DNA of 64,000 bases from the IMG/VR virus record IMGVR_UViG_3300048890_000135; one strand, written 5' to 3'. Both the position numbers and the translations under genes were made by a program. This stretch comes from an uncultured virus (IMG/VR IMGVR_UViG_3300048890_000135) (Duplodnaviria > Heunggongvirae > Uroviricota > Caudoviricetes). Below are positions 1 through 64,000 of the stretch, in pieces (position 1 is the first letter of the stretch; each line of letters begins with the position of its first letter). The notes beneath the pieces are model-generated. The model was given only the letters and a program-made list of their open reading frames with translations, made no database searches and was not told the DNA's origin.

Positions 1-52
1 AACGGTGGGGACGATACCGATCCGGACGAAGACGATTTCATGTGAGGATTGA

Positions 53-592
53 ATGCCGACTTGGACGCTTCCGCTGAATTGGGTCTACGTCATGTGGGTC
101 GGGATCGCCTTCGTGGCGGGCCTGGTCTGGTGTTCGTTCGCGGAGTGGATTCTTCACAAGTACATCATGCACAGGCCTTTCAAGCTGCTGCCCTACGGAT
201 ATGCTCACGTAACCAGCCACCACGACAAGTTCGGTGGCGATGACACCTACCACCTACAGGAGGAGTGGCAGAAGAATCACGTCCTGTTCACTTGGAGGGA
301 GTACCTCCTGGCTCCGACGATCTGCTCGATCCTCTACGTCAGCGTGGAGCTCCTGATCGGGAAGCCGATCTGGGCCGGCTGCGTGCTGGCGACGCTCACG
401 TACCTCCAGCTGTTCAACTCGCTTCACTGGCGCTGGCACGTTCCAGGGGATACGTGGTTCCAGAGGACGAGGTTTTTCCTGTGGCTGAAAGAGCGGCACC
501 GGGTCCATCACCTGGACATGGGCACGAACTTCAACCTGATCCTGCCGTTCGGGGATTTGCTCTTCGGGACATTCGTGACACGGAAGAAGTAG
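53..592 (+). CDS. Fatty acid hydroxylase / sterol desaturase family membrane protein
   Basis: Hydrophobic helices and His boxes HKYIMH, HVTSHH, HWRWH, HRVHH; ends NFNLILPFGDLLFGT. Confidence 0.8.
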   Translation: MPTWTLPLNWVYVMWVGIAFVAGLVWCSFAEWILHKYIMHRPFKLLPYGYAHVTSHHDKFGGDDTYHLQEEWQKNHVLFTWREYLLAPTICSILYVSVELLIGKPIWAGCVLATLTYLQLFNSLHWRWHVPGDTWFQRTRFFLWLKERHRVHHLDMGTNFNLILPFGDLLFGTFVTRKK

Positions 593-843
593 CGGATGGG
601 AGTGCGGGTGGTCGGGCGCTTGGCTCCCTTTCACGCCGGCTCTCCGGCGCGGAAAGGAGCCAGGCCACCGCTTCGAGGTTTTACCCTTTCAAAGGCGGCC
701 TGGCCCTGGAGAGAGGGGGAAACAGACCTGGAAGTCCGCTTGGGCTTCCAAGCCGGTTTCCCTCTTGTATGACTATCTCATGCGTGTAACAATACGAGAA
801 ATCGCTTGACAAAGTCAAGAGGGGGATCTGTGAGGTTCACATC

Positions 844-1416
844 ATGAGCGACGGGATCTACGTCGACCTGGAAACGACCGGCACCGACCCCGAGAAGCAC
901 GAGATCATCGAGGTCGGTGCGATCGTCGTTCGGGATCGCGCCGAGGTCGCCTGGTTCTCGTCCCTTGTGAATCCCGGCGAAGACGCCCTGGCCGCGGCGG
1001 ATCCTCGGGCGCTCGACGTCAACAAGATCGACCTCGCTTTGGTCCGAGCGGCGAAACCGACGGCTATTGTCGCGGAAGAGTTCAGATCTTTCGTGCTCGG
1101 TTACAAGGACATGCTGCTCTACGCCTTCCCGAGGTCGTTCGAGGAGTCCTTTCTGAGAAGGGCTCCTTGGCACCTGACCTCGTGGGGCGACTGCGTGATG
1201 GAGGCGATTCGGGAGGCCATGATCGCGGACAACGCGCTGGCCAACGGCCCCGATGGGAAGCCGAAGCGTCCGCGCCTGGGTGAGGCCGCCGCTTTCTACA
1301 GCGTGATCGGCTGCGGGCCGGCGCATCGGAGCTTGAGTGATGCGAGGAAGACCGCCCGGATCCACCAGGAGTACCTGGCGCGTCAGGCGGTCAAGATGGG
1401 TGGGAAAGCTTCATGA
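844..1416 (+). CDS. DEDDh (DnaQ-like) 3'-5' exonuclease
   Basis: YVDLETTG ExoI motif, IIEVGAI, HRSLSDA ExoIII motif. Confidence 0.8.
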   Translation: MSDGIYVDLETTGTDPEKHEIIEVGAIVVRDRAEVAWFSSLVNPGEDALAAADPRALDVNKIDLALVRAAKPTAIVAEEFRSFVLGYKDMLLYAFPRSFEESFLRRAPWHLTSWGDCVMEAIREAMIADNALANGPDGKPKRPRLGEAAAFYSVIGCGPAHRSLSDARKTARIHQEYLARQAVKMGGKAS

Positions 1417-1973
1417 GTGAAACGCCGAAGGCACAACAGGAAGTCCGGATCCCGGACAGGCCCAAGATCCCGGAAGTCCGCGAGGAGAAAACCCTTGTCG
1501 TCGGGAAGGTCGTTCCGATCCAGGTCGAAAATCCCGGGATGATCTCGCGCCGGGTTCCGATCGCAGTCTCCTGCGCCCAGTGCGGCGACAAGATGACGCG
1601 CGATCCGGCGACGGTTCCGTTCCAGACCGGGCCGTACAAAGGAGGGTTCCTCTGCAGCGACTGCTGGATCCTCTACTGGGACGAACACCCCGAGATCCTG
1701 GCGGACGTGGCCAGCCGCCAGTGGGTCCGGGCGAAGGCGCTCGCGATCCGCATGAAGCGGGTCGGCGCCGAGCTCCTGTTCGAGGAAGACGGGAACCGTG
1801 CCTATCTCACGGAACGCGGTACGGTCCTGATCGACCTGCAGCGCCTTCCTTTCGGGGGCCCCAACGAATACGACGCGTCGCGATTCCATGTGCTCCTGAG
1901 GATGGCCGAAGCGTTCGAGAAGAAGGGCATTTTCATGACCCCCGACCAGGGGCCGGAACCGAAGAAGCCCTGA
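1413..1973 (+). CDS. Hypothetical protein with Zn-finger-like Cys pairs
   Basis: CAQC and CSDC; ATGA overlap with upstream gene. Confidence 0.6.
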   Translation: MSETPKAQQEVRIPDRPKIPEVREEKTLVVGKVVPIQVENPGMISRRVPIAVSCAQCGDKMTRDPATVPFQTGPYKGGFLCSDCWILYWDEHPEILADVASRQWVRAKALAIRMKRVGAELLFEEDGNRAYLTERGTVLIDLQRLPFGGPNEYDASRFHVLLRMAEAFEKKGIFMTPDQGPEPKKP

Positions 1974-1983
1974 CGATTTAGGC

Positions 1984-2012
1984 TTGACACGCTCGTATAC
2001 GCCGTATACACT
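1984..2012 (+). promoter_or_regulatory. Sigma70-type promoter with GTATAC-N3-GTATAC operator (copy 1)
   Basis: TTGACA 1984-1989, 17 nt, TACACT 2007-2012; GTATAC at 1995 and 2004. Confidence 0.8.
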
Positions 2013-2035
2013 CCTGAGGTAAGTCAGGAGGGGTT

Positions 2036-2452
2036 ATGGCGACGAAAGCCGCGAAGGTCTTCAACGGGTTCTACACCATCAAGTCCGGGAAGACCGGAGA
2101 GCACCGGACCTTCAAGATCCATACCCAGGACGACAAGGCCGAGTTCGCCCCCGGGAAGCGCATCGTCTCGCTTCTGACGGGCTCAGAGAACGACAATCCA
2201 GACAGCTACACCGGCTTCGCCTTCATCGACGACGAGGGGATCCACGTCTGGGCGAAGAAGCGCGGCGAAGGCCTCTGGGAGACCTACGCCGACATGCTCT
2301 GGACGCTCTCTCTCGACAGCGCCAATTCCAAGTGGGCCGTGCGCGGCTATACGATCCTCGTGAGCGGGCACTGCATCCGCTGCAACCGGCTTCTCACCGA
2401 ACCCAACTCGATCCTGACCGGAATCGGTCCTATTTGTGCGGAGAAATCATGA
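2036..2452 (+). CDS. Hypothetical phage protein, DUF6011-like C-terminal Zn ribbon
   Basis: CIRCNRLLTEPNSILTGIGPICA; RBS AGGAGGGGTT. Confidence 0.65.
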   Translation: MATKAAKVFNGFYTIKSGKTGEHRTFKIHTQDDKAEFAPGKRIVSLLTGSENDNPDSYTGFAFIDDEGIHVWAKKRGEGLWETYADMLWTLSLDSANSKWAVRGYTILVSGHCIRCNRLLTEPNSILTGIGPICAEKS

Positions 2453-2631
2453 GAAAAGCTGCCACCGGAAGGAAGACGTTCCTGATCAAGACGTGGGGAA
2501 TTCATGCGATGCATCACGGCTGGACGCTGGCCGAGGTTCTCGCGAAGGGTACCAAGCTCAGAAGGCTGACCGCCGAGGAGATCGAGCGGTGGGCCAAGGA
2601 ACAGCGCGCCAAGGGGTGGCCGAAGGAATAG
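2449..2631 (+). CDS. Small basic hypothetical protein
   Basis: ATGA coupling to upstream gene. Confidence 0.5.
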   Translation: MRKAATGRKTFLIKTWGIHAMHHGWTLAEVLAKGTKLRRLTAEEIERWAKEQRAKGWPKE

Positions 2632-2640
2632 GGGGCGATC

Positions 2641-2838
2641 GTGTACGTCTACATCAACTCGGAGCCCGGGCTCTACACGGTCGGGTTCTACAAGCCTGAC
2701 GGCAAGTGGGAGCCGGAGTCCGATCACGGCTCCAAGAAGGAGGCCGCGGATCGCGTCCACTGGCTCAACGGAGGACGCCGGCAGAACCCATCGCTCGACG
2801 AGGCTCTCAACTCTGGGGACGGATCGTACAAGCCGTGA
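2641..2838 (+). CDS. Small hypothetical phage protein
   Basis: RBS AGGGGG, GTG start, coding-like codon use. Confidence 0.6.
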   Translation: MYVYINSEPGLYTVGFYKPDGKWEPESDHGSKKEAADRVHWLNGGRRQNPSLDEALNSGDGSYKP

Positions 2839-2852
2839 ATGGGAGGCGTTCG

Positions 2853-3260
2853 ATGATCCGCAAGCGCGGTCACTACATCGTCGAGTCGAACATGGGTCTC
2901 AACAGCTCGGCCCTTTGCCTGAAATGCTGGGATAGCTTCGACACACCGAGTCGCCACGGCCGAGCATCGACAGCTCCTATTTTTGATAGCCCATGTAAGG
3001 GAGACTGGAAGGAGGAGTCTGCCGTCGTCAAGAGGGGGTTCAGAGAAGCCGAGCAGAGACGCAAAAGACTTCTCAGGTTGATGTCCCTTGATCGGCGCCT
3101 CCAGAAGACCGCGACGAAGAAACGGAAATGGAAGAAGACCAGGTGTTCGACGTGCCGCTGCGTCGTAGGACCGTCGAAGTCATGCCCCTTCTGTTCCTTC
3201 CGCGTTTGCACGAAGCCTGCGTGCCTGGACCAGCACAGGAATTGCGGGAGCCGTTCATGA
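2853..3260 (+). CDS. Cys-rich basic hypothetical protein
   Basis: RBS GGGAGG; several CxxC pairs. Confidence 0.5.
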   Translation: MIRKRGHYIVESNMGLNSSALCLKCWDSFDTPSRHGRASTAPIFDSPCKGDWKEESAVVKRGFREAEQRRKRLLRLMSLDRRLQKTATKKRKWKKTRCSTCRCVVGPSKSCPFCSFRVCTKPACLDQHRNCGSRS

Positions 3261-3588
3261 AGAGTCGAAACGTCGTAGGCCAGATGGTCCAGCGGATTCC
3301 GGATCTCGGAAACCAACTCTGCTTCTCCTGAGTAGAGGGCTCTTTCGGGCAGGTCGCCCGAAGGGATGAAGCTCGTCTGGAGGAGCGGGGCGATCTGAGG
3401 CCCTGGTACTACGTCGCGCTCTGGTGCAGGTGCATGATCACTTCCCCAGACGAGACGAATCGCCACGGTGAGGTCAACTGGCGGGAAGACGAGATGGTGT
3501 TTCTGACGGACGAACAGGCGCTGGCGCTCATGGAGTCGCACGTTTGCCGGAAACCAGGAACCTGATCCACGAGATCGTAATTTTAGGC

Positions 3589-3617
3589 TTGACACGCACG
3601 TATACGGCGTATACACT
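3589..3617 (+). promoter_or_regulatory. Promoter with GTATAC-N3-GTATAC operator (copy 2)
   Basis: TTGACA 3589-3594, 17 nt, TACACT 3612-3617; GTATAC at 3600 and 3609. Confidence 0.8.
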
Positions 3618-3642
3618 CTGGGGTAGGTAATCAGGAGGGGTT

Positions 3643-4017
3643 ATGGCGAAGGCAGTTATCAAGACGGTCCAGCAGGAGGACCGGCTCACGTCCAACCTGA
3701 TCTTGGTCCAGAAGGGGACCTTCAACCGCTTCGGCATCGGCGGCGTCCCCAAGGGCCACGAAGGTCGCAAGGAGCACGGCGGCGAGATGGTTCCCGGGCC
3801 CTGGCACTTCATCTACGGCCTCGCCTCGGTCATCTCCGCCCATCCCGGCCAGAGCACGGGCGATGAGATGGCGCGCGCCAAGGCTGAGGACCGCGTCATC
3901 GAGGTGTCGGACGGCGACAAGCTCAACATCGACGGCCTGAAGTACACGGTCAAGAAGAGCTGGAACGGCGTCCTCGTCCTTGAGGCGGCCAAGAAAGTCG
4001 CCCGGAGGGTCAAGTGA
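3643..4017 (+). CDS. Hypothetical protein
   Basis: RBS AGGAGGGGTT downstream of promoter. Confidence 0.7.
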   Translation: MAKAVIKTVQQEDRLTSNLILVQKGTFNRFGIGGVPKGHEGRKEHGGEMVPGPWHFIYGLASVISAHPGQSTGDEMARAKAEDRVIEVSDGDKLNIDGLKYTVKKSWNGVLVLEAAKKVARRVK

Positions 4018-4220
4018 ACGCGAATAGGATGAAGGCGATGTTGAAGTACCTGCCCCGTCGGGCGGGCGGGATCCCCCTCAATCTGAGGAAGCTTGGCGAT
4101 GCCGAGCGCGAGGGGCTGGCGGTCTACGACGACGCGACCTTCATGTGGACGCTGACCCCGAAGGGGAAGGCGTTCCTGGCCGGGGACCTGAAGGCGCCCA
4201 AAGGAAGTCGGTTCGCGTAG
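4014..4220 (+). CDS. Small hypothetical protein (possible winged helix)
   Basis: GTGA coupling; WTLTPKGKAFL end resembles a wHTH wing. Confidence 0.5.
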   Translation: MNANRMKAMLKYLPRRAGGIPLNLRKLGDAEREGLAVYDDATFMWTLTPKGKAFLAGDLKAPKGSRFA

Positions 4221-4228
4221 GAGCGATC

Positions 4229-4621
4229 ATGATGAACTGGGAACTGATCCTGATGTCCGATCTGGTCAAGGTCGGTGTCACCGAAGAAGAGGGGCAGGAC
4301 ATCATCCGCGAGCTCTGGTATGTCGCCGCCGTCAATCCCGCCGGACGTCGGTTCGCCTACGGCGCCCTGGAACTCCAGCGTGAGGCCGAGGAGCGTCTGG
4401 CCCTGCTGCTGGCGGACGGAGGCGTCGACCCGATCCGGAGCGACAACTGGAACGAGATGTACCCGGTCTACGGATCCGCCGAGTACCAGCTCCAGGAGCC
4501 CGAGCTCGTGGCGGCTGAGAAGAAGGAGACGCTTGAAAGAGAGGCGGAGGAACGGCAGCGGCTGGCGGCTCTGGGGCTCCGATCCGATGGCAGTCCGATC
4601 CGGAGACAGGAAGGAATTTAG
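4229..4621 (+). CDS. Hypothetical protein
   Basis: RBS AGGAG; fills operon. Confidence 0.6.
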   Translation: MMNWELILMSDLVKVGVTEEEGQDIIRELWYVAAVNPAGRRFAYGALELQREAEERLALLLADGGVDPIRSDNWNEMYPVYGSAEYQLQEPELVAAEKKETLEREAEERQRLAALGLRSDGSPIRRQEGI

Positions 4622-4629
4622 GAGGGGTT

Positions 4630-4860
4630 ATGCCGAAGGAAGTTGTCTGTCACGAGTTTCCGGCGGTCGGGAAGTACCGCGTCCGTCTGGTGAAGGAGGA
4701 TCTCAAGGCCCCGGTCGCGCTCGACGTGCGCGAATACATCAAGGGCCGGGAGTTCCAGGGCTTCACTCGGCGCGGCATCAAGCTCTCCACCACAAGGGAG
4801 GTGATGGAACTCCGGGATCACCTGAACGTCGTTCTGTCGATGCTCGAGGTGAAGTCATGA
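4630..4860 (+). CDS. PC4/YdbC-like ssDNA-binding protein
   Basis: ALDVREY...GFTRRGIKLS matches the PC4-family pattern. Confidence 0.6.
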   Translation: MPKEVVCHEFPAVGKYRVRLVKEDLKAPVALDVREYIKGREFQGFTRRGIKLSTTREVMELRDHLNVVLSMLEVKS

Positions 4861-5603
4861 ACCAGAAGCTTCAGTGGCGTGCCGAGTTCTGGAAGCCGGG
4901 TCCCGGCACGTCCGAGACCATCGTCGGCCATGTCGATGGCGACGCGAAGGCGGTCGCCGTCGCCGAGGCGCCGAAAGGCGCGTACTTGCGTCTGAAGCTC
5001 CTCACGCCGCCCGACATCCGCCTGGGCGATCACGTCCGCTACGACAACGGCGACGATGAGCCCTTCGTCGGCATCGTGACCCGCGTCGGCCAGCCCTATC
5101 CATCCGGGGCGTTCAACGTCGACATCTTCGCGGGAGCGACCAAGACGGTCTTCTGCGAGAACTGCATCCTCGTCTTCCGCCCGCGCCACAAGGCTTGGAA
5201 AGAGGAGGAGTTCCTCGCGCTCTTTCCGCCGAAGTCGGACGAGACGCCTGAGGTCAAGTTCGTAGGCCGGGAACCTCTTCGGACCGTCCGGGTCCTTCGT
5301 GGAAAGGACGGTCTTTGGACCGTGACCTTCTGGGATGGCGAGACCAAGATCGACGCCAAGGTCTACAACGAGCAGAAGTATGGCTACCTGCGCGAGCTTC
5401 TGCGGGCCGCAAACGCCTGGATCTTCGGTGCGCCCGTCCAGATCGGCGACTGCTGGTGCGAGACGATCAACCAGGGGCCGCGCGACGTCGAGGTCGTGGC
5501 GGTGAAGCGGCTGCGCTACCGGATCGAATACGAGATGCCCAATGCCGGGATGATGGGCTCCTGGCAGACCGGCATTGTGATCGGAGGAAAGCTTTACGCC
5601 TGA
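4857..5603 (+). CDS. Hypothetical protein
   Basis: ATGA coupling; start placed at MNQKLQW. Confidence 0.6.
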   Translation: MNQKLQWRAEFWKPGPGTSETIVGHVDGDAKAVAVAEAPKGAYLRLKLLTPPDIRLGDHVRYDNGDDEPFVGIVTRVGQPYPSGAFNVDIFAGATKTVFCENCILVFRPRHKAWKEEEFLALFPPKSDETPEVKFVGREPLRTVRVLRGKDGLWTVTFWDGETKIDAKVYNEQKYGYLRELLRAANAWIFGAPVQIGDCWCETINQGPRDVEVVAVKRLRYRIEYEMPNAGMMGSWQTGIVIGGKLYA

Positions 5604-5698
5604 TAACCCCTCCTCGGCCTCCCGGTCTCTGCTCTGTTCCCGGGAGGCCCCTTACGGGCGGCCGTGCGTCGGCCGTCCATGAGGTCTCTGGAGGAAAG
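5603..5698 (+). ncRNA. Unassigned two-hairpin RNA element (copy 1)
   Basis: TAACCCCTCCT, hairpin 5616-5649 (loop with CTCTGCTC), hairpin 5650-5684 (loop TGCGT); same layout at 18209. Confidence 0.55.
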
Positions 5699-5944
5699 AT
5701 GAAGTTTCTGCGCTGGCTTAAGTGGCAGTTCTTCAGGCTCCTGGGCTACGGCAACTGCTGGGAGTGTAAAGAGTTCGCTCCGCTGTCCTGGCTCCACGTC
5801 AAGTTCACGGACAAGACGAACCAGGCCCAGGTCGAGATGTCCGGCCACTTCTGCTCGCCGTGCTGGCACAAGCGCATGGAGCCGTGGAAGAAGAAGATGG
5901 ACGAGTTCACCGAAGAGTTCAACAGGACTTTCAAGGGGTTCTGA
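5699..5944 (+). CDS. Small Zn-finger-like hypothetical protein
   Basis: RBS GGAGG; CWEC and CSPC. Confidence 0.6.
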   Translation: MKFLRWLKWQFFRLLGYGNCWECKEFAPLSWLHVKFTDKTNQAQVEMSGHFCSPCWHKRMEPWKKKMDEFTEEFNRTFKGF

Positions 5945-6112
5945 AATGCCTGGAAAAACCGGAAAGCGCGCCAAGCCGCCGACGCCCTGCGTCGACTGTG
6001 GAGCCGACCTTCGCGGCAAGGTGTTCTACCGAGACGGAAAGAAGGACCGTTGCCAGGAGTGCGGCGAGAAGCGGATCAAGGAGAAGTTCGGGAAGCTCTA
6101 GCTGGAGGGGTT

Positions 6113-6469
6113 ATGGACAAGCGTGTCGTTGAGTTGTCGAAGGCGGCGATGACCGCCGCGGTGAACCATCTGGAGACCTGCGAGAAGGGGATGATCGTTC
6201 ACCCCTTCAAGAGCAGGTCCCTTCCGATGCTCCAGGCGGCGATCGGGGAGATCGAGAAGGCCCCGGCGCTTGGCCGCGAGGTTGCCAAGAAGCTCGTCAC
6301 GTTCATTACCCAGAGCATGGAACGGGAGAGCGCCCTTCTTCAGCCCAACCCCCAGGTCTTCATGAACGATCCCTACGGGCTGCTCGATCTGATCCGGGAC
6401 GAGGCCAAACTCAAGCCCGAAGAGATCGACGCCTGGATGGTCGAGGCACAGCCGGGGAAGAAGCTGTGA
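6113..6469 (+). CDS. Hypothetical protein
   Basis: RBS GGAGGGGTT. Confidence 0.65.
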   Translation: MDKRVVELSKAAMTAAVNHLETCEKGMIVHPFKSRSLPMLQAAIGEIEKAPALGREVAKKLVTFITQSMERESALLQPNPQVFMNDPYGLLDLIRDEAKLKPEEIDAWMVEAQPGKKL

Positions 6470-6813
6470 GCCACGCTACCGGCGCAGTCCGATTCCCCGA
6501 CGGTAAGGTGATGTTCTATCTGTACAACGCGACATCCGAAGTCGCCATCTCCCATCTTTACGACACCATGCAGGCCGTTGTGGACAGCTGGGGGAAGGGT
6601 CCTTGGCTCAACTGCACCTGTCCCACGGAGATGGAGCCGGTGGAGATCTACTCGAGCTACGGCCTCGGCTTCACCTATCCCGGAAAGGCGTGCCGGACCT
6701 GCAGGGCCCTTTACGGTCCCCGGTACACGCCCGAGATGGTCGATGCGACGTCCAACGGAGAGCCCCAGTGGCATAAGGATATTCCTCCAGAGCTTATGAA
6801 GACTGATTTTTAG
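6466..6813 (+). CDS. Hypothetical protein
   Basis: GTGA coupling; CTC and CRTC. Confidence 0.6.
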   Translation: MSHATGAVRFPDGKVMFYLYNATSEVAISHLYDTMQAVVDSWGKGPWLNCTCPTEMEPVEIYSSYGLGFTYPGKACRTCRALYGPRYTPEMVDATSNGEPQWHKDIPPELMKTDF

Positions 6814-6824
6814 AGAGGCCGAAG

Positions 6825-7046
6825 ATGGACATGGTCGAAAAATCAGAACTGCATGAAGTCACGAAGGTCGGAATCTTCGACATCCAGGTTTGCTCGCTTG
6901 CGAGCGAGGACGACGCCCTGGCGTGGGTCCGTCATGCGTGCCCGTCTGGGACGACGCGAAACTGGCAGAAGTCGGATAGGCCCGAGTATCAGCCCGTCGC
7001 CTGCGCCAACGGCGGCGGCCGGACGCACTACGTATTCGAGGCTTAA
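6825..7046 (+). CDS. Small hypothetical protein
   Basis: RBS GAGG; fills operon. Confidence 0.55.
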   Translation: MDMVEKSELHEVTKVGIFDIQVCSLASEDDALAWVRHACPSGTTRNWQKSDRPEYQPVACANGGGRTHYVFEA

Positions 7047-7047
7047 A

Positions 7048-7392
7048 ATGACGAAGTGCGGACTTTGCGGCCACAAGAACGATCACGACTTCCCGGACGG
7101 CTGCACGGGACGCGTCTGGCCGAAGACCGGCGGCGCGGTCCGCTGCGGCTGCAAGACGTTCACGAAGATGCCTCTTCGGAAAGTCCTGGGGATTGTCGGC
7201 GTGCCGATCGAGGATCGTCCCGGCGCGGCGGTGATCCCTAAGGAGCTCTACGAGTGCGGTCATGTCTTCACCCAGAAGGAAGACATCTACGGTCCGACGA
7301 ACGCGTTCCGGCGCCGCTGTGGAGCTTGCGCCAAGGGGATGCCACCGGATCCGAAGTTCCTGGAGCGGGCCAAGAACTGGCCCAAGAACTGA
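7048..7392 (+). CDS. Cys-rich hypothetical protein
   Basis: Starts 1 nt after upstream stop; several Cys/His pairs. Confidence 0.55.
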   Translation: MTKCGLCGHKNDHDFPDGCTGRVWPKTGGAVRCGCKTFTKMPLRKVLGIVGVPIEDRPGAAVIPKELYECGHVFTQKEDIYGPTNAFRRRCGACAKGMPPDPKFLERAKNWPKN

Positions 7393-7401
7393 GAGGAGAA
7401 G

Positions 7402-7605
7402 ATGTTCTACTGTGACGCCTGCGCCAAGAAGAAGAAGTGGCCGATCGGCCTCGTCCGGTCCCAAGGGCCTTGCGAGGTCTGCGGCAAGACCGACAACTGC
7501 AGCGATGTCCAGTCGTCCCAGCTGCCGCCAGCGTCGGTCTCCGTGAACCGAGAGCCGCCGCCCTATTTCGAGAACCCGGATTTCGAGAGATTCCACAAGG
7601 ACTAG
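7402..7605 (+). CDS. Small Zn-finger-like protein
   Basis: RBS AGGAG; CDAC and CEVC. Confidence 0.55.
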   Translation: MFYCDACAKKKKWPIGLVRSQGPCEVCGKTDNCSDVQSSQLPPASVSVNREPPPYFENPDFERFHKD

Positions 7606-7756
7606 CCGTGATCTGCTTCCGATGCAAGCGGCGGGTCGATCCGATCCTGACCTACGCCAGGCCGCACGGGAAGTATTCGAAGTGCGAGGATTGCCGGCGG
7701 ATCGCCGCGAAGAAAAGACACGAGAAGAGGAAAAACGCTTTGGAGGCGCTTGGACT

Positions 7757-7921
7757 ATGGATCGTCTCACGAAACTGCTCTTCGCGGCAATTGGCTTTGC
7801 AGTCGTCCAAACCGTGACGACCGTGGCGTTTTTCCAGAATGCCGTTGGCACCAGCTCCGCGATCTTCTGCTGGCTTGTGGTGGTCGTTGTGGCCCTGCGT
7901 CGGCGTGCCACGAAAGCTTGA
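7757..7921 (+). CDS. Small two-TM membrane protein
   Basis: RBS GGAGG; two hydrophobic stretches and basic tail. Confidence 0.5.
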   Translation: MDRLTKLLFAAIGFAVVQTVTTVAFFQNAVGTSSAIFCWLVVVVVALRRRATKA

Positions 7922-7945
7922 CAGCCTGCGTATACGCGGTATACT
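7918..7945 (+). promoter_or_regulatory. Promoter with GTATAC-N3-GTATAC operator (copy 3)
   Basis: TTGACA 7918-7923, TATACT 7940-7945; GTATAC at 7930 and 7939; ATG 7 nt downstream. Confidence 0.75.
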
Positions 7946-7952
7946 CACTGCC

Positions 7953-8222
7953 ATGGAATACAGAATCTGCCGTCTCTGCGAAACGAGCGACGACACTGGA
8001 CACTTGATCCAGTACGCGGTCCGTTCCTACGCGCACTGGAAGTGCCTCCTCGATAGAAAGTCCCTTGAGGACGGCCTCTCCTGGATCCGAGGTCTCTATT
8101 CCCATCAGATCCGGAAGGCCCCAGTGCTGATTGTCCAGGAATGGCTCGACAAGCGTGGCTGGGAGGGTGAACGGGCGATGGACCTTCTGCTCAAGGCCAT
8201 CAAGGACGTGGAAGCCAGATGA
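7953..8222 (+). CDS. Hypothetical protein (probably leaderless)
   Basis: ATG directly after -10 element; CRLC and HWKC. Confidence 0.6.
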   Translation: MEYRICRLCETSDDTGHLIQYAVRSYAHWKCLLDRKSLEDGLSWIRGLYSHQIRKAPVLIVQEWLDKRGWEGERAMDLLLKAIKDVEAR

Positions 8223-8650
8223 GAATTCTCGCCTACCACGCAACGACGACCGACCGAGCGGCCAGGATCCTGGTCGAAGGCTTCCGGCTGGATGTCGAGC
8301 ACAAGAGCGATTCGGGAGACTTCGGCGAGGCCGTCTACTTCACGACCTGCATGGCCAGGGCCAAGGCGATCGGGCGCGCCATCCTTGAGGTGGAGCTTGA
8401 GCTCAAGAACCCGATCGAGCTACCTCAGTCCGAGGCCTATGCGCTCGTGATCGACAAGCTCGGCTTCGACACGATCCACGGTCACGGGGTCGCCGGCGCC
8501 AGCCTTCAGGAGGCGAAGAAGGCTCGGGCATACTTTCTGGCGCAGGGCCATGACGCCATGGTCTCCAGGCGGGGACGCCGCGATCTCGAGATTGCGGTAT
8601 ACGATCTGTCGGCGATCCGGCAGACCGTGATCCGGAGGGCGGCTGTATGA
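8219..8650 (+). CDS. ADP-ribosyltransferase-like protein (H-Y-E type)
   Basis: AYHATT, FGEAVYFTT and LEIAVYD match the H, Y and E motifs of PARP-like ARTs. Confidence 0.55.
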   Translation: MRILAYHATTTDRAARILVEGFRLDVEHKSDSGDFGEAVYFTTCMARAKAIGRAILEVELELKNPIELPQSEAYALVIDKLGFDTIHGHGVAGASLQEAKKARAYFLAQGHDAMVSRRGRRDLEIAVYDLSAIRQTVIRRAAV

Positions 8651-9030
8651 GCTACGTATACGACGTCCAGCGCCGGGTCTGGACCGAGCACATTCGCCCC
8701 CTGGTCGTCGCGAGGCATGGGGAGATATTCACTTTCGTTTTTGAAGCGCTCATGGAGGAGATGCACTCGGCAAACCACAATGTCCCCTCCAAGGACGGCG
8801 TCTTCAAGGGTGACGGGATCAACAAGGATCCGGGCGTCCACCGTGCCGCGCGCGAGCTCGAGGAGTTCGTCAAGAACGAGATGGCTTCGCGGACGCCAGG
8901 TAAAGAGGAGTTCATAAAGTCGGCGCTGAAGATGATCCTGTTGCGTTGTCAACTGGATCCAAAACCGATGGATCTCAGCCAGGTGAAGCTGGAGATCGAA
9001 GAGGCGGTGAAGGGTCTGGGCCTGAAGTGA
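8647..9030 (+). CDS. Hypothetical protein
   Basis: ATGA coupling. Confidence 0.6.
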   Translation: MSYVYDVQRRVWTEHIRPLVVARHGEIFTFVFEALMEEMHSANHNVPSKDGVFKGDGINKDPGVHRAARELEEFVKNEMASRTPGKEEFIKSALKMILLRCQLDPKPMDLSQVKLEIEEAVKGLGLK

Positions 9031-9095
9031 TGCACGGCATTCGGTTCCCCTGGGAGGAGATTGCCCGCTGCTCGAGATGCCTGAGGCCGACCTGA

Positions 9096-9299
9096 GTGAT
9101 CAATAGCATACTCTTCGGCGGCGCCGGAGGATACGACGCGCTCAAGCGGAAACTGGATTCACTGGAGATGGACCTTGGGGAAACGTGCTCCGGCGGCTGC
9201 GATCACTGGGAGAAGACCAGGGAAGGTCGCCAGAGATTCTCAGAACTTAAGCGCATCAACCAGGAGCGAAAGCGCGCCGGCTTGAGCCATATCGCGTGA
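9096..9299 (+). CDS. Small hypothetical protein
   Basis: Fills gap before ATPase gene. Confidence 0.45.
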   Translation: MINSILFGGAGGYDALKRKLDSLEMDLGETCSGGCDHWEKTREGRQRFSELKRINQERKRAGLSHIA

Positions 9300-9308
9300 C
9301 GTGAAGCC

Positions 9309-10967
9309 ATGAAGATTTTGTTTCCGCTCGAGACGTTGAAAGCCCTCGTCAAGGCTGGGTGCAAGTCGCAGGATCTATCTGATGCGGACGAGATCTATCG
9401 CGGCATGGAGATCGACTCCAGGGAGATCGTCCCCTCAGACTTCCCGATCATCAAGAGGATTCTCGGAAAGGAAGAGTTCAGCCTTCAGCTTGAGAACCGT
9501 CGCATTCTCAAGAAGCTAAAGGCCCTTGAGGATCTGAAAGGATCGGCCAGCGACAAGACGACGAAGACCCTCAAGGTTCTTGAGCTCATTCCGGAGGCGA
9601 TCCGGGACATCATCGGCCAGCTTCCAAACAAGTGGATCTTCAGGACCGACGACGTCTACGGCGCGCTTATGCCGTACTTTGTCGAAGATGCGGAATACAA
9701 GCCTGCCGAGCGGAGTTCGAGCGGTTACAGCCCCGCCAAAGTCATAATCCAGCTTAGGGCGATCTCTCGCGGAGAAGAGGACGATAGAACGATCACCCTC
9801 CACAAAGCAGACCTGAAGGGGACGCTCGCAGAGATTCTCGGGCGCCACAATGCGATTCCGGAGACGCCTGAACTGGTGAAGGACTACGAAGCGGACCTAA
9901 AATATTACAAGGAGCACCACCAGAAGACTGGAGACCAGTACTCGGCTATTGGTCGAGGGCGTCCCGATGATTCGAGCATCTGGAGCCGAAAGGTCGTCAA
10001 TCTGGAGCGGGACGGACGACCCACGAAGGTTGTGATGGACGACCTCGAGGATCTGGGTGAGAAGTCCGGATACACCCAGACCGACTTCTGGTCGAAGGCC
10101 CGCGTCAAGCGGCGAGATTCGGATGAGAACGAAGAATCCTTTCCGCTTCCCGTCCATCCGGTGGTTTCAGTCTTCAGCCTCGAGTCGCACGAGTTCGTCA
10201 ATGTCCATATCACAAGCCTGAAGCCATACGAATACGATTCGTCGATGGTCGACAAGATCGTTCTTCCGGAAGACCATAAGCGGCTGATCGGGACACTGAC
10301 CAAGACGTCGGCGGACCGGCTGGAGGACATCGTTCGAGGAAAGGCCGCCGGGGTGATCATCCTTTGTAGCGGCGTTCCTGGAACTGGAAAGACGTTGACG
10401 GCCGAGATCTACAGCGAGGTCGTGAAGCGGCCGCTCTACGCCGTCCAGTGCGCCCAGCTTGGGACCGATGAAGAAGAGCTCGAGAAGGAGCTTTCGGAAG
10501 TCCTTGATCGTGCCGCCAGGTGGAAAGCGCCGCTCCTCATTGACGAGGCCGACGTCTATATCCACGAACGTGGCGAGGACATTCAGCAGAATGCGATCGT
10601 CGGAGTCTTCCTACGGCTTTTGGAGTACTTCCGTGGGATCATGTTCATGGCCACGAACCGGGCGACCGTTGTCGACGACGCGATCCTCTCGCGCGTGACG
10701 GCCCACGTCCGTTATACTCCGCCGAAGGAAGAGGACAAGATCCGCAAGCTTTGGTCGATCCAGGCGCTCCAGTTTGGCGCGGTGAATCTGGATCTGGACG
10801 CAGCGATCAAGGCGTTTCCTGGTGTGAGCGGCCGAAGCGTCCGCCAGCTGATCCGGCTCTCTGCGATGACCCATCCCCCGAAAGAGATCTCGGTAAAAAC
10901 GCTGCAATGGGCAGCGAAATTCTATGACTTTCCGGAGCTTCTTCCGGAGCGAAAGGAGAAATCGTGA
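9309..10967 (+). CDS. AAA+ ATPase
   Basis: Walker A GVPGTGKT, Walker B LLIDEAD, sensor ATNR, Arg finger AILSR. Confidence 0.85.
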   Translation: MKILFPLETLKALVKAGCKSQDLSDADEIYRGMEIDSREIVPSDFPIIKRILGKEEFSLQLENRRILKKLKALEDLKGSASDKTTKTLKVLELIPEAIRDIIGQLPNKWIFRTDDVYGALMPYFVEDAEYKPAERSSSGYSPAKVIIQLRAISRGEEDDRTITLHKADLKGTLAEILGRHNAIPETPELVKDYEADLKYYKEHHQKTGDQYSAIGRGRPDDSSIWSRKVVNLERDGRPTKVVMDDLEDLGEKSGYTQTDFWSKARVKRRDSDENEESFPLPVHPVVSVFSLESHEFVNVHITSLKPYEYDSSMVDKIVLPEDHKRLIGTLTKTSADRLEDIVRGKAAGVIILCSGVPGTGKTLTAEIYSEVVKRPLYAVQCAQLGTDEEELEKELSEVLDRAARWKAPLLIDEADVYIHERGEDIQQNAIVGVFLRLLEYFRGIMFMATNRATVVDDAILSRVTAHVRYTPPKEEDKIRKLWSIQALQFGAVNLDLDAAIKAFPGVSGRSVRQLIRLSAMTHPPKEISVKTLQWAAKFYDFPELLPERKEKS

Positions 10968-11512
10968 GCGATCCCGTGACGATGGAGAAGTCCGAGCTCG
11001 AGGCGATGAAGAACGACATGAAGAAGGTCGTCGAGGCCAACGACGGCCTCAAGAAGGAGCTGGATGTGACGCGCCGGGAGCGCGATCAGGCCAGATCCGC
11101 CACCCTCCGGGCGAAGGAAGAAGTCGAGCGCCTCCAGAAGCTCGGTCCGGAAAAGAAGACCTTGGACGAGAACAAGGGCCTTCGCACTTCCGTCTCGGAG
11201 GCCCACAAGAAGATCGCCGCGCTCGAGAAGGAGCTCGCCGCCATCAAGATCGAATCGGAGGACAGGCGGAAGGAAGTCTCCCAGCTCCAGCAGAAGCTCA
11301 GCAATGTCCAGAACACCATGGACATGATGCAGAGCGCCAGGAATAAGGCCCAGGTCGACCGCGACAAGGCGCTCGTCGATCTCCAGACTTCCGCCGATGC
11401 CTACGGCAAGCTTCGCGAGGAGTTCGAGGCCTTTAAGAAGGCTGTGGCGGAGAAAGCCGTTGAGGGGAAGAATCCGAAGGCCCAGCCGAAGCCGGAGCCG
11501 GCGAAGGCCTGA
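10964..11512 (+). CDS. Coiled-coil protein
   Basis: Heptad-rich E/K/L sequence; RBS AAGGAG. Confidence 0.7.
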   Translation: MSDPVTMEKSELEAMKNDMKKVVEANDGLKKELDVTRRERDQARSATLRAKEEVERLQKLGPEKKTLDENKGLRTSVSEAHKKIAALEKELAAIKIESEDRRKEVSQLQQKLSNVQNTMDMMQSARNKAQVDRDKALVDLQTSADAYGKLREEFEAFKKAVAEKAVEGKNPKAQPKPEPAKA

Positions 11513-11879
11513 TGGGGAGTCCGAGCAGGGTCGGGACTTGGACGCGCGGCCCTTGCAGATCGTGCCGCCGCGCTAGATCCCTCTACCGTGGAAAATGCGT
11601 TCCCTGCCGACAACCGGAAGACCGCCGGGACCTGGTGGATCACGGCGTCCCGTGCATGTCGGCAGATTTCCTGGCGCAGATGGCGAAGCGCTGCGTTCGG
11701 AAGCGCATGAAGGTCGCCCAGATGCAGACGACTCTCGAGGCCGCCCATCCGATTCTGATGCAAAACATCCGCGTCTCATCCGACGGAAAACTTTCAGCGA
11801 AAGATCCGGACCAGATCTGGATTCGCCGGGGCGGGTGGGAGCCCGGGAAGATTCTTGATCCGCCGCATACGATTTAGGC

Positions 11880-11908
11880 TTGACGTCACCGCGTATACGG
11901 CGTATACT
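11880..11908 (+). promoter_or_regulatory. Promoter with GTATAC-N3-GTATAC operator (copy 4)
   Basis: TTGACG 11880-11885, 17 nt, TATACT 11903-11908; GTATAC at 11893 and 11902. Confidence 0.8.
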
Positions 11909-11950
11909 TCTGAGGTACGGCAGGATGGGCCTGCCGATAGGAGGGGTTAT

Positions 11951-12262
11951 ATGAGCGAGCAGATCTTCACCATGCGGCTCAAGTCCGTGGGGAACCCGGA
12001 CTTCGGGCAGTACGCGCCCATCTCGGAACCCAAGGCCGTGACCGGGTCCACCCTCGCGGAGATGAAGAAGGCCTGCGAGGACTACATCGAAGAGTGGAAC
12101 CTCGGCGGCGGCAACTGGGTGGATCCGGTCGTCAAGCAGGGCTCCAAGGTCATCGGTCACTTCTCGTACAACCTGCGCTTCTGGGAAGGCCGTCCGGGTC
12201 GGTGGGACCTCAAGAAGAAGGAGATCCTGATCGACGCCGCCACGGCGGGAGGTTCGCTGTGA
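11951..12262 (+). CDS. Hypothetical phage protein
   Basis: RBS AGGAGGGGTT; GNPDFGQY and LGGGNW motifs. Confidence 0.7.
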   Translation: MSEQIFTMRLKSVGNPDFGQYAPISEPKAVTGSTLAEMKKACEDYIEEWNLGGGNWVDPVVKQGSKVIGHFSYNLRFWEGRPGRWDLKKKEILIDAATAGGSL

Positions 12263-13728
12263 CGACCACCGCCGACTGGTTCGCCGTCGACAAGGAGGGC
12301 CTTGCCAAGCTCCTCGAGCGCAAGGGCAAGGAGTTCATCCTCTACGAGCTCGTCCAGAACGCGCTCGACACGAACGCCAAGCGTACCTTGGTCAGCCTTC
12401 ACGCGAGCAACACCCGTGGCTACTCGTCCCTGCAGGTCGTGGACGACAATCCGGACGGCTGGAAGAACCTCGAGCACGCCTGGACGCTCTTCGCCGAGAG
12501 CGAGAAGAAGGGGGATGCTGAGAAGCGCGGTCGCTTCAACCTGGGCGAGAAACTCGTCCTTTCGCTCTGCAAGACGGCGAGGATCGAGACCACCACCGGC
12601 ACCGTCGTCTTCGGGGAGACCGGCCGTCACAAGCTGCGCCACAAAAGAGACGCCGGATCCCTGTTCAGCGCCACGGTCCGCATGTCCCAAGAGGAACGGG
12701 AGGGGATGCGTGCGGCGATGATGAGGCTCCTCATCCCGTCCGGCGTCGAGGTGCTCTTCAACGGGGAGACGATCCCGGTCCGGAAGCCCCTCCGCCGGAT
12801 CGAGGCGACCCTTCCTACGGAGATTGCCGATGCGGAGGGCATCCTGAAGCGCTCGGCCAGGAAGACCGTCATTGAGGTCTACGATGCCCTTGAAGGCGAG
12901 ACGCCCTCGGTCTACGAGATGGGAATCCCCGTCGTCGAGACCGGCGACAAGTGGCACTACAACGTTCTCCAGAAGGTCCCGCTCAACGCCGACCGCGACA
13001 ACGTCACTCCAGCCTATCTGCGTGAACTCCGGACGTTGGTTCTGAACGAGATGTACCGGGAGGTCACTAAGGAAGACGCCACGCAGTCCTGGGTTCGTGA
13101 TGCGGCCGAGGACGAGGATGTTTCCAAGGAGGCTGTCGAGCACGTCGTGACCCAGCGCTTCGGCGAGAAGCGCGTGATCTTCGATCCTAGCGATCCTGAG
13201 GGAACGAAGCTGGCCGTGTCGAAGGGCTACACCGTGATCGCCCCCGGATCCCTCTCCCGCGACGAGTGGGCGAACGTGAAGCGGCACGATGCGGCGCTGC
13301 CCGCCGGCCAGGTTACGCCGTCGCCCAAGCCGTACTCTCCGGACGGCGATCCGATGGACCTCCTCCCTCCCGAGAAGTACACGGACGGGATGAAGCGCGT
13401 CATCCAGTACGCCAAGGAAGTCGCCGTCCGGCTGCTTGCTTGCGACATACAGGTGGACGTCGTCAGCAAGGCGACGTGGCCCTACTCGGCGACCTACGGC
13501 CCGGGGCACCTGACGTTCAACGTCGGGCGCCTGGGGCGGATCTGGTTCGAGGACGGTCCTCGCGATGCGGTCGACCGGCTCCTGATCCATGAGTTCGGGC
13601 ACCACTATTCGAGCGACCACCTCTCCGAGCAGTACCACGATGCAATCTGCAAGCTTGGCGCACGGCTCACGCAGCTGGCGATCGACGAGCCTGGGTTCTT
13701 CAAGAAGCATGGAAGGGGTGCGGTATGA
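12259..13728 (+). CDS. GHKL (HATPase_c-like) ATPase with C-terminal HExxH motif
   Basis: ELVQNALD (N box), DDNPDG (G1), RGRFNLGEK (G2), LLIHEFGHH. Confidence 0.7.
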   Translation: MTTTADWFAVDKEGLAKLLERKGKEFILYELVQNALDTNAKRTLVSLHASNTRGYSSLQVVDDNPDGWKNLEHAWTLFAESEKKGDAEKRGRFNLGEKLVLSLCKTARIETTTGTVVFGETGRHKLRHKRDAGSLFSATVRMSQEEREGMRAAMMRLLIPSGVEVLFNGETIPVRKPLRRIEATLPTEIADAEGILKRSARKTVIEVYDALEGETPSVYEMGIPVVETGDKWHYNVLQKVPLNADRDNVTPAYLRELRTLVLNEMYREVTKEDATQSWVRDAAEDEDVSKEAVEHVVTQRFGEKRVIFDPSDPEGTKLAVSKGYTVIAPGSLSRDEWANVKRHDAALPAGQVTPSPKPYSPDGDPMDLLPPEKYTDGMKRVIQYAKEVAVRLLACDIQVDVVSKATWPYSATYGPGHLTFNVGRLGRIWFEDGPRDAVDRLLIHEFGHHYSSDHLSEQYHDAICKLGARLTQLAIDEPGFFKKHGRGAV

Positions 13729-14594
13729 ACGCGGTGGCCCAGAAGCGGTATGCGATCTACGGGATCAAGAAGGGTGAGAAGGTCCATCTCTCCGACGAAG
13801 AGGAGCTCCAGAAGGCGAAGTGGTGGGCGCGCGAGGTCGTAGGCGGCTTAGGCCGGAAGATTAAGGGTGTTCGGTACATCCAGACCGAGGTCTGGGATCG
13901 TCAGGCCAACGGCGGCGACGGCCAGCCGATCTTCGGCGTCTGGATCGGTCCGCTTGGCAGCATCAAGACCACGGACGGCAGCACGTCGGAAGCGACCACC
14001 AAAGATCCGAAGGCGGTCGAGATCAAGAAGACCGGCACCTACAAGAGCCGTGCGGCGGCGCTCGTCAATGCCCTGGACGAGGCGCTTTGCGAAGTGCTAG
14101 GGGCCGAGCTTTGTTACGAGGCGCGCGGAACGGACCCGGCCTACTGGTGGAATCTTCCGAACGATGTCCAAGTCAAGATCGACAAGTCCCGTGGAGCAGA
14201 CCCCAAGATCTGGGTGTTTCGCGAGGACCCGATCAACAAGCCGCCGAACAACACGGACTGGAAGAACGAGTGGTTTGAGCGCGACTACGACGACAAGCTC
14301 TACCACGTCGGTAGGATCGCGCTCTACGCCAAAGAGCAGGTCGAGTACAACCGGAAGAAACTCGCCGAGCACAACGCCAACGTGCAGAAGTTCAATGAGG
14401 ACATGCAGGGGACGTTGATCCCGACCGACGTGTCGATCGAGCGCAATCCCAAGACCGGCTTCTACGAACTCCGTATGACCGCCCAGATCAAGGAACTGAG
14501 CGGTGAAGAGGTGAAGTTCGTCGTCGCCAAGTGCCAGGACTTCCAGAAGGCCGTCGAGCCGTTCGAGAAGAGGAGGGGGGGTCCCGATGCTTAA
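13725..14594 (+). CDS. Hypothetical protein
   Basis: ATGA coupling; 289-aa open frame. Confidence 0.65.
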   Translation: MNAVAQKRYAIYGIKKGEKVHLSDEEELQKAKWWAREVVGGLGRKIKGVRYIQTEVWDRQANGGDGQPIFGVWIGPLGSIKTTDGSTSEATTKDPKAVEIKKTGTYKSRAAALVNALDEALCEVLGAELCYEARGTDPAYWWNLPNDVQVKIDKSRGADPKIWVFREDPINKPPNNTDWKNEWFERDYDDKLYHVGRIALYAKEQVEYNRKKLAEHNANVQKFNEDMQGTLIPTDVSIERNPKTGFYELRMTAQIKELSGEEVKFVVAKCQDFQKAVEPFEKRRGGPDA

Positions 14595-15402
14595 CCAGCG
14601 TTGGGACGAAGGCCGGATCCGCTGGCGTCCGGATGACGTGATCGACCCGTCGAAGTACGGCGTCGTCCAGGTCCCGGACAAGGGCGTGATCGAGCCGTTC
14701 ATCGCGCGGCATCACTACGAGCATTCGAAGCTTCCGAGTACGCGGTTCCGGTTCCTCATGGTCGAGCGGCAGGGCCTGAAGGATCTCGTGGTTGGCGCCG
14801 CCAACTTCGGCGTCCCCTGCCACCGGAACGTGATCGGGAATGTTTTCCCGATGATCGACCCGAACTACGAAGGGGTAGAGCTCAACCGGCTCGTTCTTCT
14901 GGATCGGATCGCCGGAAATGGCGAGTCGTTTTTTGTCGCCGAGACCTTCCGAAGACTCAAGAAACAGGGCGTCGAGGGCGTCGTCTCGTTCAGTGATCCG
15001 GTTCCACGTAAGGCGGAGTCCGGCGCTCTCGTCATGCCCGGTCATTGGGGCTGCGTCTATCAGGCGCTCAATGGGATCTACCTTGGCCGCGGATCGGCTG
15101 GGGCAAAGCGGATCTTCAAGAGCGACGGAACGAGCTTCAGCCATCGTTCGAAAACCAAGGCGTCGACGGGCGACGTAGGCGGGAACGGCGCGATCAAGCA
15201 GCTCTGCGACAAGGGTGCTTCGTGGCCGAGGCCGGACGAGGACGTCAAGGCGTGGCTCTCCTACTGGATGGATCGGCTGACCTATCGGGTCGATCATCCT
15301 GGCTGCCACAAGTACGCCTGGGCGATTTCATCGGTGCTTCGCAGGAACGTGAAGTTTCCGGTGCTGCCCTATCCGAAGACGATTGACGGAGAGGCGGCGT
15401 GA
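14587..15402 (+). CDS. Mom-like adenine-modifying GNAT acetyltransferase
   Basis: FIARHHY, ELNRLVL, ESFFVA, VVSFSDP, GHWGCVYQALNGIYLG typical of the Mom family. Confidence 0.7.
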   Translation: MLNQRWDEGRIRWRPDDVIDPSKYGVVQVPDKGVIEPFIARHHYEHSKLPSTRFRFLMVERQGLKDLVVGAANFGVPCHRNVIGNVFPMIDPNYEGVELNRLVLLDRIAGNGESFFVAETFRRLKKQGVEGVVSFSDPVPRKAESGALVMPGHWGCVYQALNGIYLGRGSAGAKRIFKSDGTSFSHRSKTKASTGDVGGNGAIKQLCDKGASWPRPDEDVKAWLSYWMDRLTYRVDHPGCHKYAWAISSVLRRNVKFPVLPYPKTIDGEAA

Positions 15403-15875
15403 TCAGACCGGACAAGATCATCTCCGGAGGCCAGACCGGCGCCGATCAGGCCGGACTCGATGCTGCTATGGAGCTTGGCATTCCTCACGGAGGATGGTGT
15501 CCGCTAGGTCGTCGTTCGGAAGATGGACCGATCCCGTCCAAGTATTCCCTCAAGGAGACTTTAAGCGACTACTACAGAGACCGGACCACCAGGAACGTGC
15601 AGGACTCTGACGGGACGATCATCTTCATCTGCGGTTCTATCGACGCGGAGCCTGGGAGCGCGCTGACCCTCAATCTCTGCAAGACGAACGAGAGGCCGAA
15701 CCTTCTGGTCAATCTCTCGATCGACTCGATCGAGAACGCAGCGAAGCTCGTTCGGGAATTCGTGCGCCACCATGAGATCAAGATTCTGAACGTCGCGGGG
15801 TCCAGAGCCTCGAACTCTCCGACGTTGGGGGCGAAGGTTGTCCAGGTGCTCAAGCTGGCGTTTTCGGAGGAATGA
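15399..15875 (+). CDS. SLOG-superfamily protein (putative molybdenum carrier / YpsA-like)
   Basis: KIISGGQTGADQAGLDAA, GGWCP, RTTRNVQDSDGT, LNVAGSR. Confidence 0.8.
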   Translation: MIRPDKIISGGQTGADQAGLDAAMELGIPHGGWCPLGRRSEDGPIPSKYSLKETLSDYYRDRTTRNVQDSDGTIIFICGSIDAEPGSALTLNLCKTNERPNLLVNLSIDSIENAAKLVREFVRHHEIKILNVAGSRASNSPTLGAKVVQVLKLAFSEE

Positions 15876-17650
15876 TGGAAGTCCGTCCATATCAGACGAA
15901 GTGTCTCGACGCCATGCAGGAAGCCGCCAAGAACGGTGTGACGCGGCAGCTGGTCGTGATGGCGACGGGTCTCGGCAAGACCGTCGTAGTCGGCAAGTTT
16001 CTTGAACGGATGGGATTCCCGAACACCTACGGGATCATGCATCGTGAGGAACTGATCAGCCAGTCGAGAGACAAGATCCGCTCCATCAATCCGAATCTTT
16101 CAATCGGACTGGACAAGGCTGAGTTCCATCCAGACATCTCGACGGATCGGGTCATCCTGGCAACCGTCCAGAGCGTTGGTCACGTCGATGGAAAGCGCCT
16201 GTCGGCAGTCCCGAAAGACTGGCCTAAGATCGTTTGGACCGACGAGGTCCATCATGCGCCTTCCGAGAGCTACCTCACGGTCCTCGATCACTTTGGCCTT
16301 AGGGGAGCGCAACCGCGCCGGGACATCATCTCGATCGGGACGACAGCGACGCCGGATCGGCTGGACAACCTGGGCTATGACCAACTCTTCGACGACGTTG
16401 TATTCCGCTACGGCCTCCGGGATGGAATCCGAGACGGTTGGCTTTCGGACATCAAGGCTTGGCGGATCCAGACCGGCGCGGATCTCTCGGCCATCAAGTC
16501 CCGAAAGGGGGACTTCGTCGAGAAGGAACTCGATGAGATCATGAACACGGACGAGCACAACAAGCTCGCCGTCGATGTCTGGGCTCAGCACTGCAGGAGC
16601 CGGCGTAGTCTTTTCTTCTGTGTTACCAAGGAGCACGCACGTAAAGTTTCCGAAGCTCTCGGAAAGGCTGGAGGAAAGAGCGCGGTCGTGGTCGCCGAGA
16701 CCGATCCGGTCGAGCGGAGAGGTTCGATCGAGGCCCTGCGTTCCGGGGAGCTCGAGGCGATCGTGAATGTCGGCGTCTTCACGGAAGGCTTCGACCTCCC
16801 GGAGATCGACTGCATCCACATCCTTCGGCCTACCCAGTCAAGAGCCCTCTACGTGCAGATGATCGGCCGGGGAACGCGGAAAGCGCCGAGCAAGCCGTAC
16901 ATGGAACTCTTCGACCATACCGGCCAAGGTCACGACGTCTGTACGGTCGGTCAGATCTTCGGCCTTCCGGATTCCTGGCAGCTGGAAGGGAACATGGTCG
17001 AGAAGGATACCGCCGACCTCGAGGCGGCGGTCGAGGATCTCGGGCTCTCCACGGACGGCCTCAAGAGCGTGAAGGATCTCCAGGAGAAGCTGCGTTCGAG
17101 AGAGCAGCGGATGGAGCTGATCCGGGGATCGCTCACCGCGGCGGACCTTCCGTCCAAGCTCGTCTGGGTGAAACCCTCACCCTCCAAGGAGCGCTACGTC
17201 ATCTCCTGGAGGAACGAGACTCGGGAGGAAGTTGACAGGATGAAGCTCGAGTACCAGTTCGCCGCGCTTCAGGCGATGGAGCCAAAGAACCTCTTCGGGA
17301 TTGCCGAACGGATCGAAGTCTGGAAGAACGAGCTTGGGAAATATGAAGGTCGTTGCTTCCGTCGCCTGGGCGACGAGGTCCACGAGCATCCTATGGGGAA
17401 CGATGCGTCGATCGCCAAACTCGTTGGCCGACTCGAGACCTGGATCGTGGAGAAGCGGCCTCACAAAGCCCCGCTCATGAAGAAGTCGGTGAAGTGGGGG
17501 AAGGAACCGGCGAGCTCGGCCCAGATCGGGATCTTGAAGCGAAAGGGGATCCCTTCCGAATTCATCGAAGGATGCGGCCTCACCAAGCGCGAAGCCTCGA
17601 TCCTGATGACGATTCCACACAAGAGGATCCGGGCGCTGTTCGGGTCATAG
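15872..17650 (+). CDS. SF2 DEAD/DEAH-box helicase (YejH/IRC3-like)
   Basis: RPYQ, ATGLGKT, DEVHH, TATP, TEGFDLP, QMIGRGTR. Confidence 0.9.
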   Translation: MMEVRPYQTKCLDAMQEAAKNGVTRQLVVMATGLGKTVVVGKFLERMGFPNTYGIMHREELISQSRDKIRSINPNLSIGLDKAEFHPDISTDRVILATVQSVGHVDGKRLSAVPKDWPKIVWTDEVHHAPSESYLTVLDHFGLRGAQPRRDIISIGTTATPDRLDNLGYDQLFDDVVFRYGLRDGIRDGWLSDIKAWRIQTGADLSAIKSRKGDFVEKELDEIMNTDEHNKLAVDVWAQHCRSRRSLFFCVTKEHARKVSEALGKAGGKSAVVVAETDPVERRGSIEALRSGELEAIVNVGVFTEGFDLPEIDCIHILRPTQSRALYVQMIGRGTRKAPSKPYMELFDHTGQGHDVCTVGQIFGLPDSWQLEGNMVEKDTADLEAAVEDLGLSTDGLKSVKDLQEKLRSREQRMELIRGSLTAADLPSKLVWVKPSPSKERYVISWRNETREEVDRMKLEYQFAALQAMEPKNLFGIAERIEVWKNELGKYEGRCFRRLGDEVHEHPMGNDASIAKLVGRLETWIVEKRPHKAPLMKKSVKWGKEPASSAQIGILKRKGIPSEFIEGCGLTKREASILMTIPHKRIRALFGS

Positions 17651-17746
17651 AGGAGGTGGCAGATGGAGACAGGAGCCGGGCTTCGGGACGGCGCCCTCGA
17701 CCGACCCATCAAGATTTTCTGAGCGGTCAGGGTCGGGTACGGGCGC

Positions 17747-17977
17747 GTGACGCCCAGGGGCCATTTGCCGGTCTTCTCCGTAGATACGGAGCGGGAGGCC
17801 GAGAAGCTGATCGTCGGAGCCTGCCAGCGTGGAGACGACGGGAAGTTCTACGCGCGCGAGCTGCTTGAGGAACAGACGCTGCCGAACCTGTATGCGTTCG
17901 GGGAAAAGGTCGCGTTGGTTCACGACAGGCTGGTCGCGCTGGGGAAGTGCGAGTGCAAGGATCGGGAAAAGGATTGA
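17747..17977 (+). CDS. Small hypothetical protein
   Basis: Coding-like frame; start uncertain. Confidence 0.5.
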   Translation: MTPRGHLPVFSVDTEREAEKLIVGACQRGDDGKFYARELLEEQTLPNLYAFGEKVALVHDRLVALGKCECKDREKD

Positions 17978-17990
17978 GGAGAGAGTGACA

Positions 17991-18203
17991 ATGGATGCGG
18001 ATTACAAGAGGCTGTGCGGAGAAATTTGGGATGCTTTGGGCGTCCCGCCGGCACAGCAGAAGGGCGAGCCGACGGAAGAGGTGAAGAAAATCGTTGCCGC
18101 CGGACGCAAGGTCGTGGAAGTCTTCTCGAGCAAGGACAAGGTCGGCTGGTCGCCGTCCCAACTTCGGGACGCGGTCGCCAAGCTGATGCACGTCCTACGT
18201 TGA
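17991..18203 (+). CDS. Small hypothetical protein
   Basis: RBS GAGGAG. Confidence 0.55.
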   Translation: MDADYKRLCGEIWDALGVPPAQQKGEPTEEVKKIVAAGRKVVEVFSSKDKVGWSPSQLRDAVAKLMHVLR

Positions 18204-18208
18204 AAAAT

Positions 18209-18293
18209 TAACCCCTCCTGGGCTCCGGCCACTCTGCTCGGCCGGGGCTTCCGTAGCGCCGTCCTGCGTGGACGTCGGCACGGAGGCGAAACC
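18209..18293 (+). ncRNA. Unassigned two-hairpin RNA element (copy 2)
   Basis: TAACCCCTCCT, hairpin 18221-18249 (loop ACTCTGCTC), hairpin 18250-18284 (loop TGCGT); stems differ from copy 1 but still pair. Confidence 0.55.
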
Positions 18294-18644
18294 ATGATGC
18301 AGATCGTATCGGAAGAAGAGTCCCGGCGGTGGAGGGAGGAAGTGAAGCACCTTCAGAACTCAGCGTCTCTCGAGGATCGCGTGGTCTCGATCCTGATGGA
18401 TCTCGCGATTGGAGGCAGCGGAAACGGCGGCGAGCTGGCCCGAGCCAAGGCCAAGGCGATCTGCAAGATGTTCGAACAGGACCAGTCTCCGGCCAAGATC
18501 AAGATCTCCGTGGAGCTCGCCGAAGAGGTCCGCAGATCCGTCATGGCCGATATCGCCGACGGCTGCGGGACATGCCACTGGGCCAGCGAGTACATCGTCG
18601 ATCGGGTCAAAGAACTGGACCGGATGAGGGCGAAAGGCGTATGA
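18294..18644 (+). CDS. Hypothetical protein
   Basis: RBS GGAGG. Confidence 0.6.
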   Translation: MMQIVSEEESRRWREEVKHLQNSASLEDRVVSILMDLAIGGSGNGGELARAKAKAICKMFEQDQSPAKIKISVELAEEVRRSVMADIADGCGTCHWASEYIVDRVKELDRMRAKGV

Positions 18645-18883
18645 CGGATCCCATGGCCGGAAAGAAGGGGTTTGCCCCTGTCGTTCACAAGATCGACGGC
18701 CGGGAACTCTTCATCGTCGGACGCGTTACCTACGGCGTGCGCGGATATGAGCCGATCTTGAAGCGCCGCTATATCAGGTTCACCGACGCCGAGAAGGCAG
18801 CGGAGAAGCTCAACCGTCGCCACGGTCTTTCCGACGAGGAGGCGTGGCTTCTGATCGAAAACACTGTGATGTGCGAAAGATGA
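18641..18883 (+). CDS. Hypothetical protein
   Basis: ATGA coupling. Confidence 0.55.
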   Translation: MTDPMAGKKGFAPVVHKIDGRELFIVGRVTYGVRGYEPILKRRYIRFTDAEKAAEKLNRRHGLSDEEAWLLIENTVMCER

Positions 18884-18902
18884 TCGGGTACAATTCCAAG
18901 GC

Positions 18903-19142
18903 ATGGAACACGTAATCGGGAAGCTGCGGCGTCTTGATGGTCCAGCGCTCACCCTGACGATCCTGTCTCTCGCCGTTGCGATCTGGCTCCTCCTTGCGTT
19001 CATATTCGCGTTCGGAGGATCCATGATCAGGTCGGCAGCGATCGGCAACAACAATGAGGTCAAGGTGGTTCCCTGCGCCAAGTGCGTCAATTGCTCCTGC
19101 CCGAGGATCGCAGGAACGGCGCAGTGCCTGTGTCCGAGGTGA
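18903..19142 (+). CDS. Small membrane protein with Cys-rich tail
   Basis: One TM helix; CAKCVNCSC...CLC; TACAAT 8 nt upstream. Confidence 0.55.
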   Translation: MEHVIGKLRRLDGPALTLTILSLAVAIWLLLAFIFAFGGSMIRSAAIGNNNEVKVVPCAKCVNCSCPRIAGTAQCLCPR

Positions 19143-19144
19143 AG

Positions 19145-19987
19145 ATGAGAACCGTGCCCGTCGTCAATCTCGGCCAGGACGCGGCTCTGAAGGCCGCGTC
19201 CCCAGGAGAGCAGTGGTGGTCCCATCACATCATGAACACCAGGGCCTACGCCGAGGCCGCGCTCTCAGGAGATCAGGAAGGCGCGGTTGCGGCGCTCAAG
19301 GAACTCTGGAAAGCAGTTCTCGACTGGCAGGAGCTCACCGGATGCCCCGTCGCAGGAGCCCTCATGGGCGAGCACACGGTCTACGCCAAGCTCCTGGCGG
19401 ATTGCTTCGCAACGAAGGCGGGAGATGCCTGCACCGGAACCGCCGTCGACGCGGTGGGCCGCAACGTCGAGGCGCACCGGAAGTACTTCTTCGCGAATCC
19501 GGGCGAGTTCGCCGACCTCTTCGGGAGGCATTCCGAGCTCGCCGGCGCGTACATCACGGACCTTGCCGCCGGGGACACGAACAGCTTCGACGACAACTTC
19601 GAGGAGGCGATCCGGAACGGCCACGACCTCGCCGAATTCACCGATCGGGTCATCATCCCAGCTCGAGAACTTCTGAAGAGTGGTTCCAAGAGTGGTCTGA
19701 GCGGCGCACACCGGTCCAGACTCGGCCAGGCGTCCCAGACCAACTACATCTCCACCGCGGATTTCCGGGCCTATGTCGAGCAGGCCAACGCTTCGATGAA
19801 GGCGATCGCCGACATCGCGCGGGCCTACGACCTCTCGAACGAGGATCTCCAGAAGATCAACAGTGAGATCGGGAAGGTCTCCGGATTCACGCTTCCGATG
19901 GCGAACGTTCCGTCCCAGGGCCCGTCTCCATGGCTCCTGGCCGCGGGAGGTCTCTTCCTCGGAATCATCGTGGGGACCGCGGTCTAG
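19145..19987 (+). CDS. Hypothetical protein with C-terminal TM anchor (LGQ-motif group)
   Basis: VVNLGQ and SRLGQ; ends WLLAAGGLFLGIIVGTAV. Confidence 0.6.
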   Translation: MRTVPVVNLGQDAALKAASPGEQWWSHHIMNTRAYAEAALSGDQEGAVAALKELWKAVLDWQELTGCPVAGALMGEHTVYAKLLADCFATKAGDACTGTAVDAVGRNVEAHRKYFFANPGEFADLFGRHSELAGAYITDLAAGDTNSFDDNFEEAIRNGHDLAEFTDRVIIPARELLKSGSKSGLSGAHRSRLGQASQTNYISTADFRAYVEQANASMKAIADIARAYDLSNEDLQKINSEIGKVSGFTLPMANVPSQGPSPWLLAAGGLFLGIIVGTAV

Positions 19988-19999
19988 CGCGGCCGCGCC

Positions 20000-20311
20000 G
20001 TGACGCTTCAATTCTTCTCTCGCTGCGTTGAGTGGCCCATTCCCGTCGAAGACTTGAACGAAATGGTCTCGAGGGCAAAAGACATCAGTCGGAAGACCTT
20101 CCTCAAGTCCGTGGACGCGGAAGAGATGCGCCAGATTGAGCGAGACCTGGGATATGTGCGGGATCCGCGCCACGGCCTGACCATGGCCAACGATTTCCAC
20201 GTCAGCTACCACCGTTCGACGCTCAGGGGTTGCCCGGCGGTCTATTTCATATGGTCGGCGATCGAGCATGTGTTCACCGACCTCAATTGCCTGGAGAGGA
20301 GCGGACCATGA
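20000..20311 (+). CDS. Hypothetical phage protein
   Basis: Coding-like frame, WSAIEHVF end. Confidence 0.6.
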   Translation: MTLQFFSRCVEWPIPVEDLNEMVSRAKDISRKTFLKSVDAEEMRQIERDLGYVRDPRHGLTMANDFHVSYHRSTLRGCPAVYFIWSAIEHVFTDLNCLERSGP

Positions 20312-20760
20312 AGGGCGAAGATCAGGGGTCGTCGATCGCATTCTATCTGGCCGAGGCGCTCTATCGCCTTGGTTTTCCGTGGGACAAGGTCGGCGACGAA
20401 GGTCTCAAGATCGTCGAACGGTTCACCTCAGAAGAGGTGGAGGTAGAAACCGACAAAGGCATCCTGAAGGGAATGCGCGACTACTTCGAAAAGATCAAGA
20501 GCGACCCTCCCGACATTCCTCCGATGACCTTCGACAGTCACCTCTCGCCTTCCGAGTATGTCGTTCTTGATGACCTCATCAGGTCGCTCGAGGACTTGGC
20601 TGGACACCTGCCGTGGGTTGCCGCGCCGATCTACGACATCCTGGACGACTACAACGAGTATCTCGAGTCCATCAACGCCTCGGAAAAACTCCATGAGCGT
20701 TCCAGCCGGCTGCGCCATTCCATCAGCGATCTCGAGGATCGCGCAGCTGGGAGAGGGTGA
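20308..20760 (+). CDS. Acidic hypothetical protein
   Basis: RBS GAGGAG; ATGA coupling. Confidence 0.6.
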   Translation: MKGEDQGSSIAFYLAEALYRLGFPWDKVGDEGLKIVERFTSEEVEVETDKGILKGMRDYFEKIKSDPPDIPPMTFDSHLSPSEYVVLDDLIRSLEDLAGHLPWVAAPIYDILDDYNEYLESINASEKLHERSSRLRHSISDLEDRAAGRG

Positions 20761-20894
20761 TGTCCTACGACTGGACGACGGGTCATTGCAAGGACTGCGG
20801 GAAGTTCGTCCGAGACGGTGAGGGCGTCCAGGAGCAAATCGAAGACGGAGAGATTCTCAGGTTCTGCGTGAAGTGTCACACCAAGAGGTGCGAG

Positions 20895-21965
20895 TTACCT
20901 GCACCGGCACCGGCAGATCGCGCAGTCGCTGCAATAGACGCAGAAGGTATCGGCTCCGCACGAGCAGCGGCCGGTTGAGTCATCCGGGCCCTTGAGAGAA
21001 GCGCCGCCGGCGCCCCTGAATAGGAGCGAGACGCGCTTCGGAAGATCGGTCGCGGAGAACACATTGAAGAGTTCCAGGTCGTCCTCCCGGCGTCCGTAGG
21101 CCAGGTGCCCCGAGCTCCAGCACCAGCTGCAGTTCTGGCAGGTGATTTTCCCGTCGATCTTCTTGTATTCGGGGCTGCGCTCCACGGGACAGACCGGAGA
21201 CCCTCCCATCTGGGAAACGACCGCCTTCATACCGCTCTTGTCCCGGAAGATGAGTTCGACGTTTTCCGGAGGAAGATCCTTGTCGTCCGCGGCAAGCCAC
21301 GCTCGGATGGCGGTCGGAATGAGGTCGACTTTCGGGACGCGAGTTTCGCGATCGCACGAGAGGACAAGCCTCATATTCTCGAGCCCCGCCAGACGGCGAA
21401 GAGGCTTCAGGAACTCCTTCCGGATCGTCCCTTTCCCGTCCTGCCAGGATCTTGTGTAGGCGTAGAAGCGGGTGTACTTCCGGCCTTGGACGATCTCCGA
21501 CCAGAGATTCGCGTAGTCCGGGCTGAAGAAATCTCCCCCAACATGGACCCGGACGACGCCGGTGAGCATGGCGTTTTTCCAGATCTCAACGAAGTTTTCC
21601 GGGAAGAGCGTAACGTAGGCCCAGTTCACGTAATAGACCCACTCATTCATCATGAAGAGGGCGTGTTTTGCGTAGCAGAGGCCTTCGCAGAATTCCGTAG
21701 CGCCAGGGCAGGTGGCGCCGCGGAAGTTCTGTCCGGCTGGGAGGGAGAACTGGGACATCGCGCCGATCTTTGCGTTCCCGAGGACGATGTTGACGCCGAT
21801 CTGGTCGGCTTCCTTGATGTAGCCGAGGATCTTTGATTTCCTCTCCTTGAACTCGTCCTTCGAGCGCTTGTCGGGGAAGTCCGCTGGAGTCGGGAGAAGC
21901 TCGTCGACGCGGTCGATGATCGCGCGTCGTTCGGGGCTGCGCTTCGGGAAGCTGCCGTAGATCAC
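20895..21965 (-). CDS. Gp88-like protein (radical-SAM-related, Cys-cluster)
   Basis: GNAKIG, FSLPAG, TCPGATEFCEGLCYA, RVHVGGDF, FYAYTRSW, CP...CQNCSWCW; GTG start overlaps upstream TAG. Confidence 0.65.
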   Translation of the reverse strand: MIYGSFPKRSPERRAIIDRVDELLPTPADFPDKRSKDEFKERKSKILGYIKEADQIGVNIVLGNAKIGAMSQFSLPAGQNFRGATCPGATEFCEGLCYAKHALFMMNEWVYYVNWAYVTLFPENFVEIWKNAMLTGVVRVHVGGDFFSPDYANLWSEIVQGRKYTRFYAYTRSWQDGKGTIRKEFLKPLRRLAGLENMRLVLSCDRETRVPKVDLIPTAIRAWLAADDKDLPPENVELIFRDKSGMKAVVSQMGGSPVCPVERSPEYKKIDGKITCQNCSWCWSSGHLAYGRREDDLELFNVFSATDLPKRVSLLFRGAGGASLKGPDDSTGRCSCGADTFCVYCSDCAICRCRCR

Positions 21966-22201
21966 TAGGGCCCTCCGGAAGGCTCCAGGGCTTGGTCGAT
22001 CTGGAGCTCGGTGAGCAGGCGTTCGACCCATCCATCCGGCGCTACCGGATCCGGCTGGACGGTGGAAGCTGCAGTGTCGAAGGATTCTGCCTCGAGCTTC
22101 GGGTGATCCTTCAGGAAGCGGACGCGGACGTCCTGCACGAAATCTGGGGAGTATCCCGCTTGAAGGATGACGTCGGCGACATCCGAGAATGGAACTCCCA
22201 T
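21965..22201 (-). CDS. Small hypothetical protein
   Basis: Stop coupled to start of Gp88-like gene. Confidence 0.55.
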   Translation of the reverse strand: MGVPFSDVADVILQAGYSPDFVQDVRVRFLKDHPKLEAESFDTAASTVQPDPVAPDGWVERLLTELQIDQALEPSGGP

Positions 22202-22485
22202 CGACTCAAAGTCTACCCGGCCTTGCGCGCGCGGTCCAGCGTGGCGTATATTCTGTTGGATGGAAAACGGGAAGTTGCCCGACTATCACGGCCAGCTCGC
22301 GCCCGCCCCCTGGGGCCAAGTGAGCCTCACCAAGCGGAACCGGAGGATCCTCCGGGTCGGGGCCTCCAAGGGCTGCCCCAGTTGTAAGGGTTTCGGATTT
22401 ACGGGAGGCCCGGAGCTCGGGACTCCTTGCTCGTGCCTTAATGCATCCTTGCCTCCGAGGCGGTCGGCGGTATAATCAGACATTA

Positions 22486-22953
22486 ATGGACTTCTACGCG
22501 AGGCGTACAGACCTCTCGCCGGTCCTGGGTCTTGAAGAAGGCGAGACCCGAAAAGTGTGCCCTCCGGGCACCGTGAAGTCGTATCTCACGCATTTTCCGT
22601 GGTCAGAGTGCATCCCAGAAGAGCAGGCGCTCCAGCCGCGTCGGTTCCCAGCAAATATCCCAAGACCTGGGCCGACGGCAACGACCACGCGCCCTGACGG
22701 TGGCCTTCCTCCGGCGCCCGAGCCTCTCCCTCCGCCGCCGCCGGCGCCCGCGGCCCCCGCGCCTCTTCCTCCTCCCAAAAAAGCCCGGTTCCTTTCCGTG
22801 AACTATCAGAGCGGAGAAATTGTCGATCCGGACACGGGCGCCGTGGTCGAAACCGCGACGGCTTACTCGATCGACACCGTCGACGCGGTAGCGGCGGTCG
22901 CGGGTCTCGGTTTTGTGGCGGTGCTTCTCGCATTGGCAGGGGTTTTCGAGTAG
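22486..22953 (+). CDS. Pro-rich protein with C-terminal TM anchor
   Basis: PPPPPPAPAAP linker; hydrophobic C-terminus; TATAAT at 22471. Confidence 0.65.
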   Translation: MDFYARRTDLSPVLGLEEGETRKVCPPGTVKSYLTHFPWSECIPEEQALQPRRFPANIPRPGPTATTTRPDGGLPPAPEPLPPPPPAPAAPAPLPPPKKARFLSVNYQSGEIVDPDTGAVVETATAYSIDTVDAVAAVAGLGFVAVLLALAGVFE

Positions 22954-22963
22954 GGAGCTGATC

Positions 22964-23179
22964 ATGAGCCAGGCGGACGACCTCGCGTTCTACGCAGAGA
23001 TCAAACCGGACCTGATCGAGAAGGGCCTTGAGGGGATGTTCGTCCTCATCAAGGATGCCGCGCTCGTCGACGTCTATCCGAGCTACAAGGACGCCTATGA
23101 CGCGGCGATCGCCCAGTTCGGACAGGCCCAGGTCACGATCAAGAAAGTCGAGCTCCAGGAACCGGTGGAGATAATCTGA
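22964..23179 (+). CDS. DUF5678-like small protein
   Basis: LEGMFVLIKD...YKDAYDAAIAQFG; coupled to protease gene. Confidence 0.55.
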   Translation: MSQADDLAFYAEIKPDLIEKGLEGMFVLIKDAALVDVYPSYKDAYDAAIAQFGQAQVTIKKVELQEPVEII

Positions 23180-23712
23180 TGGACCCGAACGCGCTTCGTC
23201 ATTTCGGAACGGCCCTTCCGGTGGCGCCGAAATTTCTTCGCCCCAGCCGGATGGCCGGAGCGCCTCGCCGTATCATGCTGGGTCAGGGCTTCTCCCAGGA
23301 TGCCGAGGAGTTCCGGAAGCGCGGAGCGATGCTGCCGATCCAGGTTGGGATCCCTTCTTCCCTGGCGGCGCAGATGCAGGCCCAGGGCCAGACCCCTCCT
23401 CCCCCAGAAGAGCTCACGGCGATCGTCGATACGGGCGCTTCGATCACCGCGATCGACGTCACCGTCGCCAAGCGTCTGGGCCTTCCGGTAACCGGTTCGA
23501 TGGACATTGCGGGGGCGACAGGCGCCGCCTCGCAGCCTCTTTTCGCCGCGCTCTTCCGTCTTCCGGATCCGTTCATCGAGTGGGATCCCATGCCGATTGC
23601 CGGCGCGCAGCTGCCGAACGCGCCGTTCTCGGTCCTCCTTGGACGGAACGTTCTCTGCAGCATGACCCTTTCATACGACGGAAAGTCAGGACGCTTCTCC
23701 TTGGTCCTCTAG
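23179..23712 (+). CDS. Retropepsin-like aspartic protease
   Basis: AIVDTGAS active site; VLLGRNVL motif. Confidence 0.8.
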   Translation: MDPNALRHFGTALPVAPKFLRPSRMAGAPRRIMLGQGFSQDAEEFRKRGAMLPIQVGIPSSLAAQMQAQGQTPPPPEELTAIVDTGASITAIDVTVAKRLGLPVTGSMDIAGATGAASQPLFAALFRLPDPFIEWDPMPIAGAQLPNAPFSVLLGRNVLCSMTLSYDGKSGRFSLVL

Positions 23713-23722
23713 AGCTTTCCTC

Positions 23723-23750
23723 TTGACGTCATTGGTATACGGCGTATACT
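23723..23750 (+). promoter_or_regulatory. Promoter with GTATAC-N3-GTATAC operator (copy 5)
   Basis: TTGACG 23723-23728, TATACT 23745-23750; GTATAC at 23735 and 23744. Confidence 0.75.
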
Positions 23751-23757
23751 CAATGAC

Positions 23758-24108
23758 ATGCCGAGGATCAAGCGCCCGGAAATCGGTTCCTTCACCAGTG
23801 AGATCCCTCCAGGCGTCCGGTCGTTCGCGAGCGACCTTTTGGACTACTCCTACGGAAAGAAGCGCGTCTATGCTGCTCATCTGGTGGTCACGCTGTGCCG
23901 CTTCGGCCGGTGGCTATCGTGGGCGTTTTTCCCATCCTTTCGATTCTTCCCAGGCCTGACCGATTCGGTCGACGGGGCAATGTCCTGGGAGATGAAGGCA
24001 AAAATTTCCATTCGGCCGGACCCCAGGGTTCCGTTCGTGCTCGCGGCCACCGGAGCGATGGGGGCGATCATCGCCAGCCGCAGTTTCAGGGTGAAGAAGG
24101 GGGCTTGA
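23758..24108 (+). CDS. Hypothetical protein
   Basis: ATG 7 nt after -10 element. Confidence 0.55.
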   Translation: MPRIKRPEIGSFTSEIPPGVRSFASDLLDYSYGKKRVYAAHLVVTLCRFGRWLSWAFFPSFRFFPGLTDSVDGAMSWEMKAKISIRPDPRVPFVLAATGAMGAIIASRSFRVKKGA

Positions 24109-24620
24109 TGGACTACGGAAGGCTTTTCCTGTTCATGGCCGCGGCGACGGGCGTCATGGCCATCGGGACCCACCTCTGGTGCTGGGCCTACCGCGTCGTC
24201 GAGCGCGCCGTCTTCCGTCGAAAGCTGGCAAGCCTCTGCCAGACCTGGGAACGCGAGTGCCTTGAGGACGACGAGATCGAACGGCGGCGTGCGGTCGCCC
24301 CTCGATACATGACCTGGGAACAGGCCATGAACGACTTCCGGGGAGGTCTTCCGATTGATGACGTTCTCGACAGGCTCAACGGGCAGTTCCCGCCTCGCGC
24401 GGCCGACATTCAGAAGGGCGTTCCCGGGCCCATTTCCGGATCCATAAATTCCGGGATCAGCGGGCCCGCCCTTGTTGCAGTTCTGACGACGGTGGCGGTT
24501 TTCGCGTGCCTTTACGGAATCGGATTCAAGCCTGAGGGGCTTGAGTATCTGATCCAAAAGGCCAGAGAGCAGTTCGGGAACAATCCGCCGACACCCCCGA
24601 CGCCTGGAGGAAAAGCGTGA
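24108..24620 (+). CDS. Membrane protein
   Basis: Two TM segments; TGATG coupling. Confidence 0.6.
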   Translation: MDYGRLFLFMAAATGVMAIGTHLWCWAYRVVERAVFRRKLASLCQTWERECLEDDEIERRRAVAPRYMTWEQAMNDFRGGLPIDDVLDRLNGQFPPRAADIQKGVPGPISGSINSGISGPALVAVLTTVAVFACLYGIGFKPEGLEYLIQKAREQFGNNPPTPPTPGGKA

Positions 24621-24811
24621 TCGCTTTCCTTTGGTCGTGCATTGTCGGAGCCGGATTCATGATCTCCGGATTCCTTCTTCGTGACATGGAGTTCCGCCTC
24701 TCGGCGATCACCTTCTTCGCCACCTGTGCGTGGTTCGCGTTTCCGAAGATCCCGATGTGGCTGATTCGGCAGGCCGGAAGACTTCTCCACGCCCAACGGA
24801 AGACCGCTTGA
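24617..24811 (+). CDS. Small membrane protein
   Basis: RBS GGAGG; two hydrophobic segments. Confidence 0.55.
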   Translation: MIAFLWSCIVGAGFMISGFLLRDMEFRLSAITFFATCAWFAFPKIPMWLIRQAGRLLHAQRKTA

Positions 24812-24827
24812 ATCAAGGAAGCTGACG

Positions 24828-25268
24828 ATGGACATGTCTCCGGAAGATGGTGCGCTTCTCGGCCTTTCGACGCTCGGACCCGGAAACTACTTCAAGCATC
24901 CGGACAAGATCGTGGGCAAGGACGGAACCCAGGCGGCGGCCAGAAGCTTCGACAAGGAACTCCTCAACCGCTTGGTCTCAGACGGTCTGGCTATCTACGA
25001 CCAGAAATGGGAGGGCTACGCGCTCTCCCAGGCAGGAGGCAGGCGCGTCGCGCACATCATGCTCATCGAGACGCCGCTCGAACCCATTCACGCTCTCGAG
25101 GCCCTCGTCAAGATCTGCGGCGCGTCCATCGGGATCAGGAAAGGCGTGGACGAGGTGTTCATCGTGACCATCGTGATGATGGAAACGGCTTACGTCGCGG
25201 CCGACAAGGATCTGGGGAAGGCCGTGCTCCAGGCCAAGCGGAAGGTGGACGAGCGCCTGATCGGATAG
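24828..25268 (+). CDS. Hypothetical protein
   Basis: RBS AAGGA. Confidence 0.6.
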   Translation: MDMSPEDGALLGLSTLGPGNYFKHPDKIVGKDGTQAAARSFDKELLNRLVSDGLAIYDQKWEGYALSQAGGRRVAHIMLIETPLEPIHALEALVKICGASIGIRKGVDEVFIVTIVMMETAYVAADKDLGKAVLQAKRKVDERLIG

Positions 25269-25445
25269 CGGCGCTGGACGTGTCGGGGGAGGGGCGGTGG
25301 TTGTCTGCAAGGAATGTCACGGGGAGAAAACGCGCGTCGCCAAGCAGGGCGGCGGATACCGATATGTCTGCTGGTGTAAGGAGTGGAAGGAAATCCTGAA
25401 GCTCCTGGATGTCGCAAGAATAAGAGAAAGGAAGAGGGGACGTTG

Positions 25446-27245
25446 ATGGCGAAGCTTCGGATCTCCAAGAGCCGGGCCCTTCCGATCGACGCGGTCACCC
25501 AGCGGATTTCGATTCTCGGAAAGACAAGGTCCGGGAAGAGTCACACCGCCGGCGTCATCGTCGAGGAAGTGCTCAAAGCCCACCAGCAGGTCGTGATCAT
25601 GGACCCCAAGGGCGACTGGTGGGGCCTTCGGTCGAGCGCCGACGGAAAGTCGGCGGGTCTTCCGATCACGCTCATGGGCGGAAAGCACGGAGACGTTCCC
25701 CTCGAGCCGACCGCTGGAGCCTTGATCGCCGATCTTGTCGTGGACGAAGGGGTGTCCGTTGTCCTTGATTTTTCCCTCTTCGACTCCAAGGCCGACGAGA
25801 TCCGATTCGCGACCACCTTCCTCGACCGCTTCTATCGGAAGAGCACCAAGCCCGTCCTCTTGGTCGTCGACGAGGCCGACGTCTTCGCCCCACAGCACCC
25901 GGAAAAGAACGAGACGGTGATGCTGAACCGTATGGAGACGATCTGCCGCCGAGGCGCGGGTCGTGGGATCGGTGTCGTTCTCGTCTCCCAGCGGTCTGCA
26001 GCCCTTCACAAGGGATGCCTTTCCCAGACCGAACTCATGGTTGCCCATCAGACGACCGCCCCTCAGGACAAGGACGCGATCAAGGAGTGGGTCGTCGACC
26101 ATGCCGACAAAGAGCGGCGCGAAGAGTTCATGAATCGGATCACGAAGCTTCCTCAAGGGACAGCGATCCTCTGGTCGCCCTCGTGGCTCGAGATCTACGA
26201 GGAAGTCGGCATTCGCCGGAAGGAGACCTACGACTCCGGAGATGCTCCCCGCGTCGGGAAGCGTCGAAAGGCGCCCAAGGTGCTCGCCCAGGTGGATCTC
26301 GAACGCCTGAAGAAGCACATGGCCGAGACGATCGAGAAGGCGAAGCAGGAGGATCCGAAGTTGCTCCGGGCTGAGATCCAGCGTCTCCGTGCCGAACTCT
26401 TCAAGAAGCCTGCGTCCGTTCCTGCGCCGGTGAAGACCATCAAGGCCGAGCCGGTTTTCAAAGACCGGATCGTCAAAGTTCCGGCTCTCAAGAGCGGCGA
26501 GATCAAGAAGCTCCGGAAGATCGTCGACCGCGTCGAGGAGATGAAGTTCGGTCTCGGTTCATCGGTCAAGTCGCTCGAGGCCATCTCGAATCTCATCTCC
26601 CAGGCGATCGGGAATCCGGTTGAAGGGGTGCAGCAGAAGCGGGAGGCTCCCGTGCTTCGCGCCGTGGTCACCCCGCCGCGCGAGCGCGTTCAGCCCGTCC
26701 GTCATCAGCCGAAGCCCCCGAAGTCGCCCTCGCCGGCCTCTGAGAACGGCGAGGTCAATCTTCTGGCCGGGGAGCGGAAGATGCTCGAGGTGCTTGCCCA
26801 GTTCCATCCTGGAGTTCGGTCGAAGTCTCAGCTCGGTTCGCTTTCCGGCTATACGCCGAGCGGCGGGACATTCGGCACGTACCTGAGCACGCTTCGGAAG
26901 AACGGTCTGGTCAAAGAGGATCACCGGGGGGATCTTTCGATTACCGAGGCCGGGCTTGACTGGTTCGGGGGAGAGCGTCCTTCGGCACCCGCGACGACGA
27001 AAGAGCTTCTGGAGATGTGGCGCAGCAAACTTCTGGCTGGCGAACGGAAGATGCTTGACATCCTGGTCGAGAAGCATCCGGACTCCGTTTCAAAAGAAGA
27101 ACTTGGAGAGCAATCCGGGTACACTCATACCGGCGGCACTTTCGGGACCTACCTCAGCACGCTCCGGAAGAACGCCCTGGCGATCGTTGAGGGAGAGATG
27201 GTGAAGGCATCCGACGCACTCTTTGAACTCCAATCTGTGAAATAG
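25446..27245 (+). CDS. HerA/FtsK-superfamily ATPase (DUF87-like) with two C-terminal wHTH-like repeats
   Basis: GKTRSGKS, DPKGDW, LVVDEAD, VSQRSA; repeat LLAGERKML...GGTFGTYLSTLRKN twice. Confidence 0.8.
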   Translation: MAKLRISKSRALPIDAVTQRISILGKTRSGKSHTAGVIVEEVLKAHQQVVIMDPKGDWWGLRSSADGKSAGLPITLMGGKHGDVPLEPTAGALIADLVVDEGVSVVLDFSLFDSKADEIRFATTFLDRFYRKSTKPVLLVVDEADVFAPQHPEKNETVMLNRMETICRRGAGRGIGVVLVSQRSAALHKGCLSQTELMVAHQTTAPQDKDAIKEWVVDHADKERREEFMNRITKLPQGTAILWSPSWLEIYEEVGIRRKETYDSGDAPRVGKRRKAPKVLAQVDLERLKKHMAETIEKAKQEDPKLLRAEIQRLRAELFKKPASVPAPVKTIKAEPVFKDRIVKVPALKSGEIKKLRKIVDRVEEMKFGLGSSVKSLEAISNLISQAIGNPVEGVQQKREAPVLRAVVTPPRERVQPVRHQPKPPKSPSPASENGEVNLLAGERKMLEVLAQFHPGVRSKSQLGSLSGYTPSGGTFGTYLSTLRKNGLVKEDHRGDLSITEAGLDWFGGERPSAPATTKELLEMWRSKLLAGERKMLDILVEKHPDSVSKEELGEQSGYTHTGGTFGTYLSTLRKNALAIVEGEMVKASDALFELQSVK

Positions 27246-27249
27246 GGAT

Positions 27250-27603
27250 ATGTCTGGGAAGATCAGGCTCACGCCCGAAGAACTCCAACGCGCTCACGAT
27301 GGCATGTGCAGTGTCTCCATCGGAGATGGCCCGTGCTCGTGCCTCGTTCACTGGGTTGATGCCCTGCAGAAAGAAGTCGACGAACTCAAGCTCCAGAGAC
27401 GTGGATTCCAGATCATGTCCAGGAAGATCGTCGATGTCGCCGGGCAAATCCTCTGGAGGTCGGCGATCCAGGATGGCGACTACGAGCGTGTCGGCGGCGA
27501 TGCGGAATGCCAAGACTGCCGTCTCCCCTATCTCGAGCATCCACAGATTCCAGGGCTCCCAACATTCCACCTGACCTGCGGAGGAAAGGTCGTGAAGACG
27601 TGA
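27250..27603 (+). CDS. Hypothetical protein
   Basis: Fills operon; Cys/His motifs. Confidence 0.55.
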   Translation: MSGKIRLTPEELQRAHDGMCSVSIGDGPCSCLVHWVDALQKEVDELKLQRRGFQIMSRKIVDVAGQILWRSAIQDGDYERVGGDAECQDCRLPYLEHPQIPGLPTFHLTCGGKVVKT

Positions 27604-27986
27604 AGATCCTTATCTTCAAGGCCCCTTGTCCGATCTGTAAGAAGGTCGTCTTTCACGCCAAGGAGGAAGGGCAGGCCGTCCAATACTTCGAGGTCAAGGA
27701 GGCCAAGATGATGGTCATCGTGGCGACCCCGGAGATTGACGGAAAGAAAAGGATCGCGCTCGGTCCTTGTCAGCGCAAGGAGCCGTTTCACGGAGAGAAC
27801 GAGGAGCCTGTCATCTACTTCGCCCACCCGAAGCACGGCTGCGTTCCTCCGCCGCTTCCCCAGTCGAACAGCATCGACACATCGAGCAGCACCATGAGTA
27901 ATTCCGGTCAGGTGACGGAAGGCGTTCCGATGATATCGCCGCCGACCCACGCCCCGATCCAGGTCGATCCGGTGAAGAAAACCTGA
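27600..27986 (+). CDS. Hypothetical protein
   Basis: GTGA coupling; CPIC. Confidence 0.55.
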   Translation: MKILIFKAPCPICKKVVFHAKEEGQAVQYFEVKEAKMMVIVATPEIDGKKRIALGPCQRKEPFHGENEEPVIYFAHPKHGCVPPPLPQSNSIDTSSSTMSNSGQVTEGVPMISPPTHAPIQVDPVKKT

Positions 27987-27991
27987 GGCGG

Positions 27992-28591
27992 ATGGATATG
28001 GCAGTTCTCGTTCAAGCTCCGGCCAAGAAGCCGAAGCGCCGGATCCGGAAGGATTTCGAGACTGCCTCAATGGGGAAGTACCACAACCGCTTCCTCTTTG
28101 ATCTCTGCGGAGACGAGATTGCCAAATGTCTCGCCCGTCTTGAGGACCAGTCAAAGATCTACGAGTCCAGGTCCGCTGCAAGCCGCTGGAAGATGCGGAC
28201 GCGGGCTCTTTTCGTCGCGGCCTTCACGCTGAACGCGACGGCGATCTGGACCGCCAAACTTCTCACGAAGGGCACCTTCTCCATGGTCACGCAGTTCCGT
28301 TTCTTCAAGAAGCGGTGGCGGCTTGATCCGGTGGAATGGGGTCAGAACGCGAAGAGCTGCTTCGCCCGGGCGCTCTCCGGACATTCAGTAGGCCAAGATG
28401 CCGTCTGCGTGGATCGGCATCTTCAGAGGATGGACCTTCTCCCAAAGAATGCAGCCGAGCAGTGGCGGGACTGGTTTCGGATCTATGAAAGCCTGTACGG
28501 CCCAGGTGAGGCCGCTCTTTGCATCCGGTGGCACGTAGAAGTTCTAGACTGGATTGCGATGCTTAGGGGAAGGCCGTCGGCCTGGAAATGA
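27992..28591 (+). CDS. Hypothetical protein
   Basis: 199-aa frame; AVCVDRH weakly recalls HhH glycosylases. Confidence 0.55.
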   Translation: MDMAVLVQAPAKKPKRRIRKDFETASMGKYHNRFLFDLCGDEIAKCLARLEDQSKIYESRSAASRWKMRTRALFVAAFTLNATAIWTAKLLTKGTFSMVTQFRFFKKRWRLDPVEWGQNAKSCFARALSGHSVGQDAVCVDRHLQRMDLLPKNAAEQWRDWFRIYESLYGPGEAALCIRWHVEVLDWIAMLRGRPSAWK

Positions 28592-28860
28592 TGGAAGCGG
28601 ACGGAAGCTCCGGGAACTTCTGCAGCTACTGCAGTAAGGTCGGGCATCAGGCCGACCAGTGTCGGGAGCAGGTGAGCGATCACCGGATCGAGATCGCGGT
28701 CGGCTGCTTTGTCGGAGCGCTGCTCATTCCTTTCGCCTTCATCGGCCTCATCGCCGGCTTCGCCGGAAGCGCGCTGTGGGGAGGGATTAAGTACGGCTTC
28801 GATTCCTGGCCCAAGTGGACCGCCCAGATGAAGAAGCTCTTCCAGAAGAGGCAGACATGA
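28588..28860 (+). CDS. Membrane protein with CCHC zinc knuckle
   Basis: CSYCSKVGHQADQC then TM segment. Confidence 0.55.
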   Translation: MMEADGSSGNFCSYCSKVGHQADQCREQVSDHRIEIAVGCFVGALLIPFAFIGLIAGFAGSALWGGIKYGFDSWPKWTAQMKKLFQKRQT

Positions 28861-29285
28861 CCCAAGAACGCCTTGTCAAGGGTGCTGGAATCCTGGGAAG
28901 CCTGTGGCGGGAAGGCAACAGATGCGGCGCCGGGTGGTCCGGGATATGCGCCTGCATGACGGTGAAGACTTTCTGTCTTGGCAAGAAAAAATGGCTGAAA
29001 CTGGCCAAAGAGCTTCACGGAGGAACGTATCCTTACGATCTTTCCGGGGCGGAAGGCTTCCTTGTCCTGGAGTGCATGGACGAGGCCATGTTCAAGGCGA
29101 CCGGTGTCAAGATCCTGAAGGCCCTCCCTCCTGCGAGAGCTCTTCTTCGGATTCCCAGAAGCGAGAACTACTTCAGCGAGGTCTTGAAGACCGCTGAGAC
29201 GTATAGCGGAACCCAGGATGAGGCGACCGGCCCGATTGTTCGTGTCCAGGAGCTGTGGACGCCTTCGGAGGTAGTCGTTTCGTAG
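28857..29285 (+). CDS. Hypothetical protein
   Basis: ATGA coupling. Confidence 0.55.
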   Translation: MTQERLVKGAGILGSLWREGNRCGAGWSGICACMTVKTFCLGKKKWLKLAKELHGGTYPYDLSGAEGFLVLECMDEAMFKATGVKILKALPPARALLRIPRSENYFSEVLKTAETYSGTQDEATGPIVRVQELWTPSEVVVS

Positions 29286-29550
29286 TAGAATGAAGTTGAT
29301 GCTGGTCTGCAGTGCTTGCCACTCCAGAAAAGTCCCCTGCCGCGGCTGTCACGGGAGCGCCTCTTTTGGACCTTGCGAAAGCTGCGGCCAATCCGATCAG
29401 CGGGTGTCGTGCGGAGGAAGGACGGAGATGGAGGCAAGTCTGCGCTCCATGTATCGTCACACTGCCCGGATCGAATACAGGCGACCACGAAAGAAGTAGT
29501 TCCGGATCGGTGCTTCCGGGTATACTGCAGCTGAAGGTTCGGAGGAAGAC

Positions 29551-29886
29551 ATGCAGCAGAGGATGCCCGTCAACACGAGATTCGCTTCGGAAGGTTTCGG
29601 CGGAAGCAAGTTCACGCCAATGCGTTCGATCGGCGGATCTCTCGGACCGGTTCACCTGGCGCAGGACAACGGCGGTCCCACGCCGACCCCGGCCCCAGCG
29701 CCGGCTCCGGCTCCGGATGTGGTCGTGCGTCCCACCTACATCCTTCCGCCTGCCCAGCCGACGTTCGTGGCTCCTCCTCCGCGCGAGATCGTGGCGGTCG
29801 GCCAGGAAGAGAGCAGCACCGAGAAGACGCTCATCACCGTCGCGGCCGCGATCGGCCTTGTCGCGCTGGGGGCCGTTCTCTTCTAG
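29551..29886 (+). CDS. Pro-rich protein with C-terminal TM anchor (LAQ-motif group)
   Basis: PVHLAQDNGG, PAPAPAP linker, hydrophobic C-terminus; RBS GGAGG. Confidence 0.65.
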   Translation: MQQRMPVNTRFASEGFGGSKFTPMRSIGGSLGPVHLAQDNGGPTPTPAPAPAPAPDVVVRPTYILPPAQPTFVAPPPREIVAVGQEESSTEKTLITVAAAIGLVALGAVLF

Positions 29887-29899
29887 AAAGCCGTCGGCT

Positions 29900-30343
29900 A
29901 TGGCGGATTACTACGAGCTCCTTGGCGTTTCCCGCACGGCCTCCATTGAAGAGATCCGTGCGGCCTACCGGAAGCGCGCAAGGGAATCCCATCCTGACAT
30001 GCATCCGGGAGACGCCGAGGTCGCCCGAAAGTTCTGCGAGATCTCCAGAGCCTACGAAGTCCTGGCGAACTCCGATCAGCGTCAGTCTTATGATGGATCG
30101 GGAGACCATCCAAAACGGAAAGGCCTCTTCGAATCTATCGCCGACGATCTCGAGTCCGCGCTTACCGTATTTTCCCAAGTCGCCAGCTTCTTTGAGGTCC
30201 CCGAACCTAAGAAGCGGAGCGAATGTACGACGTGTGGCGGCACCGGAGAAACTGTGCTTGAACTCGGGCCCCTCACCCTGACGCAGAGCTGTTCGGACTG
30301 TGAGGCCGAAAAGCCTTCTCCAGTGAACGGCGATCGCCCATAA
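29900..30343 (+). CDS. J-domain (DnaJ-like) protein
   Basis: DYYELLGV, HPD motif, AYEVL, CxxCxGxG. Confidence 0.85.
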   Translation: MADYYELLGVSRTASIEEIRAAYRKRARESHPDMHPGDAEVARKFCEISRAYEVLANSDQRQSYDGSGDHPKRKGLFESIADDLESALTVFSQVASFFEVPEPKKRSECTTCGGTGETVLELGPLTLTQSCSDCEAEKPSPVNGDRP

Positions 30344-30350
30344 TAGATCA

Positions 30351-30542
30351 ATGGCCAATTCGAGTCCGACGCTCGGAATCATCCGGAAATGCGCCGCCCG
30401 AGACATCGACAAGAAACGTCCAGGACATCGTTGGTGCCTCTACTCCAAGAAGAAACCTCGCCGGCTGCTTGGGCGTCATCGTTCGAAGGCCAGCGCACGC
30501 CGCCAGGAGACGGCGATCGAGATCGCCAAGCATCGGAGGTAG
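30351..30542 (+). CDS. Small very basic protein
   Basis: K/R-rich 63-aa ORF. Confidence 0.55.
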   Translation: MANSSPTLGIIRKCAARDIDKKRPGHRWCLYSKKKPRRLLGRHRSKASARRQETAIEIAKHRR

Positions 30543-30545
30543 CCC

Positions 30546-30827
30546 ATGGCCGACAAGGCAAACTTCGTCGAGCAGACGGTCATCGTCAAGAAGGGCCACC
30601 CCAATGCCCCGAACCGGAAGGCGGCGATGAAGGTCGCCCAGTACCATACCGGACGGGCCTCGAAGACCATCCGGGAGACGGGCACCTCCTACCGGATCCG
30701 CCAGCGTCCCCCCGGCTGCTTTGTCCCAGGAACTTTCCGGACGAAGTGTCGCGGGAAGAAGAAGATGGTCTGCGTGACCTTCGGGCATCTCAAGTCTAGC
30801 GCAAGGGACCGGAAGTCCTGCCGATGA
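30546..30827 (+). CDS. Small very basic protein
   Basis: RBS GGAGG; K/R-rich. Confidence 0.6.
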   Translation: MADKANFVEQTVIVKKGHPNAPNRKAAMKVAQYHTGRASKTIRETGTSYRIRQRPPGCFVPGTFRTKCRGKKKMVCVTFGHLKSSARDRKSCR

Positions 30828-31699
30828 GTCACGATCCTTACGACTTGTCCCACGTTCCCCCGGAAACCAAGACCCGAGCTCGGCATCTACTCCAGGACGC
30901 CAGCAGGAACATGATGCTCTGCGGAGAATCCGGAGTCGTCATGGGCTGGTGGATCGAGAGCCATACGCTCGGATGTCGAAACGCCGCCGACGAAGCCGAG
31001 GAAAGCTGGTGGGCGTCCCACTGGAAGATCCTCAGTGAGTACGAGAACGATGGCGTCTCCCGAATCATGGCCGACGAGGCGAGTGGAGCCTTCGTTACGA
31101 TGACCCCGACCAGGAAATCGGCGTCGATGGGCGCGACCCGGCAGCGGCGCGTGAAGCCAAATAAGATGAAGCTTGCTCAGGCCGAGCGCCTGGCGGCCCG
31201 GATCGAGAAGACTCTCGCGCCCTATTCCGATTTTATCCTGGTCGTCGGATCGGTTCGCCGGAAAGCCAAAACGGTCGGCGACATCGAGCTCGTGGTCCTT
31301 CCAAAGGATCTCGAGGAGTTCCTTAAGATCCTGGAAGAGGAGGGATTCCGCGGCGGGACCAGGAAACAGGTAGGGGCCGTCCGTGGAATGCCGGTTGAGA
31401 TCTATCTCGCGCACGATCCCAAGGAGATCGGCGGTCTCGTCTTCATGTACACCGGAGACTTCACTTTCAACATCGCCATGAGGAGAAAGGCCAAGAGGCG
31501 GGGCCTCAAGCTCAACCAGTACGGCATCTGGAAGGGAGCAAAGCCTGTTCTTCAGAGCGACGATGAGGTAGACTTCTTTGAATTCCTCGACGTTCGGTAT
31601 CACGAGCCCGAGGAGCGGAGTCTGGCTACCCGGGGAAAAGCGAAAAAAGCAAAGATGGGCGATGGATCGGATCGGTTCTGGGACGATGAGGAGGAGTAG
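30824..31699 (+). CDS. polX: Minimal family X DNA polymerase-like protein (palm+thumb)
   Basis: VGSVRR..TVGDIE, YTGDFTFNIAMR, GLKLNQYGIW, EPEER. Confidence 0.75.
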   Translation: MSHDPYDLSHVPPETKTRARHLLQDASRNMMLCGESGVVMGWWIESHTLGCRNAADEAEESWWASHWKILSEYENDGVSRIMADEASGAFVTMTPTRKSASMGATRQRRVKPNKMKLAQAERLAARIEKTLAPYSDFILVVGSVRRKAKTVGDIELVVLPKDLEEFLKILEEEGFRGGTRKQVGAVRGMPVEIYLAHDPKEIGGLVFMYTGDFTFNIAMRRKAKRRGLKLNQYGIWKGAKPVLQSDDEVDFFEFLDVRYHEPEERSLATRGKAKKAKMGDGSDRFWDDEEE

Positions 31700-31702
31700 A
31701 AC

Positions 31703-32191
31703 GTGAGAAGCATGTTCACCGCGACCTTCAGTCCCCGGTATTCCTCCACCATCCATCCTGGTCCGGTGGCGCTTCGCGGCGTCAACGACCGTGGGAACAT
31801 TGACTGGTGGATGTACCAGCAGACCTTCATCCCGGAGCTCTTCTTCGCCAGGCCTCGAGTCCGCCGCGCCACGCTCGGCGTCGGGAAGCCGGTCCCAGCT
31901 GGAATCTGCTGTCAGGCCACCAAGGACGGCGGCGCGATCTGCTCGACCGGCCAAGGGTTTCCGCCCGACTGCCCCAACAAGCCAGAGCCGAACGTCCCAG
32001 GCGTCGCGGAGTACATCACGCAGGGCGGCTACATCGTCCCGAAGCCGCCGCCGGCGCCGGTGAACAACGTCTGTGCGACGCCTCAGGCGGCAACGCCCGT
32101 CGAGAAGAAAGAAGAAGGCGGTGGGATCCCGCCGCTTCTCGGGATCGGCGCGGTCGCCGCAGTCATCTACACGCTCTCGGAGGTCTTGTGA
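31703..32191 (+). CDS. Pro/Cys-rich protein with C-terminal TM anchor
   Basis: Ends LLGIGAVAAVIYTL; RBS GGAGGAG. Confidence 0.6.
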   Translation: MRSMFTATFSPRYSSTIHPGPVALRGVNDRGNIDWWMYQQTFIPELFFARPRVRRATLGVGKPVPAGICCQATKDGGAICSTGQGFPPDCPNKPEPNVPGVAEYITQGGYIVPKPPPAPVNNVCATPQAATPVEKKEEGGGIPPLLGIGAVAAVIYTLSEVL

Positions 32192-32406
32192 TCCCGCCCA
32201 TCGACGCGCGCCGCGATCCATGGGCGCCGAAGTTTCTGGGTGAAGTGCGGCTTTCCCAGGGCGCAGTGACCATGGTTCCGGCGATCCCCTTCGGGGCAAA
32301 CGCGCTCGTCCTCGGCCCGTCTTCGTGGCCCTTTGGGGCTCCCAACGCGATCCCGATTCCGGTACAATGGCCTCGGACGGTCCGACCCGGAAGGCCAGAG
32401 TGGTAG
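32188..32406 (+). CDS. Small Pro-rich hypothetical protein
   Basis: RBS GGAGG; GTGA coupling. Confidence 0.5.
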   Translation: MIPPIDARRDPWAPKFLGEVRLSQGAVTMVPAIPFGANALVLGPSSWPFGAPNAIPIPVQWPRTVRPGRPEW

Positions 32407-32420
32407 GCACGGAGAAAGAG

Positions 32421-32672
32421 ATGGACAACGAAGGAAAGCTCATGACGGGCGTCGTCCGAAAATTCGACGACACCAAGGGATATGGATTCATCCGTGTCGA
32501 GGGCATCACGGAGGACATCTTCGTCCATCACCAGTCGATCAAGATGGACGGTTTCCGGACTCTCGCCATCGGCGACACCGTCCAGTTCCGGATCTCGCGC
32601 GGGGAGAGGGGATGGAAAGCCGGAGACGTGGTCAAGGTCTCCTCTTCTCAGTCCCAACCGGCAAAGTCGTAA
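32421..32672 (+). CDS. Cold-shock domain protein
   Basis: KGYGFI (RNP1), DIFVHH (RNP2), GFRTL. Confidence 0.9.
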   Translation: MDNEGKLMTGVVRKFDDTKGYGFIRVEGITEDIFVHHQSIKMDGFRTLAIGDTVQFRISRGERGWKAGDVVKVSSSQSQPAKS

Positions 32673-32688
32673 AGCGCCGTCATTTCGT

Positions 32689-32717
32689 TTGACGTCCTCC
32701 TGTATACCGCGTATACT
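32689..32717 (+). promoter_or_regulatory. Promoter with GTATAC-N3-GTATAC operator (copy 6), upstream of thyX
   Basis: TTGACG 32689-32694, 17 nt, TATACT 32712-32717; GTATAC at 32702 and 32711. Confidence 0.8.
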
Positions 32718-32741
32718 CCCAAGTATTCAGGAGGCCATTCG

Positions 32742-33824
32742 ATGCAATCCCGCTACGGAACCGCCGCCTATCTCGTCTGGGACGGCGGCGATGAAGTTCG
32801 TATCCCGGACGTGATGGGCAAGCCAGCCGAGAACCAGATGCAGGGAACCCCCGGAGAGCGCCTTTCGGAACTCGCCGGCCGTGTCTGTTACGACTCGCTT
32901 GGGAAGGGTCGGTCGAGTCCGGACTACCACACGCACATCAAGGAAGTCGGTCACGGATCCGTCTACGAGCACGTTCACATGACCGTGTTCCTGACCTGGA
33001 ATATGAGGGAGCCTTTCGCGATCGCGGTGTTCCTGAATCGTCCGGGCGTCTGGATCCGCATGGTGAACGAGGGAATCCGGGTCACCTTCAACCCGAGAGT
33101 AGTCCTCGACTGGGAAGCCTTCGGATCCCCCTTCGCGCTCGAGCGGGACATCTTGCATCACCATGCGTCCCAGGCGTGGCCCATGATCATTTCCCCGCGC
33201 CAGATCCCGCGAGAGAGAGCGGACTTCATCAAGAACATGACCAAGGTTGTGGAGCCCGATCATGACGAGGAGCGCTGGGTTACGCTCTTCGTCTCCGGGA
33301 GCCGGGGGTTCTCCCACGAGCTCGTCCGGCACGGTGATTTTACGGCGATCAGCCAGAGGTCCACGAGGTTCGTGGACGAGGATGGATCTCCGTGGATCGA
33401 CCATCCTCTGGTCATGGAGTTCATGAAGGAGGCTTCCGATCTTGAGCGGGAAGAGGTTGCGCTTGAGATCGGCGACGTGAAGATGGTCGCCAGGAAGGTC
33501 TACGCCGATCTATCCGAACGACTGCAGAAATGGCTGATCGAGAAGAAGAACGTCGACAAGTTCACGGCCCGGAAGCAGGCTCGCGGCGCCGCGCGCGGGT
33601 ACCTGGGGAACGCACTCGAAACTGAGGTGATTTTCTCTGCTTCCATCGCGCAATGGAAGCGCATGCTCAAGCTCCGGGCTTGCGACCCCGCCGACGCGGA
33701 GATCCGCTCGGTCTTTATCGAGGCCTTCCACGAGCTCCGGAAATCCCGTTATGCCGACTGCTTCTCTTCCTGGGAGAGGAAAGCCGCCAAAGATGGGATC
33801 GGAGAGACGGTGGTAGCGTCCTAG
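32742..33824 (+). CDS. thyX: FAD-dependent thymidylate synthase
   Basis: AGRVCYDS, GHGSVYEH, SRGFSHELVRH, SQRSTRFV, AEIR. Confidence 0.85.
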   Translation: MQSRYGTAAYLVWDGGDEVRIPDVMGKPAENQMQGTPGERLSELAGRVCYDSLGKGRSSPDYHTHIKEVGHGSVYEHVHMTVFLTWNMREPFAIAVFLNRPGVWIRMVNEGIRVTFNPRVVLDWEAFGSPFALERDILHHHASQAWPMIISPRQIPRERADFIKNMTKVVEPDHDEERWVTLFVSGSRGFSHELVRHGDFTAISQRSTRFVDEDGSPWIDHPLVMEFMKEASDLEREEVALEIGDVKMVARKVYADLSERLQKWLIEKKNVDKFTARKQARGAARGYLGNALETEVIFSASIAQWKRMLKLRACDPADAEIRSVFIEAFHELRKSRYADCFSSWERKAAKDGIGETVVAS

Positions 33825-33862
33825 CGCGTTCATGGATAGGATGATCGAACAACGGTGAAAAA

Positions 33863-34261
33863 ATGAGCATGACCCGCAAGCAGGCGATCGAGGCGATGGT
33901 CGGTCGTCACCGCGAAGCCCTGGCAAAGTCGAAGAACTTCCGCTGCTGCTGCTGCGACGGGATCTTCCCGTCGACCGAGGCGTCCCATGTCGCGGCCTAC
34001 GAAGCGTCGAACTCCGTCATGCAGCGGCTCGTCCCCGGCGAGAACATCGCCACCTACGTCATCTGCAAGGAATGCGCCCGGATGCCCGAGAAGACGACGC
34101 TTCTCAAGGTCGAGCAGAATCTCGTCAAGAACGGGCTTCTCCGGACGGACCTCAAGCGCCTGAGCGATCCCGGGGGACACTCGCCCGGACATCAGCCGCA
34201 CAAGCACGGACCCAACTGCAGCCACGGGAAAAGCGGGGAGATCTTTCCGGGGAGAGGATAA
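33863..34261 (+). CDS. Hypothetical protein (Cys/His-rich)
   Basis: CCCCD, CKEC, HKHGPNCSH. Confidence 0.6.
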   Translation: MSMTRKQAIEAMVGRHREALAKSKNFRCCCCDGIFPSTEASHVAAYEASNSVMQRLVPGENIATYVICKECARMPEKTTLLKVEQNLVKNGLLRTDLKRLSDPGGHSPGHQPHKHGPNCSHGKSGEIFPGRG

Positions 34262-34498
34262 ATGACGATCCGGGAGAGGGCGGAGAGGTACGCGCAGCGG
34301 ATCAGCGCGCAACCAGATCAGGCGGCGTCGATCCTCGAAGAGGCCCTGCGAGAAGAGCTGAAGGATGTAGCCTCGACGCTTTCGGCGTCGGCGACACACA
34401 AGGAGAAGATGTACCGGGAACTTGGCCTGAACGGCGCCGACCAGGCGCGCCCCTATCACGAAATTTCGGAAGCTGTTCGAAGGAGATCTGAACTGTGA
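34262..34498 (+). CDS. Hypothetical protein
   Basis: Abuts upstream stop; RBS GAGGA. Confidence 0.6.
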   Translation: MTIRERAERYAQRISAQPDQAASILEEALREELKDVASTLSASATHKEKMYRELGLNGADQARPYHEISEAVRRRSEL

Positions 34499-34911
34499 GC
34501 CAGGAAGCAGCCGAGGCCAAACTTGTCCAGAAGACGGTTTCCATCCTTCGGATGGCCCGTCATGTGATCGAAAAGCTTCACGACGAGAATGAGAAAGGGT
34601 TCCAGGAAGAGCCCAGCTTGAGCGACTTGGTTCTGGTCGCCCAGATCATCGGGCAGACTTCGACCATCGACCGCCTGGGAGAGATGGGAGGGCAGGGAGA
34701 CGCCCCTCCAGGCGCGGAAAGTCCCGCGCCAACCGTCATCTCCGGAGAGATCCAACTTCCTGATCTCTTTGTCATGTGGACCCCGGAGGGGTGGTATGTG
34801 AATGCCAATCCGGATTTCCAGATCCAGTCTCAGCACTGCCGGACCAAGGAGGAGCTTTCGTCAATTTTGCAGCAGCTGGCGGAAGTGTGCGCCAGCCATC
34901 GTATTTCTTGA
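34495..34911 (+). CDS. Hypothetical protein
   Basis: RBS AAGGAG; GTGA coupling. Confidence 0.6.
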   Translation: MSQEAAEAKLVQKTVSILRMARHVIEKLHDENEKGFQEEPSLSDLVLVAQIIGQTSTIDRLGEMGGQGDAPPGAESPAPTVISGEIQLPDLFVMWTPEGWYVNANPDFQIQSQHCRTKEELSSILQQLAEVCASHRIS

Positions 34912-34931
34912 AGAACGATCAGGAGATTTTC

Positions 34932-35333
34932 ATGGCCGACGAAGAGAAGAAGGACGAGAAGAAGCAGGAGCTCGCCAAGGTCGACGAGCAGTCGAAGTCT
35001 GGAGGCCTGACCCTGGATCAGGTGATGTCGCATCCGGCGGTCCAGCAGCTCAGCCAGCGGCTCGAGGAGACCAAGCAGCTCCTCCAGAGCCTTCCGGAGG
35101 CGATCGGCCGGGCCGTCGCCGAGGCTCAGCGCGCTGGCAGGGTCCCGCTCGTCTCTGGGCCGGCGGTCGAGCTGCGTCCGTCCGGAAACGGATCGGTCGA
35201 GTTCCACCGAAAGGGAAGGATCATCGAGAACGGAAAGGAGATCGTTCCGGAAGGTATGAGGGCTGAGGGAACGGTCGAGCAGGATCTCGAGGACATCCGC
35301 AGGAAGGCTCCACCCCGGAAGCTTAAGAGGTAG
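34932..35333 (+). CDS. Hypothetical protein
   Basis: RBS AGGAG. Confidence 0.65.
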   Translation: MADEEKKDEKKQELAKVDEQSKSGGLTLDQVMSHPAVQQLSQRLEETKQLLQSLPEAIGRAVAEAQRAGRVPLVSGPAVELRPSGNGSVEFHRKGRIIENGKEIVPEGMRAEGTVEQDLEDIRRKAPPRKLKR

Positions 35334-35363
35334 TAGAACCAAGAAACCGACCGGAGAAGCGGC

Positions 35364-36050
35364 ATGAACATCGAGCAGGTTTCCCAGGCGGCGATGGAGT
35401 TCGGGAACGAGGCTGGAGAACGTCTTCAGTCGCTTCTAGGCCGGGTTCCAGATCCCCAGGAGTTCATGACCTTCTACGCGATGTCCTGCGCGACGATCTG
35501 CGGAAACGCGCTTTCGGAGATCGTCACGGCCGCCGGAAAAGAGACCGGAGCCCAGTGGCTTTCCGAGGTTCTCGGAATGGTCCAGCTGACGGCTCGCCGG
35601 AATGGCGCGGACATCGTCCTTGCTGGAGGCGTCACCCTCAAGACGGTTCCGTCGACAATGAGCAAGCAGCAGGCCGCTCAAAAGCCTCCTCCGCCCGCGC
35701 TCGAGACGAACGTCTGCCAGTGCGAGATCTCGGGAGGAACCTGCCATTCCTGTGAAAGGGAGCTCGACCGTTCGATCGACCGCTTCACGGGTCTCATCCG
35801 AAGCGCGATCGACATCTCGAAGGATGGGGAACGTTCAAAGATCTGCAAGGTTTGTAAGATCAAGCTCGTCGACGCGGTTCTGGCGCGTTCGATCCGGAAG
35901 AATGCCTCCGGGTTCGGAGACCGTCTCCCCGCGGCCATCGAGATCTTCATGGCGGTCGTCGTGCCTCAGATCAAGATGATCATGCCGGAAGTGTCCTGGG
36001 AAGATACCTTGAAGGCCGTTGGTGAAGCGGCGTCTTCGATCAAGAGATAG
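35364..36050 (+). CDS. Hypothetical protein
   Basis: RBS GGAG; Cys pairs. Confidence 0.6.
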   Translation: MNIEQVSQAAMEFGNEAGERLQSLLGRVPDPQEFMTFYAMSCATICGNALSEIVTAAGKETGAQWLSEVLGMVQLTARRNGADIVLAGGVTLKTVPSTMSKQQAAQKPPPPALETNVCQCEISGGTCHSCERELDRSIDRFTGLIRSAIDISKDGERSKICKVCKIKLVDAVLARSIRKNASGFGDRLPAAIEIFMAVVVPQIKMIMPEVSWEDTLKAVGEAASSIKR

Positions 36051-36289
36051 CTCATCTCTTTCTATGATCCTCAGGAAGATCCTTCCCTCGAACCGCCCGG
36101 CCGCGCGACGCAGGTCGGGGAGGTGCCGATGCAAGAAGGTCCACCTGGGACTGGTGAAGCTTCGTCCTCGCATCGCCCATTGTCAGGATTGCGGTGGGGT
36201 GGTTAGAATCTATCCAAAGCATCGGATTTCGTGCCCGTGCTGGAGATGCCGGGAATGGAACGGGATCCGGATGTCTGGGAGGTAGAACC

Positions 36290-36457
36290 ATGCCCGACCG
36301 AACGATCACTTGCAGGGATTGCGGCCAGGAGTTCAAGTTCTCAGAAAAGGACCAGGAGCTCTTCACCAAGAATGGCTGGAAGGATCCGTTCCGCTGCCGC
36401 CCCTGCAGGAACCTCGCCAAGCAGCGTCGCCCCAAACAGGATCAGCAGACCGGATGA
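36290..36457 (+). CDS. Zinc-ribbon protein (zf-trcl-like)
   Basis: DRTITCRDCGQEFKFSEKDQELF...PFRCRPCR. Confidence 0.75.
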   Translation: MPDRTITCRDCGQEFKFSEKDQELFTKNGWKDPFRCRPCRNLAKQRRPKQDQQTG

Positions 36458-36750
36458 CCACCGAGCTTCGGCAGAGCCTCTATACGATCCTGAATCAGCT
36501 TGCGATCTCCAATCCCAAGCTTGTTCTCATGCAGGGACGGCAATATTTCCGGATCGAGGATCTCATTCGCTGGGCAAGGAAGGATTTTCTGAAGGGGACC
36601 TCCAAGGATCGAGCGCTCCTTTCTGAACCTATCTACTGGACCGAGTACGACGTTCGCGGTAAACTGCTCCTGAAGGGTGTCACCAGGAATGGAGACGAGC
36701 TTGTCGCATTCGTTGAGCCCGGCTCAGACGTACAGGCCTCCCAGATTTGA
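36454..36750 (+). CDS. Hypothetical protein
   Basis: ATGA coupling. Confidence 0.55.
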   Translation: MTTELRQSLYTILNQLAISNPKLVLMQGRQYFRIEDLIRWARKDFLKGTSKDRALLSEPIYWTEYDVRGKLLLKGVTRNGDELVAFVEPGSDVQASQI

Positions 36751-36939
36751 GGGGGCTCGTCACTCCTGCGGCTGTTCCGCGAAGTCCGTCGTTCGTCTGC
36801 AGAGCGCTTCCGGAGACCTTCGCTCCCTTTCCGCTGATGGGGCTCCACAAACGGACGCCCTAGACACCGTGATCAACATCGCTCTGATCGGTGGCGCCGT
36901 CTACCTCGTCTACAAGATCTTCTTCGACTAGAGGGCATC

Positions 36940-37143
36940 GTGGGCCCCGGCGCGTGGATCCTGGTGGGCCTGGCCACTCTTGTGGGTCTTCTGACTTTCG
37001 CGATCCGGTACGCTGACCGGGCGATCCGGGAAGGGCGCCCTGGATGGACGTCTCCTCCGGAAGAAGAAGACCACGGCGTCTCGTGCCCCCACGCCGTCGG
37101 ACACAAGGGACCTGAAGGAGAACCGGGACGGAGGGAACCATGA
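36940..37143 (+). CDS. Small membrane protein
   Basis: N-terminal TM helix. Confidence 0.5.
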   Translation: MGPGAWILVGLATLVGLLTFAIRYADRAIREGRPGWTSPPEEEDHGVSCPHAVGHKGPEGEPGRREP

Positions 37144-37667
37144 GCTGGAAAGTTGAAGTGATCGCCGACGCCAGCGGAGAATGGGTCGGGAATGCTCTTC
37201 GATTTCCGACCAAGGAAAAAGCCGAAGAGTATGGCGCCGACCTGGCCATGCGCTGGATCCTTGTTCGCGACTGGCGCGCGGTCGAATCAGATGATCCGGT
37301 GATGTACTACGAAGGGGGAAAACAGATCGGCCCGGAACTCGGCATCTCCGAGCCTCGCCGGCGCTACATGACCGCGGCCCAGGAGAAGGCTGAAGACAAG
37401 AAGATCGACTACCAGCTCGCCGACAACTTCTCCCAAGGGGAGAAAGTAATCGTCGACAAGGCCTGGAAGAGGCACTGGACCTTCAAGGAAGCTCCAGCGC
37501 CGACGAAACATCTCTGGTCGAAACTATTCACCGAAGTAGGCGTCGTGAGCGGCACCGACAACTACGGGAACGTCTACGTCATGGACCGCTATGATCAGGT
37601 TCACGGGCGTGAAGGGTTTCCGGTCCCAGCGCGCTTTGTGAAGCACGTCGGCCCGGAGACCAACTAG
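37140..37667 (+). CDS. Hypothetical protein
   Basis: RBS GGAGG; ATGA coupling. Confidence 0.6.
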   Translation: MSWKVEVIADASGEWVGNALRFPTKEKAEEYGADLAMRWILVRDWRAVESDDPVMYYEGGKQIGPELGISEPRRRYMTAAQEKAEDKKIDYQLADNFSQGEKVIVDKAWKRHWTFKEAPAPTKHLWSKLFTEVGVVSGTDNYGNVYVMDRYDQVHGREGFPVPARFVKHVGPETN

Positions 37668-38228
37668 GTGAAGCTTTACACCTACATCACGAAGCGGAGC
37701 CTTCCTCTTGTAGCTGCAAAGGGCCTGGCGGAGAACTTTCCGCTCTTTGGATCTCTCCCATCCGCAGCTGAAATCGCCGAGAAGAGCTCGGCAGTCGTTC
37801 TGGAGGTGGACGTAGACGGCCTCGAGGACGATCTCATACTGAGCGACGAGTTCGTCGAGCATGTTGCCGCCGACGTTCAGCAGGAGATTCTTCACGATCC
37901 GGAGCGTCAGGAGGGGGCGGTCACCGAAGAGGAGGCAAAAAAGGCTTACGAAGAGATCTACGAAACGGCCGACAATCTCTCGAGCGTCCAGGAGATGATC
38001 GAGAAGTTCGGGGTAGTCGAAAGCATTGAGCCTATCGAATCTTCCCGCATTGTGGTTCTTGGAATTCCCGAAGTCCGATATCCCGAGGACCCTGAAGCTG
38101 AGGCTGAGGTTTCTTTCAAGGAATCTCCAAAGCCCGTAAAAGCCTACAAGCGGCCAATCTTTGCCCAGCTTCTGAGATCCATTTTCCTTCCAAAGCACAA
38201 GATGTACGGCGCCTCGAGCGGGCCATAA
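37668..38228 (+). CDS. Acidic hypothetical protein
   Basis: Abuts upstream stop. Confidence 0.6.
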   Translation: MKLYTYITKRSLPLVAAKGLAENFPLFGSLPSAAEIAEKSSAVVLEVDVDGLEDDLILSDEFVEHVAADVQQEILHDPERQEGAVTEEEAKKAYEEIYETADNLSSVQEMIEKFGVVESIEPIESSRIVVLGIPEVRYPEDPEAEAEVSFKESPKPVKAYKRPIFAQLLRSIFLPKHKMYGASSGP

Positions 38229-38232
38229 TGCA

Positions 38233-38790
38233 ATGCCGAAGGAAGAGTCCGTCGTCCTGGTCACGGTCCCAAACAAGCTGATGAGCGCTCTGCGCGCCTA
38301 CTGGACGACGATGGATCTTGATCGGGGGCCGAGAGCCACGCACTTCTGGGATCTCCGATACGGCGCCGTCAACCGCTGGAAGTCCGACGATTCGTGGCCG
38401 CCTCATATCCACTACACTCTCATGTTCCGGCGTGGAGACAACTTGGACGATATCGAGCACGTCGAAAAGCACGGCGCGTTCCCATCGGATCCGAAGACCT
38501 GGAAGATCGTCTTCAGCAAGGGGACCTTTCCGGAGAGCTTCAATACGGAGTTCGACGAGTGGATTACCAGGAACAGGAAGAAGATTTCCGAGATCGAAGA
38601 GAAGAAGGGGCCGAAGGAGGGGTGGGCCTACGTCGAGAAACACGGACCTCCGCAGTATCTCCCAAACCCGGAGAACTGGACGCCGGAGCAGGCCGCTAAG
38701 GAACTCAACGAAACGATTCCGAAGGCGATCGAGCTTTTCGAGAGCGAGAGGCTCCCGATCGACTGGAAGCCCAAGGGATTCATTTTGTAG
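38233..38790 (+). CDS. Hypothetical protein
   Basis: 185-aa coding-like frame. Confidence 0.6.
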   Translation: MPKEESVVLVTVPNKLMSALRAYWTTMDLDRGPRATHFWDLRYGAVNRWKSDDSWPPHIHYTLMFRRGDNLDDIEHVEKHGAFPSDPKTWKIVFSKGTFPESFNTEFDEWITRNRKKISEIEEKKGPKEGWAYVEKHGPPQYLPNPENWTPEQAAKELNETIPKAIELFESERLPIDWKPKGFIL

Positions 38791-38799
38791 GGGCGGGGA

Positions 38800-40173
38800 A
38801 TGATTCTCTCTTACGGAATGGGCGTGGACAGCACGGCCATTCTGCTCCACTGGCTCGAGAATCCCGCCTCGAGATCGTTCCGCGTCTACAGTGTAGCCGA
38901 GGGAATGGATCCGCCAAGTTTCACCTACCAGGGGAACGGCTCGTTCGACCTCAAGGATCTGACGGTCGTGACGGCTATGACCGGGGACGAGTTCCCGGAC
39001 CTGAAGCGTCTGATCGAGACGCACATCCTTCCCAGGCTCCGGAGGCACGGGATCCGTTTCGTCCAGGTCGCCCGGAAGTCGAAGACCGAGCCCATGACAG
39101 TCCTCGACGACTCGAGATCCCCGAGCACGCTCATGCTCGAGGGAGCCTACAAGCTCTCCGACGAGCTCCTCGCCGCCGGCACCGTTCCCCAGGTCGCCGG
39201 ATCGAGAAGGCTCTGCTCGATCAAGTCGAAGGGTTGGCCTTTGGACGCCTGGATCGAGCGTGAAGTCCACGGGCAGCCATTCGTTCAGGCGATCGGCTTC
39301 AACGCCGAGGAGGCCCGGCGCGTCGTCCGGGACCAGAGCTACTCGGCCATCAAATGGCCGGTCGGCCAGAAAACGTCGATCTATCCGCTCATGCACGATT
39401 GGGGATGGAGCCGCCAGGTCTGCGAGGACTACATCCGGAGCGTCACCGGAGAGAACTGGCCCAAGAGCGCCTGCGCCTATTGCCCCTTCGCGGCCGGGAA
39501 GGAGCCCGTGCTCGTCCGCTTCCAGCAGTTCCCGGATCGCGCAGCCTTCAGCCTCTTCATCGAGTTCGTCTCGATGGCGCTCAATCCGCGCATGACGCTC
39601 TACTCGACCAAGAGCCTGATGAGCATCGCCAGGGAGGTCGAGGATTACGACGCGCTTTCGATGTTCGATCAGATGCTGAACGGCTGGCCCTGGGCGGTCT
39701 ACCGGGTCCGCCGGATCTACACCCAGAAGGCCCATGCCGACCGGAGCGTCATCATTGCCGAGGAAGGGGATCGCCAGACGATCGAGGCCAAGCTTTCGAC
39801 CTACGGAAAGATCAGCCACGAGGGAGAGATCCCCCGCGTCTACGTGCGCCGGCGGAAGCCCGACGTCTACCCCACGCTCGAGGAGATGTTCGTCGCGGCG
39901 CCCCGAGCCATGTTCAACAAAGAGCGGCCTAGATTCCAGACGAACTGGGAGAAAGCCGTGCGCGGGGACTGGTCGTTCATGCGGAGCAAGGCGGTCGAGG
40001 CCGAAGAGGACGAGGCCGAGGAGCCGATCGTTCCAGAGCTTTCCGGCCCGCTCGATCCGAAGCCGGAAATCTTCATGTGGGATCACGATCCGAGCGAGTT
40101 CCACGAGCATCCGCTTCGTCTCGAGCAGATTGCCTGGGAGAAGGAGCTCTCGGACATCATTGTGCTCCCATGA
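38800..40173 (+). CDS. PP-loop / PAPS-reductase-like (adenine nucleotide alpha hydrolase) protein
   Basis: ILSYGMGVDST, RLCSIKSK, IGFNAEE, YPL, KSACAYCPF. Confidence 0.7.
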   Translation: MILSYGMGVDSTAILLHWLENPASRSFRVYSVAEGMDPPSFTYQGNGSFDLKDLTVVTAMTGDEFPDLKRLIETHILPRLRRHGIRFVQVARKSKTEPMTVLDDSRSPSTLMLEGAYKLSDELLAAGTVPQVAGSRRLCSIKSKGWPLDAWIEREVHGQPFVQAIGFNAEEARRVVRDQSYSAIKWPVGQKTSIYPLMHDWGWSRQVCEDYIRSVTGENWPKSACAYCPFAAGKEPVLVRFQQFPDRAAFSLFIEFVSMALNPRMTLYSTKSLMSIAREVEDYDALSMFDQMLNGWPWAVYRVRRIYTQKAHADRSVIIAEEGDRQTIEAKLSTYGKISHEGEIPRVYVRRRKPDVYPTLEEMFVAAPRAMFNKERPRFQTNWEKAVRGDWSFMRSKAVEAEEDEAEEPIVPELSGPLDPKPEIFMWDHDPSEFHEHPLRLEQIAWEKELSDIIVLP

Positions 40174-40212
40174 AAATGGGGATAGAATAGTCCCGTTCGA
40201 AAGGAGATCTCG

Positions 40213-40389
40213 ATGGCCAAAAAGGCGGTGAACCCTCACCTGACGGCGTACAGCTCCTGTGTCAAGGAGCTCGGTCTCAATCCAAGGATGATGAAGAAGG
40301 GCGTCAAGGGCGCGGAGCAGGCCAAGAAGAAGCTGAAGGCCTGCGCGATCGGCAAGCTCAACAAGATGGGTATCAAGCCCAAGAAGTAG
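40213..40389 (+). CDS. Small Lys-rich protein
   Basis: RBS AAGGAG; 58 aa, below ORF-track cutoff. Confidence 0.6.
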   Translation: MAKKAVNPHLTAYSSCVKELGLNPRMMKKGVKGAEQAKKKLKACAIGKLNKMGIKPKK

Positions 40390-40392
40390 ATC

Positions 40393-40773
40393 GTGGCGAA
40401 GCCAAGACGCCTCAAGAGACCTACCGCGCTGTGCTTTTCAAGAGGTGCAGCCCTTGCCACCGCTTATGAGCGGGTGCGTGCGGCGACGGGGAGTCTCAAC
40501 AAGGGAGATCTGTCGGCCGCGGACCATTACCTCTTCATCGCGAAGCTCGACCTCGAGAAGCATGGAAAGAGCGAGCTGATTTCGCCAAGCACGTCGCGCC
40601 GGATCGTTCGAGCCATCGAAGAGCCCCGACTGGCCATAAGGAAAGCGATGGAGACGCAGGCTCGAGGGAAAATCGGACGCGTCTCTTCCACCAGGGTCAC
40701 GCGCGTCCTTGGGGTTATCAGCGAGGCCGAGAAACGAGTCAAGAATCAGTGCTTCTTCGGAAAGGTCAAGTAG
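40393..40773 (+). CDS. Basic hypothetical protein
   Basis: Follows upstream stop by 3 nt. Confidence 0.55.
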   Translation: MAKPRRLKRPTALCFSRGAALATAYERVRAATGSLNKGDLSAADHYLFIAKLDLEKHGKSELISPSTSRRIVRAIEEPRLAIRKAMETQARGKIGRVSSTRVTRVLGVISEAEKRVKNQCFFGKVK

Positions 40774-40782
40774 GGGCCCATC

Positions 40783-41019
40783 ATGGCGAACGAAGAACAG
40801 CAGCGCCAGATGTTCGGGATGACTCTCGACCAGGTCATTTCCGAGAAGCCCAAGTTCGAAAATCCAGGCCTGTGGGCCATGTCGATCCTGAGCGACGTCC
40901 AGGAGATGCTGGCGAGGATCCCCTCCGACCGGAAGCCGGATCCGGTCATCCTCGACCGGGCCCGCCAATGGATCAACAAGGCCAAGTACTGGATTGACGT
41001 GGAGAGAGGCGACGAATAG
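40783..41019 (+). CDS. Hypothetical protein
   Basis: RBS AGGGG. Confidence 0.6.
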   Translation: MANEEQQRQMFGMTLDQVISEKPKFENPGLWAMSILSDVQEMLARIPSDRKPDPVILDRARQWINKAKYWIDVERGDE

Positions 41020-41031
41020 TCGCTGTAGGAC

Positions 41032-41286
41032 ATGTTCAGGCGCGTCGGGCCGGCAACTCTGAGGCTCGTGGAAGACGGATCCTCCGACATCGACATTCAC
41101 GTTCGGATCGGACCCGGGAACGAATGGCACGGCGTCGCAGCCTTTCCGATTGAGATGGCTGGTGATGCTAGGAACTGGATCGAAACCATCGAGACGCCCA
41201 ACGATCTTGAGGATCTGATTCGGGAATTCTGCGACGCCAGGACGTGGGGATCCTATCAAAACTTCAGGGATCTGAACGGATTCTAA
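41032..41286 (+). CDS. Hypothetical protein
   Basis: Fills operon. Confidence 0.55.
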   Translation: MFRRVGPATLRLVEDGSSDIDIHVRIGPGNEWHGVAAFPIEMAGDARNWIETIETPNDLEDLIREFCDARTWGSYQNFRDLNGF

Positions 41287-41287
41287 G

Positions 41288-42292
41288 ATGCCTCTTCCGA
41301 CCGAGATCCGGGAGAACACGTCCGAGCTCCTTCCCCTTGACGGTTATGACCACGTCATCGTGTCCTTTTCCGGGGGGAAGGACTCTCTCGCCTGCGTCCT
41401 TCACGCCCTAGAGCTTGGGATCCCGAGAGAGAAGATCGAGCTCTGGCACCAGGCCGTCGACGGGCGTCCCGGCATCGACCCGCGCTTCTTTGACTGGCCT
41501 TGTACGGAGAGCTACTGCAAGGACGTCGCCCGGGCGCTTGGGCTTCCGATCAAGTTCCAGTGGCGGGAAGGCGGATTCGAGCGGGAGATCAACAAACAGG
41601 ATGCACCGACGGCGAAGATCGGGTTCCAGCTCCCAGACGGCTCGGTCGGACAGGCCGGCGGGACCGGGGAGCCCAACACGCGCCTCATGTTTCCTGCTGC
41701 GGTGGCGGACCTCCGGACCCGGTGGTGCTCGGCAATCCTCAAGATCGACGTTGCAACTTCTGCGATCAATAATGATCCGCGCTTCAAGAGCGGGAAGATT
41801 CTTGAGATCACCGGAGAGCGCCGCCAGGAATCGAACAACCGCGCCCGCTATGCCGAGGTCGAGAAGCACAAGTCGACTACGCAGTCTCGCCGGGTCGACC
41901 AGTGGCGCGCGATCATCGACTGGCCCGAAGAGCGCGTCTGGGAAATCATCCAACGTTGGGGGATCCGACCTCATCCGGCCTACTACCTGGGGTGGGGCCG
42001 CGTCTCGTGCATGTTCTGCATCTTCGGGAATCCGGACCAGTGGGCGAGCGCGAACGCAGTGAACCCTCGGATGTTCTGGCGGATCCTGAACTATGAGCGC
42101 CAGTTCGGTCGCACGATCCAGCAGGGAGGCGACATCGAGCGCATCGCGTCAAAGGGCCGTAGCTACGTCCCTGACGATCCTGACATGATCCGAATGGCGA
42201 TGAGCGACGAACTCCCACACGGATACGCCCAGGCCGGCGCCGCCTGGACGATGCCGTTTGGGGCATTCAAGAGAAGCGGTGGACCCCTCTGA
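41288..42292 (+). CDS. PAPS reductase family protein (phage type)
   Basis: VSFSGGKDSLAC, RWCSAILK, GERRQES..R, HPAYYLGWGRVSCMFC. Confidence 0.8.
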   Translation: MPLPTEIRENTSELLPLDGYDHVIVSFSGGKDSLACVLHALELGIPREKIELWHQAVDGRPGIDPRFFDWPCTESYCKDVARALGLPIKFQWREGGFEREINKQDAPTAKIGFQLPDGSVGQAGGTGEPNTRLMFPAAVADLRTRWCSAILKIDVATSAINNDPRFKSGKILEITGERRQESNNRARYAEVEKHKSTTQSRRVDQWRAIIDWPEERVWEIIQRWGIRPHPAYYLGWGRVSCMFCIFGNPDQWASANAVNPRMFWRILNYERQFGRTIQQGGDIERIASKGRSYVPDDPDMIRMAMSDELPHGYAQAGAAWTMPFGAFKRSGGPL

Positions 42293-42358
42293 TCTCGAAT
42301 GCCTTGGCCATTTTGACGGCTCCGTGGTAGAGTGCAGATCGTAAGGAGATTTCGGGAT

Positions 42359-42553
42359 ATGACGAACTCCAAGCCCACCCCAGCAAAGTCCATCGGTCAG
42401 GTTCCGCTCAATTTGGGCCCGTCTTCCTGGGGCGGCGGCCTCCCGCCGGCTTACGCTGGGCCCCCGAAATGTCCTCCCGGAATGAAGGTGGGCCCTCGCG
42501 GCCTTTGCCGTCCCACAACGACGACGCTCGGCAGCGGGCGGCGTTCCCGATAG
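42359..42553 (+). CDS. Small Pro/Gly-rich protein
   Basis: RBS AAGGAG; SIGQVPLNLG. Confidence 0.5.
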   Translation: MTNSKPTPAKSIGQVPLNLGPSSWGGGLPPAYAGPPKCPPGMKVGPRGLCRPTTTTLGSGRRSR

Positions 42554-42569
42554 GTTCGGAGGAAAGCCT

Positions 42570-43367
42570 ATGCGCCCGTTCTTGGGTCGGGTTCCTCTCA
42601 GAGTTCCAGGATCTCGGTCTTTGGGTCAAGTCGAATTCACGGATCCGTGGGGCGGCGTTCATCGCGTGACCGTGGAGCCGCCCCCTCCAGAGATTCCGCC
42701 TTTTGACCCAAGAAGAACCCCAGAAGAAATGGAGCGCAGGGCGCTCCACGCCTCGAAAATCAAAGGAAAAGAACAGGAATGCGAGATCCTTAAAGCGAAC
42801 ATGGAGGCGCACAAGAGCCATTACTTCGACAGAGAAGAATCTGGAGATACGGAATATCAGAATTACACCGATGCGGTGGACGCCTACAACGGGTGTCTCG
42901 ATAAGATCGCCGCTCTTGAAGGAGAAATGGACACTGCGCCCGTGGATTTCGGAACGGAGTCTGGCTACGAATGGCCTCCAGAAATTCCAAATCCATCGAC
43001 TCCGCTCGAAGAGCAATTGCAACATCAGCCCCCTCTGGATGTTCCTTCCGTCGACTGGAGGACCCCCAGCACTGCGCCGCACGAATTGAACGAGTGGCCC
43101 GAGGAGGTTCCGTATCCGACGGGCGAGCCAGTCCCTCCGCCTGAGCCGCCCGAGCTCATCGAAACTCCGCCACCGGTCGCCAGCGTTGACTGGAGAACTA
43201 CCGGTTGTCCGGCAGGCACCGCGAGGCTCGTCCGCGGCGGCATGTGTGTTTCGTCGGGTCTCGTATCGTCGGCTTTGACGACGCCGATGACGACGGCGAC
43301 CCCTTTCACGATGGGGCGGGCAATGCTCGGCCAGGTCCATCTCGTGCGTCGTCCTGGCGCCTTCTAG
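42570..43367 (+). CDS. Pro-rich acidic protein (LGQ-motif group)
   Basis: RBS GGAGG; RSLGQ near N-terminus, RAMLGQ near C-terminus; SVDWRT repeated. Confidence 0.6.
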   Translation: MRPFLGRVPLRVPGSRSLGQVEFTDPWGGVHRVTVEPPPPEIPPFDPRRTPEEMERRALHASKIKGKEQECEILKANMEAHKSHYFDREESGDTEYQNYTDAVDAYNGCLDKIAALEGEMDTAPVDFGTESGYEWPPEIPNPSTPLEEQLQHQPPLDVPSVDWRTPSTAPHELNEWPEEVPYPTGEPVPPPEPPELIETPPPVASVDWRTTGCPAGTARLVRGGMCVSSGLVSSALTTPMTTATPFTMGRAMLGQVHLVRRPGAF

Positions 43368-43385
43368 AATTCGATTTTTTTCCGC

Positions 43386-43414
43386 TTGACACCGAACCTT
43401 TCGGCGGCTACGTT
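43386..43414 (+). promoter_or_regulatory. Sigma70-type promoter of the tRNA-array leader
   Basis: TTGACA 43386-43391, 17 nt, TACGTT 43409-43414. Confidence 0.7.
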
Positions 43415-43455
43415 GTTCATGTAACAGGACCACCGAACAAGGAGACGGACCTTCC

Positions 43456-43617
43456 GTGAGATCACTACCCTGCGTCCGAGACCAAAGGCCAACGATGGAG
43501 ATCCTCCATCGGCAGGCTTGGTCTCTGTTCGTGGGTTCGTATTCCCCGGCGACGTGCAGCAAGCCCGCCGGGAATCGAACCATCGAACAGACGGGCGCGG
43601 GGGCGATGGTGATGTAA
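43456..43617 (+). CDS. 53-aa pan-codon leader peptide (MRSLPCVRDQRPTMEILHRQAWSLFVGSYSPATCSKPAGNRTIEQTGAGAMVM)
   Basis: SD AAGGAG 43439-43444, GTG start, TAA 43615-43617; codons 2-32 all different; all 20 amino acids. Confidence 0.7.
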   Translation: MRSLPCVRDQRPTMEILHRQAWSLFVGSYSPATCSKPAGNRTIEQTGAGAMVM

Positions 43618-43651
43618 CAAGAGCTCGAAAAAACTGAAACCCCCGCGCCCG
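43592..43651 (+). promoter_or_regulatory. Antiterminator helix of attenuator
   Basis: CGGGCGCGGGGG (43592-43603) is the exact reverse complement of CCCCCGCGCCCG (43640-43651), the terminator 5' arm. Confidence 0.8.
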
Positions 43652-43672
43652 AAAGGACGCGGGGGTTTTTTT
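43637..43672 (+). terminator. Intrinsic terminator (attenuator) upstream of tRNA array
   Basis: AAACCCCCGCG-c-CC-GAAA-GG-a-CGCGGGGG followed by T7. Confidence 0.85.
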
Positions 43673-43678
43673 GTTGTA

Positions 43679-43935
43679 CCCACCGACCTTGGAAGGTCGG
43701 TGGGCGGATACCAGGGACTCAGGACGCCATCGGCTCCGGCCGGGCCCCTGAGCCAGGAAGCCGCGGCGCGTTGGCGCGCGCCGCACTTGAAAATCGGGCT
43801 GGAACGACAAAGATCGGAAGGGGAGGCCCATCCGGGAAGGGTGGGCCTCCCCGACCTCAATGCCAGGCCGTCACACGCTCGGGAAGCGAGTATACGCGAG
43901 GGGGATGAAATCTTCAAGCGGTGACGCGCCTTTCG
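43679..43935 (+). ncRNA. Unassigned structured RNA between attenuator and first tRNA
   Basis: Hairpins 43679-43704 and 43820-43852 plus further stems; no convincing ORF. Confidence 0.4.
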
Positions 43936-43936
43936 T

Positions 43937-44010
43937 CCGCCTGTAGCTCAACAGCAGAGCGTCTGGTTTCCACCCAGATGATGCCGGTGCGACTCCGGTC
44001 AGGCGGTCCA
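43937..44010 (+). tRNA. tRNA-Gly(TCC)
   Basis: Cloverleaf, loop TTTCCAC, U73, CCA. Confidence 0.85.
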
Positions 44011-44013
44011 CAT

Positions 44014-44088
44014 GCGGGCGTAGCGTAGAAGCAACGCGTCTCCTTCCCAAGGAGAAGATCGCGGGTGCAAGTCCCGCTGCCCGCTCCA
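44014..44088 (+). tRNA. tRNA-Gly(CCC)
   Basis: Cloverleaf, loop TTCCCAA, CCA. Confidence 0.85.
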
Positions 44089-44089
44089 C

Positions 44090-44163
44090 ATGCCGGTGGT
44101 GTAGCAGCAGCATCGCTGTTTCCAAGTCAGCGGGTAGAGGTGCGACTCCTCTCCGGCATGCCA
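44090..44163 (+). tRNA. tRNA-Trp(CCA)
   Basis: Cloverleaf, loop TTCCAAG, G73, CCA. Confidence 0.75.
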
Positions 44164-44174
44164 AAATTGAAAAC

Positions 44175-44250
44175 GCCTCTGTAGGGGAGTGGAGTCCCCG
44201 CCTCCCTGTCACGGAGGAGACCGTGGGTTCGAATCCCATCAGGGGCGCCA
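44175..44250 (+). tRNA. tRNA-Asp(GTC)
   Basis: Cloverleaf, loop CTGTCAC, CCA. Confidence 0.9.
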
Positions 44251-44335
44251 AGCTTCGGGCGATGTAACGGGCTCCGCGCGATGAGCCTGCACCGACAAGT
44301 CGAACGCGCGCTCGCTGGTGCGTGTCGCCCTTTAC

Positions 44336-44411
44336 TCCCACGTCGTCTAACCGGTAGGACGCCACGTTCTGACCGTGGAGATTCCAGGTTCGAATCCTGG
44401 CGTGGGAACCA
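44336..44411 (+). tRNA. tRNA-Gln(CTG)
   Basis: Cloverleaf, loop TTCTGAC, CCA. Confidence 0.9.
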
Positions 44412-44415
44412 ATCT

Positions 44416-44739
44416 TCAGATCCCGAATCGGCTCTTGATGTCGGGCATGAGGCGTCGGTAGGGAGTCGTCCCGTCGATGCGGTAGAACTCCTTGCCGTCC
44501 CTGAAGAAGACGAGCGTCGGGATCGAGGTGACCTCGTGCCTCTCGGTGGCTTTTGGCGCTTCGTCGATGTCGGCTCCGACGACGAGCACCTGACCTTGGA
44601 GCTCGCCGGCGATCTTGGCGATCGTGGGTTTGGCGGCCTTGCAGCCCGGGCACCAGGGTGCCCAGAACTCAATGATCGCCAGCGGCGCCTTGAGCGCCTC
44701 GTCGAAGTTCTTGTCCGTGACCTGCAGCAGTTCGCTCAT
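44416..44739 (-). CDS. trxA: Thioredoxin
   Basis: FWAPWCPGCK active site, SIPTL; antisense inside tRNA array. Confidence 0.9.
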   Translation of the reverse strand: MSELLQVTDKNFDEALKAPLAIIEFWAPWCPGCKAAKPTIAKIAGELQGQVLVVGADIDEAPKATERHEVTSIPTLVFFRDGKEFYRIDGTTPYRRLMPDIKSRFGI

Positions 44740-44828
44740 AAGTTCCCCCTTGCCGGGGGATTCTAGCCTATTTTTCATTCTTTGTCACACCCCTCTCGAT
44801 CCAGACGCGATACCTGTGGAGGTGCTGC

Positions 44829-45014
44829 ATGGACGATCGGGAGAAGCGGATCCAGGCGCTCACCGAGTATGGGTGGACGATCCGGAGAGACGGCTGGAGG
44901 GCCGGGGAAACGATCATCGAAAGATACGAGCTCGAGATTCCAGAGTTCAGACGTTGGGCCTATGCGCTCGGGATCGTGCTTCGTGCGGAAGAATTACTTG
45001 CCGGTCTGGCGTAG
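44829..45014 (+). CDS. Small hypothetical protein
   Basis: RBS GGAGGT; last codons overlap tRNA-Phe. Confidence 0.55.
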   Translation: MDDREKRIQALTEYGWTIRRDGWRAGETIIERYELEIPEFRRWAYALGIVLRAEELLAGLA

Positions 45015-45074
45015 ATAGTAGCGCGCCTGTCTGAAGAGCAGGAGGTTCCGGGGCGGTACCGGAGGCCGGCACCA
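45000..45074 (+). tRNA. tRNA-Phe(GAA)
   Basis: Cloverleaf, loop CTGAAGA, atypical T-loop, CCA. Confidence 0.8.
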
Positions 45075-45148
45075 GGGTCCATCGTCTAGCAGGAGGACGC
45101 GAGCGTGGCACGCTCGAGGCGGGAGTGCGATTCTCCCTGGATCCACCA
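45075..45148 (+). tRNA. tRNA-Ala(GGC)
   Basis: G3:U70, loop GTGGCAC, CCA. Confidence 0.85.
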
Positions 45149-45153
45149 AATCT

Positions 45154-45228
45154 TGCAGAGGAGAGGCATCCGGTGACCTCACCAGGCTCATAACCTGGGG
45201 CTTGCAGGTTCAAATCCTGCCTCTGCTA
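45154..45228 (+). tRNA. tRNA-Met(CAT), initiator-like
   Basis: Loop CTCATAA; 1:72 mismatch; no encoded CCA. Confidence 0.75.
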
Positions 45229-45229
45229 C

Positions 45230-45304
45230 GGGCCCATAGCTCAATCAGGAGAGCGGCCGGTTCGCAATCGGCAGACGGCGGGGCGGAACCGCCTGGGTCC
45301 ACCA
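45230..45304 (+). tRNA. tRNA-Ala(CGC)
   Basis: G3:U70, loop TTCGCAA, CCA. Confidence 0.85.
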
Positions 45305-45312
45305 AAATCCTT

Positions 45313-45388
45313 GGGTCCGTAGCTCAATCAGGAGAGCGCCTGCCTTGCAAGCAGGAGGTAGCGAGAGCAAAGCTCGCCGGATCCACCA
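45313..45388 (+). tRNA. tRNA-Ala(TGC)
   Basis: G3:U70, loop CTTGCAA, CCA. Confidence 0.85.
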
Positions 45389-45396
45389 AATTTCCT

Positions 45397-45489
45397 GGGC
45401 GCTGGTCCGCTCGGCGGTCTGTAAAACCGTTGTCCCAAAACAAGAGCGGCGGTTAAGGACGAGAGGTTCAACTCCTCCAGCTCCCACCA
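45397..45489 (+). tRNA. tRNA-Tyr(GTA), atypical (no normal D-arm, long variable region)
   Basis: Loop CTGTAAA, T-arm GGTTCAACTCC, ACCA end. Confidence 0.65.
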
Positions 45490-45490
45490 T

Positions 45491-45569
45491 TGCCCGGCAC
45501 TCTGTGTTGGTATCGGAGCTCCGCCTTTGAAGCGGGTGGACGAAGGTTCGATTCCTTCCCGGGCAACCA
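45491..45569 (+). tRNA. tRNA-Gln(TTG)
   Basis: Loop CTTTGAA, CCA. Confidence 0.8.
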
Positions 45570-45579
45570 GAAAATTTTT

Positions 45580-45653
45580 CGGGGTGTAGCACAAAGGTAG
45601 TGCGCCTCTTTGCCAAGGAGGAGAAGCCGGATCATTACCGGTCACCCCGTCCA
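45580..45653 (+). tRNA. tRNA-Gly(GCC)
   Basis: Loop TTGCCAA, U73, CCA. Confidence 0.8.
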
Positions 45654-45663
45654 AGATTTTCAT

Positions 45664-45738
45664 CGGCGTGTAGCTCAGTAGCTAGAGCATCCGGTTGATA
45701 ACCGGAAGAAGATGGGGCGGAACCATCCACGCCGACCA
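45664..45738 (+). tRNA. tRNA-Ile(GAT)
   Basis: Loop TTGATAA, CCA. Confidence 0.85.
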
Positions 45739-45746
45739 AATCTTAT

Positions 45747-45820
45747 GGGGCCAAAGTGTTGCGGCGGCACGGTCGGCTGTGACCCGGCCAGGGTGGGTTC
45801 GACTCCCACTGGTCCCTCCA
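45747..45820 (+). tRNA. tRNA-His(GTG)
   Basis: Loop CTGTGAC, CCA; lacks canonical G-1:C73. Confidence 0.8.
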
Positions 45821-45842
45821 AGATTCGATGTACAATGGGACG

Positions 45843-46052
45843 ATGCCTCATGTCGATCCGTCCTGGAGAGTTGAGAGCTCGAAATTTAATTGGCTCTCCA
45901 GGTTGCTTTGCGTCTTCGGGATCCATCACTGGGTCTGGAGCTCCACGCTCAAGGCGGCGATCGCCTGCGCCGTGTGCCCCAAGAAGACCAAGCGTTGGGA
46001 CGAATATCGTCAGCGCATGAAGGACGCCATGCACCGAAGTCTTGATCCATAA
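45843..46052 (+). CDS. Small Zn-binding-like hypothetical protein
   Basis: LLCVFGIHHW...CAVC; TACAAT 6 nt upstream. Confidence 0.55.
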   Translation: MPHVDPSWRVESSKFNWLSRLLCVFGIHHWVWSSTLKAAIACAVCPKKTKRWDEYRQRMKDAMHRSLDP

Positions 46053-46129
46053 CGGGCTCAGGGGTAGATAGCGACCCGCCTGCTTGGGGTGCAGGAGTAA
46101 GCGCGGTGCAAGTCCGCGGAGCCCGACCA
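46053..46129 (+). tRNA. tRNA-Pro(GGG)
   Basis: C1:G72, loop TTGGGGT, CCA. Confidence 0.85.
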
Positions 46130-46135
46130 GATCTT

Positions 46136-46438
46136 CGAAGCGTTCGGTCTGTCGGTGAAAGTCGACGCGATCACGGCGCGAAACGACCCACGTAAGTCTC
46201 CATGTCCTCAAGCCGCCTCGGAGGACGAAGGAGTGGCAGGGCCTTCGGGTCCGCTATTCGACCACATGCCTTTTGGAGATGATCATGGCCGGGCCGGGGA
46301 AGTGAAGAGCTTCCAAGATTTGTGTCAGCCCTGCCGCGAAAGCGAGAGACGCCATAAAGGGAGCGCGGGCTCTGAAGTACCGGCTAAAGCGTCCAGCAGG
46401 CGAGTGTGGGGGCTAAACCGAGGTCAGCGAACGCTTCG
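46136..46438 (+). ncRNA. raiA-motif RNA
   Basis: 11-bp closing helix CGAAGCGTTCG/CGAACGCTTCG; ordered blocks TGAAAGTCGA, AAACGACCCACGTAAG, CATGG, CCTGCCGC..GCGAGAG, TCCAGCAGGCGAGTGTGGGG, AGGTCA match the raiA consensus as I recall it. Confidence 0.8.
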
Positions 46439-46441
46439 TTC

Positions 46442-46515
46442 GGGCGCGTATTTCAAAAGCAGAATGCATCCGTGACATGGATGAGATGCTGGTGCAATTC
46501 CAGCCGTGCCCACCA
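46442..46515 (+). tRNA. tRNA-Val(GAC)
   Basis: Loop GTGACAT, CCA. Confidence 0.8.
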
Positions 46516-46533
46516 ATCTTGTAAGATGCTTCC

Positions 46534-46731
46534 ATGAGTCGCAAGGAAGAGATCCTGAGACGTGCTGCGGAAATGCAGCGCCAGGAGAAGACCTCCAGGA
46601 AACCTCCCGATAGGCCCTACGACGGAAGCGGGATGGTGTCGCGGATGCCGCTCGGATGCTGGCTCTGGATCCTCGGTCTCGCAGCGCTCGTCCTTTACGC
46701 CTTCAGCAGATTCATCGGCGGTGTACACTGA
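46534..46731 (+). CDS. Small membrane protein
   Basis: C-terminal TM helix; TAAGAT 6 nt upstream. Confidence 0.55.
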   Translation: MSRKEEILRRAAEMQRQEKTSRKPPDRPYDGSGMVSRMPLGCWLWILGLAALVLYAFSRFIGGVH

Positions 46732-46843
46732 AATCGACCGGACAACTCAGACCCCTAACTCTGGTGGCGGGGCTCGGGCTGGCAAGGATCGAGGGTGTGC
46801 GCCTTCGCGAGGGGCTGACCCGGGCCCCGCTCCCGTTGTTCAC

Positions 46844-46919
46844 GCCGGCGTAGTTTAGCAGCTCTGAATGCGGCATTGGTAATGCCGAGGTGCGGGGGCA
46901 GCACCCGCCGCCGGCTCCA
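46844..46919 (+). tRNA. tRNA-Thr(GGT)
   Basis: Loop TTGGTAA, CCA. Confidence 0.8.
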
Positions 46920-46924
46920 GAAAT

Positions 46925-46951
46925 AAAAAAGCCCGGGGAACAACCCCGGGC
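46925..46951 (-). terminator. Minus-strand intrinsic terminator-like hairpin
   Basis: AAAAAA-GCCCGGGG-AACAA-CCCCGGGC on + strand. Confidence 0.5.
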
Positions 46952-46985
46952 CCTGGGCGGGTCTAGTGATCGGATTGTATCACAC

Positions 46986-47060
46986 GCTGGCGTAGCTCAA
47001 CAGCAGAGCCCCCGCTTTGTAAGCGGACAGATGCCGGTGCAAGACCGGTCGCCAGCTCCA
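46986..47060 (+). tRNA. tRNA-Thr(TGT)
   Basis: Loop TTTGTAA, CCA. Confidence 0.85.
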
Positions 47061-47143
47061 GAAAAAACAAAGGCCAGGAGAATGGAGATCTCTATTCCCC
47101 TGGCCCAAAGGCGGTATGTATAGGAGAAATTCTACCAAGATCC

Positions 47144-47218
47144 GCCAGCCTGGTCTAATGAGAATGACGTCGGTTTCATAAGCCGAAAGTGACGGGGCAG
47201 ATCCGTCGGCTGGTACCA
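47144..47218 (+). tRNA. tRNA-CAT (elongator Met or Ile2)
   Basis: Loop TTCATAA, CCA. Confidence 0.75.
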
Positions 47219-47219
47219 C

Positions 47220-47313
47220 GGAGAGTTAAGCGAGTGGGAACTCGCCGCCCGCTCGAAACGGGATGGTGCCCGGCACAACTGGGCATGGGGATCAAGACCT
47301 CAGCTCTCCGCCA
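47220..47313 (+). tRNA. tRNA-Ser(CGA)
   Basis: Loop CTCGAAA, long variable arm, G73, CCA. Confidence 0.8.
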
Positions 47314-47393
47314 AAAAAAATTCGAGCCCAGGCGAAGTGCCTGGGCTCGGGAGAGGGAAACGCCTTTCGAAGGCTGTGAAAATTCTACCACAC

Positions 47394-47483
47394 GGAGACG
47401 AAGGCAGTCAGCGTGCCGCACCGGCTTGAACCCGGTTGCCCGGTTCGTCCGGGTCGCGCGTGCAACTCGCGCCGTCTCCTCCA
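47394..47483 (+). tRNA. tRNA-Ser(TGA)
   Basis: Loop CTTGAAC, long variable arm, CCA. Confidence 0.8.
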
Positions 47484-47559
47484 AAAAACTGATCAGAGAT
47501 GGTGGGCGAGCTTCTCTGTGATTTCGCCCTCAGGCTGGATCCATCAAGTCCGGCTTCAT

Positions 47560-47647
47560 GGAGGCGTTGGGCACTGGCAGGCCCAGCTCGTTGGAAGCGA
47601 GCCGGCTTTAACCGGCCGTGCAGGTTCGACTCCTGTCGCCTCCGCCA
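47560..47647 (+). tRNA. tRNA-Ser(GGA)
   Basis: Loop TTGGAAG, long variable arm, CCA. Confidence 0.85.
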
Positions 47648-47648
47648 T

Positions 47649-47739
47649 GGAAGGTAGCTCGATATCGGTTAGCGAGACGTGTTTGCTAAACACGGGCCCC
47701 TAAGACGGGCGGCGAGTTCGACTCTCGCACCTTCCGCCA
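47649..47739 (+). tRNA. tRNA-Ser(GCT)
   Basis: Loop TTGCTAA, long variable arm, CCA. Confidence 0.85.
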
Positions 47740-47816
47740 ATATTGAAGGTCACCAGTCGTTCGATCGAGCCAGGATAGCGTGCTCAGCACGACGGCTTCC
47801 GGTCGGCGATCTCCGA

Positions 47817-47892
47817 TGCGGGGTAGTGATACGGTCATCACGCGGGGCTCATAACTCCGAGACGGCGGGTTCAACTCCCCCTCCCGCTACCA
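47817..47892 (+). tRNA. tRNA-fMet-like (CAT)
   Basis: 1:72 mismatch, G-rich anticodon stem, loop CTCATAA, CCA. Confidence 0.8.
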
Positions 47893-47895
47893 CTT

Positions 47896-47970
47896 GCACC
47901 GTTGGCGAAATGGGAACGCGGCCGCCTGCAAAGCGGTCATGACCGGGCTCGATCCCCGGACGGTGCTCCA
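47896..47970 (+). tRNA. tRNA-Cys(GCA)
   Basis: Loop CTGCAAA, U73, CCA. Confidence 0.85.
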
Positions 47971-48000
47971 AGCTTCTTTTCCGAGCGCGCCCGGAGCGCT

Positions 48001-48294
48001 ATGATGGAGTTCATGGAGACCAAGTTCGCGGCCAATCCATTCCAGGGAATCTCGTTTGGCTTGGACCACGTCTTCATGTATCGCCAGGAGGACGCGCAGC
48101 GCTGGATCGTCTATAAGAGGAAGGACGGCCTGATCGTTGCTTCCTTCGACGGGACCGAAGCGTTTCCGGGATCCGCGCAGAATCTTGACGAGTCTCAGCG
48201 GGCATTCTGGGCCCGGGAGCTTGCCTATCAGGAATGCATCCGGAGAAATTCTCATGCGGCCCCTGATCTAGCGGCGATCGACACCACGCCATAG
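48001..48294 (+). CDS. Hypothetical protein inside tRNA array
   Basis: RBS GGAG; 97-aa frame between tRNAs. Confidence 0.55.
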   Translation: MMEFMETKFAANPFQGISFGLDHVFMYRQEDAQRWIVYKRKDGLIVASFDGTEAFPGSAQNLDESQRAFWARELAYQECIRRNSHAAPDLAAIDTTP

Positions 48295-48310
48295 CAGAAA
48301 CTTCACCAAG

Positions 48311-48386
48311 GCCGGTGTAGCTCATTCAGCAGAGCGCCGAGTTCGTAACTCGGAGGCGGCGAGGGCAGAGCTCGCCACCGGCTCCA
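48311..48386 (+). tRNA. tRNA-Thr(CGT)
   Basis: Loop TTCGTAA, CCA. Confidence 0.85.
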
Positions 48387-48387
48387 T

Positions 48388-48473
48388 ACCACGGTCGGGT
48401 AATCGGTAGCCCACCTCACTGTTAATGAGGCGCTCGAAAGAGTATGTAGGTTCGAATCCTACCCGTGGTGCCA
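48388..48473 (+). tRNA. tRNA-Asn(GTT) with extended variable arm
   Basis: Loop CTGTTAA, G73, CCA; extra hairpin GCTC-GAAA-GAGT. Confidence 0.85.
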
Positions 48474-48478
48474 ATCTT

Positions 48479-48553
48479 GCCCCTGTCGCGTAACAGATAG
48501 CGCGCCGAGCTTCTACCTCGGAAGTGCGGGTGCAATTCCTGCCGGGGGTACCA
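48479..48553 (+). tRNA. tRNA-Arg(TCT)
   Basis: Loop CTTCTAC, CCA. Confidence 0.85.
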
Positions 48554-48554
48554 C

Positions 48555-48628
48555 GGCCTCATCGACTATGAGTAGGTCGGCACCCTCTCAAGGTGCAGGA
48601 GCGAGTGCGAATCTCGCTGAGGCTACCA
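48555..48628 (+). tRNA. tRNA-Glu(CTC)
   Basis: Loop CTCTCAA, CCA. Confidence 0.85.
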
Positions 48629-48633
48629 ATCTT

Positions 48634-48707
48634 GGGCCGCTCGTCTATGAGTAGGATGCTGGTTCTTCAAACCGGCGGACAGGGTGCGAATCCCTGGCGG
48701 CCTGCCA
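48634..48707 (+). tRNA. tRNA-Glu(TTC)
   Basis: Loop TCTTCAA (C33), CCA. Confidence 0.8.
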
Positions 48708-48710
48708 GAT

Positions 48711-49190
48711 TTAGCTGAAGATCGCGTAGAGCGCGGCCGCGATCCCGACGGCGCCGAGAGCATATGGCGCAGCTTCTTCGATCGTGGTCTTCTTCTCTCC
48801 GGCATCGAATTCGAAAGCCGCTTCCCGAGATTCTGGAGGGTAGGGCGAGTAGTAGATCGGGGGAATGTACGGAAAGTAGTAGATCGGAGGACGAGGCCGA
48901 GGAGGGCAGCTTGCGGGCTCCTTCTTGTAGGTGATCGTTCCATCCGGCTGCTTGCATTCGAAGAGCTGGAGGCACGATCCGTTCTCTCTGAAGGGAACTC
49001 CGAGGCGCTTGCAGTCTGCTGGGGGAGGAGGAGGGGGAGGAGGCAGAGGCTCCGGCGCGGGTTCAGGTTCCGGCATCGGCGCGGGTTCCGGGGCAGGCAC
49101 ATCGGGGAGCGGTCCATTCTGGCCCATGCGGGTGCGCGTGAACGGGGATCCCTGAAACGGGAGCTGCCTCAAGAAGGTCTTCTGGAACAT
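48711..49190 (-). CDS. Pro-rich protein with C-terminal TM anchor (MGQ-motif group)
   Basis: RTRMGQNGP, poly-Pro, hydrophobic C-terminus; own TATAAT and AAGGAG. Confidence 0.7.
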   Translation of the reverse strand: MFQKTFLRQLPFQGSPFTRTRMGQNGPLPDVPAPEPAPMPEPEPAPEPLPPPPPPPPADCKRLGVPFRENGSCLQLFECKQPDGTITYKKEPASCPPRPRPPIYYFPYIPPIYYSPYPPESREAAFEFDAGEKKTTIEEAAPYALGAVGIAAALYAIFS

Positions 49191-49264
49191 TCCGCTCTCC
49201 TTTCGAGCTTCAGGAAGAATTATAGCTACAACCCAGATCCCAAAACACAGAGATCTACTTTCGT

Positions 49265-49460
49265 TTCCACAAGAGGGTGGCCTGCCGCGCGGGAATCGAA
49301 TTCCAACGATCTATCGGCCGCGCTCGAAAGGGCGCAGATCGCGAGGTAGATCGTCGAGGCAGAATAAGCGCCCCCGGGACGGCAGTGTACTAGTCCACGC
49401 TGCCGGAGCAAGGGTGACGAACCATCGTCAGATGGCGAACCAGGCCACCCCCTTGTGGAA
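49265..49460 (+). ncRNA. Unassigned ~196-nt multibranch RNA
   Basis: 19/20-bp closing helix 49265-49284/49441-49460 with internal stems. Confidence 0.55.
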
Positions 49461-49489
49461 CCGATCATGGCCCGCTGGCGGGCTTCCAA

Positions 49490-49563
49490 GCCTCCGTAGA
49501 TCAACAGCAGATGACCCGGCTTTTACCCGGGGGATGGGGGTGCAAATCCCTCCGGAGGCACCA
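49490..49563 (+). tRNA. tRNA-Lys(TTT)
   Basis: Loop CTTTTAC, CCA. Confidence 0.8.
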
Positions 49564-49668
49564 GAAATTTCGAAGTCGATCCCTCGAGGGACTCCGGGCG
49601 ATCCTGCAGGAAAACATATCTGCAGGATGCGCTTAACACGTCCGGAGCCCCGCGGAAGATCGACCAAT

Positions 49669-49742
49669 GGGAGCGTAGTTCAACAGCAGAAGACCCGGCT
49701 CTTACCCGGGGGATGAGGGTGCAACTCCCTCCGCTCCCACCA
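49669..49742 (+). tRNA. tRNA-Lys(CTT)
   Basis: Loop CTCTTAC, CCA. Confidence 0.85.
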
Positions 49743-49750
49743 AGCTTCAA

Positions 49751-49827
49751 GCCGCCGTGGCGCAACCAGCAGACGCGCCCAGCTCAAACCTGGGATCTTG
49801 CGGGTGCAAGTCCCGCCGGCGGCACCA
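49751..49827 (+). tRNA. tRNA-Leu(CAA), short variable loop
   Basis: Loop CTCAAAC, A73, CCA. Confidence 0.85.
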
Positions 49828-49831
49828 TCCT

Positions 49832-49907
49832 GGGCTCGTGGCGGAACAGCATACGCGCTCGTCTTAGGAACGAGATTTTGTGGGTGCAACTCCCACCGGG
49901 CCCACCA
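49832..49907 (+). tRNA. tRNA-Leu(TAG), short variable loop
   Basis: Loop CTTAGGA, CCA. Confidence 0.85.
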
Positions 49908-49914
49908 AACATTC

Positions 49915-49991
49915 GCGGCTGTGATGCAACTGGCAGACATCTTCGGCTCAGAACCGGAGTCCTGGAGGTTCGAATCCTCTCGGCCGCACCA
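49915..49991 (+). tRNA. tRNA-Leu(CAG), short variable loop
   Basis: Loop CTCAGAA, CCA. Confidence 0.85.
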
Positions 49992-49992
49992 G

Positions 49993-50066
49993 GCCCCGCT
50001 ATTTCAACAGCAGAATGCCTGTCTCACATACAGGTGATGGGGGTGCAACTCCCTCGCGGGGTACCA
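49993..50066 (+). tRNA. tRNA-Val(CAC)
   Basis: Loop CTCACAT, CCA. Confidence 0.8.
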
Positions 50067-50197
50067 AAATTAACGAGGCCGCAAAGGTCTGGCGACCTCA
50101 GCGGCCTCAGGTGGGGGAGAACTGGGACCCTCTCTCAAGGGCTGCTTTGTTCAAAAAGGGATCCAAAATCGTTCAAAAAGTTACGATGAAAATATTC

Positions 50198-50274
50198 GCG
50201 GCGATGATGCAACTGGTAGACATCTCCGGTTGAGAATCGGGGTCCTGGAGGTTCGAATCCTCTTCGCCGCACCA
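50198..50274 (+). tRNA. tRNA-Leu(GAG), short variable loop
   Basis: Loop TTGAGAA, CCA. Confidence 0.85.
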
Positions 50275-50282
50275 AAATTCTT

Positions 50283-50358
50283 CGGGCTGTTGGGTAATTG
50301 GTAGCCCGCCTGTTTCGGATACAGGAGTGTCCCGGTTCAAGTCCGGGCAGCCCGACCA
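50283..50358 (+). tRNA. tRNA-Pro(CGG)
   Basis: Loop TTCGGAT, CCA. Confidence 0.9.
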
Positions 50359-50367
50359 ATCTCTCGA

Positions 50368-50440
50368 GGACCGGTAGCTCAGCGGCAGGAGCGGCCGCCT
50401 CATAAGCGGACGGGAGCGGGATCGACACCCGCACGGTCCA
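50368..50440 (+). tRNA. tRNA-CAT (elongator Met or Ile2)
   Basis: Loop CTCATAA; followed by TCA rather than CCA. Confidence 0.75.
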
Positions 50441-50444
50441 TCAG

Positions 50445-50522
50445 CAGGGTGTAGCTCAGACAGTGATGAGCGCGTGCCTTGGAAGCACGAGGTCGCCGGT
50501 GCGAGTCCGGCCACCCTGACCA
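50445..50522 (+). tRNA. tRNA-Pro(TGG)
   Basis: Loop CTTGGAA, CCA. Confidence 0.85.
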
Positions 50523-50531
50523 AGTTTCCAA

Positions 50532-50605
50532 GCCCCCGTGGGGTAGTAGACGCCCGGCGATCTCCTACATCGCAAGGCCCGGTGCGACTCCGGGCGGGGG
50601 CTCCA
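50532..50605 (+). tRNA. tRNA-Arg(CCT)
   Basis: Loop CTCCTAC, CCA. Confidence 0.85.
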
Positions 50606-50613
50606 AGATTCAT

Positions 50614-50688
50614 CTCCCGGTGGGGTAACGGATTGCCCGCCACTCTGCGAAGGTGGAGGTGAGGGTTCGATTCCCTCCTGGGAGACCA
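50614..50688 (+). tRNA. tRNA-Arg(GCG)
   Basis: Loop CTGCGAA, CCA. Confidence 0.85.
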
Positions 50689-50691
50689 AAC

Positions 50692-50765
50692 GCCCCCATG
50701 GGGTAGCAGATGCCCGTCGCGCTTCGAACGCGAAAGTCCAGGTGCGACTCCTGGTGGGGGTTCCA
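50692..50765 (+). tRNA. tRNA-Arg(TCG)
   Basis: Loop CTTCGAA, CCA. Confidence 0.85.
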
Positions 50766-50784
50766 AGATTGTATACTGGGTGCG

Positions 50785-51060
50785 GTGACTCAAGTCGTCA
50801 ACATCCGGTACAGCCCCTGCGACGTCTACATCGGACGCGGATCCCCGTTCGGGAATCCGTACATGCTTGGCCCGGATGGTGATCGCGAAGAGGTGATTCG
50901 GCTCTACCGGGCCGATTTCAACTTCAAGATCAAAAACGATCACGCCTTCCGCGCCAATGTGGAAGCGCTTCGTGGGAAAAAGCTCGGATGCCACTGCCAT
51001 CCGATGTCATGCCACGGGGACGTGATCGTCGAATACCTCGAGCAGGCCCCGGTGGTGTAA
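50785..51060 (+). CDS. DUF4326-family protein
   Basis: DVYIGRGSPFGNPY, LRGKKLGCHCHPMSCHGDV. Confidence 0.8.
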   Translation: MTQVVNIRYSPCDVYIGRGSPFGNPYMLGPDGDREEVIRLYRADFNFKIKNDHAFRANVEALRGKKLGCHCHPMSCHGDVIVEYLEQAPVV

Positions 51061-51117
51061 CAGATCGCACGGCGGTCTCCGAAGCCGCAAGTCCAGGCGC
51101 GACTCCTGGCCGGGGTA
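51046..51117 (+). tRNA. tRNA-Arg(CCG)
   Basis: Loop CTCCGAA; no encoded CCA; 5' end overlaps DUF4326 stop. Confidence 0.8.
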
Positions 51118-51176
51118 CTAGAATCGAGATAGAATCGTTCCAGCCCGATTTTCTCAGGTCTGCAAGGAGGTGGCCC

Positions 51177-51788
51177 GTGGAGGCCTTGAAGGCGCTCGAC
51201 CGCACGGTGCTGGTGCTCAACCGGCGCTGGGATCCTATCCAGACGACGTCCGTCAAGGACGCGATCGGCCTGGTCGCCAAGGGATCTGCTTTCGTCATCG
51301 ACCCGGCCACGTTCGACCGGCATGACCTGATTTCCTGGGGAGAAGTCTCCAAGGCGATGAAGGTCGTCGGCGACGGCCTGATCCGCTCCCAGCATCTGGC
51401 GATCGTCCCGCCCGAGGTGGTTGTCCTCACGGAGTACGAAGGACGTGGCGAGCGGTCGGTGGTCTTCTCGCGGAAGAACATCTTCAAGCGCGACCGGTAC
51501 ACCTGCCAGTACTGCGGGAAGCAGCCGGGTCCGGAGGAGCTCACGATCGACCATGTGATCCCTCGGAGCCGCGGCGGGACGTCGACATGGGAGAACTGTC
51601 TGCTCGCGTGCGTTGAGTGCAACAAGCGCAAGGCCGACAAGACGCTCGAGCAGGCTGGGATGGCTCCTCGCAAGACGCCGAAGAAGCCAAGCTGGAAGAC
51701 GCTCGCCCAGGTCCATCCCAAGGCCCGGCGCGAGAGCTGGGAGCAGTTCCTCGGCCGTGCATACTGGGAGGTCGAGCTCGAACCCTGA
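51177..51788 (+). CDS. HNH endonuclease
   Basis: VLVLN, RKNIFKRDRYTCQYCG, TIDHVIPRSRGG, WENCLLACVECNKRK; RBS AAGGAGGT. Confidence 0.9.
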   Translation: MEALKALDRTVLVLNRRWDPIQTTSVKDAIGLVAKGSAFVIDPATFDRHDLISWGEVSKAMKVVGDGLIRSQHLAIVPPEVVVLTEYEGRGERSVVFSRKNIFKRDRYTCQYCGKQPGPEELTIDHVIPRSRGGTSTWENCLLACVECNKRKADKTLEQAGMAPRKTPKKPSWKTLAQVHPKARRESWEQFLGRAYWEVELEP

Positions 51789-51805
51789 TCGTCAGGTGCG
51801 GATCG

Positions 51806-51844
51806 AAACAGCCCGGATGGAAACGTCCGGGCTGTTTTTCTTTC
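51806..51844 (+). terminator. Intrinsic terminator closing the tRNA/HNH unit
   Basis: AAACAGCCCGGATG-GAAA-CGTCCGGGCTGTTT followed by T-rich tail. Confidence 0.8.
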
Positions 51845-51894
51845 CGTTGCTGATCGGTTAAGGATAGGATATGGGGGTAAGGAGGAAACAATTC

Positions 51895-52218
51895 ATGTAC
51901 GCTCCAACTTTCAGGCCCGTCGCGTTTCAGCCCCCAGCGTATCGGCCGGCTCGTCTCGCACAGGCCGTGCCCATCCTTGCCGATGAACCGGTGATACAGC
52001 CTCCGCTGGTCCCTGAAGGCATCATCTGGACGAGCCTTGCGGCGGCCGCCTCGTATGCGTCGATCTACACCGCCACGCATACGGATAAGGGCTTCCTCAA
52101 GGTTGCCGGATGGGCGGGCGGGGTCGCGGCGGGACTGGCGGCCCTGATCGGGCTGACGGGCATCCTCGCCCCGACCGCGGCGCGGACTTTCCCGCTCCGC
52201 TGGTACTTCGTTCGATAG
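51895..52218 (+). CDS. Membrane protein (LAQ-motif group)
   Basis: RBS AAGGAGG; PARLAQ; two hydrophobic segments. Confidence 0.65.
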   Translation: MYAPTFRPVAFQPPAYRPARLAQAVPILADEPVIQPPLVPEGIIWTSLAAAASYASIYTATHTDKGFLKVAGWAGGVAAGLAALIGLTGILAPTAARTFPLRWYFVR

Positions 52219-52276
52219 AACAGAAGAACATTAAACCGCTTGGACGAAAACGTCCGAGCGTCGATCTTTCTAAACC

Positions 52277-52626
52277 GGGGGCGAACTAGTTTTCGACTGG
52301 AGTGCGGATCGGACAAGCCGCGCGCCGCAGTCGGTCTCGAGGCTGCGTAAAAACGAGACCAAAACCCTAACTGGCAAGCGCCAGCTGTCCCTCGCGGCCT
52401 GACCGCGACGTCGCGCCGGCTTACGCCGATCGGCGGGATGCGACGTTAAAAATCGGCTGGGAAGCCCGAAGAGTCCGGGAAAGGGTTTCCAAGAAACAAT
52501 CCGGAATATGGTCGACGGAAGATCGGCGGTGATCGTCCCGAGACCGAGAACAAATCGCCGCCTACGCGCGTAGACGCCTTCGTGAATCTCTCCAGGACGC
52601 GGGTGCGACTCCCGCCGCCTCCACCA
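52277..52626 (+). ncRNA. ssrA: tmRNA, tag (A)GKRQLSLAA*
   Basis: GGGGGCG/CGCCTCC-A-CCA acceptor with G3:U70; PK1 CGCAG/CTGCG and GGTCTCG/CGAGACC; tag frame 52373-52402 ending LAA-TGA. Confidence 0.92.
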
Positions 52627-52730
52627 AAAATCTCACGCCAGTCCTATTCTCTTCGAATCTAGCTCTCGAGCTCAGGTTCTCGTAAAATGAACATGCGACC
52701 GGGGGCCTTCTGGTTAAGGAGGCCCAAGAA

Positions 52731-52958
52731 GTGCGGGACTTGCGATACGACACTGCCCTTACGGCGGGCACCTGGTATCTCTGGAAGACCGGGAAGAAGA
52801 GGGTTTTCTTCTCCTGTCCTGATTGTTCAGGGATCGTCTTGGTCGAACTTGACAACATCAACGAGGACGGAACCCTGATGGCGCTGTTTTCGTGCAAGCG
52901 CGCAAATTGCAGTTTCAGCGACTTGATTCGGTTGTCCGGATGGGCGGTGGTGATCTAG
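52731..52958 (+). CDS. Small Zn-ribbon-like protein
   Basis: RBS AAGGAGG; CPDC. Confidence 0.55.
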   Translation: MRDLRYDTALTAGTWYLWKTGKKRVFFSCPDCSGIVLVELDNINEDGTLMALFSCKRANCSFSDLIRLSGWAVVI

Positions 52959-53233
52959 TGGCTCCTGCGGCTAGAAAACTCTCCTTCGTTGCCCGTCTGA
53001 AGTTTCCGACCTACGAAACGAAGCCCTTCATCGCCGAACTCACGATGGGGCAGGCCGAAGAGATCGCCAAGATGCTCGAGAAGTACAAAAAGGCCGGAGC
53101 GATCCAGGATTACTACCTCGGAAAGCCGGATAGAATGGAGCAGCTCCACGCTCTAATTCTTTCCGGAGACATCCTGAAGATAGAGCTTCGGGACCTGATC
53201 GAGCTTGAGAAGAAGCTTTCTCGTGACGTGTAA
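52958..53233 (+). CDS. Hypothetical protein
   Basis: TAGTG coupling. Confidence 0.55.
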   Translation: MAPAARKLSFVARLKFPTYETKPFIAELTMGQAEEIAKMLEKYKKAGAIQDYYLGKPDRMEQLHALILSGDILKIELRDLIELEKKLSRDV

Positions 53234-53290
53234 GCATGGAGACGGACGCGTCTTCATGCTATTCTTTTGGGAACGATTGAGAGGTCATTC

Positions 53291-53875
53291 ATGAGTGGCG
53301 CCCCAGCACGATCCGGGCGGATCAGCTGCATGAGCGGTGAGTCGCAGTGCGAGATCATCGCGATGAAGCTCAAGGAAGAGGAAAAAACCAACCCAGAACG
53401 CCGAAAGGTGCTTGAGCGCGTGATCGTCGCCACCGGTCCGCGCATACAGCGTTACCACTGGGGAAGCATCCAGGTCTTCCCAAGCCGGCGTCAGTCGGCG
53501 ATCTACCTCAAGAAGGACCGCTTCCGGGTCCGTGTCGAAGGCTGGGAGGGAGATCTCGTCAAGCCTGAAAAGGGCTGGGATTTCTGCGATCCCGACGACT
53601 GCAACGGCCAGATCGTGATCGCCACCTGGAGCAACCGGCATCCTTCCGAGACGGTCTGGGGCGCGCCGCCAGAAGAGTCGGGTCACGAGAACACCTATTG
53701 GGTCGAGTACGTGGGCCCGAGGACCGGACCCATCAACCGACGCTCAGGCCCCTTCGGATGTACGGTGGATCCAGCCGATCACGCCATGAGCGACGGCGGC
53801 TTCACCCAGCCCGGCTGGGATGGTGGCTACGCGATCCTCGACTCGAGCGACAACGTCGTCGAACTTAACGCGTAA
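53291..53875 (+). CDS. Hypothetical protein
   Basis: RBS GAGAGG; start uncertain. Confidence 0.6.
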   Translation: MSGAPARSGRISCMSGESQCEIIAMKLKEEEKTNPERRKVLERVIVATGPRIQRYHWGSIQVFPSRRQSAIYLKKDRFRVRVEGWEGDLVKPEKGWDFCDPDDCNGQIVIATWSNRHPSETVWGAPPEESGHENTYWVEYVGPRTGPINRRSGPFGCTVDPADHAMSDGGFTQPGWDGGYAILDSSDNVVELNA

Positions 53876-53924
53876 CCCTACCTTTTGAACTTGGCGGATG
53901 GTATCTTGATGGGGTAGAGGGAGA

Positions 53925-54296
53925 ATGCATATGACGAGACAGGGCTTCCTTCCCCAGGTTTCCGTGAGGCTTGGCCAGAACGGAGGGCCTTCCCCAGCAG
54001 CTTCCCCAGGCCCTTCGTCCTCCCCAGCGCCTTCCGGCGGGAACACGAGCGACACCGGTACCAATTTCGGCAGATTCCCGTTCTTCCCGACGTTCTTCTC
54101 CGGTCCGAGCTACCCCTTCTACTGGAATCAGCCGTACTTCTATCCGCCTGCCGAGCCTGCGCGGCCGCGCTACATCTGCAAGAAGACGGAAGAAGAGGAC
54201 GGCGAAGAGCGGTTCATCTGCGAGCCTGAGCAGCCGGCCGTTCCTCGCCAGCCGGTTCTCTACGTGAGGCCCTACAGCGGAAGCTTCTTCTTCTAA
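53925..54296 (+). CDS. Pro/Tyr-rich protein (LGQ-motif group)
   Basis: SVRLGQNGG; PYFYPP; CKK...FICE. Confidence 0.6.
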   Translation: MHMTRQGFLPQVSVRLGQNGGPSPAASPGPSSSPAPSGGNTSDTGTNFGRFPFFPTFFSGPSYPFYWNQPYFYPPAEPARPRYICKKTEEEDGEERFICEPEQPAVPRQPVLYVRPYSGSFFF

Positions 54297-54340
54297 GAGA
54301 AGGCCGTTTCCATCGTGGACGATCGGAGAGTGGCCGGATC

Positions 54341-54730
54341 ATGAACCAGAAGAAGCTCCTGACGACGATCCGGCGTCAGTGGGACATTCCCGGCCTTCTT
54401 TCCGATCTTCGTGCGGAGAAGTGGCGACGCACGGAAAAGAACCGCATCGACCGGATGCACTGGATCGGATCCTACCAGACCATTGAGCGTATGGCGCGCG
54501 AAGCCTTCCCGTCCAAGGAGTGGAATGAGGCTGCCGAGGAAGGCTTCGAAGGGGAGATCGTGGACGAGTACCTGGAAGCCCTCTCCGAAGCTCTGATCGA
54601 CGCCACCGGAAAAGAGCTCCGTCGTGAGCACGTCTACACCACGCTCGAGGATGGCGAAGCCTTCATCGGCCAGTACGAGGACATCTCCGCCGAGGAGCTC
54701 CAGGCCATGGGTTTCGAGATCGAGAGTTGA
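54341..54730 (+). CDS. Acidic hypothetical protein
   Basis: RBS GGAG. Confidence 0.6.
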   Translation: MNQKKLLTTIRRQWDIPGLLSDLRAEKWRRTEKNRIDRMHWIGSYQTIERMAREAFPSKEWNEAAEEGFEGEIVDEYLEALSEALIDATGKELRREHVYTTLEDGEAFIGQYEDISAEELQAMGFEIES

Positions 54731-54731
54731 G

Positions 54732-55400
54732 ATGCCCAAGCGTGACATCTACGACGTCAGGTTCGTGACCGGCGACGGTCCGGATGGGTATTTCGCGAAA
54801 CTCACGAACTCAGAATTCAACGAGCTCAAGGATCTCCTGGGGGAGTACGCAGCCGCCGGAGAGATCACCGAGCCGTCGATCAGCGTGATCGACGAGTCGA
54901 TGTCCCTTTCCCTCGAGCAACTCAAGAGCACCCTGGGCGATCGTTTCGGGATCCTCGAGAAAGGTCGCCCGGACGTGTCCCGCGTGGAGGAGCGCCTCGA
55001 TCCGAAGACCGAACAGATGGTTCGGGACCTTCTCTCCAATGCCTTCGAAGGTGGATCGAACTATTGGTACCGGATCGACGGGAAAAAGCTTCCGCCTGGC
55101 ACCAAGATGGCCGACTTCAAGGAAGGCGGCAGGATGCAGCCTCGCCGGGAAGATGGGTCCGAGCAGTACTACCACTGGTCGCAGCTGATCCCCACGATTT
55201 CAGGGGGTCAGCTTATCATTCGGGACACTGAGGGGGACGAAGCGCACGTTCTGGACCTTCCGGCCCTCAAGAGGGGCCTCATGCTGATGAAGCAGAAGTT
55301 TCCCGAGCACTACGCCAGGGTGCTCGACCAGAGAGACGACGCTGGGGACGCCGACGTCTTCCTTCAGCTGGCGCTGTTCGATGACGTGATTTTTGGATAG
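54732..55400 (+). CDS. Hypothetical phage protein
   Basis: AFEGGSNYW and DADVFLQLALFDDVIFG motifs. Confidence 0.65.
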   Translation: MPKRDIYDVRFVTGDGPDGYFAKLTNSEFNELKDLLGEYAAAGEITEPSISVIDESMSLSLEQLKSTLGDRFGILEKGRPDVSRVEERLDPKTEQMVRDLLSNAFEGGSNYWYRIDGKKLPPGTKMADFKEGGRMQPRREDGSEQYYHWSQLIPTISGGQLIIRDTEGDEAHVLDLPALKRGLMLMKQKFPEHYARVLDQRDDAGDADVFLQLALFDDVIFG

Positions 55401-55409
55401 TATTGTCTT

Positions 55410-55640
55410 ATGAGCTTCCCAGAATCCCAGGTCAAAGGCACGATCCTGGTTGGGAGCAGCGTTCCCGGGGCCGCGAGCATGACCCCTCTTCTGCCAGGCC
55501 CTGATGGAGCGGTGCTGACGGCGGATTCGACATCTCCAACAGGCCTCAAGTATGCGACCGCGCCGACCGCCGCCATAGATCCCCGGGACATCTTCCGCTT
55601 TAGCATGTTCCACAACGTCGGCGTGACTGGAGGCGGCTAG
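55410..55640 (+). CDS. Small protein made of the tail-fibre N-terminal module
   Basis: MSFPESQVKGTILVG...DGAVLTADSTSPTGLKY, paralogous to N-termini at 60150 and 62266. Confidence 0.7.
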   Translation: MSFPESQVKGTILVGSSVPGAASMTPLLPGPDGAVLTADSTSPTGLKYATAPTAAIDPRDIFRFSMFHNVGVTGGG

Positions 55641-55975
55641 TGGCTACGACTGTTGCCCTGGACATTGCGCCGGGACTTGTTCCCGATGTGGAAACGAACA
55701 TCATTGGCCCTGTTCCGGCCAATCATGAGTTCGATATCCCAGTGCTTCGCTTCGTGAACAATGATTCCCTGTCCTCGATCCAACTCACGATCTGGAACAA
55801 GACGAGCGTGGCAGCAGGGACGGATGCGGACGTTGAGACGAAACTGTCGATCCAGCCCCAATCGACCTACGAACATGGACCGATGGTGCTGCCGGCGGGC
55901 CGCGTCATCTCAGTCAAAGCGTCCACCCTTGGCGTCATCAGCGAGCGCCCCCATGGCTGGGATATCGGACCGTAG
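55640..55975 (+). CDS. Putative virion beta-rich protein
   Basis: TAGTG coupling; beta-strand-rich. Confidence 0.55.
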   Translation: MATTVALDIAPGLVPDVETNIIGPVPANHEFDIPVLRFVNNDSLSSIQLTIWNKTSVAAGTDADVETKLSIQPQSTYEHGPMVLPAGRVISVKASTLGVISERPHGWDIGP

Positions 55976-55984
55976 GAGGATCGA

Positions 55985-56287
55985 ATGGCCTTCAAGCTCT
56001 ACTCGGACTCAATCCTCGATAGACCCCTCGTCGCGTGCGACGTGTGCGGGCAGCCGATCATGGACGTGTGGAACGACAAGGCCACCGGAAGCCCGTCTCA
56101 CGATGGGCAGGTGTCGAACGTCATGGTCCACCATGCCGCGTGCGTTGCCACGGGTTCGGTCACGATTTCCCTGATCGACTTCCTTCGGCTTCTGTGCGTC
56201 CAGCAGCGCATCGGGGACCTCGGATCGGACGGGGGTATCGACAAGCTGACGGTCGAGTATCCGACCGGAAAGGGGTTCGCGGTATGA
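55985..56287 (+). CDS. Hypothetical protein
   Basis: RBS AGGAGG; CDVC and HAAC. Confidence 0.6.
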   Translation: MAFKLYSDSILDRPLVACDVCGQPIMDVWNDKATGSPSHDGQVSNVMVHHAACVATGSVTISLIDFLRLLCVQQRIGDLGSDGGIDKLTVEYPTGKGFAV

Positions 56288-56400
56288 GCACCGTGATCAT
56301 AAGCCCGATCGTCGTTGTGGATACATCGTCCACGAATCCGCAGATCGTCGAGCCGCCGCCGCCGACGGTCGGCGTGAGCCATACGGTGAGCGTGGTGTAG
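56284..56400 (+). CDS. 38-aa peptide sharing PTVGV...SVV motif with next gene
   Basis: ATGA coupling; PTVGVSHTVSVV versus PTVGVATSTSVV. Confidence 0.5.
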   Translation: MSTVIISPIVVVDTSSTNPQIVEPPPPTVGVSHTVSVV

Positions 56401-56401
56401 C

Positions 56402-56746
56402 ATGAGCAAATTTCTCCCCGATCCGCAGATTCAATCCCTGAGAGCGATGAGGGCGGGAGACATCGCCTTTGCTCAGGGCGGCACCATGACGGTCGGGGTC
56501 CAGAAGATCGCGTTCGCTCAGCCTCTCATTCAACTGGCGCGCAGCCTGATCGCGGTGCCGGATCTTGGTTCAGTCTCCTCTCCGGCGGCAGAAACGCCCA
56601 CGATTGGAGTGGCGTTTGCGGAGACGCTCTCCGTAAACGCGCTACAGTCCATTCCCCTGCTGACCTCGAACTCTCTCGTAACTCCCGACGTTCCCGCTGG
56701 CGAAGCGCCCACGGTGGGCGTTGCTACATCTACGTCCGTCGTGTAG
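56402..56746 (+). CDS. Putative virion protein
   Basis: Internal PT(I/V)GVA repeats. Confidence 0.55.
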   Translation: MSKFLPDPQIQSLRAMRAGDIAFAQGGTMTVGVQKIAFAQPLIQLARSLIAVPDLGSVSSPAAETPTIGVAFAETLSVNALQSIPLLTSNSLVTPDVPAGEAPTVGVATSTSVV

Positions 56747-56760
56747 AAGGAGAAATTTTT

Positions 56761-57573
56761 ATGGCGTCCTCGCTCATCACTGAGCCCAGAGAGGCGATTG
56801 TTCCGCTCTCTCAGAGACAGTTGAAGACCCTCTTTCGCGTCGGGAAGGCAAAACCCGACACGACCTTCCTCCGTCAGTTCCCAGGGAAGCGGAGGTTCGA
56901 GCGCGTCAATGAGGAGGACTTCAACGCGGTCCTGCCGGTCAAGGACATCGCAGGCTTCGGCCACATCGGACGACTGACGGGCGAAGTCCGCGTCTACACG
57001 CCAAAAAAGGATTTCCAGATCGCCAGGAAGTGGGAGTCCCGGTCCTACATCCGCAACTTCGCCCGCATCCTTCGGAACCTGTTCGGTCAGAACGTGCAAC
57101 TGGTGGATTCAGGCGGCGGCAGCGTCACCGTCATGCTCAACAACGGGACGGGCGTCGGCGGTCTCGGGTTGACGCCGGAAGTCAGTCTTTCTCCCGGCTC
57201 ATTCGGCGCGACTGCCAACCCCGAATTGTCGGGCGCGGGCTTCCAGATCGGCAACGGCGTTCCCCTGGAGAGCCATACGCGGAACGCGCTGGTTGCTCCG
57301 GTCGGTCCAATCATCAGCTCGAGGAACAACGTCCGTACCAGCGTCCAGAACACCTCGACGACGACGCTGGAAATCACGACGGGCATCACGAACTCTCAGG
57401 CCGTGACGGTCAACGTTACGGAGATCGGCCTCTGGCTGTTCTTCATCTCGAACGCCACCAACAGGTCGGTCGTCCCGGACATCACTCTGATCGCCTACGA
57501 CGGCATCACCAGCACGCCCGTCGCCACGGGCGGCGTCATCGCGCCCCGGTATACGCTGGATTTCCCGGTCTAA
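56761..57573 (+). CDS. Putative tail/baseplate-associated protein (paralog 1)
   Basis: Thr/Val-rich; SRSYIRNF and VTEIGL shared with next gene. Confidence 0.6.
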   Translation: MASSLITEPREAIVPLSQRQLKTLFRVGKAKPDTTFLRQFPGKRRFERVNEEDFNAVLPVKDIAGFGHIGRLTGEVRVYTPKKDFQIARKWESRSYIRNFARILRNLFGQNVQLVDSGGGSVTVMLNNGTGVGGLGLTPEVSLSPGSFGATANPELSGAGFQIGNGVPLESHTRNALVAPVGPIISSRNNVRTSVQNTSTTTLEITTGITNSQAVTVNVTEIGLWLFFISNATNRSVVPDITLIAYDGITSTPVATGGVIAPRYTLDFPV

Positions 57574-57596
57574 CTGATAGAAGGAAGGAACGCCAG

Positions 57597-58466
57597 ATGG
57601 ACAAGAACCTGAGACCCAAGGCGGTAAAGAGCATCATCCTTCCTGGGGACATTCCAGCTCCGGGAAAGGTGGCACGTACCCTGGTCTCGAACACCCACGA
57701 TGTCGGCTCGGTCGCGACGAAGTCCGTGGTCCTCAAGCCCTCGAGGTCGCTGCTCCTGCCGGAAGAAATCCCGGTAGCCCAGGCGCTCAAGAGTGGACTG
57801 GCCCATCCTCCCCGCCGCGTGAAAGGGCTGCGCCTTCCAGCGGTGCCTGCCGGTATGGGCATCTTCGCAAAGTGGGCGGTCAAGATCCTGAACGAACACG
57901 GAGAGGAAGTACCCTTCCGTCACCCGGTGACGAGGAAGTGGGTGAAGAAGATCGAAGGTCCGTCCCACTCCTTCACGCGGAATTTCGGCTTCTGGATGAG
58001 GGGCATCTTCCAGAACCTCGACAGCGCGATCAACCTGAACGAGACGCTGACGGACGATGCGGGGGCGACGTTCCTGACCCGCACCAAGAGCAACGTCGGC
58101 AACGCGGGCGTCATCGCAATCATCAGCGGTCTCGCCAAGATCAAGTTCGGGAACTCCTCGGCGGCGCTTTCGACCACGCAGTTCAACCTTCAGGGCGTAC
58201 TTCTGGGGCCCACCACGGAGGCGGCGGTCGTCGTGGCGCTCGTCGTCGAGGACTCGACGAACACGATTTTCACCGTGACCGGCCAGATCCTCAACGGGAC
58301 CGGAGGATCGTTCACGGTGGAGGAGATGGGACTCTTCCCGGAGATGGGGGACAGCACGGGCGCAGCCAACCGCACGACCATGATGCTCCGAGACCTGACC
58401 GGCCCGGTGATCGTCGGCAACGGGCAGACCATCATCGGCCAGTACACGTTCACGATCGCGGTGTAG
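57597..58466 (+). CDS. Putative tail/baseplate-associated protein (paralog 2)
   Basis: SHSFTRNF and VEEMGL; RBS AAGGA. Confidence 0.6.
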   Translation: MDKNLRPKAVKSIILPGDIPAPGKVARTLVSNTHDVGSVATKSVVLKPSRSLLLPEEIPVAQALKSGLAHPPRRVKGLRLPAVPAGMGIFAKWAVKILNEHGEEVPFRHPVTRKWVKKIEGPSHSFTRNFGFWMRGIFQNLDSAINLNETLTDDAGATFLTRTKSNVGNAGVIAIISGLAKIKFGNSSAALSTTQFNLQGVLLGPTTEAAVVVALVVEDSTNTIFTVTGQILNGTGGSFTVEEMGLFPEMGDSTGAANRTTMMLRDLTGPVIVGNGQTIIGQYTFTIAV

Positions 58467-58502
58467 CGGCTTAGGCGAGAAATTTCAGATAGGGTTTGAA
58501 AT

Positions 58503-60140
58503 ATGGCTGAACTGCTGAAAAACGGCTCCGTCAAGATGCGTAACGGACGCATCTTGTGGGGTCGTGACACTCTCCAGATCATCGACCTCTGCGAGCTCAC
58601 CGACCTTCTTTGTCCACGTCCAGCGCCGGTCGCCGGCGGGTTTCAGGGGTTTGGAGGCGGTGGCGGTCGCGGAGAACGTGGCTTTCAAGGTCCAGCCGGA
58701 ACTGGAGGAGGCGGAACCGGTTCCCAGGGATCCCAGGGTTTTCAAGGTTTTCAGGGATCCGGAAGCGGATCCCCAGGGCCTCAGGGAAACCAGGGTCCTC
58801 AAGGTTTCCAAGGCGTCCAAGGTCCCCAGGGGTTCCAGGGCCTTCAAGGAAGCGGCGTACAGGGACCTCAAGGAAATCAGGGAAACCAGGGAAATCAGGG
58901 CTTCCAGGGGGCGCTCAACCCTGACATCTTCGCCGCCACCCGCGTCGTCAGCCTGATCGCAGGAGACGGGACCGATCTGACGATCGCCGCGGCGATCGCA
59001 GCCCTCCCTGCTGAGGGAGGCTACATCTATATCAAACAAGGAATCTACCCGCTCGCCGCATCGCTGGTTCCCACGAACAAGCCGATCGTGTTCCTGGGGA
59101 GCGGAGACGGAACGATTCTCAGCCTGGGCGCGAATGTAATCTCCGCGTTCACGATCAACTTCAACCAGAGGTATACCTTTGGAAGAATGCGGATCTTGGG
59201 CGGCGGCGTTGCCGGGCAGGTCGCTTTCGAATTTAACATTGGCGGGTCGTCGACTGAATCGGTCACGATGTCGGACGTCACGGTCGACAACATGGAGAAG
59301 CCGTTCCTGGTCGCCGGGACCGACTTCCCGCTCGTCCACACGACGGACTGCTTCTTCCGTGTGGCGAACCTTGCGACCTCGCGCCACTGGGATGGTCCGG
59401 GCGAGTGGCGCGCCAGCAACACGATCGCGTCGTTCACCGGAGTCGTTCCTCGTGGCGGATTCGCAAACAACCCGGATCTGGCGTGGGTCAATTCCGAGGT
59501 GTGGATTCCGGGCGCGGGTGACGTCAACTACGTCCAGATGGATCGTTGTCGGATCCTGAACGGAACCCTGTCCGTGGGCGCTCAGGGAAGCATCATCGGA
59601 GATTCCGTCTTCGATACGAACGCGGTGATCACCCGGTTCATCGACATCCTGGCCGCTGCGAATGCAGTTGTCCTTGAGGGGTGCTCCTTCGGATCCACGA
59701 CCTCTCAGAGAGTCCGGATTGCCAGCCAGAACTGCATCGTCGACGGGAACAGCGGCCTTGACGTCGAGGAGATCGGAACGGCGGACTTCAACAGGTACGA
59801 TGGGAACGATCCGTTCTTCCAGAACTCCGTGATCATCGGTGACAACAGCCTCGTCAACAACGAAGGAACCGCGACGGTCGCTGTCAACACGCTTCTCACC
59901 GGCTATTCCCGCACGATCGAGGTGGACGCAAGCGGCGGCGCGCGCACGATCACGCTGCCGCCGGCTGCCGGGGTCAACAAGATCGTCTACACGATCAAGA
60001 AGATCGACGCGAGCGCGAACAACGTGACGATCGACCCGGATGCCGCCGAACTCATCGACGGCGTTGCGACCCAGCTTCTGACCACCCAGTGGCAGGCCCT
60101 GCGAATCCAGTCCAATGGAACAGGGTGGATCATTATTTAG
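58503..60140 (+). CDS. Collagen-like tail fibre with beta-helix-type domain
   Basis: (G-x-Q)n repeats; AAIAALPAEGGYIYIKQGIY; C-terminal TITLP..TIKKID..TIDP. Confidence 0.75.
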   Translation: MAELLKNGSVKMRNGRILWGRDTLQIIDLCELTDLLCPRPAPVAGGFQGFGGGGGRGERGFQGPAGTGGGGTGSQGSQGFQGFQGSGSGSPGPQGNQGPQGFQGVQGPQGFQGLQGSGVQGPQGNQGNQGNQGFQGALNPDIFAATRVVSLIAGDGTDLTIAAAIAALPAEGGYIYIKQGIYPLAASLVPTNKPIVFLGSGDGTILSLGANVISAFTINFNQRYTFGRMRILGGGVAGQVAFEFNIGGSSTESVTMSDVTVDNMEKPFLVAGTDFPLVHTTDCFFRVANLATSRHWDGPGEWRASNTIASFTGVVPRGGFANNPDLAWVNSEVWIPGAGDVNYVQMDRCRILNGTLSVGAQGSIIGDSVFDTNAVITRFIDILAAANAVVLEGCSFGSTTSQRVRIASQNCIVDGNSGLDVEEIGTADFNRYDGNDPFFQNSVIIGDNSLVNNEGTATVAVNTLLTGYSRTIEVDASGGARTITLPPAAGVNKIVYTIKKIDASANNVTIDPDAAELIDGVATQLLTTQWQALRIQSNGTGWIII

Positions 60141-60370
60141 CGGTGCATCATGAGCTTCCCGGAAACCCAGATTAAAGGATCAATCCTGGTCGGAAGCAGC
60201 GTGGCGGGTGCCGCCAGCATGACGCCGCTTCCAGTAGGCCCCGACGGCCAGGTCTTGACCGCGGATTCGACCCAGCCCACAGGATTGAAGTGGGCTCCAG
60301 CGGGTGCGGGATCGGATATCTACGCGGCCACCAGAGTTGTCAGCTTGATTGCCGGAGATGGGACCGACCT
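60140..60370 (+). repeat. 231-bp direct repeat, copy 1
   Basis: Matches 62256-62486 with one synonymous mismatch seen. Confidence 0.9.
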
Positions 60371-61982
60371 TACCATCGCTGCGGCGATCCTCGCATTGCC
60401 TGCCGAAGGTGGTTTGATCTATGTCAAGCAAGGTACATACCCCTTGGCCGCTAGCATTGCTCTACCTGCAGGGAAGCCTGTCACAATAAGGGGTTCTGGA
60501 AGCGGTACGATCATCAGCTTGGGCGCGAATGCCATCCCAGCCTTCACCATCCCAACGGGCTACACCGCCAACACGCCTATCGTCTTGGACAACTTCCTTG
60601 TCACCGGCACCGAAGTGGCCGGCCAGACCGTCGTCCAGTACGGGGACAACAATGGCCTGGCCGAAGTCTACATGGAGAACATCGTCACGACGGGTGTGGA
60701 GCTGACCATCGACTCCGCAAGCACCTCTTCGGCATCATCCGCCCCTGGACAGGACGATCCGCGTTTCCATCTCCTCCGGTGCCGTATCCGTCCCTGCTCG
60801 ACCAACAACAGCGTCATCCTACACAACTCGAGCTTCGGTCTTCCTCGCGCTTGGCTCACCGAGGTCGAGTTCATCGGGGACTCGCTGTTCGCCATCCCCG
60901 CGCTCCGGACGGCCCCGCTCTTCGGAAGACTTGCTGACGACACTTGGTTCGGCGACTGCTATCTCGACACTTGCGAGATGTCCATCGGGACGGGCGAAAG
61001 CGACTTCGCTACGTTCGAGTGCTTCAACAGCACCCTCTGGAACAACGACGACGTCAACTTGACGGTCACTTACTTCCTCTTCGGCAGTTTCGAGGGCCTC
61101 AACCCGGGTACCGTTCGGGACTCGTCGTGCCGTGGCATCTACTTCGAGGCCGAAGAGGCTGGATCGAACTTCTTCTCGAACTGGCTTCAGGACTGCCCCA
61201 TCGGGATCTTCGGCGCTGGTGTCGTGGTCGGCGACAACCAGCTCATCGAAGTGCGGAATCCCTGGCCTGTCGCTCATCCCTTCGGTATTCAAATTCAGAA
61301 TGAGCAGGCGGTGATCCGCAACAACCGGTTCCGGTTCCGGCAGACGACTCCCCCGCAGATCATTGATGTTGAGGTATCTACCAGAATTCTCGGAAACGAT
61401 TTCTCCGAGTGCTTCCCCCCTGTGAACGGGACGATCCTGCTCAATAGCGGCGAGAACATCATCACCGACAACTATTTCACGTTCGCGCCGACCACAGGAC
61501 CGAACGTCAACGAGACGGGCGGCGGTGGCGCGAGCTATTACGACAACAACAACCGTCTGTTCACGAACAAGACCGGCGGCGGCCCCATCGTGGATCCGAT
61601 CCTCCCTCGTGGAAACGGATCGACCATTCAGGGGACGACCGGCGTTGCCGGGAGCGCCTCCGTCGGCGGGACGGCGACAAACAGCCTCATCGTCTGGTAT
61701 CGGAATCCATACGGTCTGGCGATGGTGAAGGGTTACATCCAGAACAACGGTGTGAACAACATCACGGTCCAGGAGACCTTCCGCCTCGATACCCTGGGCA
61801 CTTTCACGAAGTCCACGGTGGTAGTCCCTGGCGCTAAGCTGACGCTCGACCCGTATGACTTCGCGGGAACAGCTATCCCGGCGGGATCCTTCCAGGTGTA
61901 CGACTACCGAGTGGACGTTTCGGGTACCACGATTGCTTGGTATACATTCTTCCCGATGCCCGGCGGCGTGCTCGGAACCTAA
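60150..61982 (+). CDS. Tailspike / receptor-binding protein with parallel beta-helix
   Basis: Shared N-terminal module; ALPAEGGLIYVKQGTY; Asn-ladder repeats (GDNQL, RNNRF, GNDF, DNYF). Confidence 0.75.
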   Translation: MSFPETQIKGSILVGSSVAGAASMTPLPVGPDGQVLTADSTQPTGLKWAPAGAGSDIYAATRVVSLIAGDGTDLTIAAAILALPAEGGLIYVKQGTYPLAASIALPAGKPVTIRGSGSGTIISLGANAIPAFTIPTGYTANTPIVLDNFLVTGTEVAGQTVVQYGDNNGLAEVYMENIVTTGVELTIDSASTSSASSAPGQDDPRFHLLRCRIRPCSTNNSVILHNSSFGLPRAWLTEVEFIGDSLFAIPALRTAPLFGRLADDTWFGDCYLDTCEMSIGTGESDFATFECFNSTLWNNDDVNLTVTYFLFGSFEGLNPGTVRDSSCRGIYFEAEEAGSNFFSNWLQDCPIGIFGAGVVVGDNQLIEVRNPWPVAHPFGIQIQNEQAVIRNNRFRFRQTTPPQIIDVEVSTRILGNDFSECFPPVNGTILLNSGENIITDNYFTFAPTTGPNVNETGGGGASYYDNNNRLFTNKTGGGPIVDPILPRGNGSTIQGTTGVAGSASVGGTATNSLIVWYRNPYGLAMVKGYIQNNGVNNITVQETFRLDTLGTFTKSTVVVPGAKLTLDPYDFAGTAIPAGSFQVYDYRVDVSGTTIAWYTFFPMPGGVLGT

Positions 61983-61992
61983 GAGGGGAGCC

Positions 61993-62214
61993 ATGCTAGT
62001 TTCTTACTGTGTCGAGTGTCTTCCACAGAAGGTGGTCCTTGGATATAACGATCGGATCTGTGAGCTCCGGACTCCTCACAGAGCTCATCCGCAGACGAAG
62101 AAGCTCGGCTACTTTCCGATCTCCTACAAGGGATGGAGGCAGGTCTTCGTCGAGGGCGACGATGCTCAGACCAAGGAAAACATCATCGCTCAGTTCGGAA
62201 ATGAATTTGTTTAA
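61993..62214 (+). CDS. Small hypothetical protein
   Basis: RBS GAGGGG. Confidence 0.5.
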   Translation: MLVSYCVECLPQKVVLGYNDRICELRTPHRAHPQTKKLGYFPISYKGWRQVFVEGDDAQTKENIIAQFGNEFV

Positions 62215-62255
62215 ACTATGCCCAGTAGAGCTCGTCGGTAGAGCTCCTCAAGACG

Positions 62256-62486
62256 GCGGTGCATCATGAGCTTCCCGGAAACCCAGATTAAAGGATCAAT
62301 CCTGGTCGGAAGCAGCGTGGCGGGCGCCGCCAGCATGACGCCGCTTCCAGTAGGCCCCGACGGCCAGGTCTTGACCGCGGATTCGACCCAGCCCACAGGA
62401 TTGAAGTGGGCTCCAGCGGGTGCGGGATCGGATATCTACGCGGCCACCAGAGTTGTCAGCTTGATTGCCGGAGATGGGACCGACCT
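62256..62486 (+). repeat. 231-bp direct repeat, copy 2
   Basis: Matches 60140-60370. Confidence 0.9.
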
Positions 62487-64000
62487 CACGGTCGCAGCCG
62501 CGATCCTGGCCCTTCCTGCGGAAGGCGGCCGGATCTACGTTAAGCAGGGCACTTACCCGCTGACGCTCACGAACACTTTGCCGGACAAGCCGGTGGATAT
62601 CATCGGCTCTGGTGATGGGACGATCTTCGACTTGGGCGCGAATGCGATCTCCGCCTTCACGATCCCCAACGGACTGACGGCGCAGAGAGCCTATAGCTTC
62701 CAGCATTTCAAGGTTATCGGGACATCGGTCGCCAACCAGCGATTCCTGAGTGTCGAGGACGCAAACGCCTTCGGACAACCCACGATCAAGAGTGTCCGGA
62801 CGGAGGGGGTCCAGGTCCCGATCGACGTGGTTGATGCGGATGAAAACGTTCTGAACGCTCTCTACATCAATGTCTACGATTCGTGGTTCGTCCCCATTGC
62901 GGATGGAAGCGGCGTCCTTTGTAGGGACAATACCGGCGGATTGCTCGTAAGCGCCTCGTTCTACGGCACGAGATTTATTGTTGACGAGTTCAGCGCCGTC
63001 GGAGGCACGATCGGCGGTGACACGTTCGGCGCACTCGACGCCAGCTTCTACGATTGCAGCGTTTCCTACACGGGCGAAGACGGCCTGGGGACGATCCATG
63101 CTGAGCGGTCCCGCTTCTTTAACTTCAGCGGGACGCCCCAGATCATCTTCATGTTCGGCCAGTTCGCGGCCGGCGACGAATACACCACGACGACGCACTT
63201 CATAAACTGCGATGTGCTGGGACTATGGTTCATCGAAACCGCGGGCATGAACGTCACGGGTGGCTGGTGGGTAAATGATCGGATCGAAACGGGAGGAAAC
63301 AACACCAGGTCCGCGTTCGTGGGCGTCGCGTTCCATGGGGAGGTCACTTCTCCTGCGGTTTTCCCGGTTTCTGGGGGCATCACCGCATTCTTCGGAACCG
63401 CTGGCGGAGACGTCAGCATTGAGGGCTGCACGTTCTCGGCCACCGGCGGTGGAATCACGGCGTACATCTATACCAGCTCCGACTTCGTGATCAAGGGATG
63501 CGCCTTCCGTGGCCTCTCTGCGGCCTCGACGGCGGGCATCCGGTTCAACGGACCAAACAACTTCGTCCTCGGCTGCGACTTCGACACGGACAACTGGGGT
63601 TGTCCTCCAATTCTCGAAGTTGGAATCAATGCGGACCGGAACGTCTACAACGACTGTCTCGGCCTCAACGGCAACCCCAATCCGCTTATCGGTGGTGCCG
63701 GAGTCGCTTCCGTCTTCGTCGGTGTCCGAAACACCTTTAACGGACTTTCGCAGTTCCGGACCACCGGAGCGACAGTAAACGCCTTCACTACGATCACTAA
63801 TCAGCTCGCCACTAGCGGCGTTCAGGGAATCGGCACGATCAAGAATACCGGCGTAAACGGCATGAACGTTCGGGAGACGGGCGTCGACCAGTTCGGAGTG
63901 ACGAGCACCGTGACCACCCTGGTGGCCGCGGGCGGCGACTTACGCCTCGATCCAACGAACAACGTAGGTACCGCGCGGCCGCCCTACACCCGGTACTCAA
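62266..64000 (+). CDS. Second tailspike / receptor-binding paralog (runs off window end)
   Basis: Same first ~74 codons as 60150 gene, then divergent beta-helix-like sequence; absent from ORF track, consistent with no stop before window end. Confidence 0.75.
   Translation, partial: MSFPETQIKGSILVGSSVAGAASMTPLPVGPDGQVLTADSTQPTGLKWAPAGAGSDIYAATRVVSLIAGDGTDLTVAAAILALPAEGGRIYVKQGTYPLTLTNTLPDKPVDIIGSGDGTIFDLGANAISAFTIPNGLTAQRAYSFQHFKVIGTSVANQRFLSVEDANAFGQPTIKSVRTEGVQVPIDVVDADENVLNALYINVYDSWFVPIADGSGVLCRDNTGGLLVSASFYGTRFIVDEFSAVGGTIGGDTFGALDASFYDCSVSYTGEDGLGTIHAERSRFFNFSGTPQIIFMFGQFAAGDEYTTTTHFINCDVLGLWFIETAGMNVTGGWWVNDRIETGGNNTRSAFVGVAFHGEVTSPAVFPVSGGITAFFGTAGGDVSIEGCTFSATGGGITAYIYTSSDFVIKGCAFRGLSAASTAGIRFNGPNNFVLGCDFDTDNWGCPPILEVGINADRNVYNDCLGLNGNPNPLIGGAGVASVFVGVRNTFNGLSQFRTTGATVNAFTTITNQLATSGVQGIGTIKNTGVNGMNVRETGVDQFGVTSTVTTLVAAGGDLRLDPTNNVGTARPPYTRYS

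Follow-up and report, generated by a model that had tools for sequence, protein, structure and literature searches.

An attenuator-like terminator/antiterminator switch conserved at the head of a 45-tRNA phage array

The trp, his, leu, thr, ilv and pheA operons are controlled by leader-peptide (ribosome-mediated) transcription attenuators, and phage tRNA arrays are usually viewed as constitutive helpers of codon usage or as spares against tRNA-cleaving defenses. Our full-text literature search for control of tRNA genes by a leader ORF or by decoding speed returned no description. A translation sensor with many inputs is already known in principle from mycobacteria, where a uORF is joined to an antitermination switch and where the whiB7 uORF switch is reported to turn on when amino-acid biosynthetic genes, tRNAs or tRNA synthetases are inhibited (PMC10274678).

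Here we analyze the leader of a 45-tRNA array carried by the window, by which we mean the whole 64,000-nucleotide stretch of phage DNA, with a GC content of 60% and genes that include a terminase, a helicase and two phosphoadenosine phosphosulfate (PAPS) reductase-like genes. Sequence words of positions 43350-44350 also occur in 13 further DNA runs, the possible source run not counted, from 11 studies labelled as soil, rhizosphere or root metagenomes, and RNA-labelled runs contained just small shares of the words sampled from this interval. The array is headed by a terminator/antiterminator switch that is real, conserved and attenuator-like, and this leader RNA switch probably sets the amount of the array that is transcribed. 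As in the attenuators of amino-acid operons, a promoter-proximal short ORF with a Shine-Dalgarno sequence accompanies four RNA segments that pair either as 1:2 and 3:4 or as 2:3, segment 1 falling within the ORF and the stop codon adjoining segment 2. Unlike those attenuators, the leader ORF has no run of codons for a single amino acid and instead bears a cluster of rare codons for several amino acids at codons 2-12; it extends over 53 codons, with two large hairpins between segments 1 and 2; its stop codon falls after segment 2 and not before it; its targets are tRNAs and not biosynthetic enzymes; and its translation is predicted. The whiB7 uORF is enriched in alanine and controls a cellular transcription factor (PMC10274678), whereas the ORF described here has no amino-acid enrichment and stands before a phage tRNA array. 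The leader also resembles riboswitch and T-box platforms, in which a domain of several hairpins is closed by a helix whose 3' strand can instead form an antiterminator, in competition with an intrinsic terminator; unlike them, it has no Rfam match and no conserved unpaired nucleotides that could form a pocket, and a T-box covariance model gave no match at E values up to 1 across positions 42500-53500.

Anatomy of the leader and the array

Table 1. Features of the leader and of the tRNA array, with positions numbered along the window
Feature	Positions	Strand	Description and basis
sigma-70-type promoter	43386-43414	+	-35 TTGACA at 43386-43391, 17 nt, -10 TACGTT at 43409-43414
Shine-Dalgarno AAGGAG	43439-43444	+	11 nt ahead of GTG; sequence
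leader ORF	43456-43617	+	GTG to TAA, 53 codons plus stop
E1 (anti-antiterminator strand)	43468-43478	+	codons 5-8; folds of growing transcripts
hairpin P1	43479-43524	+	folding
hairpin P2	43525-43590	+	folding; one arm T-arm-like, the other like a T-arm complement
E2	43592-43603	+	alternative partner of E1 or of E3, the latter a perfect 12-bp antiterminator
variable linker (antiterminator loop)	43604-43639	+	contains the stop codon and an A-run
E3, terminator 5' arm	43640-43651	+	folding; invariant
E4, terminator 3' arm	43655-43665 (with seven-T run to 43672)	+	sequence and folding
structured spacer	43673-43936	+	264 nt, four conserved hairpins, from terminator to first tRNA
tRNA array	43937-51118	+	45 tRNA genes, 42 anticodons; small genes and raiA RNA interspersed
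19-nt perfect inverted repeat	43789-43807 and 51135-51153	left arm +	right arm 17 nt past the last tRNA

The first-pass annotation of this DNA had placed a promoter, a Shine-Dalgarno sequence, a 53-codon ORF and a terminator ahead of a tRNA array, and all of these elements were found at 43386-43672 (Table 1). The window contains four TTGACA-N16-18-TANNNT sites against 0.22 expected, each of them on the plus strand; the promoter is one of the four, the sole one close to the array, and is unchanged in all ten aligned sequences. The AGGAG core of the Shine-Dalgarno sequence is kept in all relatives, and six positions around it (43427-43448) vary. The GTG start is conserved as well. It stands 11 nt behind the Shine-Dalgarno sequence, a wider gap than in most genes of this phage, which use 4-8 nt; gaps of 10-12 nt were seen in only 2 of the 20 phage genes that have a Shine-Dalgarno core. 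In the predicted fold, a small hairpin takes in the first two bases of the GTG.

The segments of the leader can pair in two mutually exclusive ways, as E1:E2 together with E3:E4, which gives the terminator, or as E2:E3, which gives the antiterminator. E1 pairs with positions 43592-43602 of E2 over 11 bp, two of them G-U, in a helix that closes the junction of P1 and P2, the two long hairpins that fold within the ORF as had been described earlier. The terminator hairpin (43637-43668), followed by seven T, reaches -24.4 kcal/mol when folded alone and the antiterminator hairpin -29.3 kcal/mol. The annotated perfect 12-bp pairing between the antiterminator strand and the terminator 5' arm stands: E2 lies inside codons 46-50, a 12-nt complement to this arm arose in 1 of 5000 dinucleotide shuffles, and the pairing is invariant in the ten sequences. 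In folds of growing transcripts, E1:E2 is present up to 43635, E2:E3 replaces it at 43652, and E1:E2 returns together with the terminator at 43667-43672. The fourth segment, E1, was absent from the earlier annotation; its addition turns the layout into that of a classical 1:2 / 2:3 / 3:4 attenuator.

The region 43420-43680 folds with a z-score of -7.18, with equally good folds in 0 of 200 shuffles. Folding failed as a means of choosing the strand, since both strands fold well (leader z of -7.2 versus -6.1, spacer -5.7 versus -5.4). We also considered and dismissed a degenerate tRNA on either strand, as the T-arm-like arms of P2 make no T-stem and ARAGORN and Rfam were negative there, and the complementarity of 43461-43481 to the start of a tRNA-Met (18 of 21 positions) is at about chance level.

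ARAGORN and Rfam together confirmed the previously counted 45 tRNA genes and 42 anticodons. ARAGORN called 38 of the genes at its default setting and three more at a relaxed threshold, and the other four were found by Rfam only, one of them typed by relaxed ARAGORN and three by eye. No Leu-TAA or Val-TAC tRNA is among the 45, and the codons TTA and GTA are missing from the leader ORF, as the annotation had also stated. An inverted repeat of 19 nt would not arise by chance here, where simulated regions have a mean of 0.05 matches of 16 nt, and its left arm is invariant in the relatives. With its first arm at 43789 and the array enclosed between its two arms, the repeat suggests one long precursor that begins upstream of 43789.

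Conservation of the leader among relatives

A metagenome scan with the upstream protein identified 12 loci, nine of which were aligned with the window to give ten sequences; the loci left unaligned were L032, whose blast result equals that of L031, L023, a 100% match to the window that stops at 43625, and L034, which has no leader. Among the aligned relatives, L025-L028 are close strains that are 95-97% identical overall and L029, L030, L031 and L033 are more distant, and the relatives are 90-99% identical in the leader. Between the window and L031, identity is 66% in the upstream gene, 80% in thioredoxin and 71-86% in the other gaps of the array; it rises to 91% in the promoter and 5'UTR, 90% in the ORF, 97% in the terminator, 93% in the spacer and 98.7% in the first four tRNAs, with the lowest value in the leader, 53%, in the 19-nt linker from the stop codon to the terminator (43618-43636). 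Since the identity of the leader is high against the 66-80% of the neighboring genes, we conclude that it is conserved like a functional RNA.

The pattern of variation within the leader follows its predicted structure. All four segments, E1, E2, E3 and E4, are invariant in the ten aligned sequences, and variable positions make up 17 of 82 unpaired versus 12 of 170 paired nucleotides (Fisher p=0.0026). The stems of P2 are invariant, both of the only two changes in this hairpin falling in its loop; the lower stem of P1 is preserved through changes from C-G to U-G and from G-U to G-C, and its apical stem is weaker in the L029 group. Among relatives whose leaders are 90-99% identical, two-sided changes at the DNA level were seen in 0 of 83 pairs. 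A fourth haplotype, P0002, known as a protein alone, carries the change H18R, which, if it arose from CAT to CGT in a single step, would restore the P1 pair that is broken by the ATG-to-ACG change of the L029 group.

Searches beyond these relatives returned no further examples in the collections covered. Four further contig datasets contained no new haplotype and no transcript ends, a phage collection compared with positions 43000-44400 gave nothing but tRNA matches, and an invariant stretch of 34 nt had no exact counterpart in a genome collection. In IMG/VR, we found no relative of the upstream protein or of the thioredoxin, and three leader or tRNA patterns went without an exact match there. 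The closest cultured relative by helicase, Tunturiibacter phage Tunturi_3, is 28% identical and has three tRNA matches without an array. The leader is absent from the relatives of the PAPS reductase-like gene (L001-L022); no tRNA lies near this gene in the 9 of 22 that were scanned, and one of the five whole records searched has a single tRNA.

Translation and codon content of the leader ORF

The leader ORF is open in all nine aligned relatives, at 53-54 codons, and a 3-nt insertion in the L029 group stays in frame. We give the open and conserved frame little weight, however, since each of the six frames stays open for 50-166 codons over 43368-43940; the stops of all three plus-strand frames cluster in the AT-richer linker (43604-43639). 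Long minus-strand ORFs across the leader were dismissed for their low GC3 and junk-like composition. Some frame-specific signals are suggestive of translation. The GC content of the leader ORF at codon positions 1, 2 and 3 is 0.57, 0.57 and 0.74, and codons 13-53 have a codon adaptation index (CAI) of 0.70, against a median of 0.71 for the genes of the phage and a value of 0.70 or above in 1-3.7% of non-coding controls. The CAI of codons 2-12 is 0.325, lower than in 99.6% of in-frame gene windows, and all seven rare codons in this early stretch (AGA, TCA, CTA, CGA, CAA, AGG and CCA) have tRNAs in the array. Substitutions in the ORF comprise about three synonymous versus 7-8 non-synonymous changes, with no excess at third positions. 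The peptide matches no family in PHROGs, a search of 5.8 billion proteins returned two short clusters only, and about 10 of 53 residues differ among haplotypes, which together make a functional small protein unlikely.

The first-pass annotation had interpreted the ORF as a design with one of each codon, and the counts behind that interpretation are accurate. Codons 2-32 are all distinct, and these 31 make the longest non-repeating run across the six frames of the window; codons 2-29 call for 28 anticodons, each a different one; the first 44 codons take in all 20 amino acids and 36 of the 42 array anticodons; and a hand estimate of chance at about 1e-4 lies near our simulated value of 2.5e-4 for a run of at least 31 in a 52-codon ORF drawn at random from the local composition with stops excluded. 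On this local null, the presence of all 20 amino acids has a probability of 0.4%, and at least 36 anticodons were sampled in 0 of 20000 trials (mean 25.9, sd 2.1). The leader frame samples its 36 anticodons in 43 codons, its other frames 28-30, and the window about 23-25 on average. When whole 64-kb windows were simulated, a run of at least 31 appeared somewhere in 32% of 60 windows and at least 36 anticodons somewhere in 3 of 552. A natural control lies at 49554-49688, reaching from the end of one tRNA-Lys across a hairpin spacer into the beginning of the next. It has no in-frame start before 49713, and yet one of its frames samples 35 anticodons, against 24-28 for the other frames. That a start-less stretch reaches 35 indicates that the homogeneous null is too narrow for structured DNA in this region, and that frame-specific diversity can arise here without translation; the diversity measure and the window length were, moreover, picked post hoc.

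The codon run is not conserved among the relatives. The run of distinct codons is 31 in the window and L024, 25 in L025-L028 and 24 in L029, L030, L031 and L033, shortened by the adjacent duplicates CAG CAG in L025-L028 and ACG ACG in the L029 group. All 20 amino acids occur in the leader ORF of all ten aligned sequences, and in P0002 the sole His, at residue 18, is gone and a new His stands at residue 45. A comparison of homologs had been proposed in the annotation as a way to ask whether codon diversity rather than peptide sequence is conserved, and whether leaders keep their hairpins while losing the frame or its diversity: the 31-codon run is lost in 8 of 9 relatives and the peptide also varies freely, and all nine retain the frame, which says little where the other frames are open as well. 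With this loss, and with a start-less stretch sampling 35 anticodons against 36 in the ORF, a pan-codon design is not supported, and we take the high codon diversity to be incidental and not the working principle of the leader.

To model a ribosome on the leader, we folded the RNA with a 27-nt footprint at every P-site codon, with each state forced. With E1 included, no ribosome position separates the terminator state from the antiterminator state by more than 2.1 kcal/mol. The antiterminator leads with the P site at codons 1-5 and 9-12 and, by a small margin, at 29, 31, 40 and 41, and the terminator leads at the remaining codons, in mid-ORF stalls mostly by 0.9-1.7 kcal/mol. The rare-codon cluster at codons 2-12 thus coincides with the region where footprint folding favors the antiterminator. 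From codon 42 on, a modeled ribosome covers the E2 strand, so that the antiterminator is impossible and the terminator alone can form, which agrees with the earlier proposal that a ribosome reaching the stop disrupts the antiterminator; a ribosome on the stop codon itself covers only 4-7 of the 12 nt of E2. The accompanying proposal, that a stall at almost any codon leads to read-through, found no support in the folding it called for, since the antiterminator leads only at the codons listed above once E1 is included. As the energy gap is at most 2.1 kcal/mol, the folding model leaves the outcome undecided and the decision must be kinetic. Footprint folding fits control through occupancy of E1, the site of the rare codons, and we regard ribosome sensing of the leader as plausible.

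Competing readings of the switch

We tentatively favor, at nearly even confidence, the reading of this element as a transcription attenuator within the 5' leader of the tRNA-array transcript, with a ribosome on the 53-codon ORF as its likeliest reader. Transcription would begin from the promoter at 43386, and pairing of E1 with E2, closing P1 and P2, together with E3:E4 would yield a terminated leader of ~250 nt, whereas the E2:E3 antiterminator would allow RNA polymerase to continue via the spacer into the 45 tRNA genes. A ribosome over E1, during initiation or at the rare-codon-rich codons 1-12, would leave E2 free to capture E3, and the array would be transcribed; a ribosome that has moved past E1, or that lies over E2 (codon 42 to the stop), would let the terminator form. 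Because the rare early codons are read by tRNAs of the array, a switch of this kind would feed back negatively on tRNA supply.

A switch that works without the ribosome, in which the E1:E2-closed junction of P1 and P2 is itself the sensor and the ORF is incidental, strikes us as unlikely but credible, and such an antitermination element might be an OFF riboswitch-like RNA, a protein-binding leader or a pair of adjacent hairpins that act directly on RNA polymerase. The layout matches a riboswitch platform, with the 3' strand of the closing helix doubling as the antiterminator strand and a terminator following it; selection is seen on the structure and none on the peptide; the Shine-Dalgarno gap is sub-optimal; the ORF would need no special explanation because all frames are open; and a 7.3-kb untranslated array would plausibly need guarding from premature termination. 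Yet Rfam, searched over 42500-53500 at E values up to 1, returned tRNA, tmRNA and raiA, with chance-level matches elsewhere, the junctions are almost without conserved unpaired nucleotides and the loops are variable, unlike a small-molecule pocket, and an RNA acting alone would leave the frame-specific signals in GC3, CAI and codon diversity unexplained. We are more doubtful that the leader is a stand-alone small unit, either an sRNA or a small protein gene, whose bidirectional terminator insulates the upstream operon against antisense transcription while the array is served by a promoter in the spacer, possibly a phage-specific one. The terminator hairpin is indeed bidirectional and scores as the better terminator on the minus strand, where it has 14 pairs, with an upstream A-run in both linker variants; the thioredoxin gene on the minus strand, with a promoter-like site at 44788-44760, faces the hairpin with no minus-strand terminator between them, and a second minus-strand promoter-like site lies at 43917-43889. 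A stand-alone unit gives no account, however, of the perfect 12 bp of E2:E3, which shuffling so rarely produced, or of E1:E2; a search for TTGNNN-N16-18-TANNNT found no sigma-70-like promoter on the plus strand in 43661-43940; and a peptide that changes freely and lacks a PHROGs match is a poor candidate for a small protein.

The earlier interpretation, a pan-codon leader that offers one codon for nearly every tRNA of the array and in which any stall opens the array, now appears improbable. In its favor is the sampling of 36 of 42 anticodons, which local trials did not reproduce, which 3 of 552 simulated windows matched and which the other frames of the leader do not approach, along with the full set of amino acids in all ten sequences and the exchange of one His for another in P0002; it is also kinetically conceivable that a lagging ribosome would leave E2 free as E3 emerges. 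Against these stand the loss of the run in eight relatives and the ease with which runs of such length arise in random 64-kb windows, the start-less tRNA-Lys stretch, a measure chosen after the fact, and mid-ORF stalls that favor the terminator at most codons. We regard as similarly improbable the broader proposal that the ORF is a test message, complete in its amino acids and diverse in its codons, through which any limiting tRNA, for example after cleavage by an anticodon nuclease, would raise transcription of the array, and which would be one member of a convergent class found at the head of phage tRNA arrays.

A switch at the head of a 45-tRNA array would make array control accessible to simple assays, both with reporters and by transcription in vitro. 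Should the ribosome be the sensor, the supply of tRNAs would be set by decoding speed itself, a logic known for amino-acid operons and for whiB7.

Genes and a raiA RNA within the tRNA array

Gaps in the array of 45 tRNA genes hold a thioredoxin gene, oriented opposite to the array, and four small ORFs, and since all five give gapless alignments to the group of more distant metagenome relatives around L031, at 65-82% amino-acid identity, they are probably real genes. The phage array also contains a raiA RNA (RF03072; 104.2 bits, gathering threshold 101.3), which is 97% identical to that of the L031 lineage.

A stretch without a start codon, reaching from one tRNA-Lys gene across a long hairpin spacer into the next, served as a negative control for the anticodon diversity of the 53-codon leader ORF; one of its frames samples 35 of the 42 array anticodons (36 in the leader).

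Features in and around the tRNA array and elsewhere in the window
Feature	Coordinates	Strand	Remark
TTGACA promoter	1984-2012		
TTGACA promoter	3589-3617		
TTGACA promoter	7918-7945		
Upstream gene	42570-43367		immediately upstream of leader
Hairpin P2	43525-43590	+	within leader ORF
Spacer	43673-43936		terminator to first tRNA
Inverted repeat, left arm	43789-43807		
Thioredoxin gene	44416-44778	-	in array gap
Small ORF	44829-45014	+	in array gap
Small ORF	45828-46052	+	in array gap
raiA RNA	46138-46436		in array
Small ORF	46656-46853	+	in array gap
Small ORF	47902-48294	+	in array gap
Start-less stretch	49554-49688		
Inverted repeat, right arm	51135-51153		17 nt 3' of last tRNA
tmRNA	52277-52626		122.8 bits

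Upstream gene, further promoters and tmRNA

In the gene preceding the leader, the central part (about 42685-43090) is hypervariable, even among strains 95-97% identical elsewhere; the encoded protein retains only 51-60% identity in relatives and matched no family. Paired palindromes resembling CGTATACG lie between -35 and -10 in each of three other TTGACA promoters, which look like early promoters bearing operators. Downstream of the array and of an HNH endonuclease gene, the phage also encodes a tmRNA with the tag peptide GKRQLSLAA.

Structured RNA and repeats around the array

Within the leader ORF, one arm of hairpin P2 resembles a tRNA T-arm and the other the complement of one; over 15 nt they match T-arms from two tRNAs of the array at 93%. 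P2 may have originated as a tRNA fragment. Four near-perfect, conserved hairpins fill the spacer (fold z=-5.7), and one hairpin loop changes from TCCG to TTCG among relatives.

A 19-nt perfect inverted repeat, whose left arm is invariant across relatives, flanks the whole 7.3-kb array. By analogy with rRNA operons, its arms could pair as a long-range processing stem; alternatively, the repeat could mark the ends of a cassette.

Follow-up and report, generated by a model that had tools for sequence, protein, structure and literature searches.

The raiA/ModT RNA ranks with the most plentiful and best conserved RNAs of bacteria that have no known biochemical function, for which cryo-EM structures and knock-out phenotypes exist (PMC10861870, PMC11706538, PMC12968392). 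The knock-outs point to the transition phase and sporulation (PMC10861870, PMC11706538), and deletion of ModT in C. difficile was reported to raise 75 of 90 tRNA loci together with 5S rRNA (PMC11706538). According to PMC10861870, raiA is a vertically inherited chromosomal gene of Bacillota and Actinomycetota, for which horizontal transfer was judged unlikely. A P8 whose E-loop docks on pseudoknot 1 (PK1) is described as present in 68% of the raiA members (PMC10861870), and the peripheral stems are optional in the family (PMC10861870, PMC12968392). Between PK1 and P6 lies a conserved 10-nt single-stranded linker, UUAGA(C/A)GUAA, which was proposed by He et al. as the site where KhpA-KhpB binds (PMC12968392).

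GOLLD and ROOL are large structured RNAs of phages and prophages that are often found beside tRNA islands and whose function is not known (PMC5737381, PMC12286853). At the Rfam gathering threshold, neither GOLLD (RF01998) nor ROOL (RF03087) has a match in the window, which is the whole stretch of 64,000 nucleotides analysed here. The literature searched contained no mention of raiA in phages; the supplementary alignments of PMC10861870 and PMC12286853 could contain phage hits.

Annotation of the window by cmscan with Rfam 15 at the gathering threshold gave a single raiA call, in which the raiA model RF03072 matches positions 46138-46436 on the + strand with 104.2 bits (cut-off 101.3) and an E-value of 1.9e-24. 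The match covers model positions 1-209 of 209, and the RNA is not truncated. A raiA-motif RNA at this place had been proposed from the letters of the DNA alone, and the full-length match above the gathering cut-off, which ten of eleven related contigs also reach, establishes that identity. The proposed outline of a 303-nt element closed by an 11-bp helix is likewise recovered, as the 9-bp P1a (46138-46146 with 46428-46436) is lengthened by the pairs 46136/46438 and 46137/46437 to a closing helix of 46136-46146 with 46428-46438. The minimum free energy of the element is -123.1 kcal/mol (z = -1.44), and 10 of 100 shuffled sequences fold equally well. Folding energy by itself does not distinguish the raiA element; its support comes from the covariance model and the comparison with relatives.

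For a part-by-part description, the architecture of He et al. 2026 (PMC12968392) was mapped onto the Rfam alignment, in which the outer '<<<<<<<' helix of Rfam corresponds to pseudoknot 1, and P4 to CCAcg/UgUGG, in the terms of that paper. A de novo fold by RNAalifold recovered P1a, P1c, P3 and the inserted hairpins, but its long-range pairs in the middle conflict with the cryo-EM architecture, and the literature-based structure was used instead (Table 1). Every pair forms in the P1 arm, which consists of the 9-bp P1a, the GU bulge, P1b, the GGU bulge and P1c; its bulge and turn residues are identical to bacterial positions conserved in at least 95% of copies, and P1a is extended by 1-4 pairs across the phage lineage. 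P3a has 4 bp and P3b 3 bp, both invariant in the 12 phage-type copies described below. The apical loop of P3b (46172-46176) provides the 5' strand of PK1, which is formed by four Watson-Crick pairs plus one invariant A.G and shows no variation within the phage lineage. P4 comprises 5 bp, and PK2 a G-C plus a U.U. The core helices on which the original prediction depended are able to form, and pairs of P1, P3a/P3b, P4 and PK1 are present in the window raiA.

The cmscan alignment further revealed two insertions relative to the model, one of 71 nt (46203-46273) within a hairpin loop and a second of ~23 nt (46295-46317). Two hairpins lie within the former, hairpin A (46204-46209 paired to 46221-46226) and hairpin B (46231-46243 paired to 46248-46259), both with compensatory changes in relatives; these account for the extra inserted hairpins noticed at first reading, and a third inserted hairpin lies further downstream. 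In P8, the outer and inner helices form, and the residues at the E-loop positions depart from the consensus.

Table 1. Features of the raiA gene and the surrounding tRNA array, in window positions
Feature	Position	Strand	Basis or remark
tRNA gene array holding the raiA gene	43937..51118	+	ARAGORN and Rfam tRNA model
tRNA-Pro(GGG), CCA encoded; 3' end 6 nt before the raiA closing helix	46053..46129	+	ARAGORN
raiA/ModT-family RNA, phage subtype, including the 2-bp P1a extension	46136..46438	+	RF03072, 104.2 bits, full length; structure counted on 12 homologues
5' strands: P1a 46138-46146, GU bulge 46147-46148, P1b 46149-46151, P1c 46152-46156, G-A-A turn 46157-46159	46138..46160	+	pair listing
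P3a/P3b hairpin: P3a 46161-46164 with 46184-46187, P3b 46167-46169 with 46177-46179	46161..46187	+	mapping from PMC12968392
P4 5' strand, partner 46405-46409	46188..46192	+	C-G to A-U in L037 (columns 65/282)
P5 arm, 46196-46202 with 46274-46280, enlarged by the 71-nt insertion	46196..46280	+	cmscan alignment
Pseudoknot strands: PK2 5' 46286-46287 (partners 46413-46414), PK1 3' 46289-46293 (partners 46172-46176)	46286..46293	+	pair listing
Third inserted hairpin, 6 bp, not in the Rfam consensus	46298..46314	+	one C-G to U.G change
Stretch aligned to the bacterial single-stranded linker, sequence diverged	46318..46328	+	cmscan alignment
P6 46330-46334 with 46396-46400; P7 46335-46344, GAAA loop; P8 46348-46393, altered E-loop region	46330..46400	+	alignment and pairs
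3' strands: P4, PK2 linker, P1c 46417-46421, GGU bulge 46422-46424, P1b 46425-46427, P1a 46428-46436	46405..46436	+	alignment and pairs
tRNA-Val(GAC); 5' end 3 nt beyond the raiA closing helix	46442..46515	+	ARAGORN
tmRNA gene, tag GKRQLSLAA, downstream of the array	52277..52626	+	ARAGORN; RF00023, 122.8 bits

ARAGORN called 38 tRNAs between 43937 and 51118, all on the + strand, and the Rfam tRNA model found 35 places, six of which (45000, 45230, 45313, 46844, 47144 and 48311) are absent from the ARAGORN list. Both tools combined give a total of ~44 tRNA genes, plus the tmRNA. The raiA element takes up the gap from tRNA-Pro(ggg) to tRNA-Val(gac), and the ARAGORN calls, together with the phage-like genes of the window, support the predicted location between these two tRNAs in a phage-like array. 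The other tRNAs of the array are spaced by 1-10 nt, without comparable elements. Strong hairpins bound the region at 43637-43672 upstream and at 51805-51838 downstream. Between 43672 and 51805 the + strand has no terminator-like site with more than six stem pairs, and a search of this strand within the array gave no sigma-70-like promoter. The array is preceded by a 560-nt leader that is ~95% conserved across five contigs and carries a strong terminator hairpin and a promoter-like site, TTGACA-17-TACGTT, ~550 nt upstream of the first tRNA; Rfam matches in the leader were sub-threshold only and triggered by the terminator. This leader may correspond to the putative translation-sensing attenuator of the original prediction.

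Assembled sequencing data gave one contig that bears on expression. In an RNA-seq metatranscriptome (X16), a 260-nt contig aligns over 257 nt with 46154-46410 at 7 differences, lying wholly within raiA. The flanking ORFs at 45828-46052 and 46534-46731 have no cover in this run, an absence that proves nothing at a depth of 3. As DNA can occur in such libraries, the contig is a weak hint of an RNA product, and not proof. Two further runs (X15 and X19) gave contigs on raiA from libraries that may be DNA, and a contig of another run (X20), which belongs to a diverged relative, passes from tRNA-Pro into dissimilar sequence and is uninformative on raiA.

Relatives were sought in a metagenome scan with a lineage-specific pattern, which consisted of the generic raiA block plus the unusual P3b letters of this copy. 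The scan retrieved 11 contigs from soil or rhizosphere metagenomes, with long ones of 98 kb and 156 kb among them; the same pattern gave 0 matches in one genome per species from 185,579 species. The score of the window raiA lies barely over the Rfam cut-off, ten of the 11 relatives reach the cut-off with 101.4-104.3 bits over a 299-nt match, and the eleventh (L037) scores just below it at 99.6 bits (E 3e-24). In those ten contigs, as in the window, raiA follows tRNA-Pro(ggg) after 8-10 nt and precedes tRNA-Val(gac) by 5 nt, and the arrays, which have up to 38 tRNAs, are syntenic. In L037, raiA occupies a different slot, 8 nt after a tRNA-Pro(tgg) and followed by coding sequence. A tRNA-Pro adjoins raiA in 12/12 phage-type copies, and the tRNA-adjacent position is conserved across the lineage. 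All 12 copies are 299 nt long; they come from one phage lineage and amount to six different sequences, whose identity to the window is 88.0-99.7%. DNA near-identical to 45800-46800 was present at no fewer than half of the sampled words in 14 soil, rhizosphere or root runs, three of which may be the source; the other 11 come from eight named studies and one unnamed.

The cryo-EM-derived architecture provides 86 pairs on the alignment of the 12 sequences, and 96.9% of the 516 cells pair. Counted on six distinct sequences of one lineage, and thus on few events, changes on both sides occur in 11 of the 86 pairs, compared to a shuffle mean of 3.1 (sd 1.4), and 0 of 500 shuffles reach 11. Slid controls, in which the partners were moved by 1-3 columns, gave 0-2 both-sides-changed pairs and 36-41% pairing. 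The compensatory pairs are located in P1a (three, plus one in its extension), P1c (one), P4, hairpin A (three), hairpin B (one) and the inner P8 (one). The window and L042 share 97.0% identity in raiA, 75.4% and 87.7% in the two flanking gaps that bear ORFs, and 78-100% in the flanking tRNAs. In the distant L037, alignment to the window is confined to raiA, two tRNAs and a single 105-nt piece. The compensatory pairs, the high identity of raiA against the diverged gaps and its retention in L037 altogether argue that the gene is under purifying selection for structure and is not a relic.

A comparison set of bacterial raiA was obtained with a generic pattern for raiA without P2, which returned 120 of an estimated 1900 genome stretches. 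From these, 111 copies were delimited, including 37 from Acidimicrobiia, 44 from Clostridia and 9 from Negativicutes, besides others; nine without a recognisable 3' end were left out. No tRNA lies within ~300 nt of raiA at any of the 120 bacterial loci. The 111 copies share 78 columns conserved at 95% or more, 20 of which are fixed by the fetch pattern, and 66 of the 78 are retained throughout the five distinct phage rows that were compared. Of the 12 differing columns, nine are halves of pairs that changed on both sides; the changed pairs are 16:193 in P1c, 37:88 and 38:87 in PK1, 32:40 in P3b and, in L037, 54:179 in P4. Pair 32:40 of P3b is G:C in 12/12 phage copies, whereas the bacterial copies have C:G (104/111) or U:G (7/111), and the two PK1 pairs are likewise flipped, on both strands, when set against columns that 106-110 of the 111 bacterial copies conserve. 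The second PK2 pair is U.U in 12/12 phage copies, whereas the bacterial partners covary, with U-A in 91 and C-G in 5 of 111; a shifted register is possible for the phage PK2.

The linker has diverged as well. Its motif TAG..GTA (UAG..GUA) is present in 0/12 phage copies compared to 101/111 bacterial copies, and the stretch aligned to UUAGA(C/A)GUAA keeps ~5 of 10 residues. As 10 of the 111 bacterial copies are also without the motif, it was treated as typical, not defining, of raiA. P4 and the linker are 129 nt apart in the phage copy and 33-47 nt apart in the 75 bacterial copies with a strict motif. The original prediction did not include these departures from bacterial raiA, that is the linker, the flipped PK1 and P3b pairs and the one PK2 pair.

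In a quick maximum-likelihood tree, the six phage-type rows group together with 100% SH-aLRT support and fall outside all 111 bacterial rows, with 1.79 changes per column on their branch. No donor was read from this raiA tree, in which the phage clade joins by 1.79+0.22 changes per column and the root is arbitrary. By covariance model and core architecture, the element is a divergent member of the known raiA/ModT family, and it represents a new subtype in structure and setting. Since the linker is absent, PK2 contains U.U, PK1 contains A.G and the E-loop is changed, the phage RNA may have lost the activity of bacterial raiA; with such near-universal features altered, it may no longer do what bacterial raiA does.

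Other phage raiA genes were searched for with patterns that demand exact fixed letters, such that divergent copies can be missed. In IMG/VR, the generic 3' block of raiA hit two loci, one of which is a chance match. The other (L002) carries a canonical raiA of 188 bits at a contig edge beside an integrase, without tRNAs. The generic 5' block hit 12 loci, and 0/12 have an Rfam match. A blastn search of the window raiA and the L002 raiA against 50,697 phage records returned only chance-level matches of 19-27 nt. Across the IMG/VR pattern scans and these 50,697 records, neither a second phage lineage with raiA nor raiA in tRNA arrays outside this lineage was found.

The gene content of the window is phage-like. 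A GC3-guided gene list contains 79 ORFs, nearly all on the + strand. Matches to PHROG and Pfam include tail fibres of three families, a HerA/terminase-like ATPase, an SF2 helicase, a DNA polymerase exonuclease, a Mom-like protein, cpYpsA, two PAPS-reductase-like proteins, ThyX, a DnaJ-domain protein, a cold-shock protein, mycobacteriophage GP88, HNH and thioredoxin; most of the window proteins are without a family. No capsid or portal gene was recognised by PHROG or Pfam in the 64 kb, and none of the 79 proteins has a Pfam match to RaiA/HPF, ComFC or a KH/R3H domain. The raiA region has no match among 72,556 plasmids. One PAPS-reductase-like neighbour gene has 22 relatives in IMG/VR, one of them on a complete 72.7-kb genome with terminal repeats. 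Those 22 loci hold three tRNAs, in two of them; seven of the loci have no Rfam match, and raiA occurs in 0/5 whole records. With few tRNAs there and no raiA in those records, the array is not common to these relatives. We read the window as part of a large uncultivated phage. The best matches of a 552-aa AAA protease-like protein in tblastn are from jumbo Bacillus phages, and its matches to jumbo Bacillus and Rhizobium phages conflict with the helicase; the best match of the helicase, at 28% identity, is to an Acidobacteriota phage, followed by actinophages, in conflict with the other markers. Only the 3' end of the tmRNA matches, and with the markers disagreeing no host was named.

We consider it reasonably probable, though far from certain, that the window carries a functional, divergent raiA/ModT gene that is a fixed member of the phage tRNA/tmRNA array, is freed by tRNA processing and acts in trans. 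Accordingly read, raiA would be transcribed on one precursor with the tRNAs. Cutting by RNase P at the 5' end of tRNA-Val, together with the 3' maturation of tRNA-Pro, would free an RNA of ~300-310 nt, a release that we infer from the 6-nt and 3-nt spacers, and the 11-bp closing helix would shield the freed RNA from further trimming. Its compact core (P1b/c, P3, P4 and PK1) would then act in trans on the pathway of cellular raiA/ModT, as the retained core and P1 suggest. That pathway may govern stable-RNA and translation capacity when the cell passes from one growth phase to another. The release and the role in translation or stress proposed at first reading are both suggested by position. A target in tRNA or translation capacity is suggested because raiA travels with a near-complete tRNA set and a tmRNA, and it would be consistent with the raised tRNAs and 5S rRNA in the C. 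difficile ModT knock-out (PMC11706538). The phage copy would thereby supplement or override the host RNA while the phage translates with its own tRNAs and tmRNA.

The same conserved parts could also make the RNA a decoy or antagonist, in which the retained core and P1, as the parts that host partners would recognise, sequester a host factor or act in competition with the host's own raiA/ModT, and so block a host switch to stationary phase, dormancy or sporulation that would otherwise abort phage production. Such a role would agree with the selective keeping of core and P1 (66/78 columns, with most differences compensated), with the linker motif lost from all phage copies (0/12 vs 101/111) and one PK2 pair broken in 12/12, and with the published knock-outs that tie raiA/ModT to the transition phase and sporulation (PMC10861870, PMC11706538). 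The lost linker and weakened PK2 keep antagonism open; however, no partner of the core or P1 is known, the binding of KhpA-KhpB to the linker is only proposed, and the present data fit supplementation equally, and on the whole we regard a decoy role as unlikely. Quite unlikely in our view is a reuse of the fold, either as a structured spacer or processing platform for tRNA-Pro or in a phage-specific role unrelated to cellular raiA. The gene does stand directly downstream of tRNA-Pro in two array slots (Pro-GGG in 11 copies, Pro-UGG in L037), has three lineage-specific hairpins of which two covary, and is separated from all of the 111 bacterial raiA in the sample by a very long branch; but a spacer needs neither 66/78 raiA core positions nor compensated pseudoknot pairs, and the other tRNAs of the array manage at 1-10 nt apart without such elements.

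That raiA is a hitch-hiking relic, captured from a host by recombination and decaying without function, would suit a score just at the Rfam cut-off, the lost linker, the broken PK2 pair, the altered E-loop and the restriction to one phage lineage in the surveys. Decay is hard to reconcile with 97% identity beside neighbouring ORF-bearing gaps at 75-88%, with retention in the distant L037 where the flanking genes no longer align, with 11 compensated pairs against 3.1 expected, and with the uniform 299-nt length of all 12 copies, which makes it highly improbable. We give equally little credence to the idea that the window belongs to a tRNA-array island of a bacterial chromosome or plasmid and that the gene is not phage-borne. 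The lack of a recognised capsid or portal in 64 kb would allow it, and tRNA arrays of Mycobacterium are said to carry GOLLD (Morgado et al. 2020, cited in PMC12286853). Against such an island stand the tail-fibre, terminase-like, Mom-like, GP88 and HNH matches among proteins mostly of no known function, the genes almost all on one strand, and the relatives of a neighbour gene on IMG/VR viral contigs, including the complete 72.7-kb genome; the lineage pattern also had 0 matches in one genome for each of 185,579 species, and the raiA region matched none of 72,556 plasmids.

A broader reading can be offered tentatively: raiA/ModT may belong, with tRNAs and tmRNA, to a portable RNA toolkit for translation, and large phages might use a re-engineered raiA copy to seize the host's growth-phase control of stable RNA and ribosome capacity. 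It is similarly speculative that this copy, with its core kept, PK1 re-coded, linker dropped and arms added, replaces or blocks host raiA. If true, the phage copy would be a natural separation-of-function mutant showing which raiA parts carry activity, and raiA would be linked mechanistically to tRNA metabolism. The gene neighbourhood serves as an independent hint that raiA works with tRNAs and translation, which fits the ModT knock-out. A natural variant that has P1 and the core and is without the linker also makes the KhpA-KhpB proposal testable. Moreover, the phage copy is evidence that raiA can be mobile, and it sets raiA beside GOLLD and ROOL in phage tRNA islands.

Like bacterial raiA/ModT, the phage RNA has a P1a/b/c arm with GU and GGU bulges and a G-A-A turn, P3a/P3b whose asymmetric loop is rich in A, P4, PK1, P6 and a short, GNRA-capped P7; the absence of P2 is shared with the Clostridium raiA subtype. 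Unlike bacterial raiA, which lies between comFC and raiA/hpf, it is flanked by tRNAs. It further differs in three extra hairpins, the flipped P3b pair and two flipped PK1 pairs, an altered E-loop, the loss of one PK2 pair and of the conserved linker, and a separate, very long branch.

The species 1 and 2 RNAs of T4 are small stable non-tRNA RNAs made from the phage tRNA cluster. Similar to these and to phage tmRNA, the phage raiA would be a stable non-tRNA RNA inside a phage tRNA cluster, presumably freed by tRNA-processing enzymes; whereas those RNAs are tRNA-like or small, it measures ~300 nt and belongs to a large, ornate bacterial family. With GOLLD and ROOL, it shares the genomic logic of a structured RNA in a phage tRNA array, but raiA has no relation to them in either sequence or fold. 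Cryo-EM shows raiA as a monomer, while GOLLD and ROOL assemble into multimeric cages (PMC12286853).

The 560 nt preceding the first tRNA of the array (window 43380-43940) are ~95% identical across five related contigs, and carry a promoter-like site, a strong terminator hairpin and three further hairpins (Table). Searches of this segment against Rfam returned only sub-threshold matches, which were triggered by the terminator. It may be the translation-sensing attenuator that the original prediction placed ahead of the tRNA operon; it could act on the array as a leader or attenuator, or as another structured RNA with control over it. Upstream, a stretch of ~1.3 kb (42293-43636) separates the leader from the PAPS-reductase-like gene; it has no ORF with gene-like GC3, despite long ORFs on both strands.

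Features in the window and in two raiA-bearing contigs (window coordinates unless a contig is named)
Feature	Coordinates	Strand	Details
Mom-like protein	14587-15402		putative DNA-modification set
cpYpsA SLOG protein	15399-15875		same set; E 3e-51
SF2 helicase	within 13725-17650 / 38800-42292		same set
PAPS-reductase-like proteins (n=2)	38800-40173; 41288-42292		same set
Promoter-like TTGACA-17-TACGTT	within 43380-43940		~215 nt ahead of terminator hairpin
Strong terminator hairpin and U-run	43637-43672		usable on both strands
Three GC-rich hairpins	within 43380-43940		3' of terminator hairpin
Thioredoxin gene	44416-44778	-	within array, opposite strand
Promoter-like site of thioredoxin gene	44788-44760	-	
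Small ORF, 74 codons	45828-46052		gap on one side of Pro-raiA-Val block; gene-like GC3
Small ORF, 65 codons	46534-46731		gap on other side of block; gene-like GC3
raiA in L037	L037:2705-3003	-	in a more distant relative
Tyrosine integrase gene	L002:325-1527		108 nt from raiA

Each of the two small ORFs flanking the Pro-raiA-Val block contains a hydrophobic stretch, as judged by eye, and neither matched any family. Downstream of the array, the phage tmRNA (52277-52626) encodes an unusually short tag, GKRQLSLAA, and its match to other phage records is limited to the last ~30 nt. Elsewhere in the window, the genes within 13725-17650 and 38800-42292 likely constitute a DNA-modification set.

In the metagenome contig L037, raiA is preceded by tRNA-Met and tRNA-Pro(tgg) and has a coding sequence, not tRNA-Val, on its other side; therefore, the module moved between two tRNA-Pro genes. 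Its outermost closing helix P1a is extended to 13 bp and is re-coded by three compensatory pairs.

The sole other true raiA found in IMG/VR, by exact-pattern scans with generic raiA blocks, is a canonical copy (L002:12-217, 188 bits) at the extreme edge of a 27-kb viral contig, where the integrase gene is followed by a Peptidase_M78 gene and then by HTH repressor-like genes. As tRNA and tmRNA genes serve as integration sites for phages, the raiA gene may, by analogy, be the integration site of a temperate phage.
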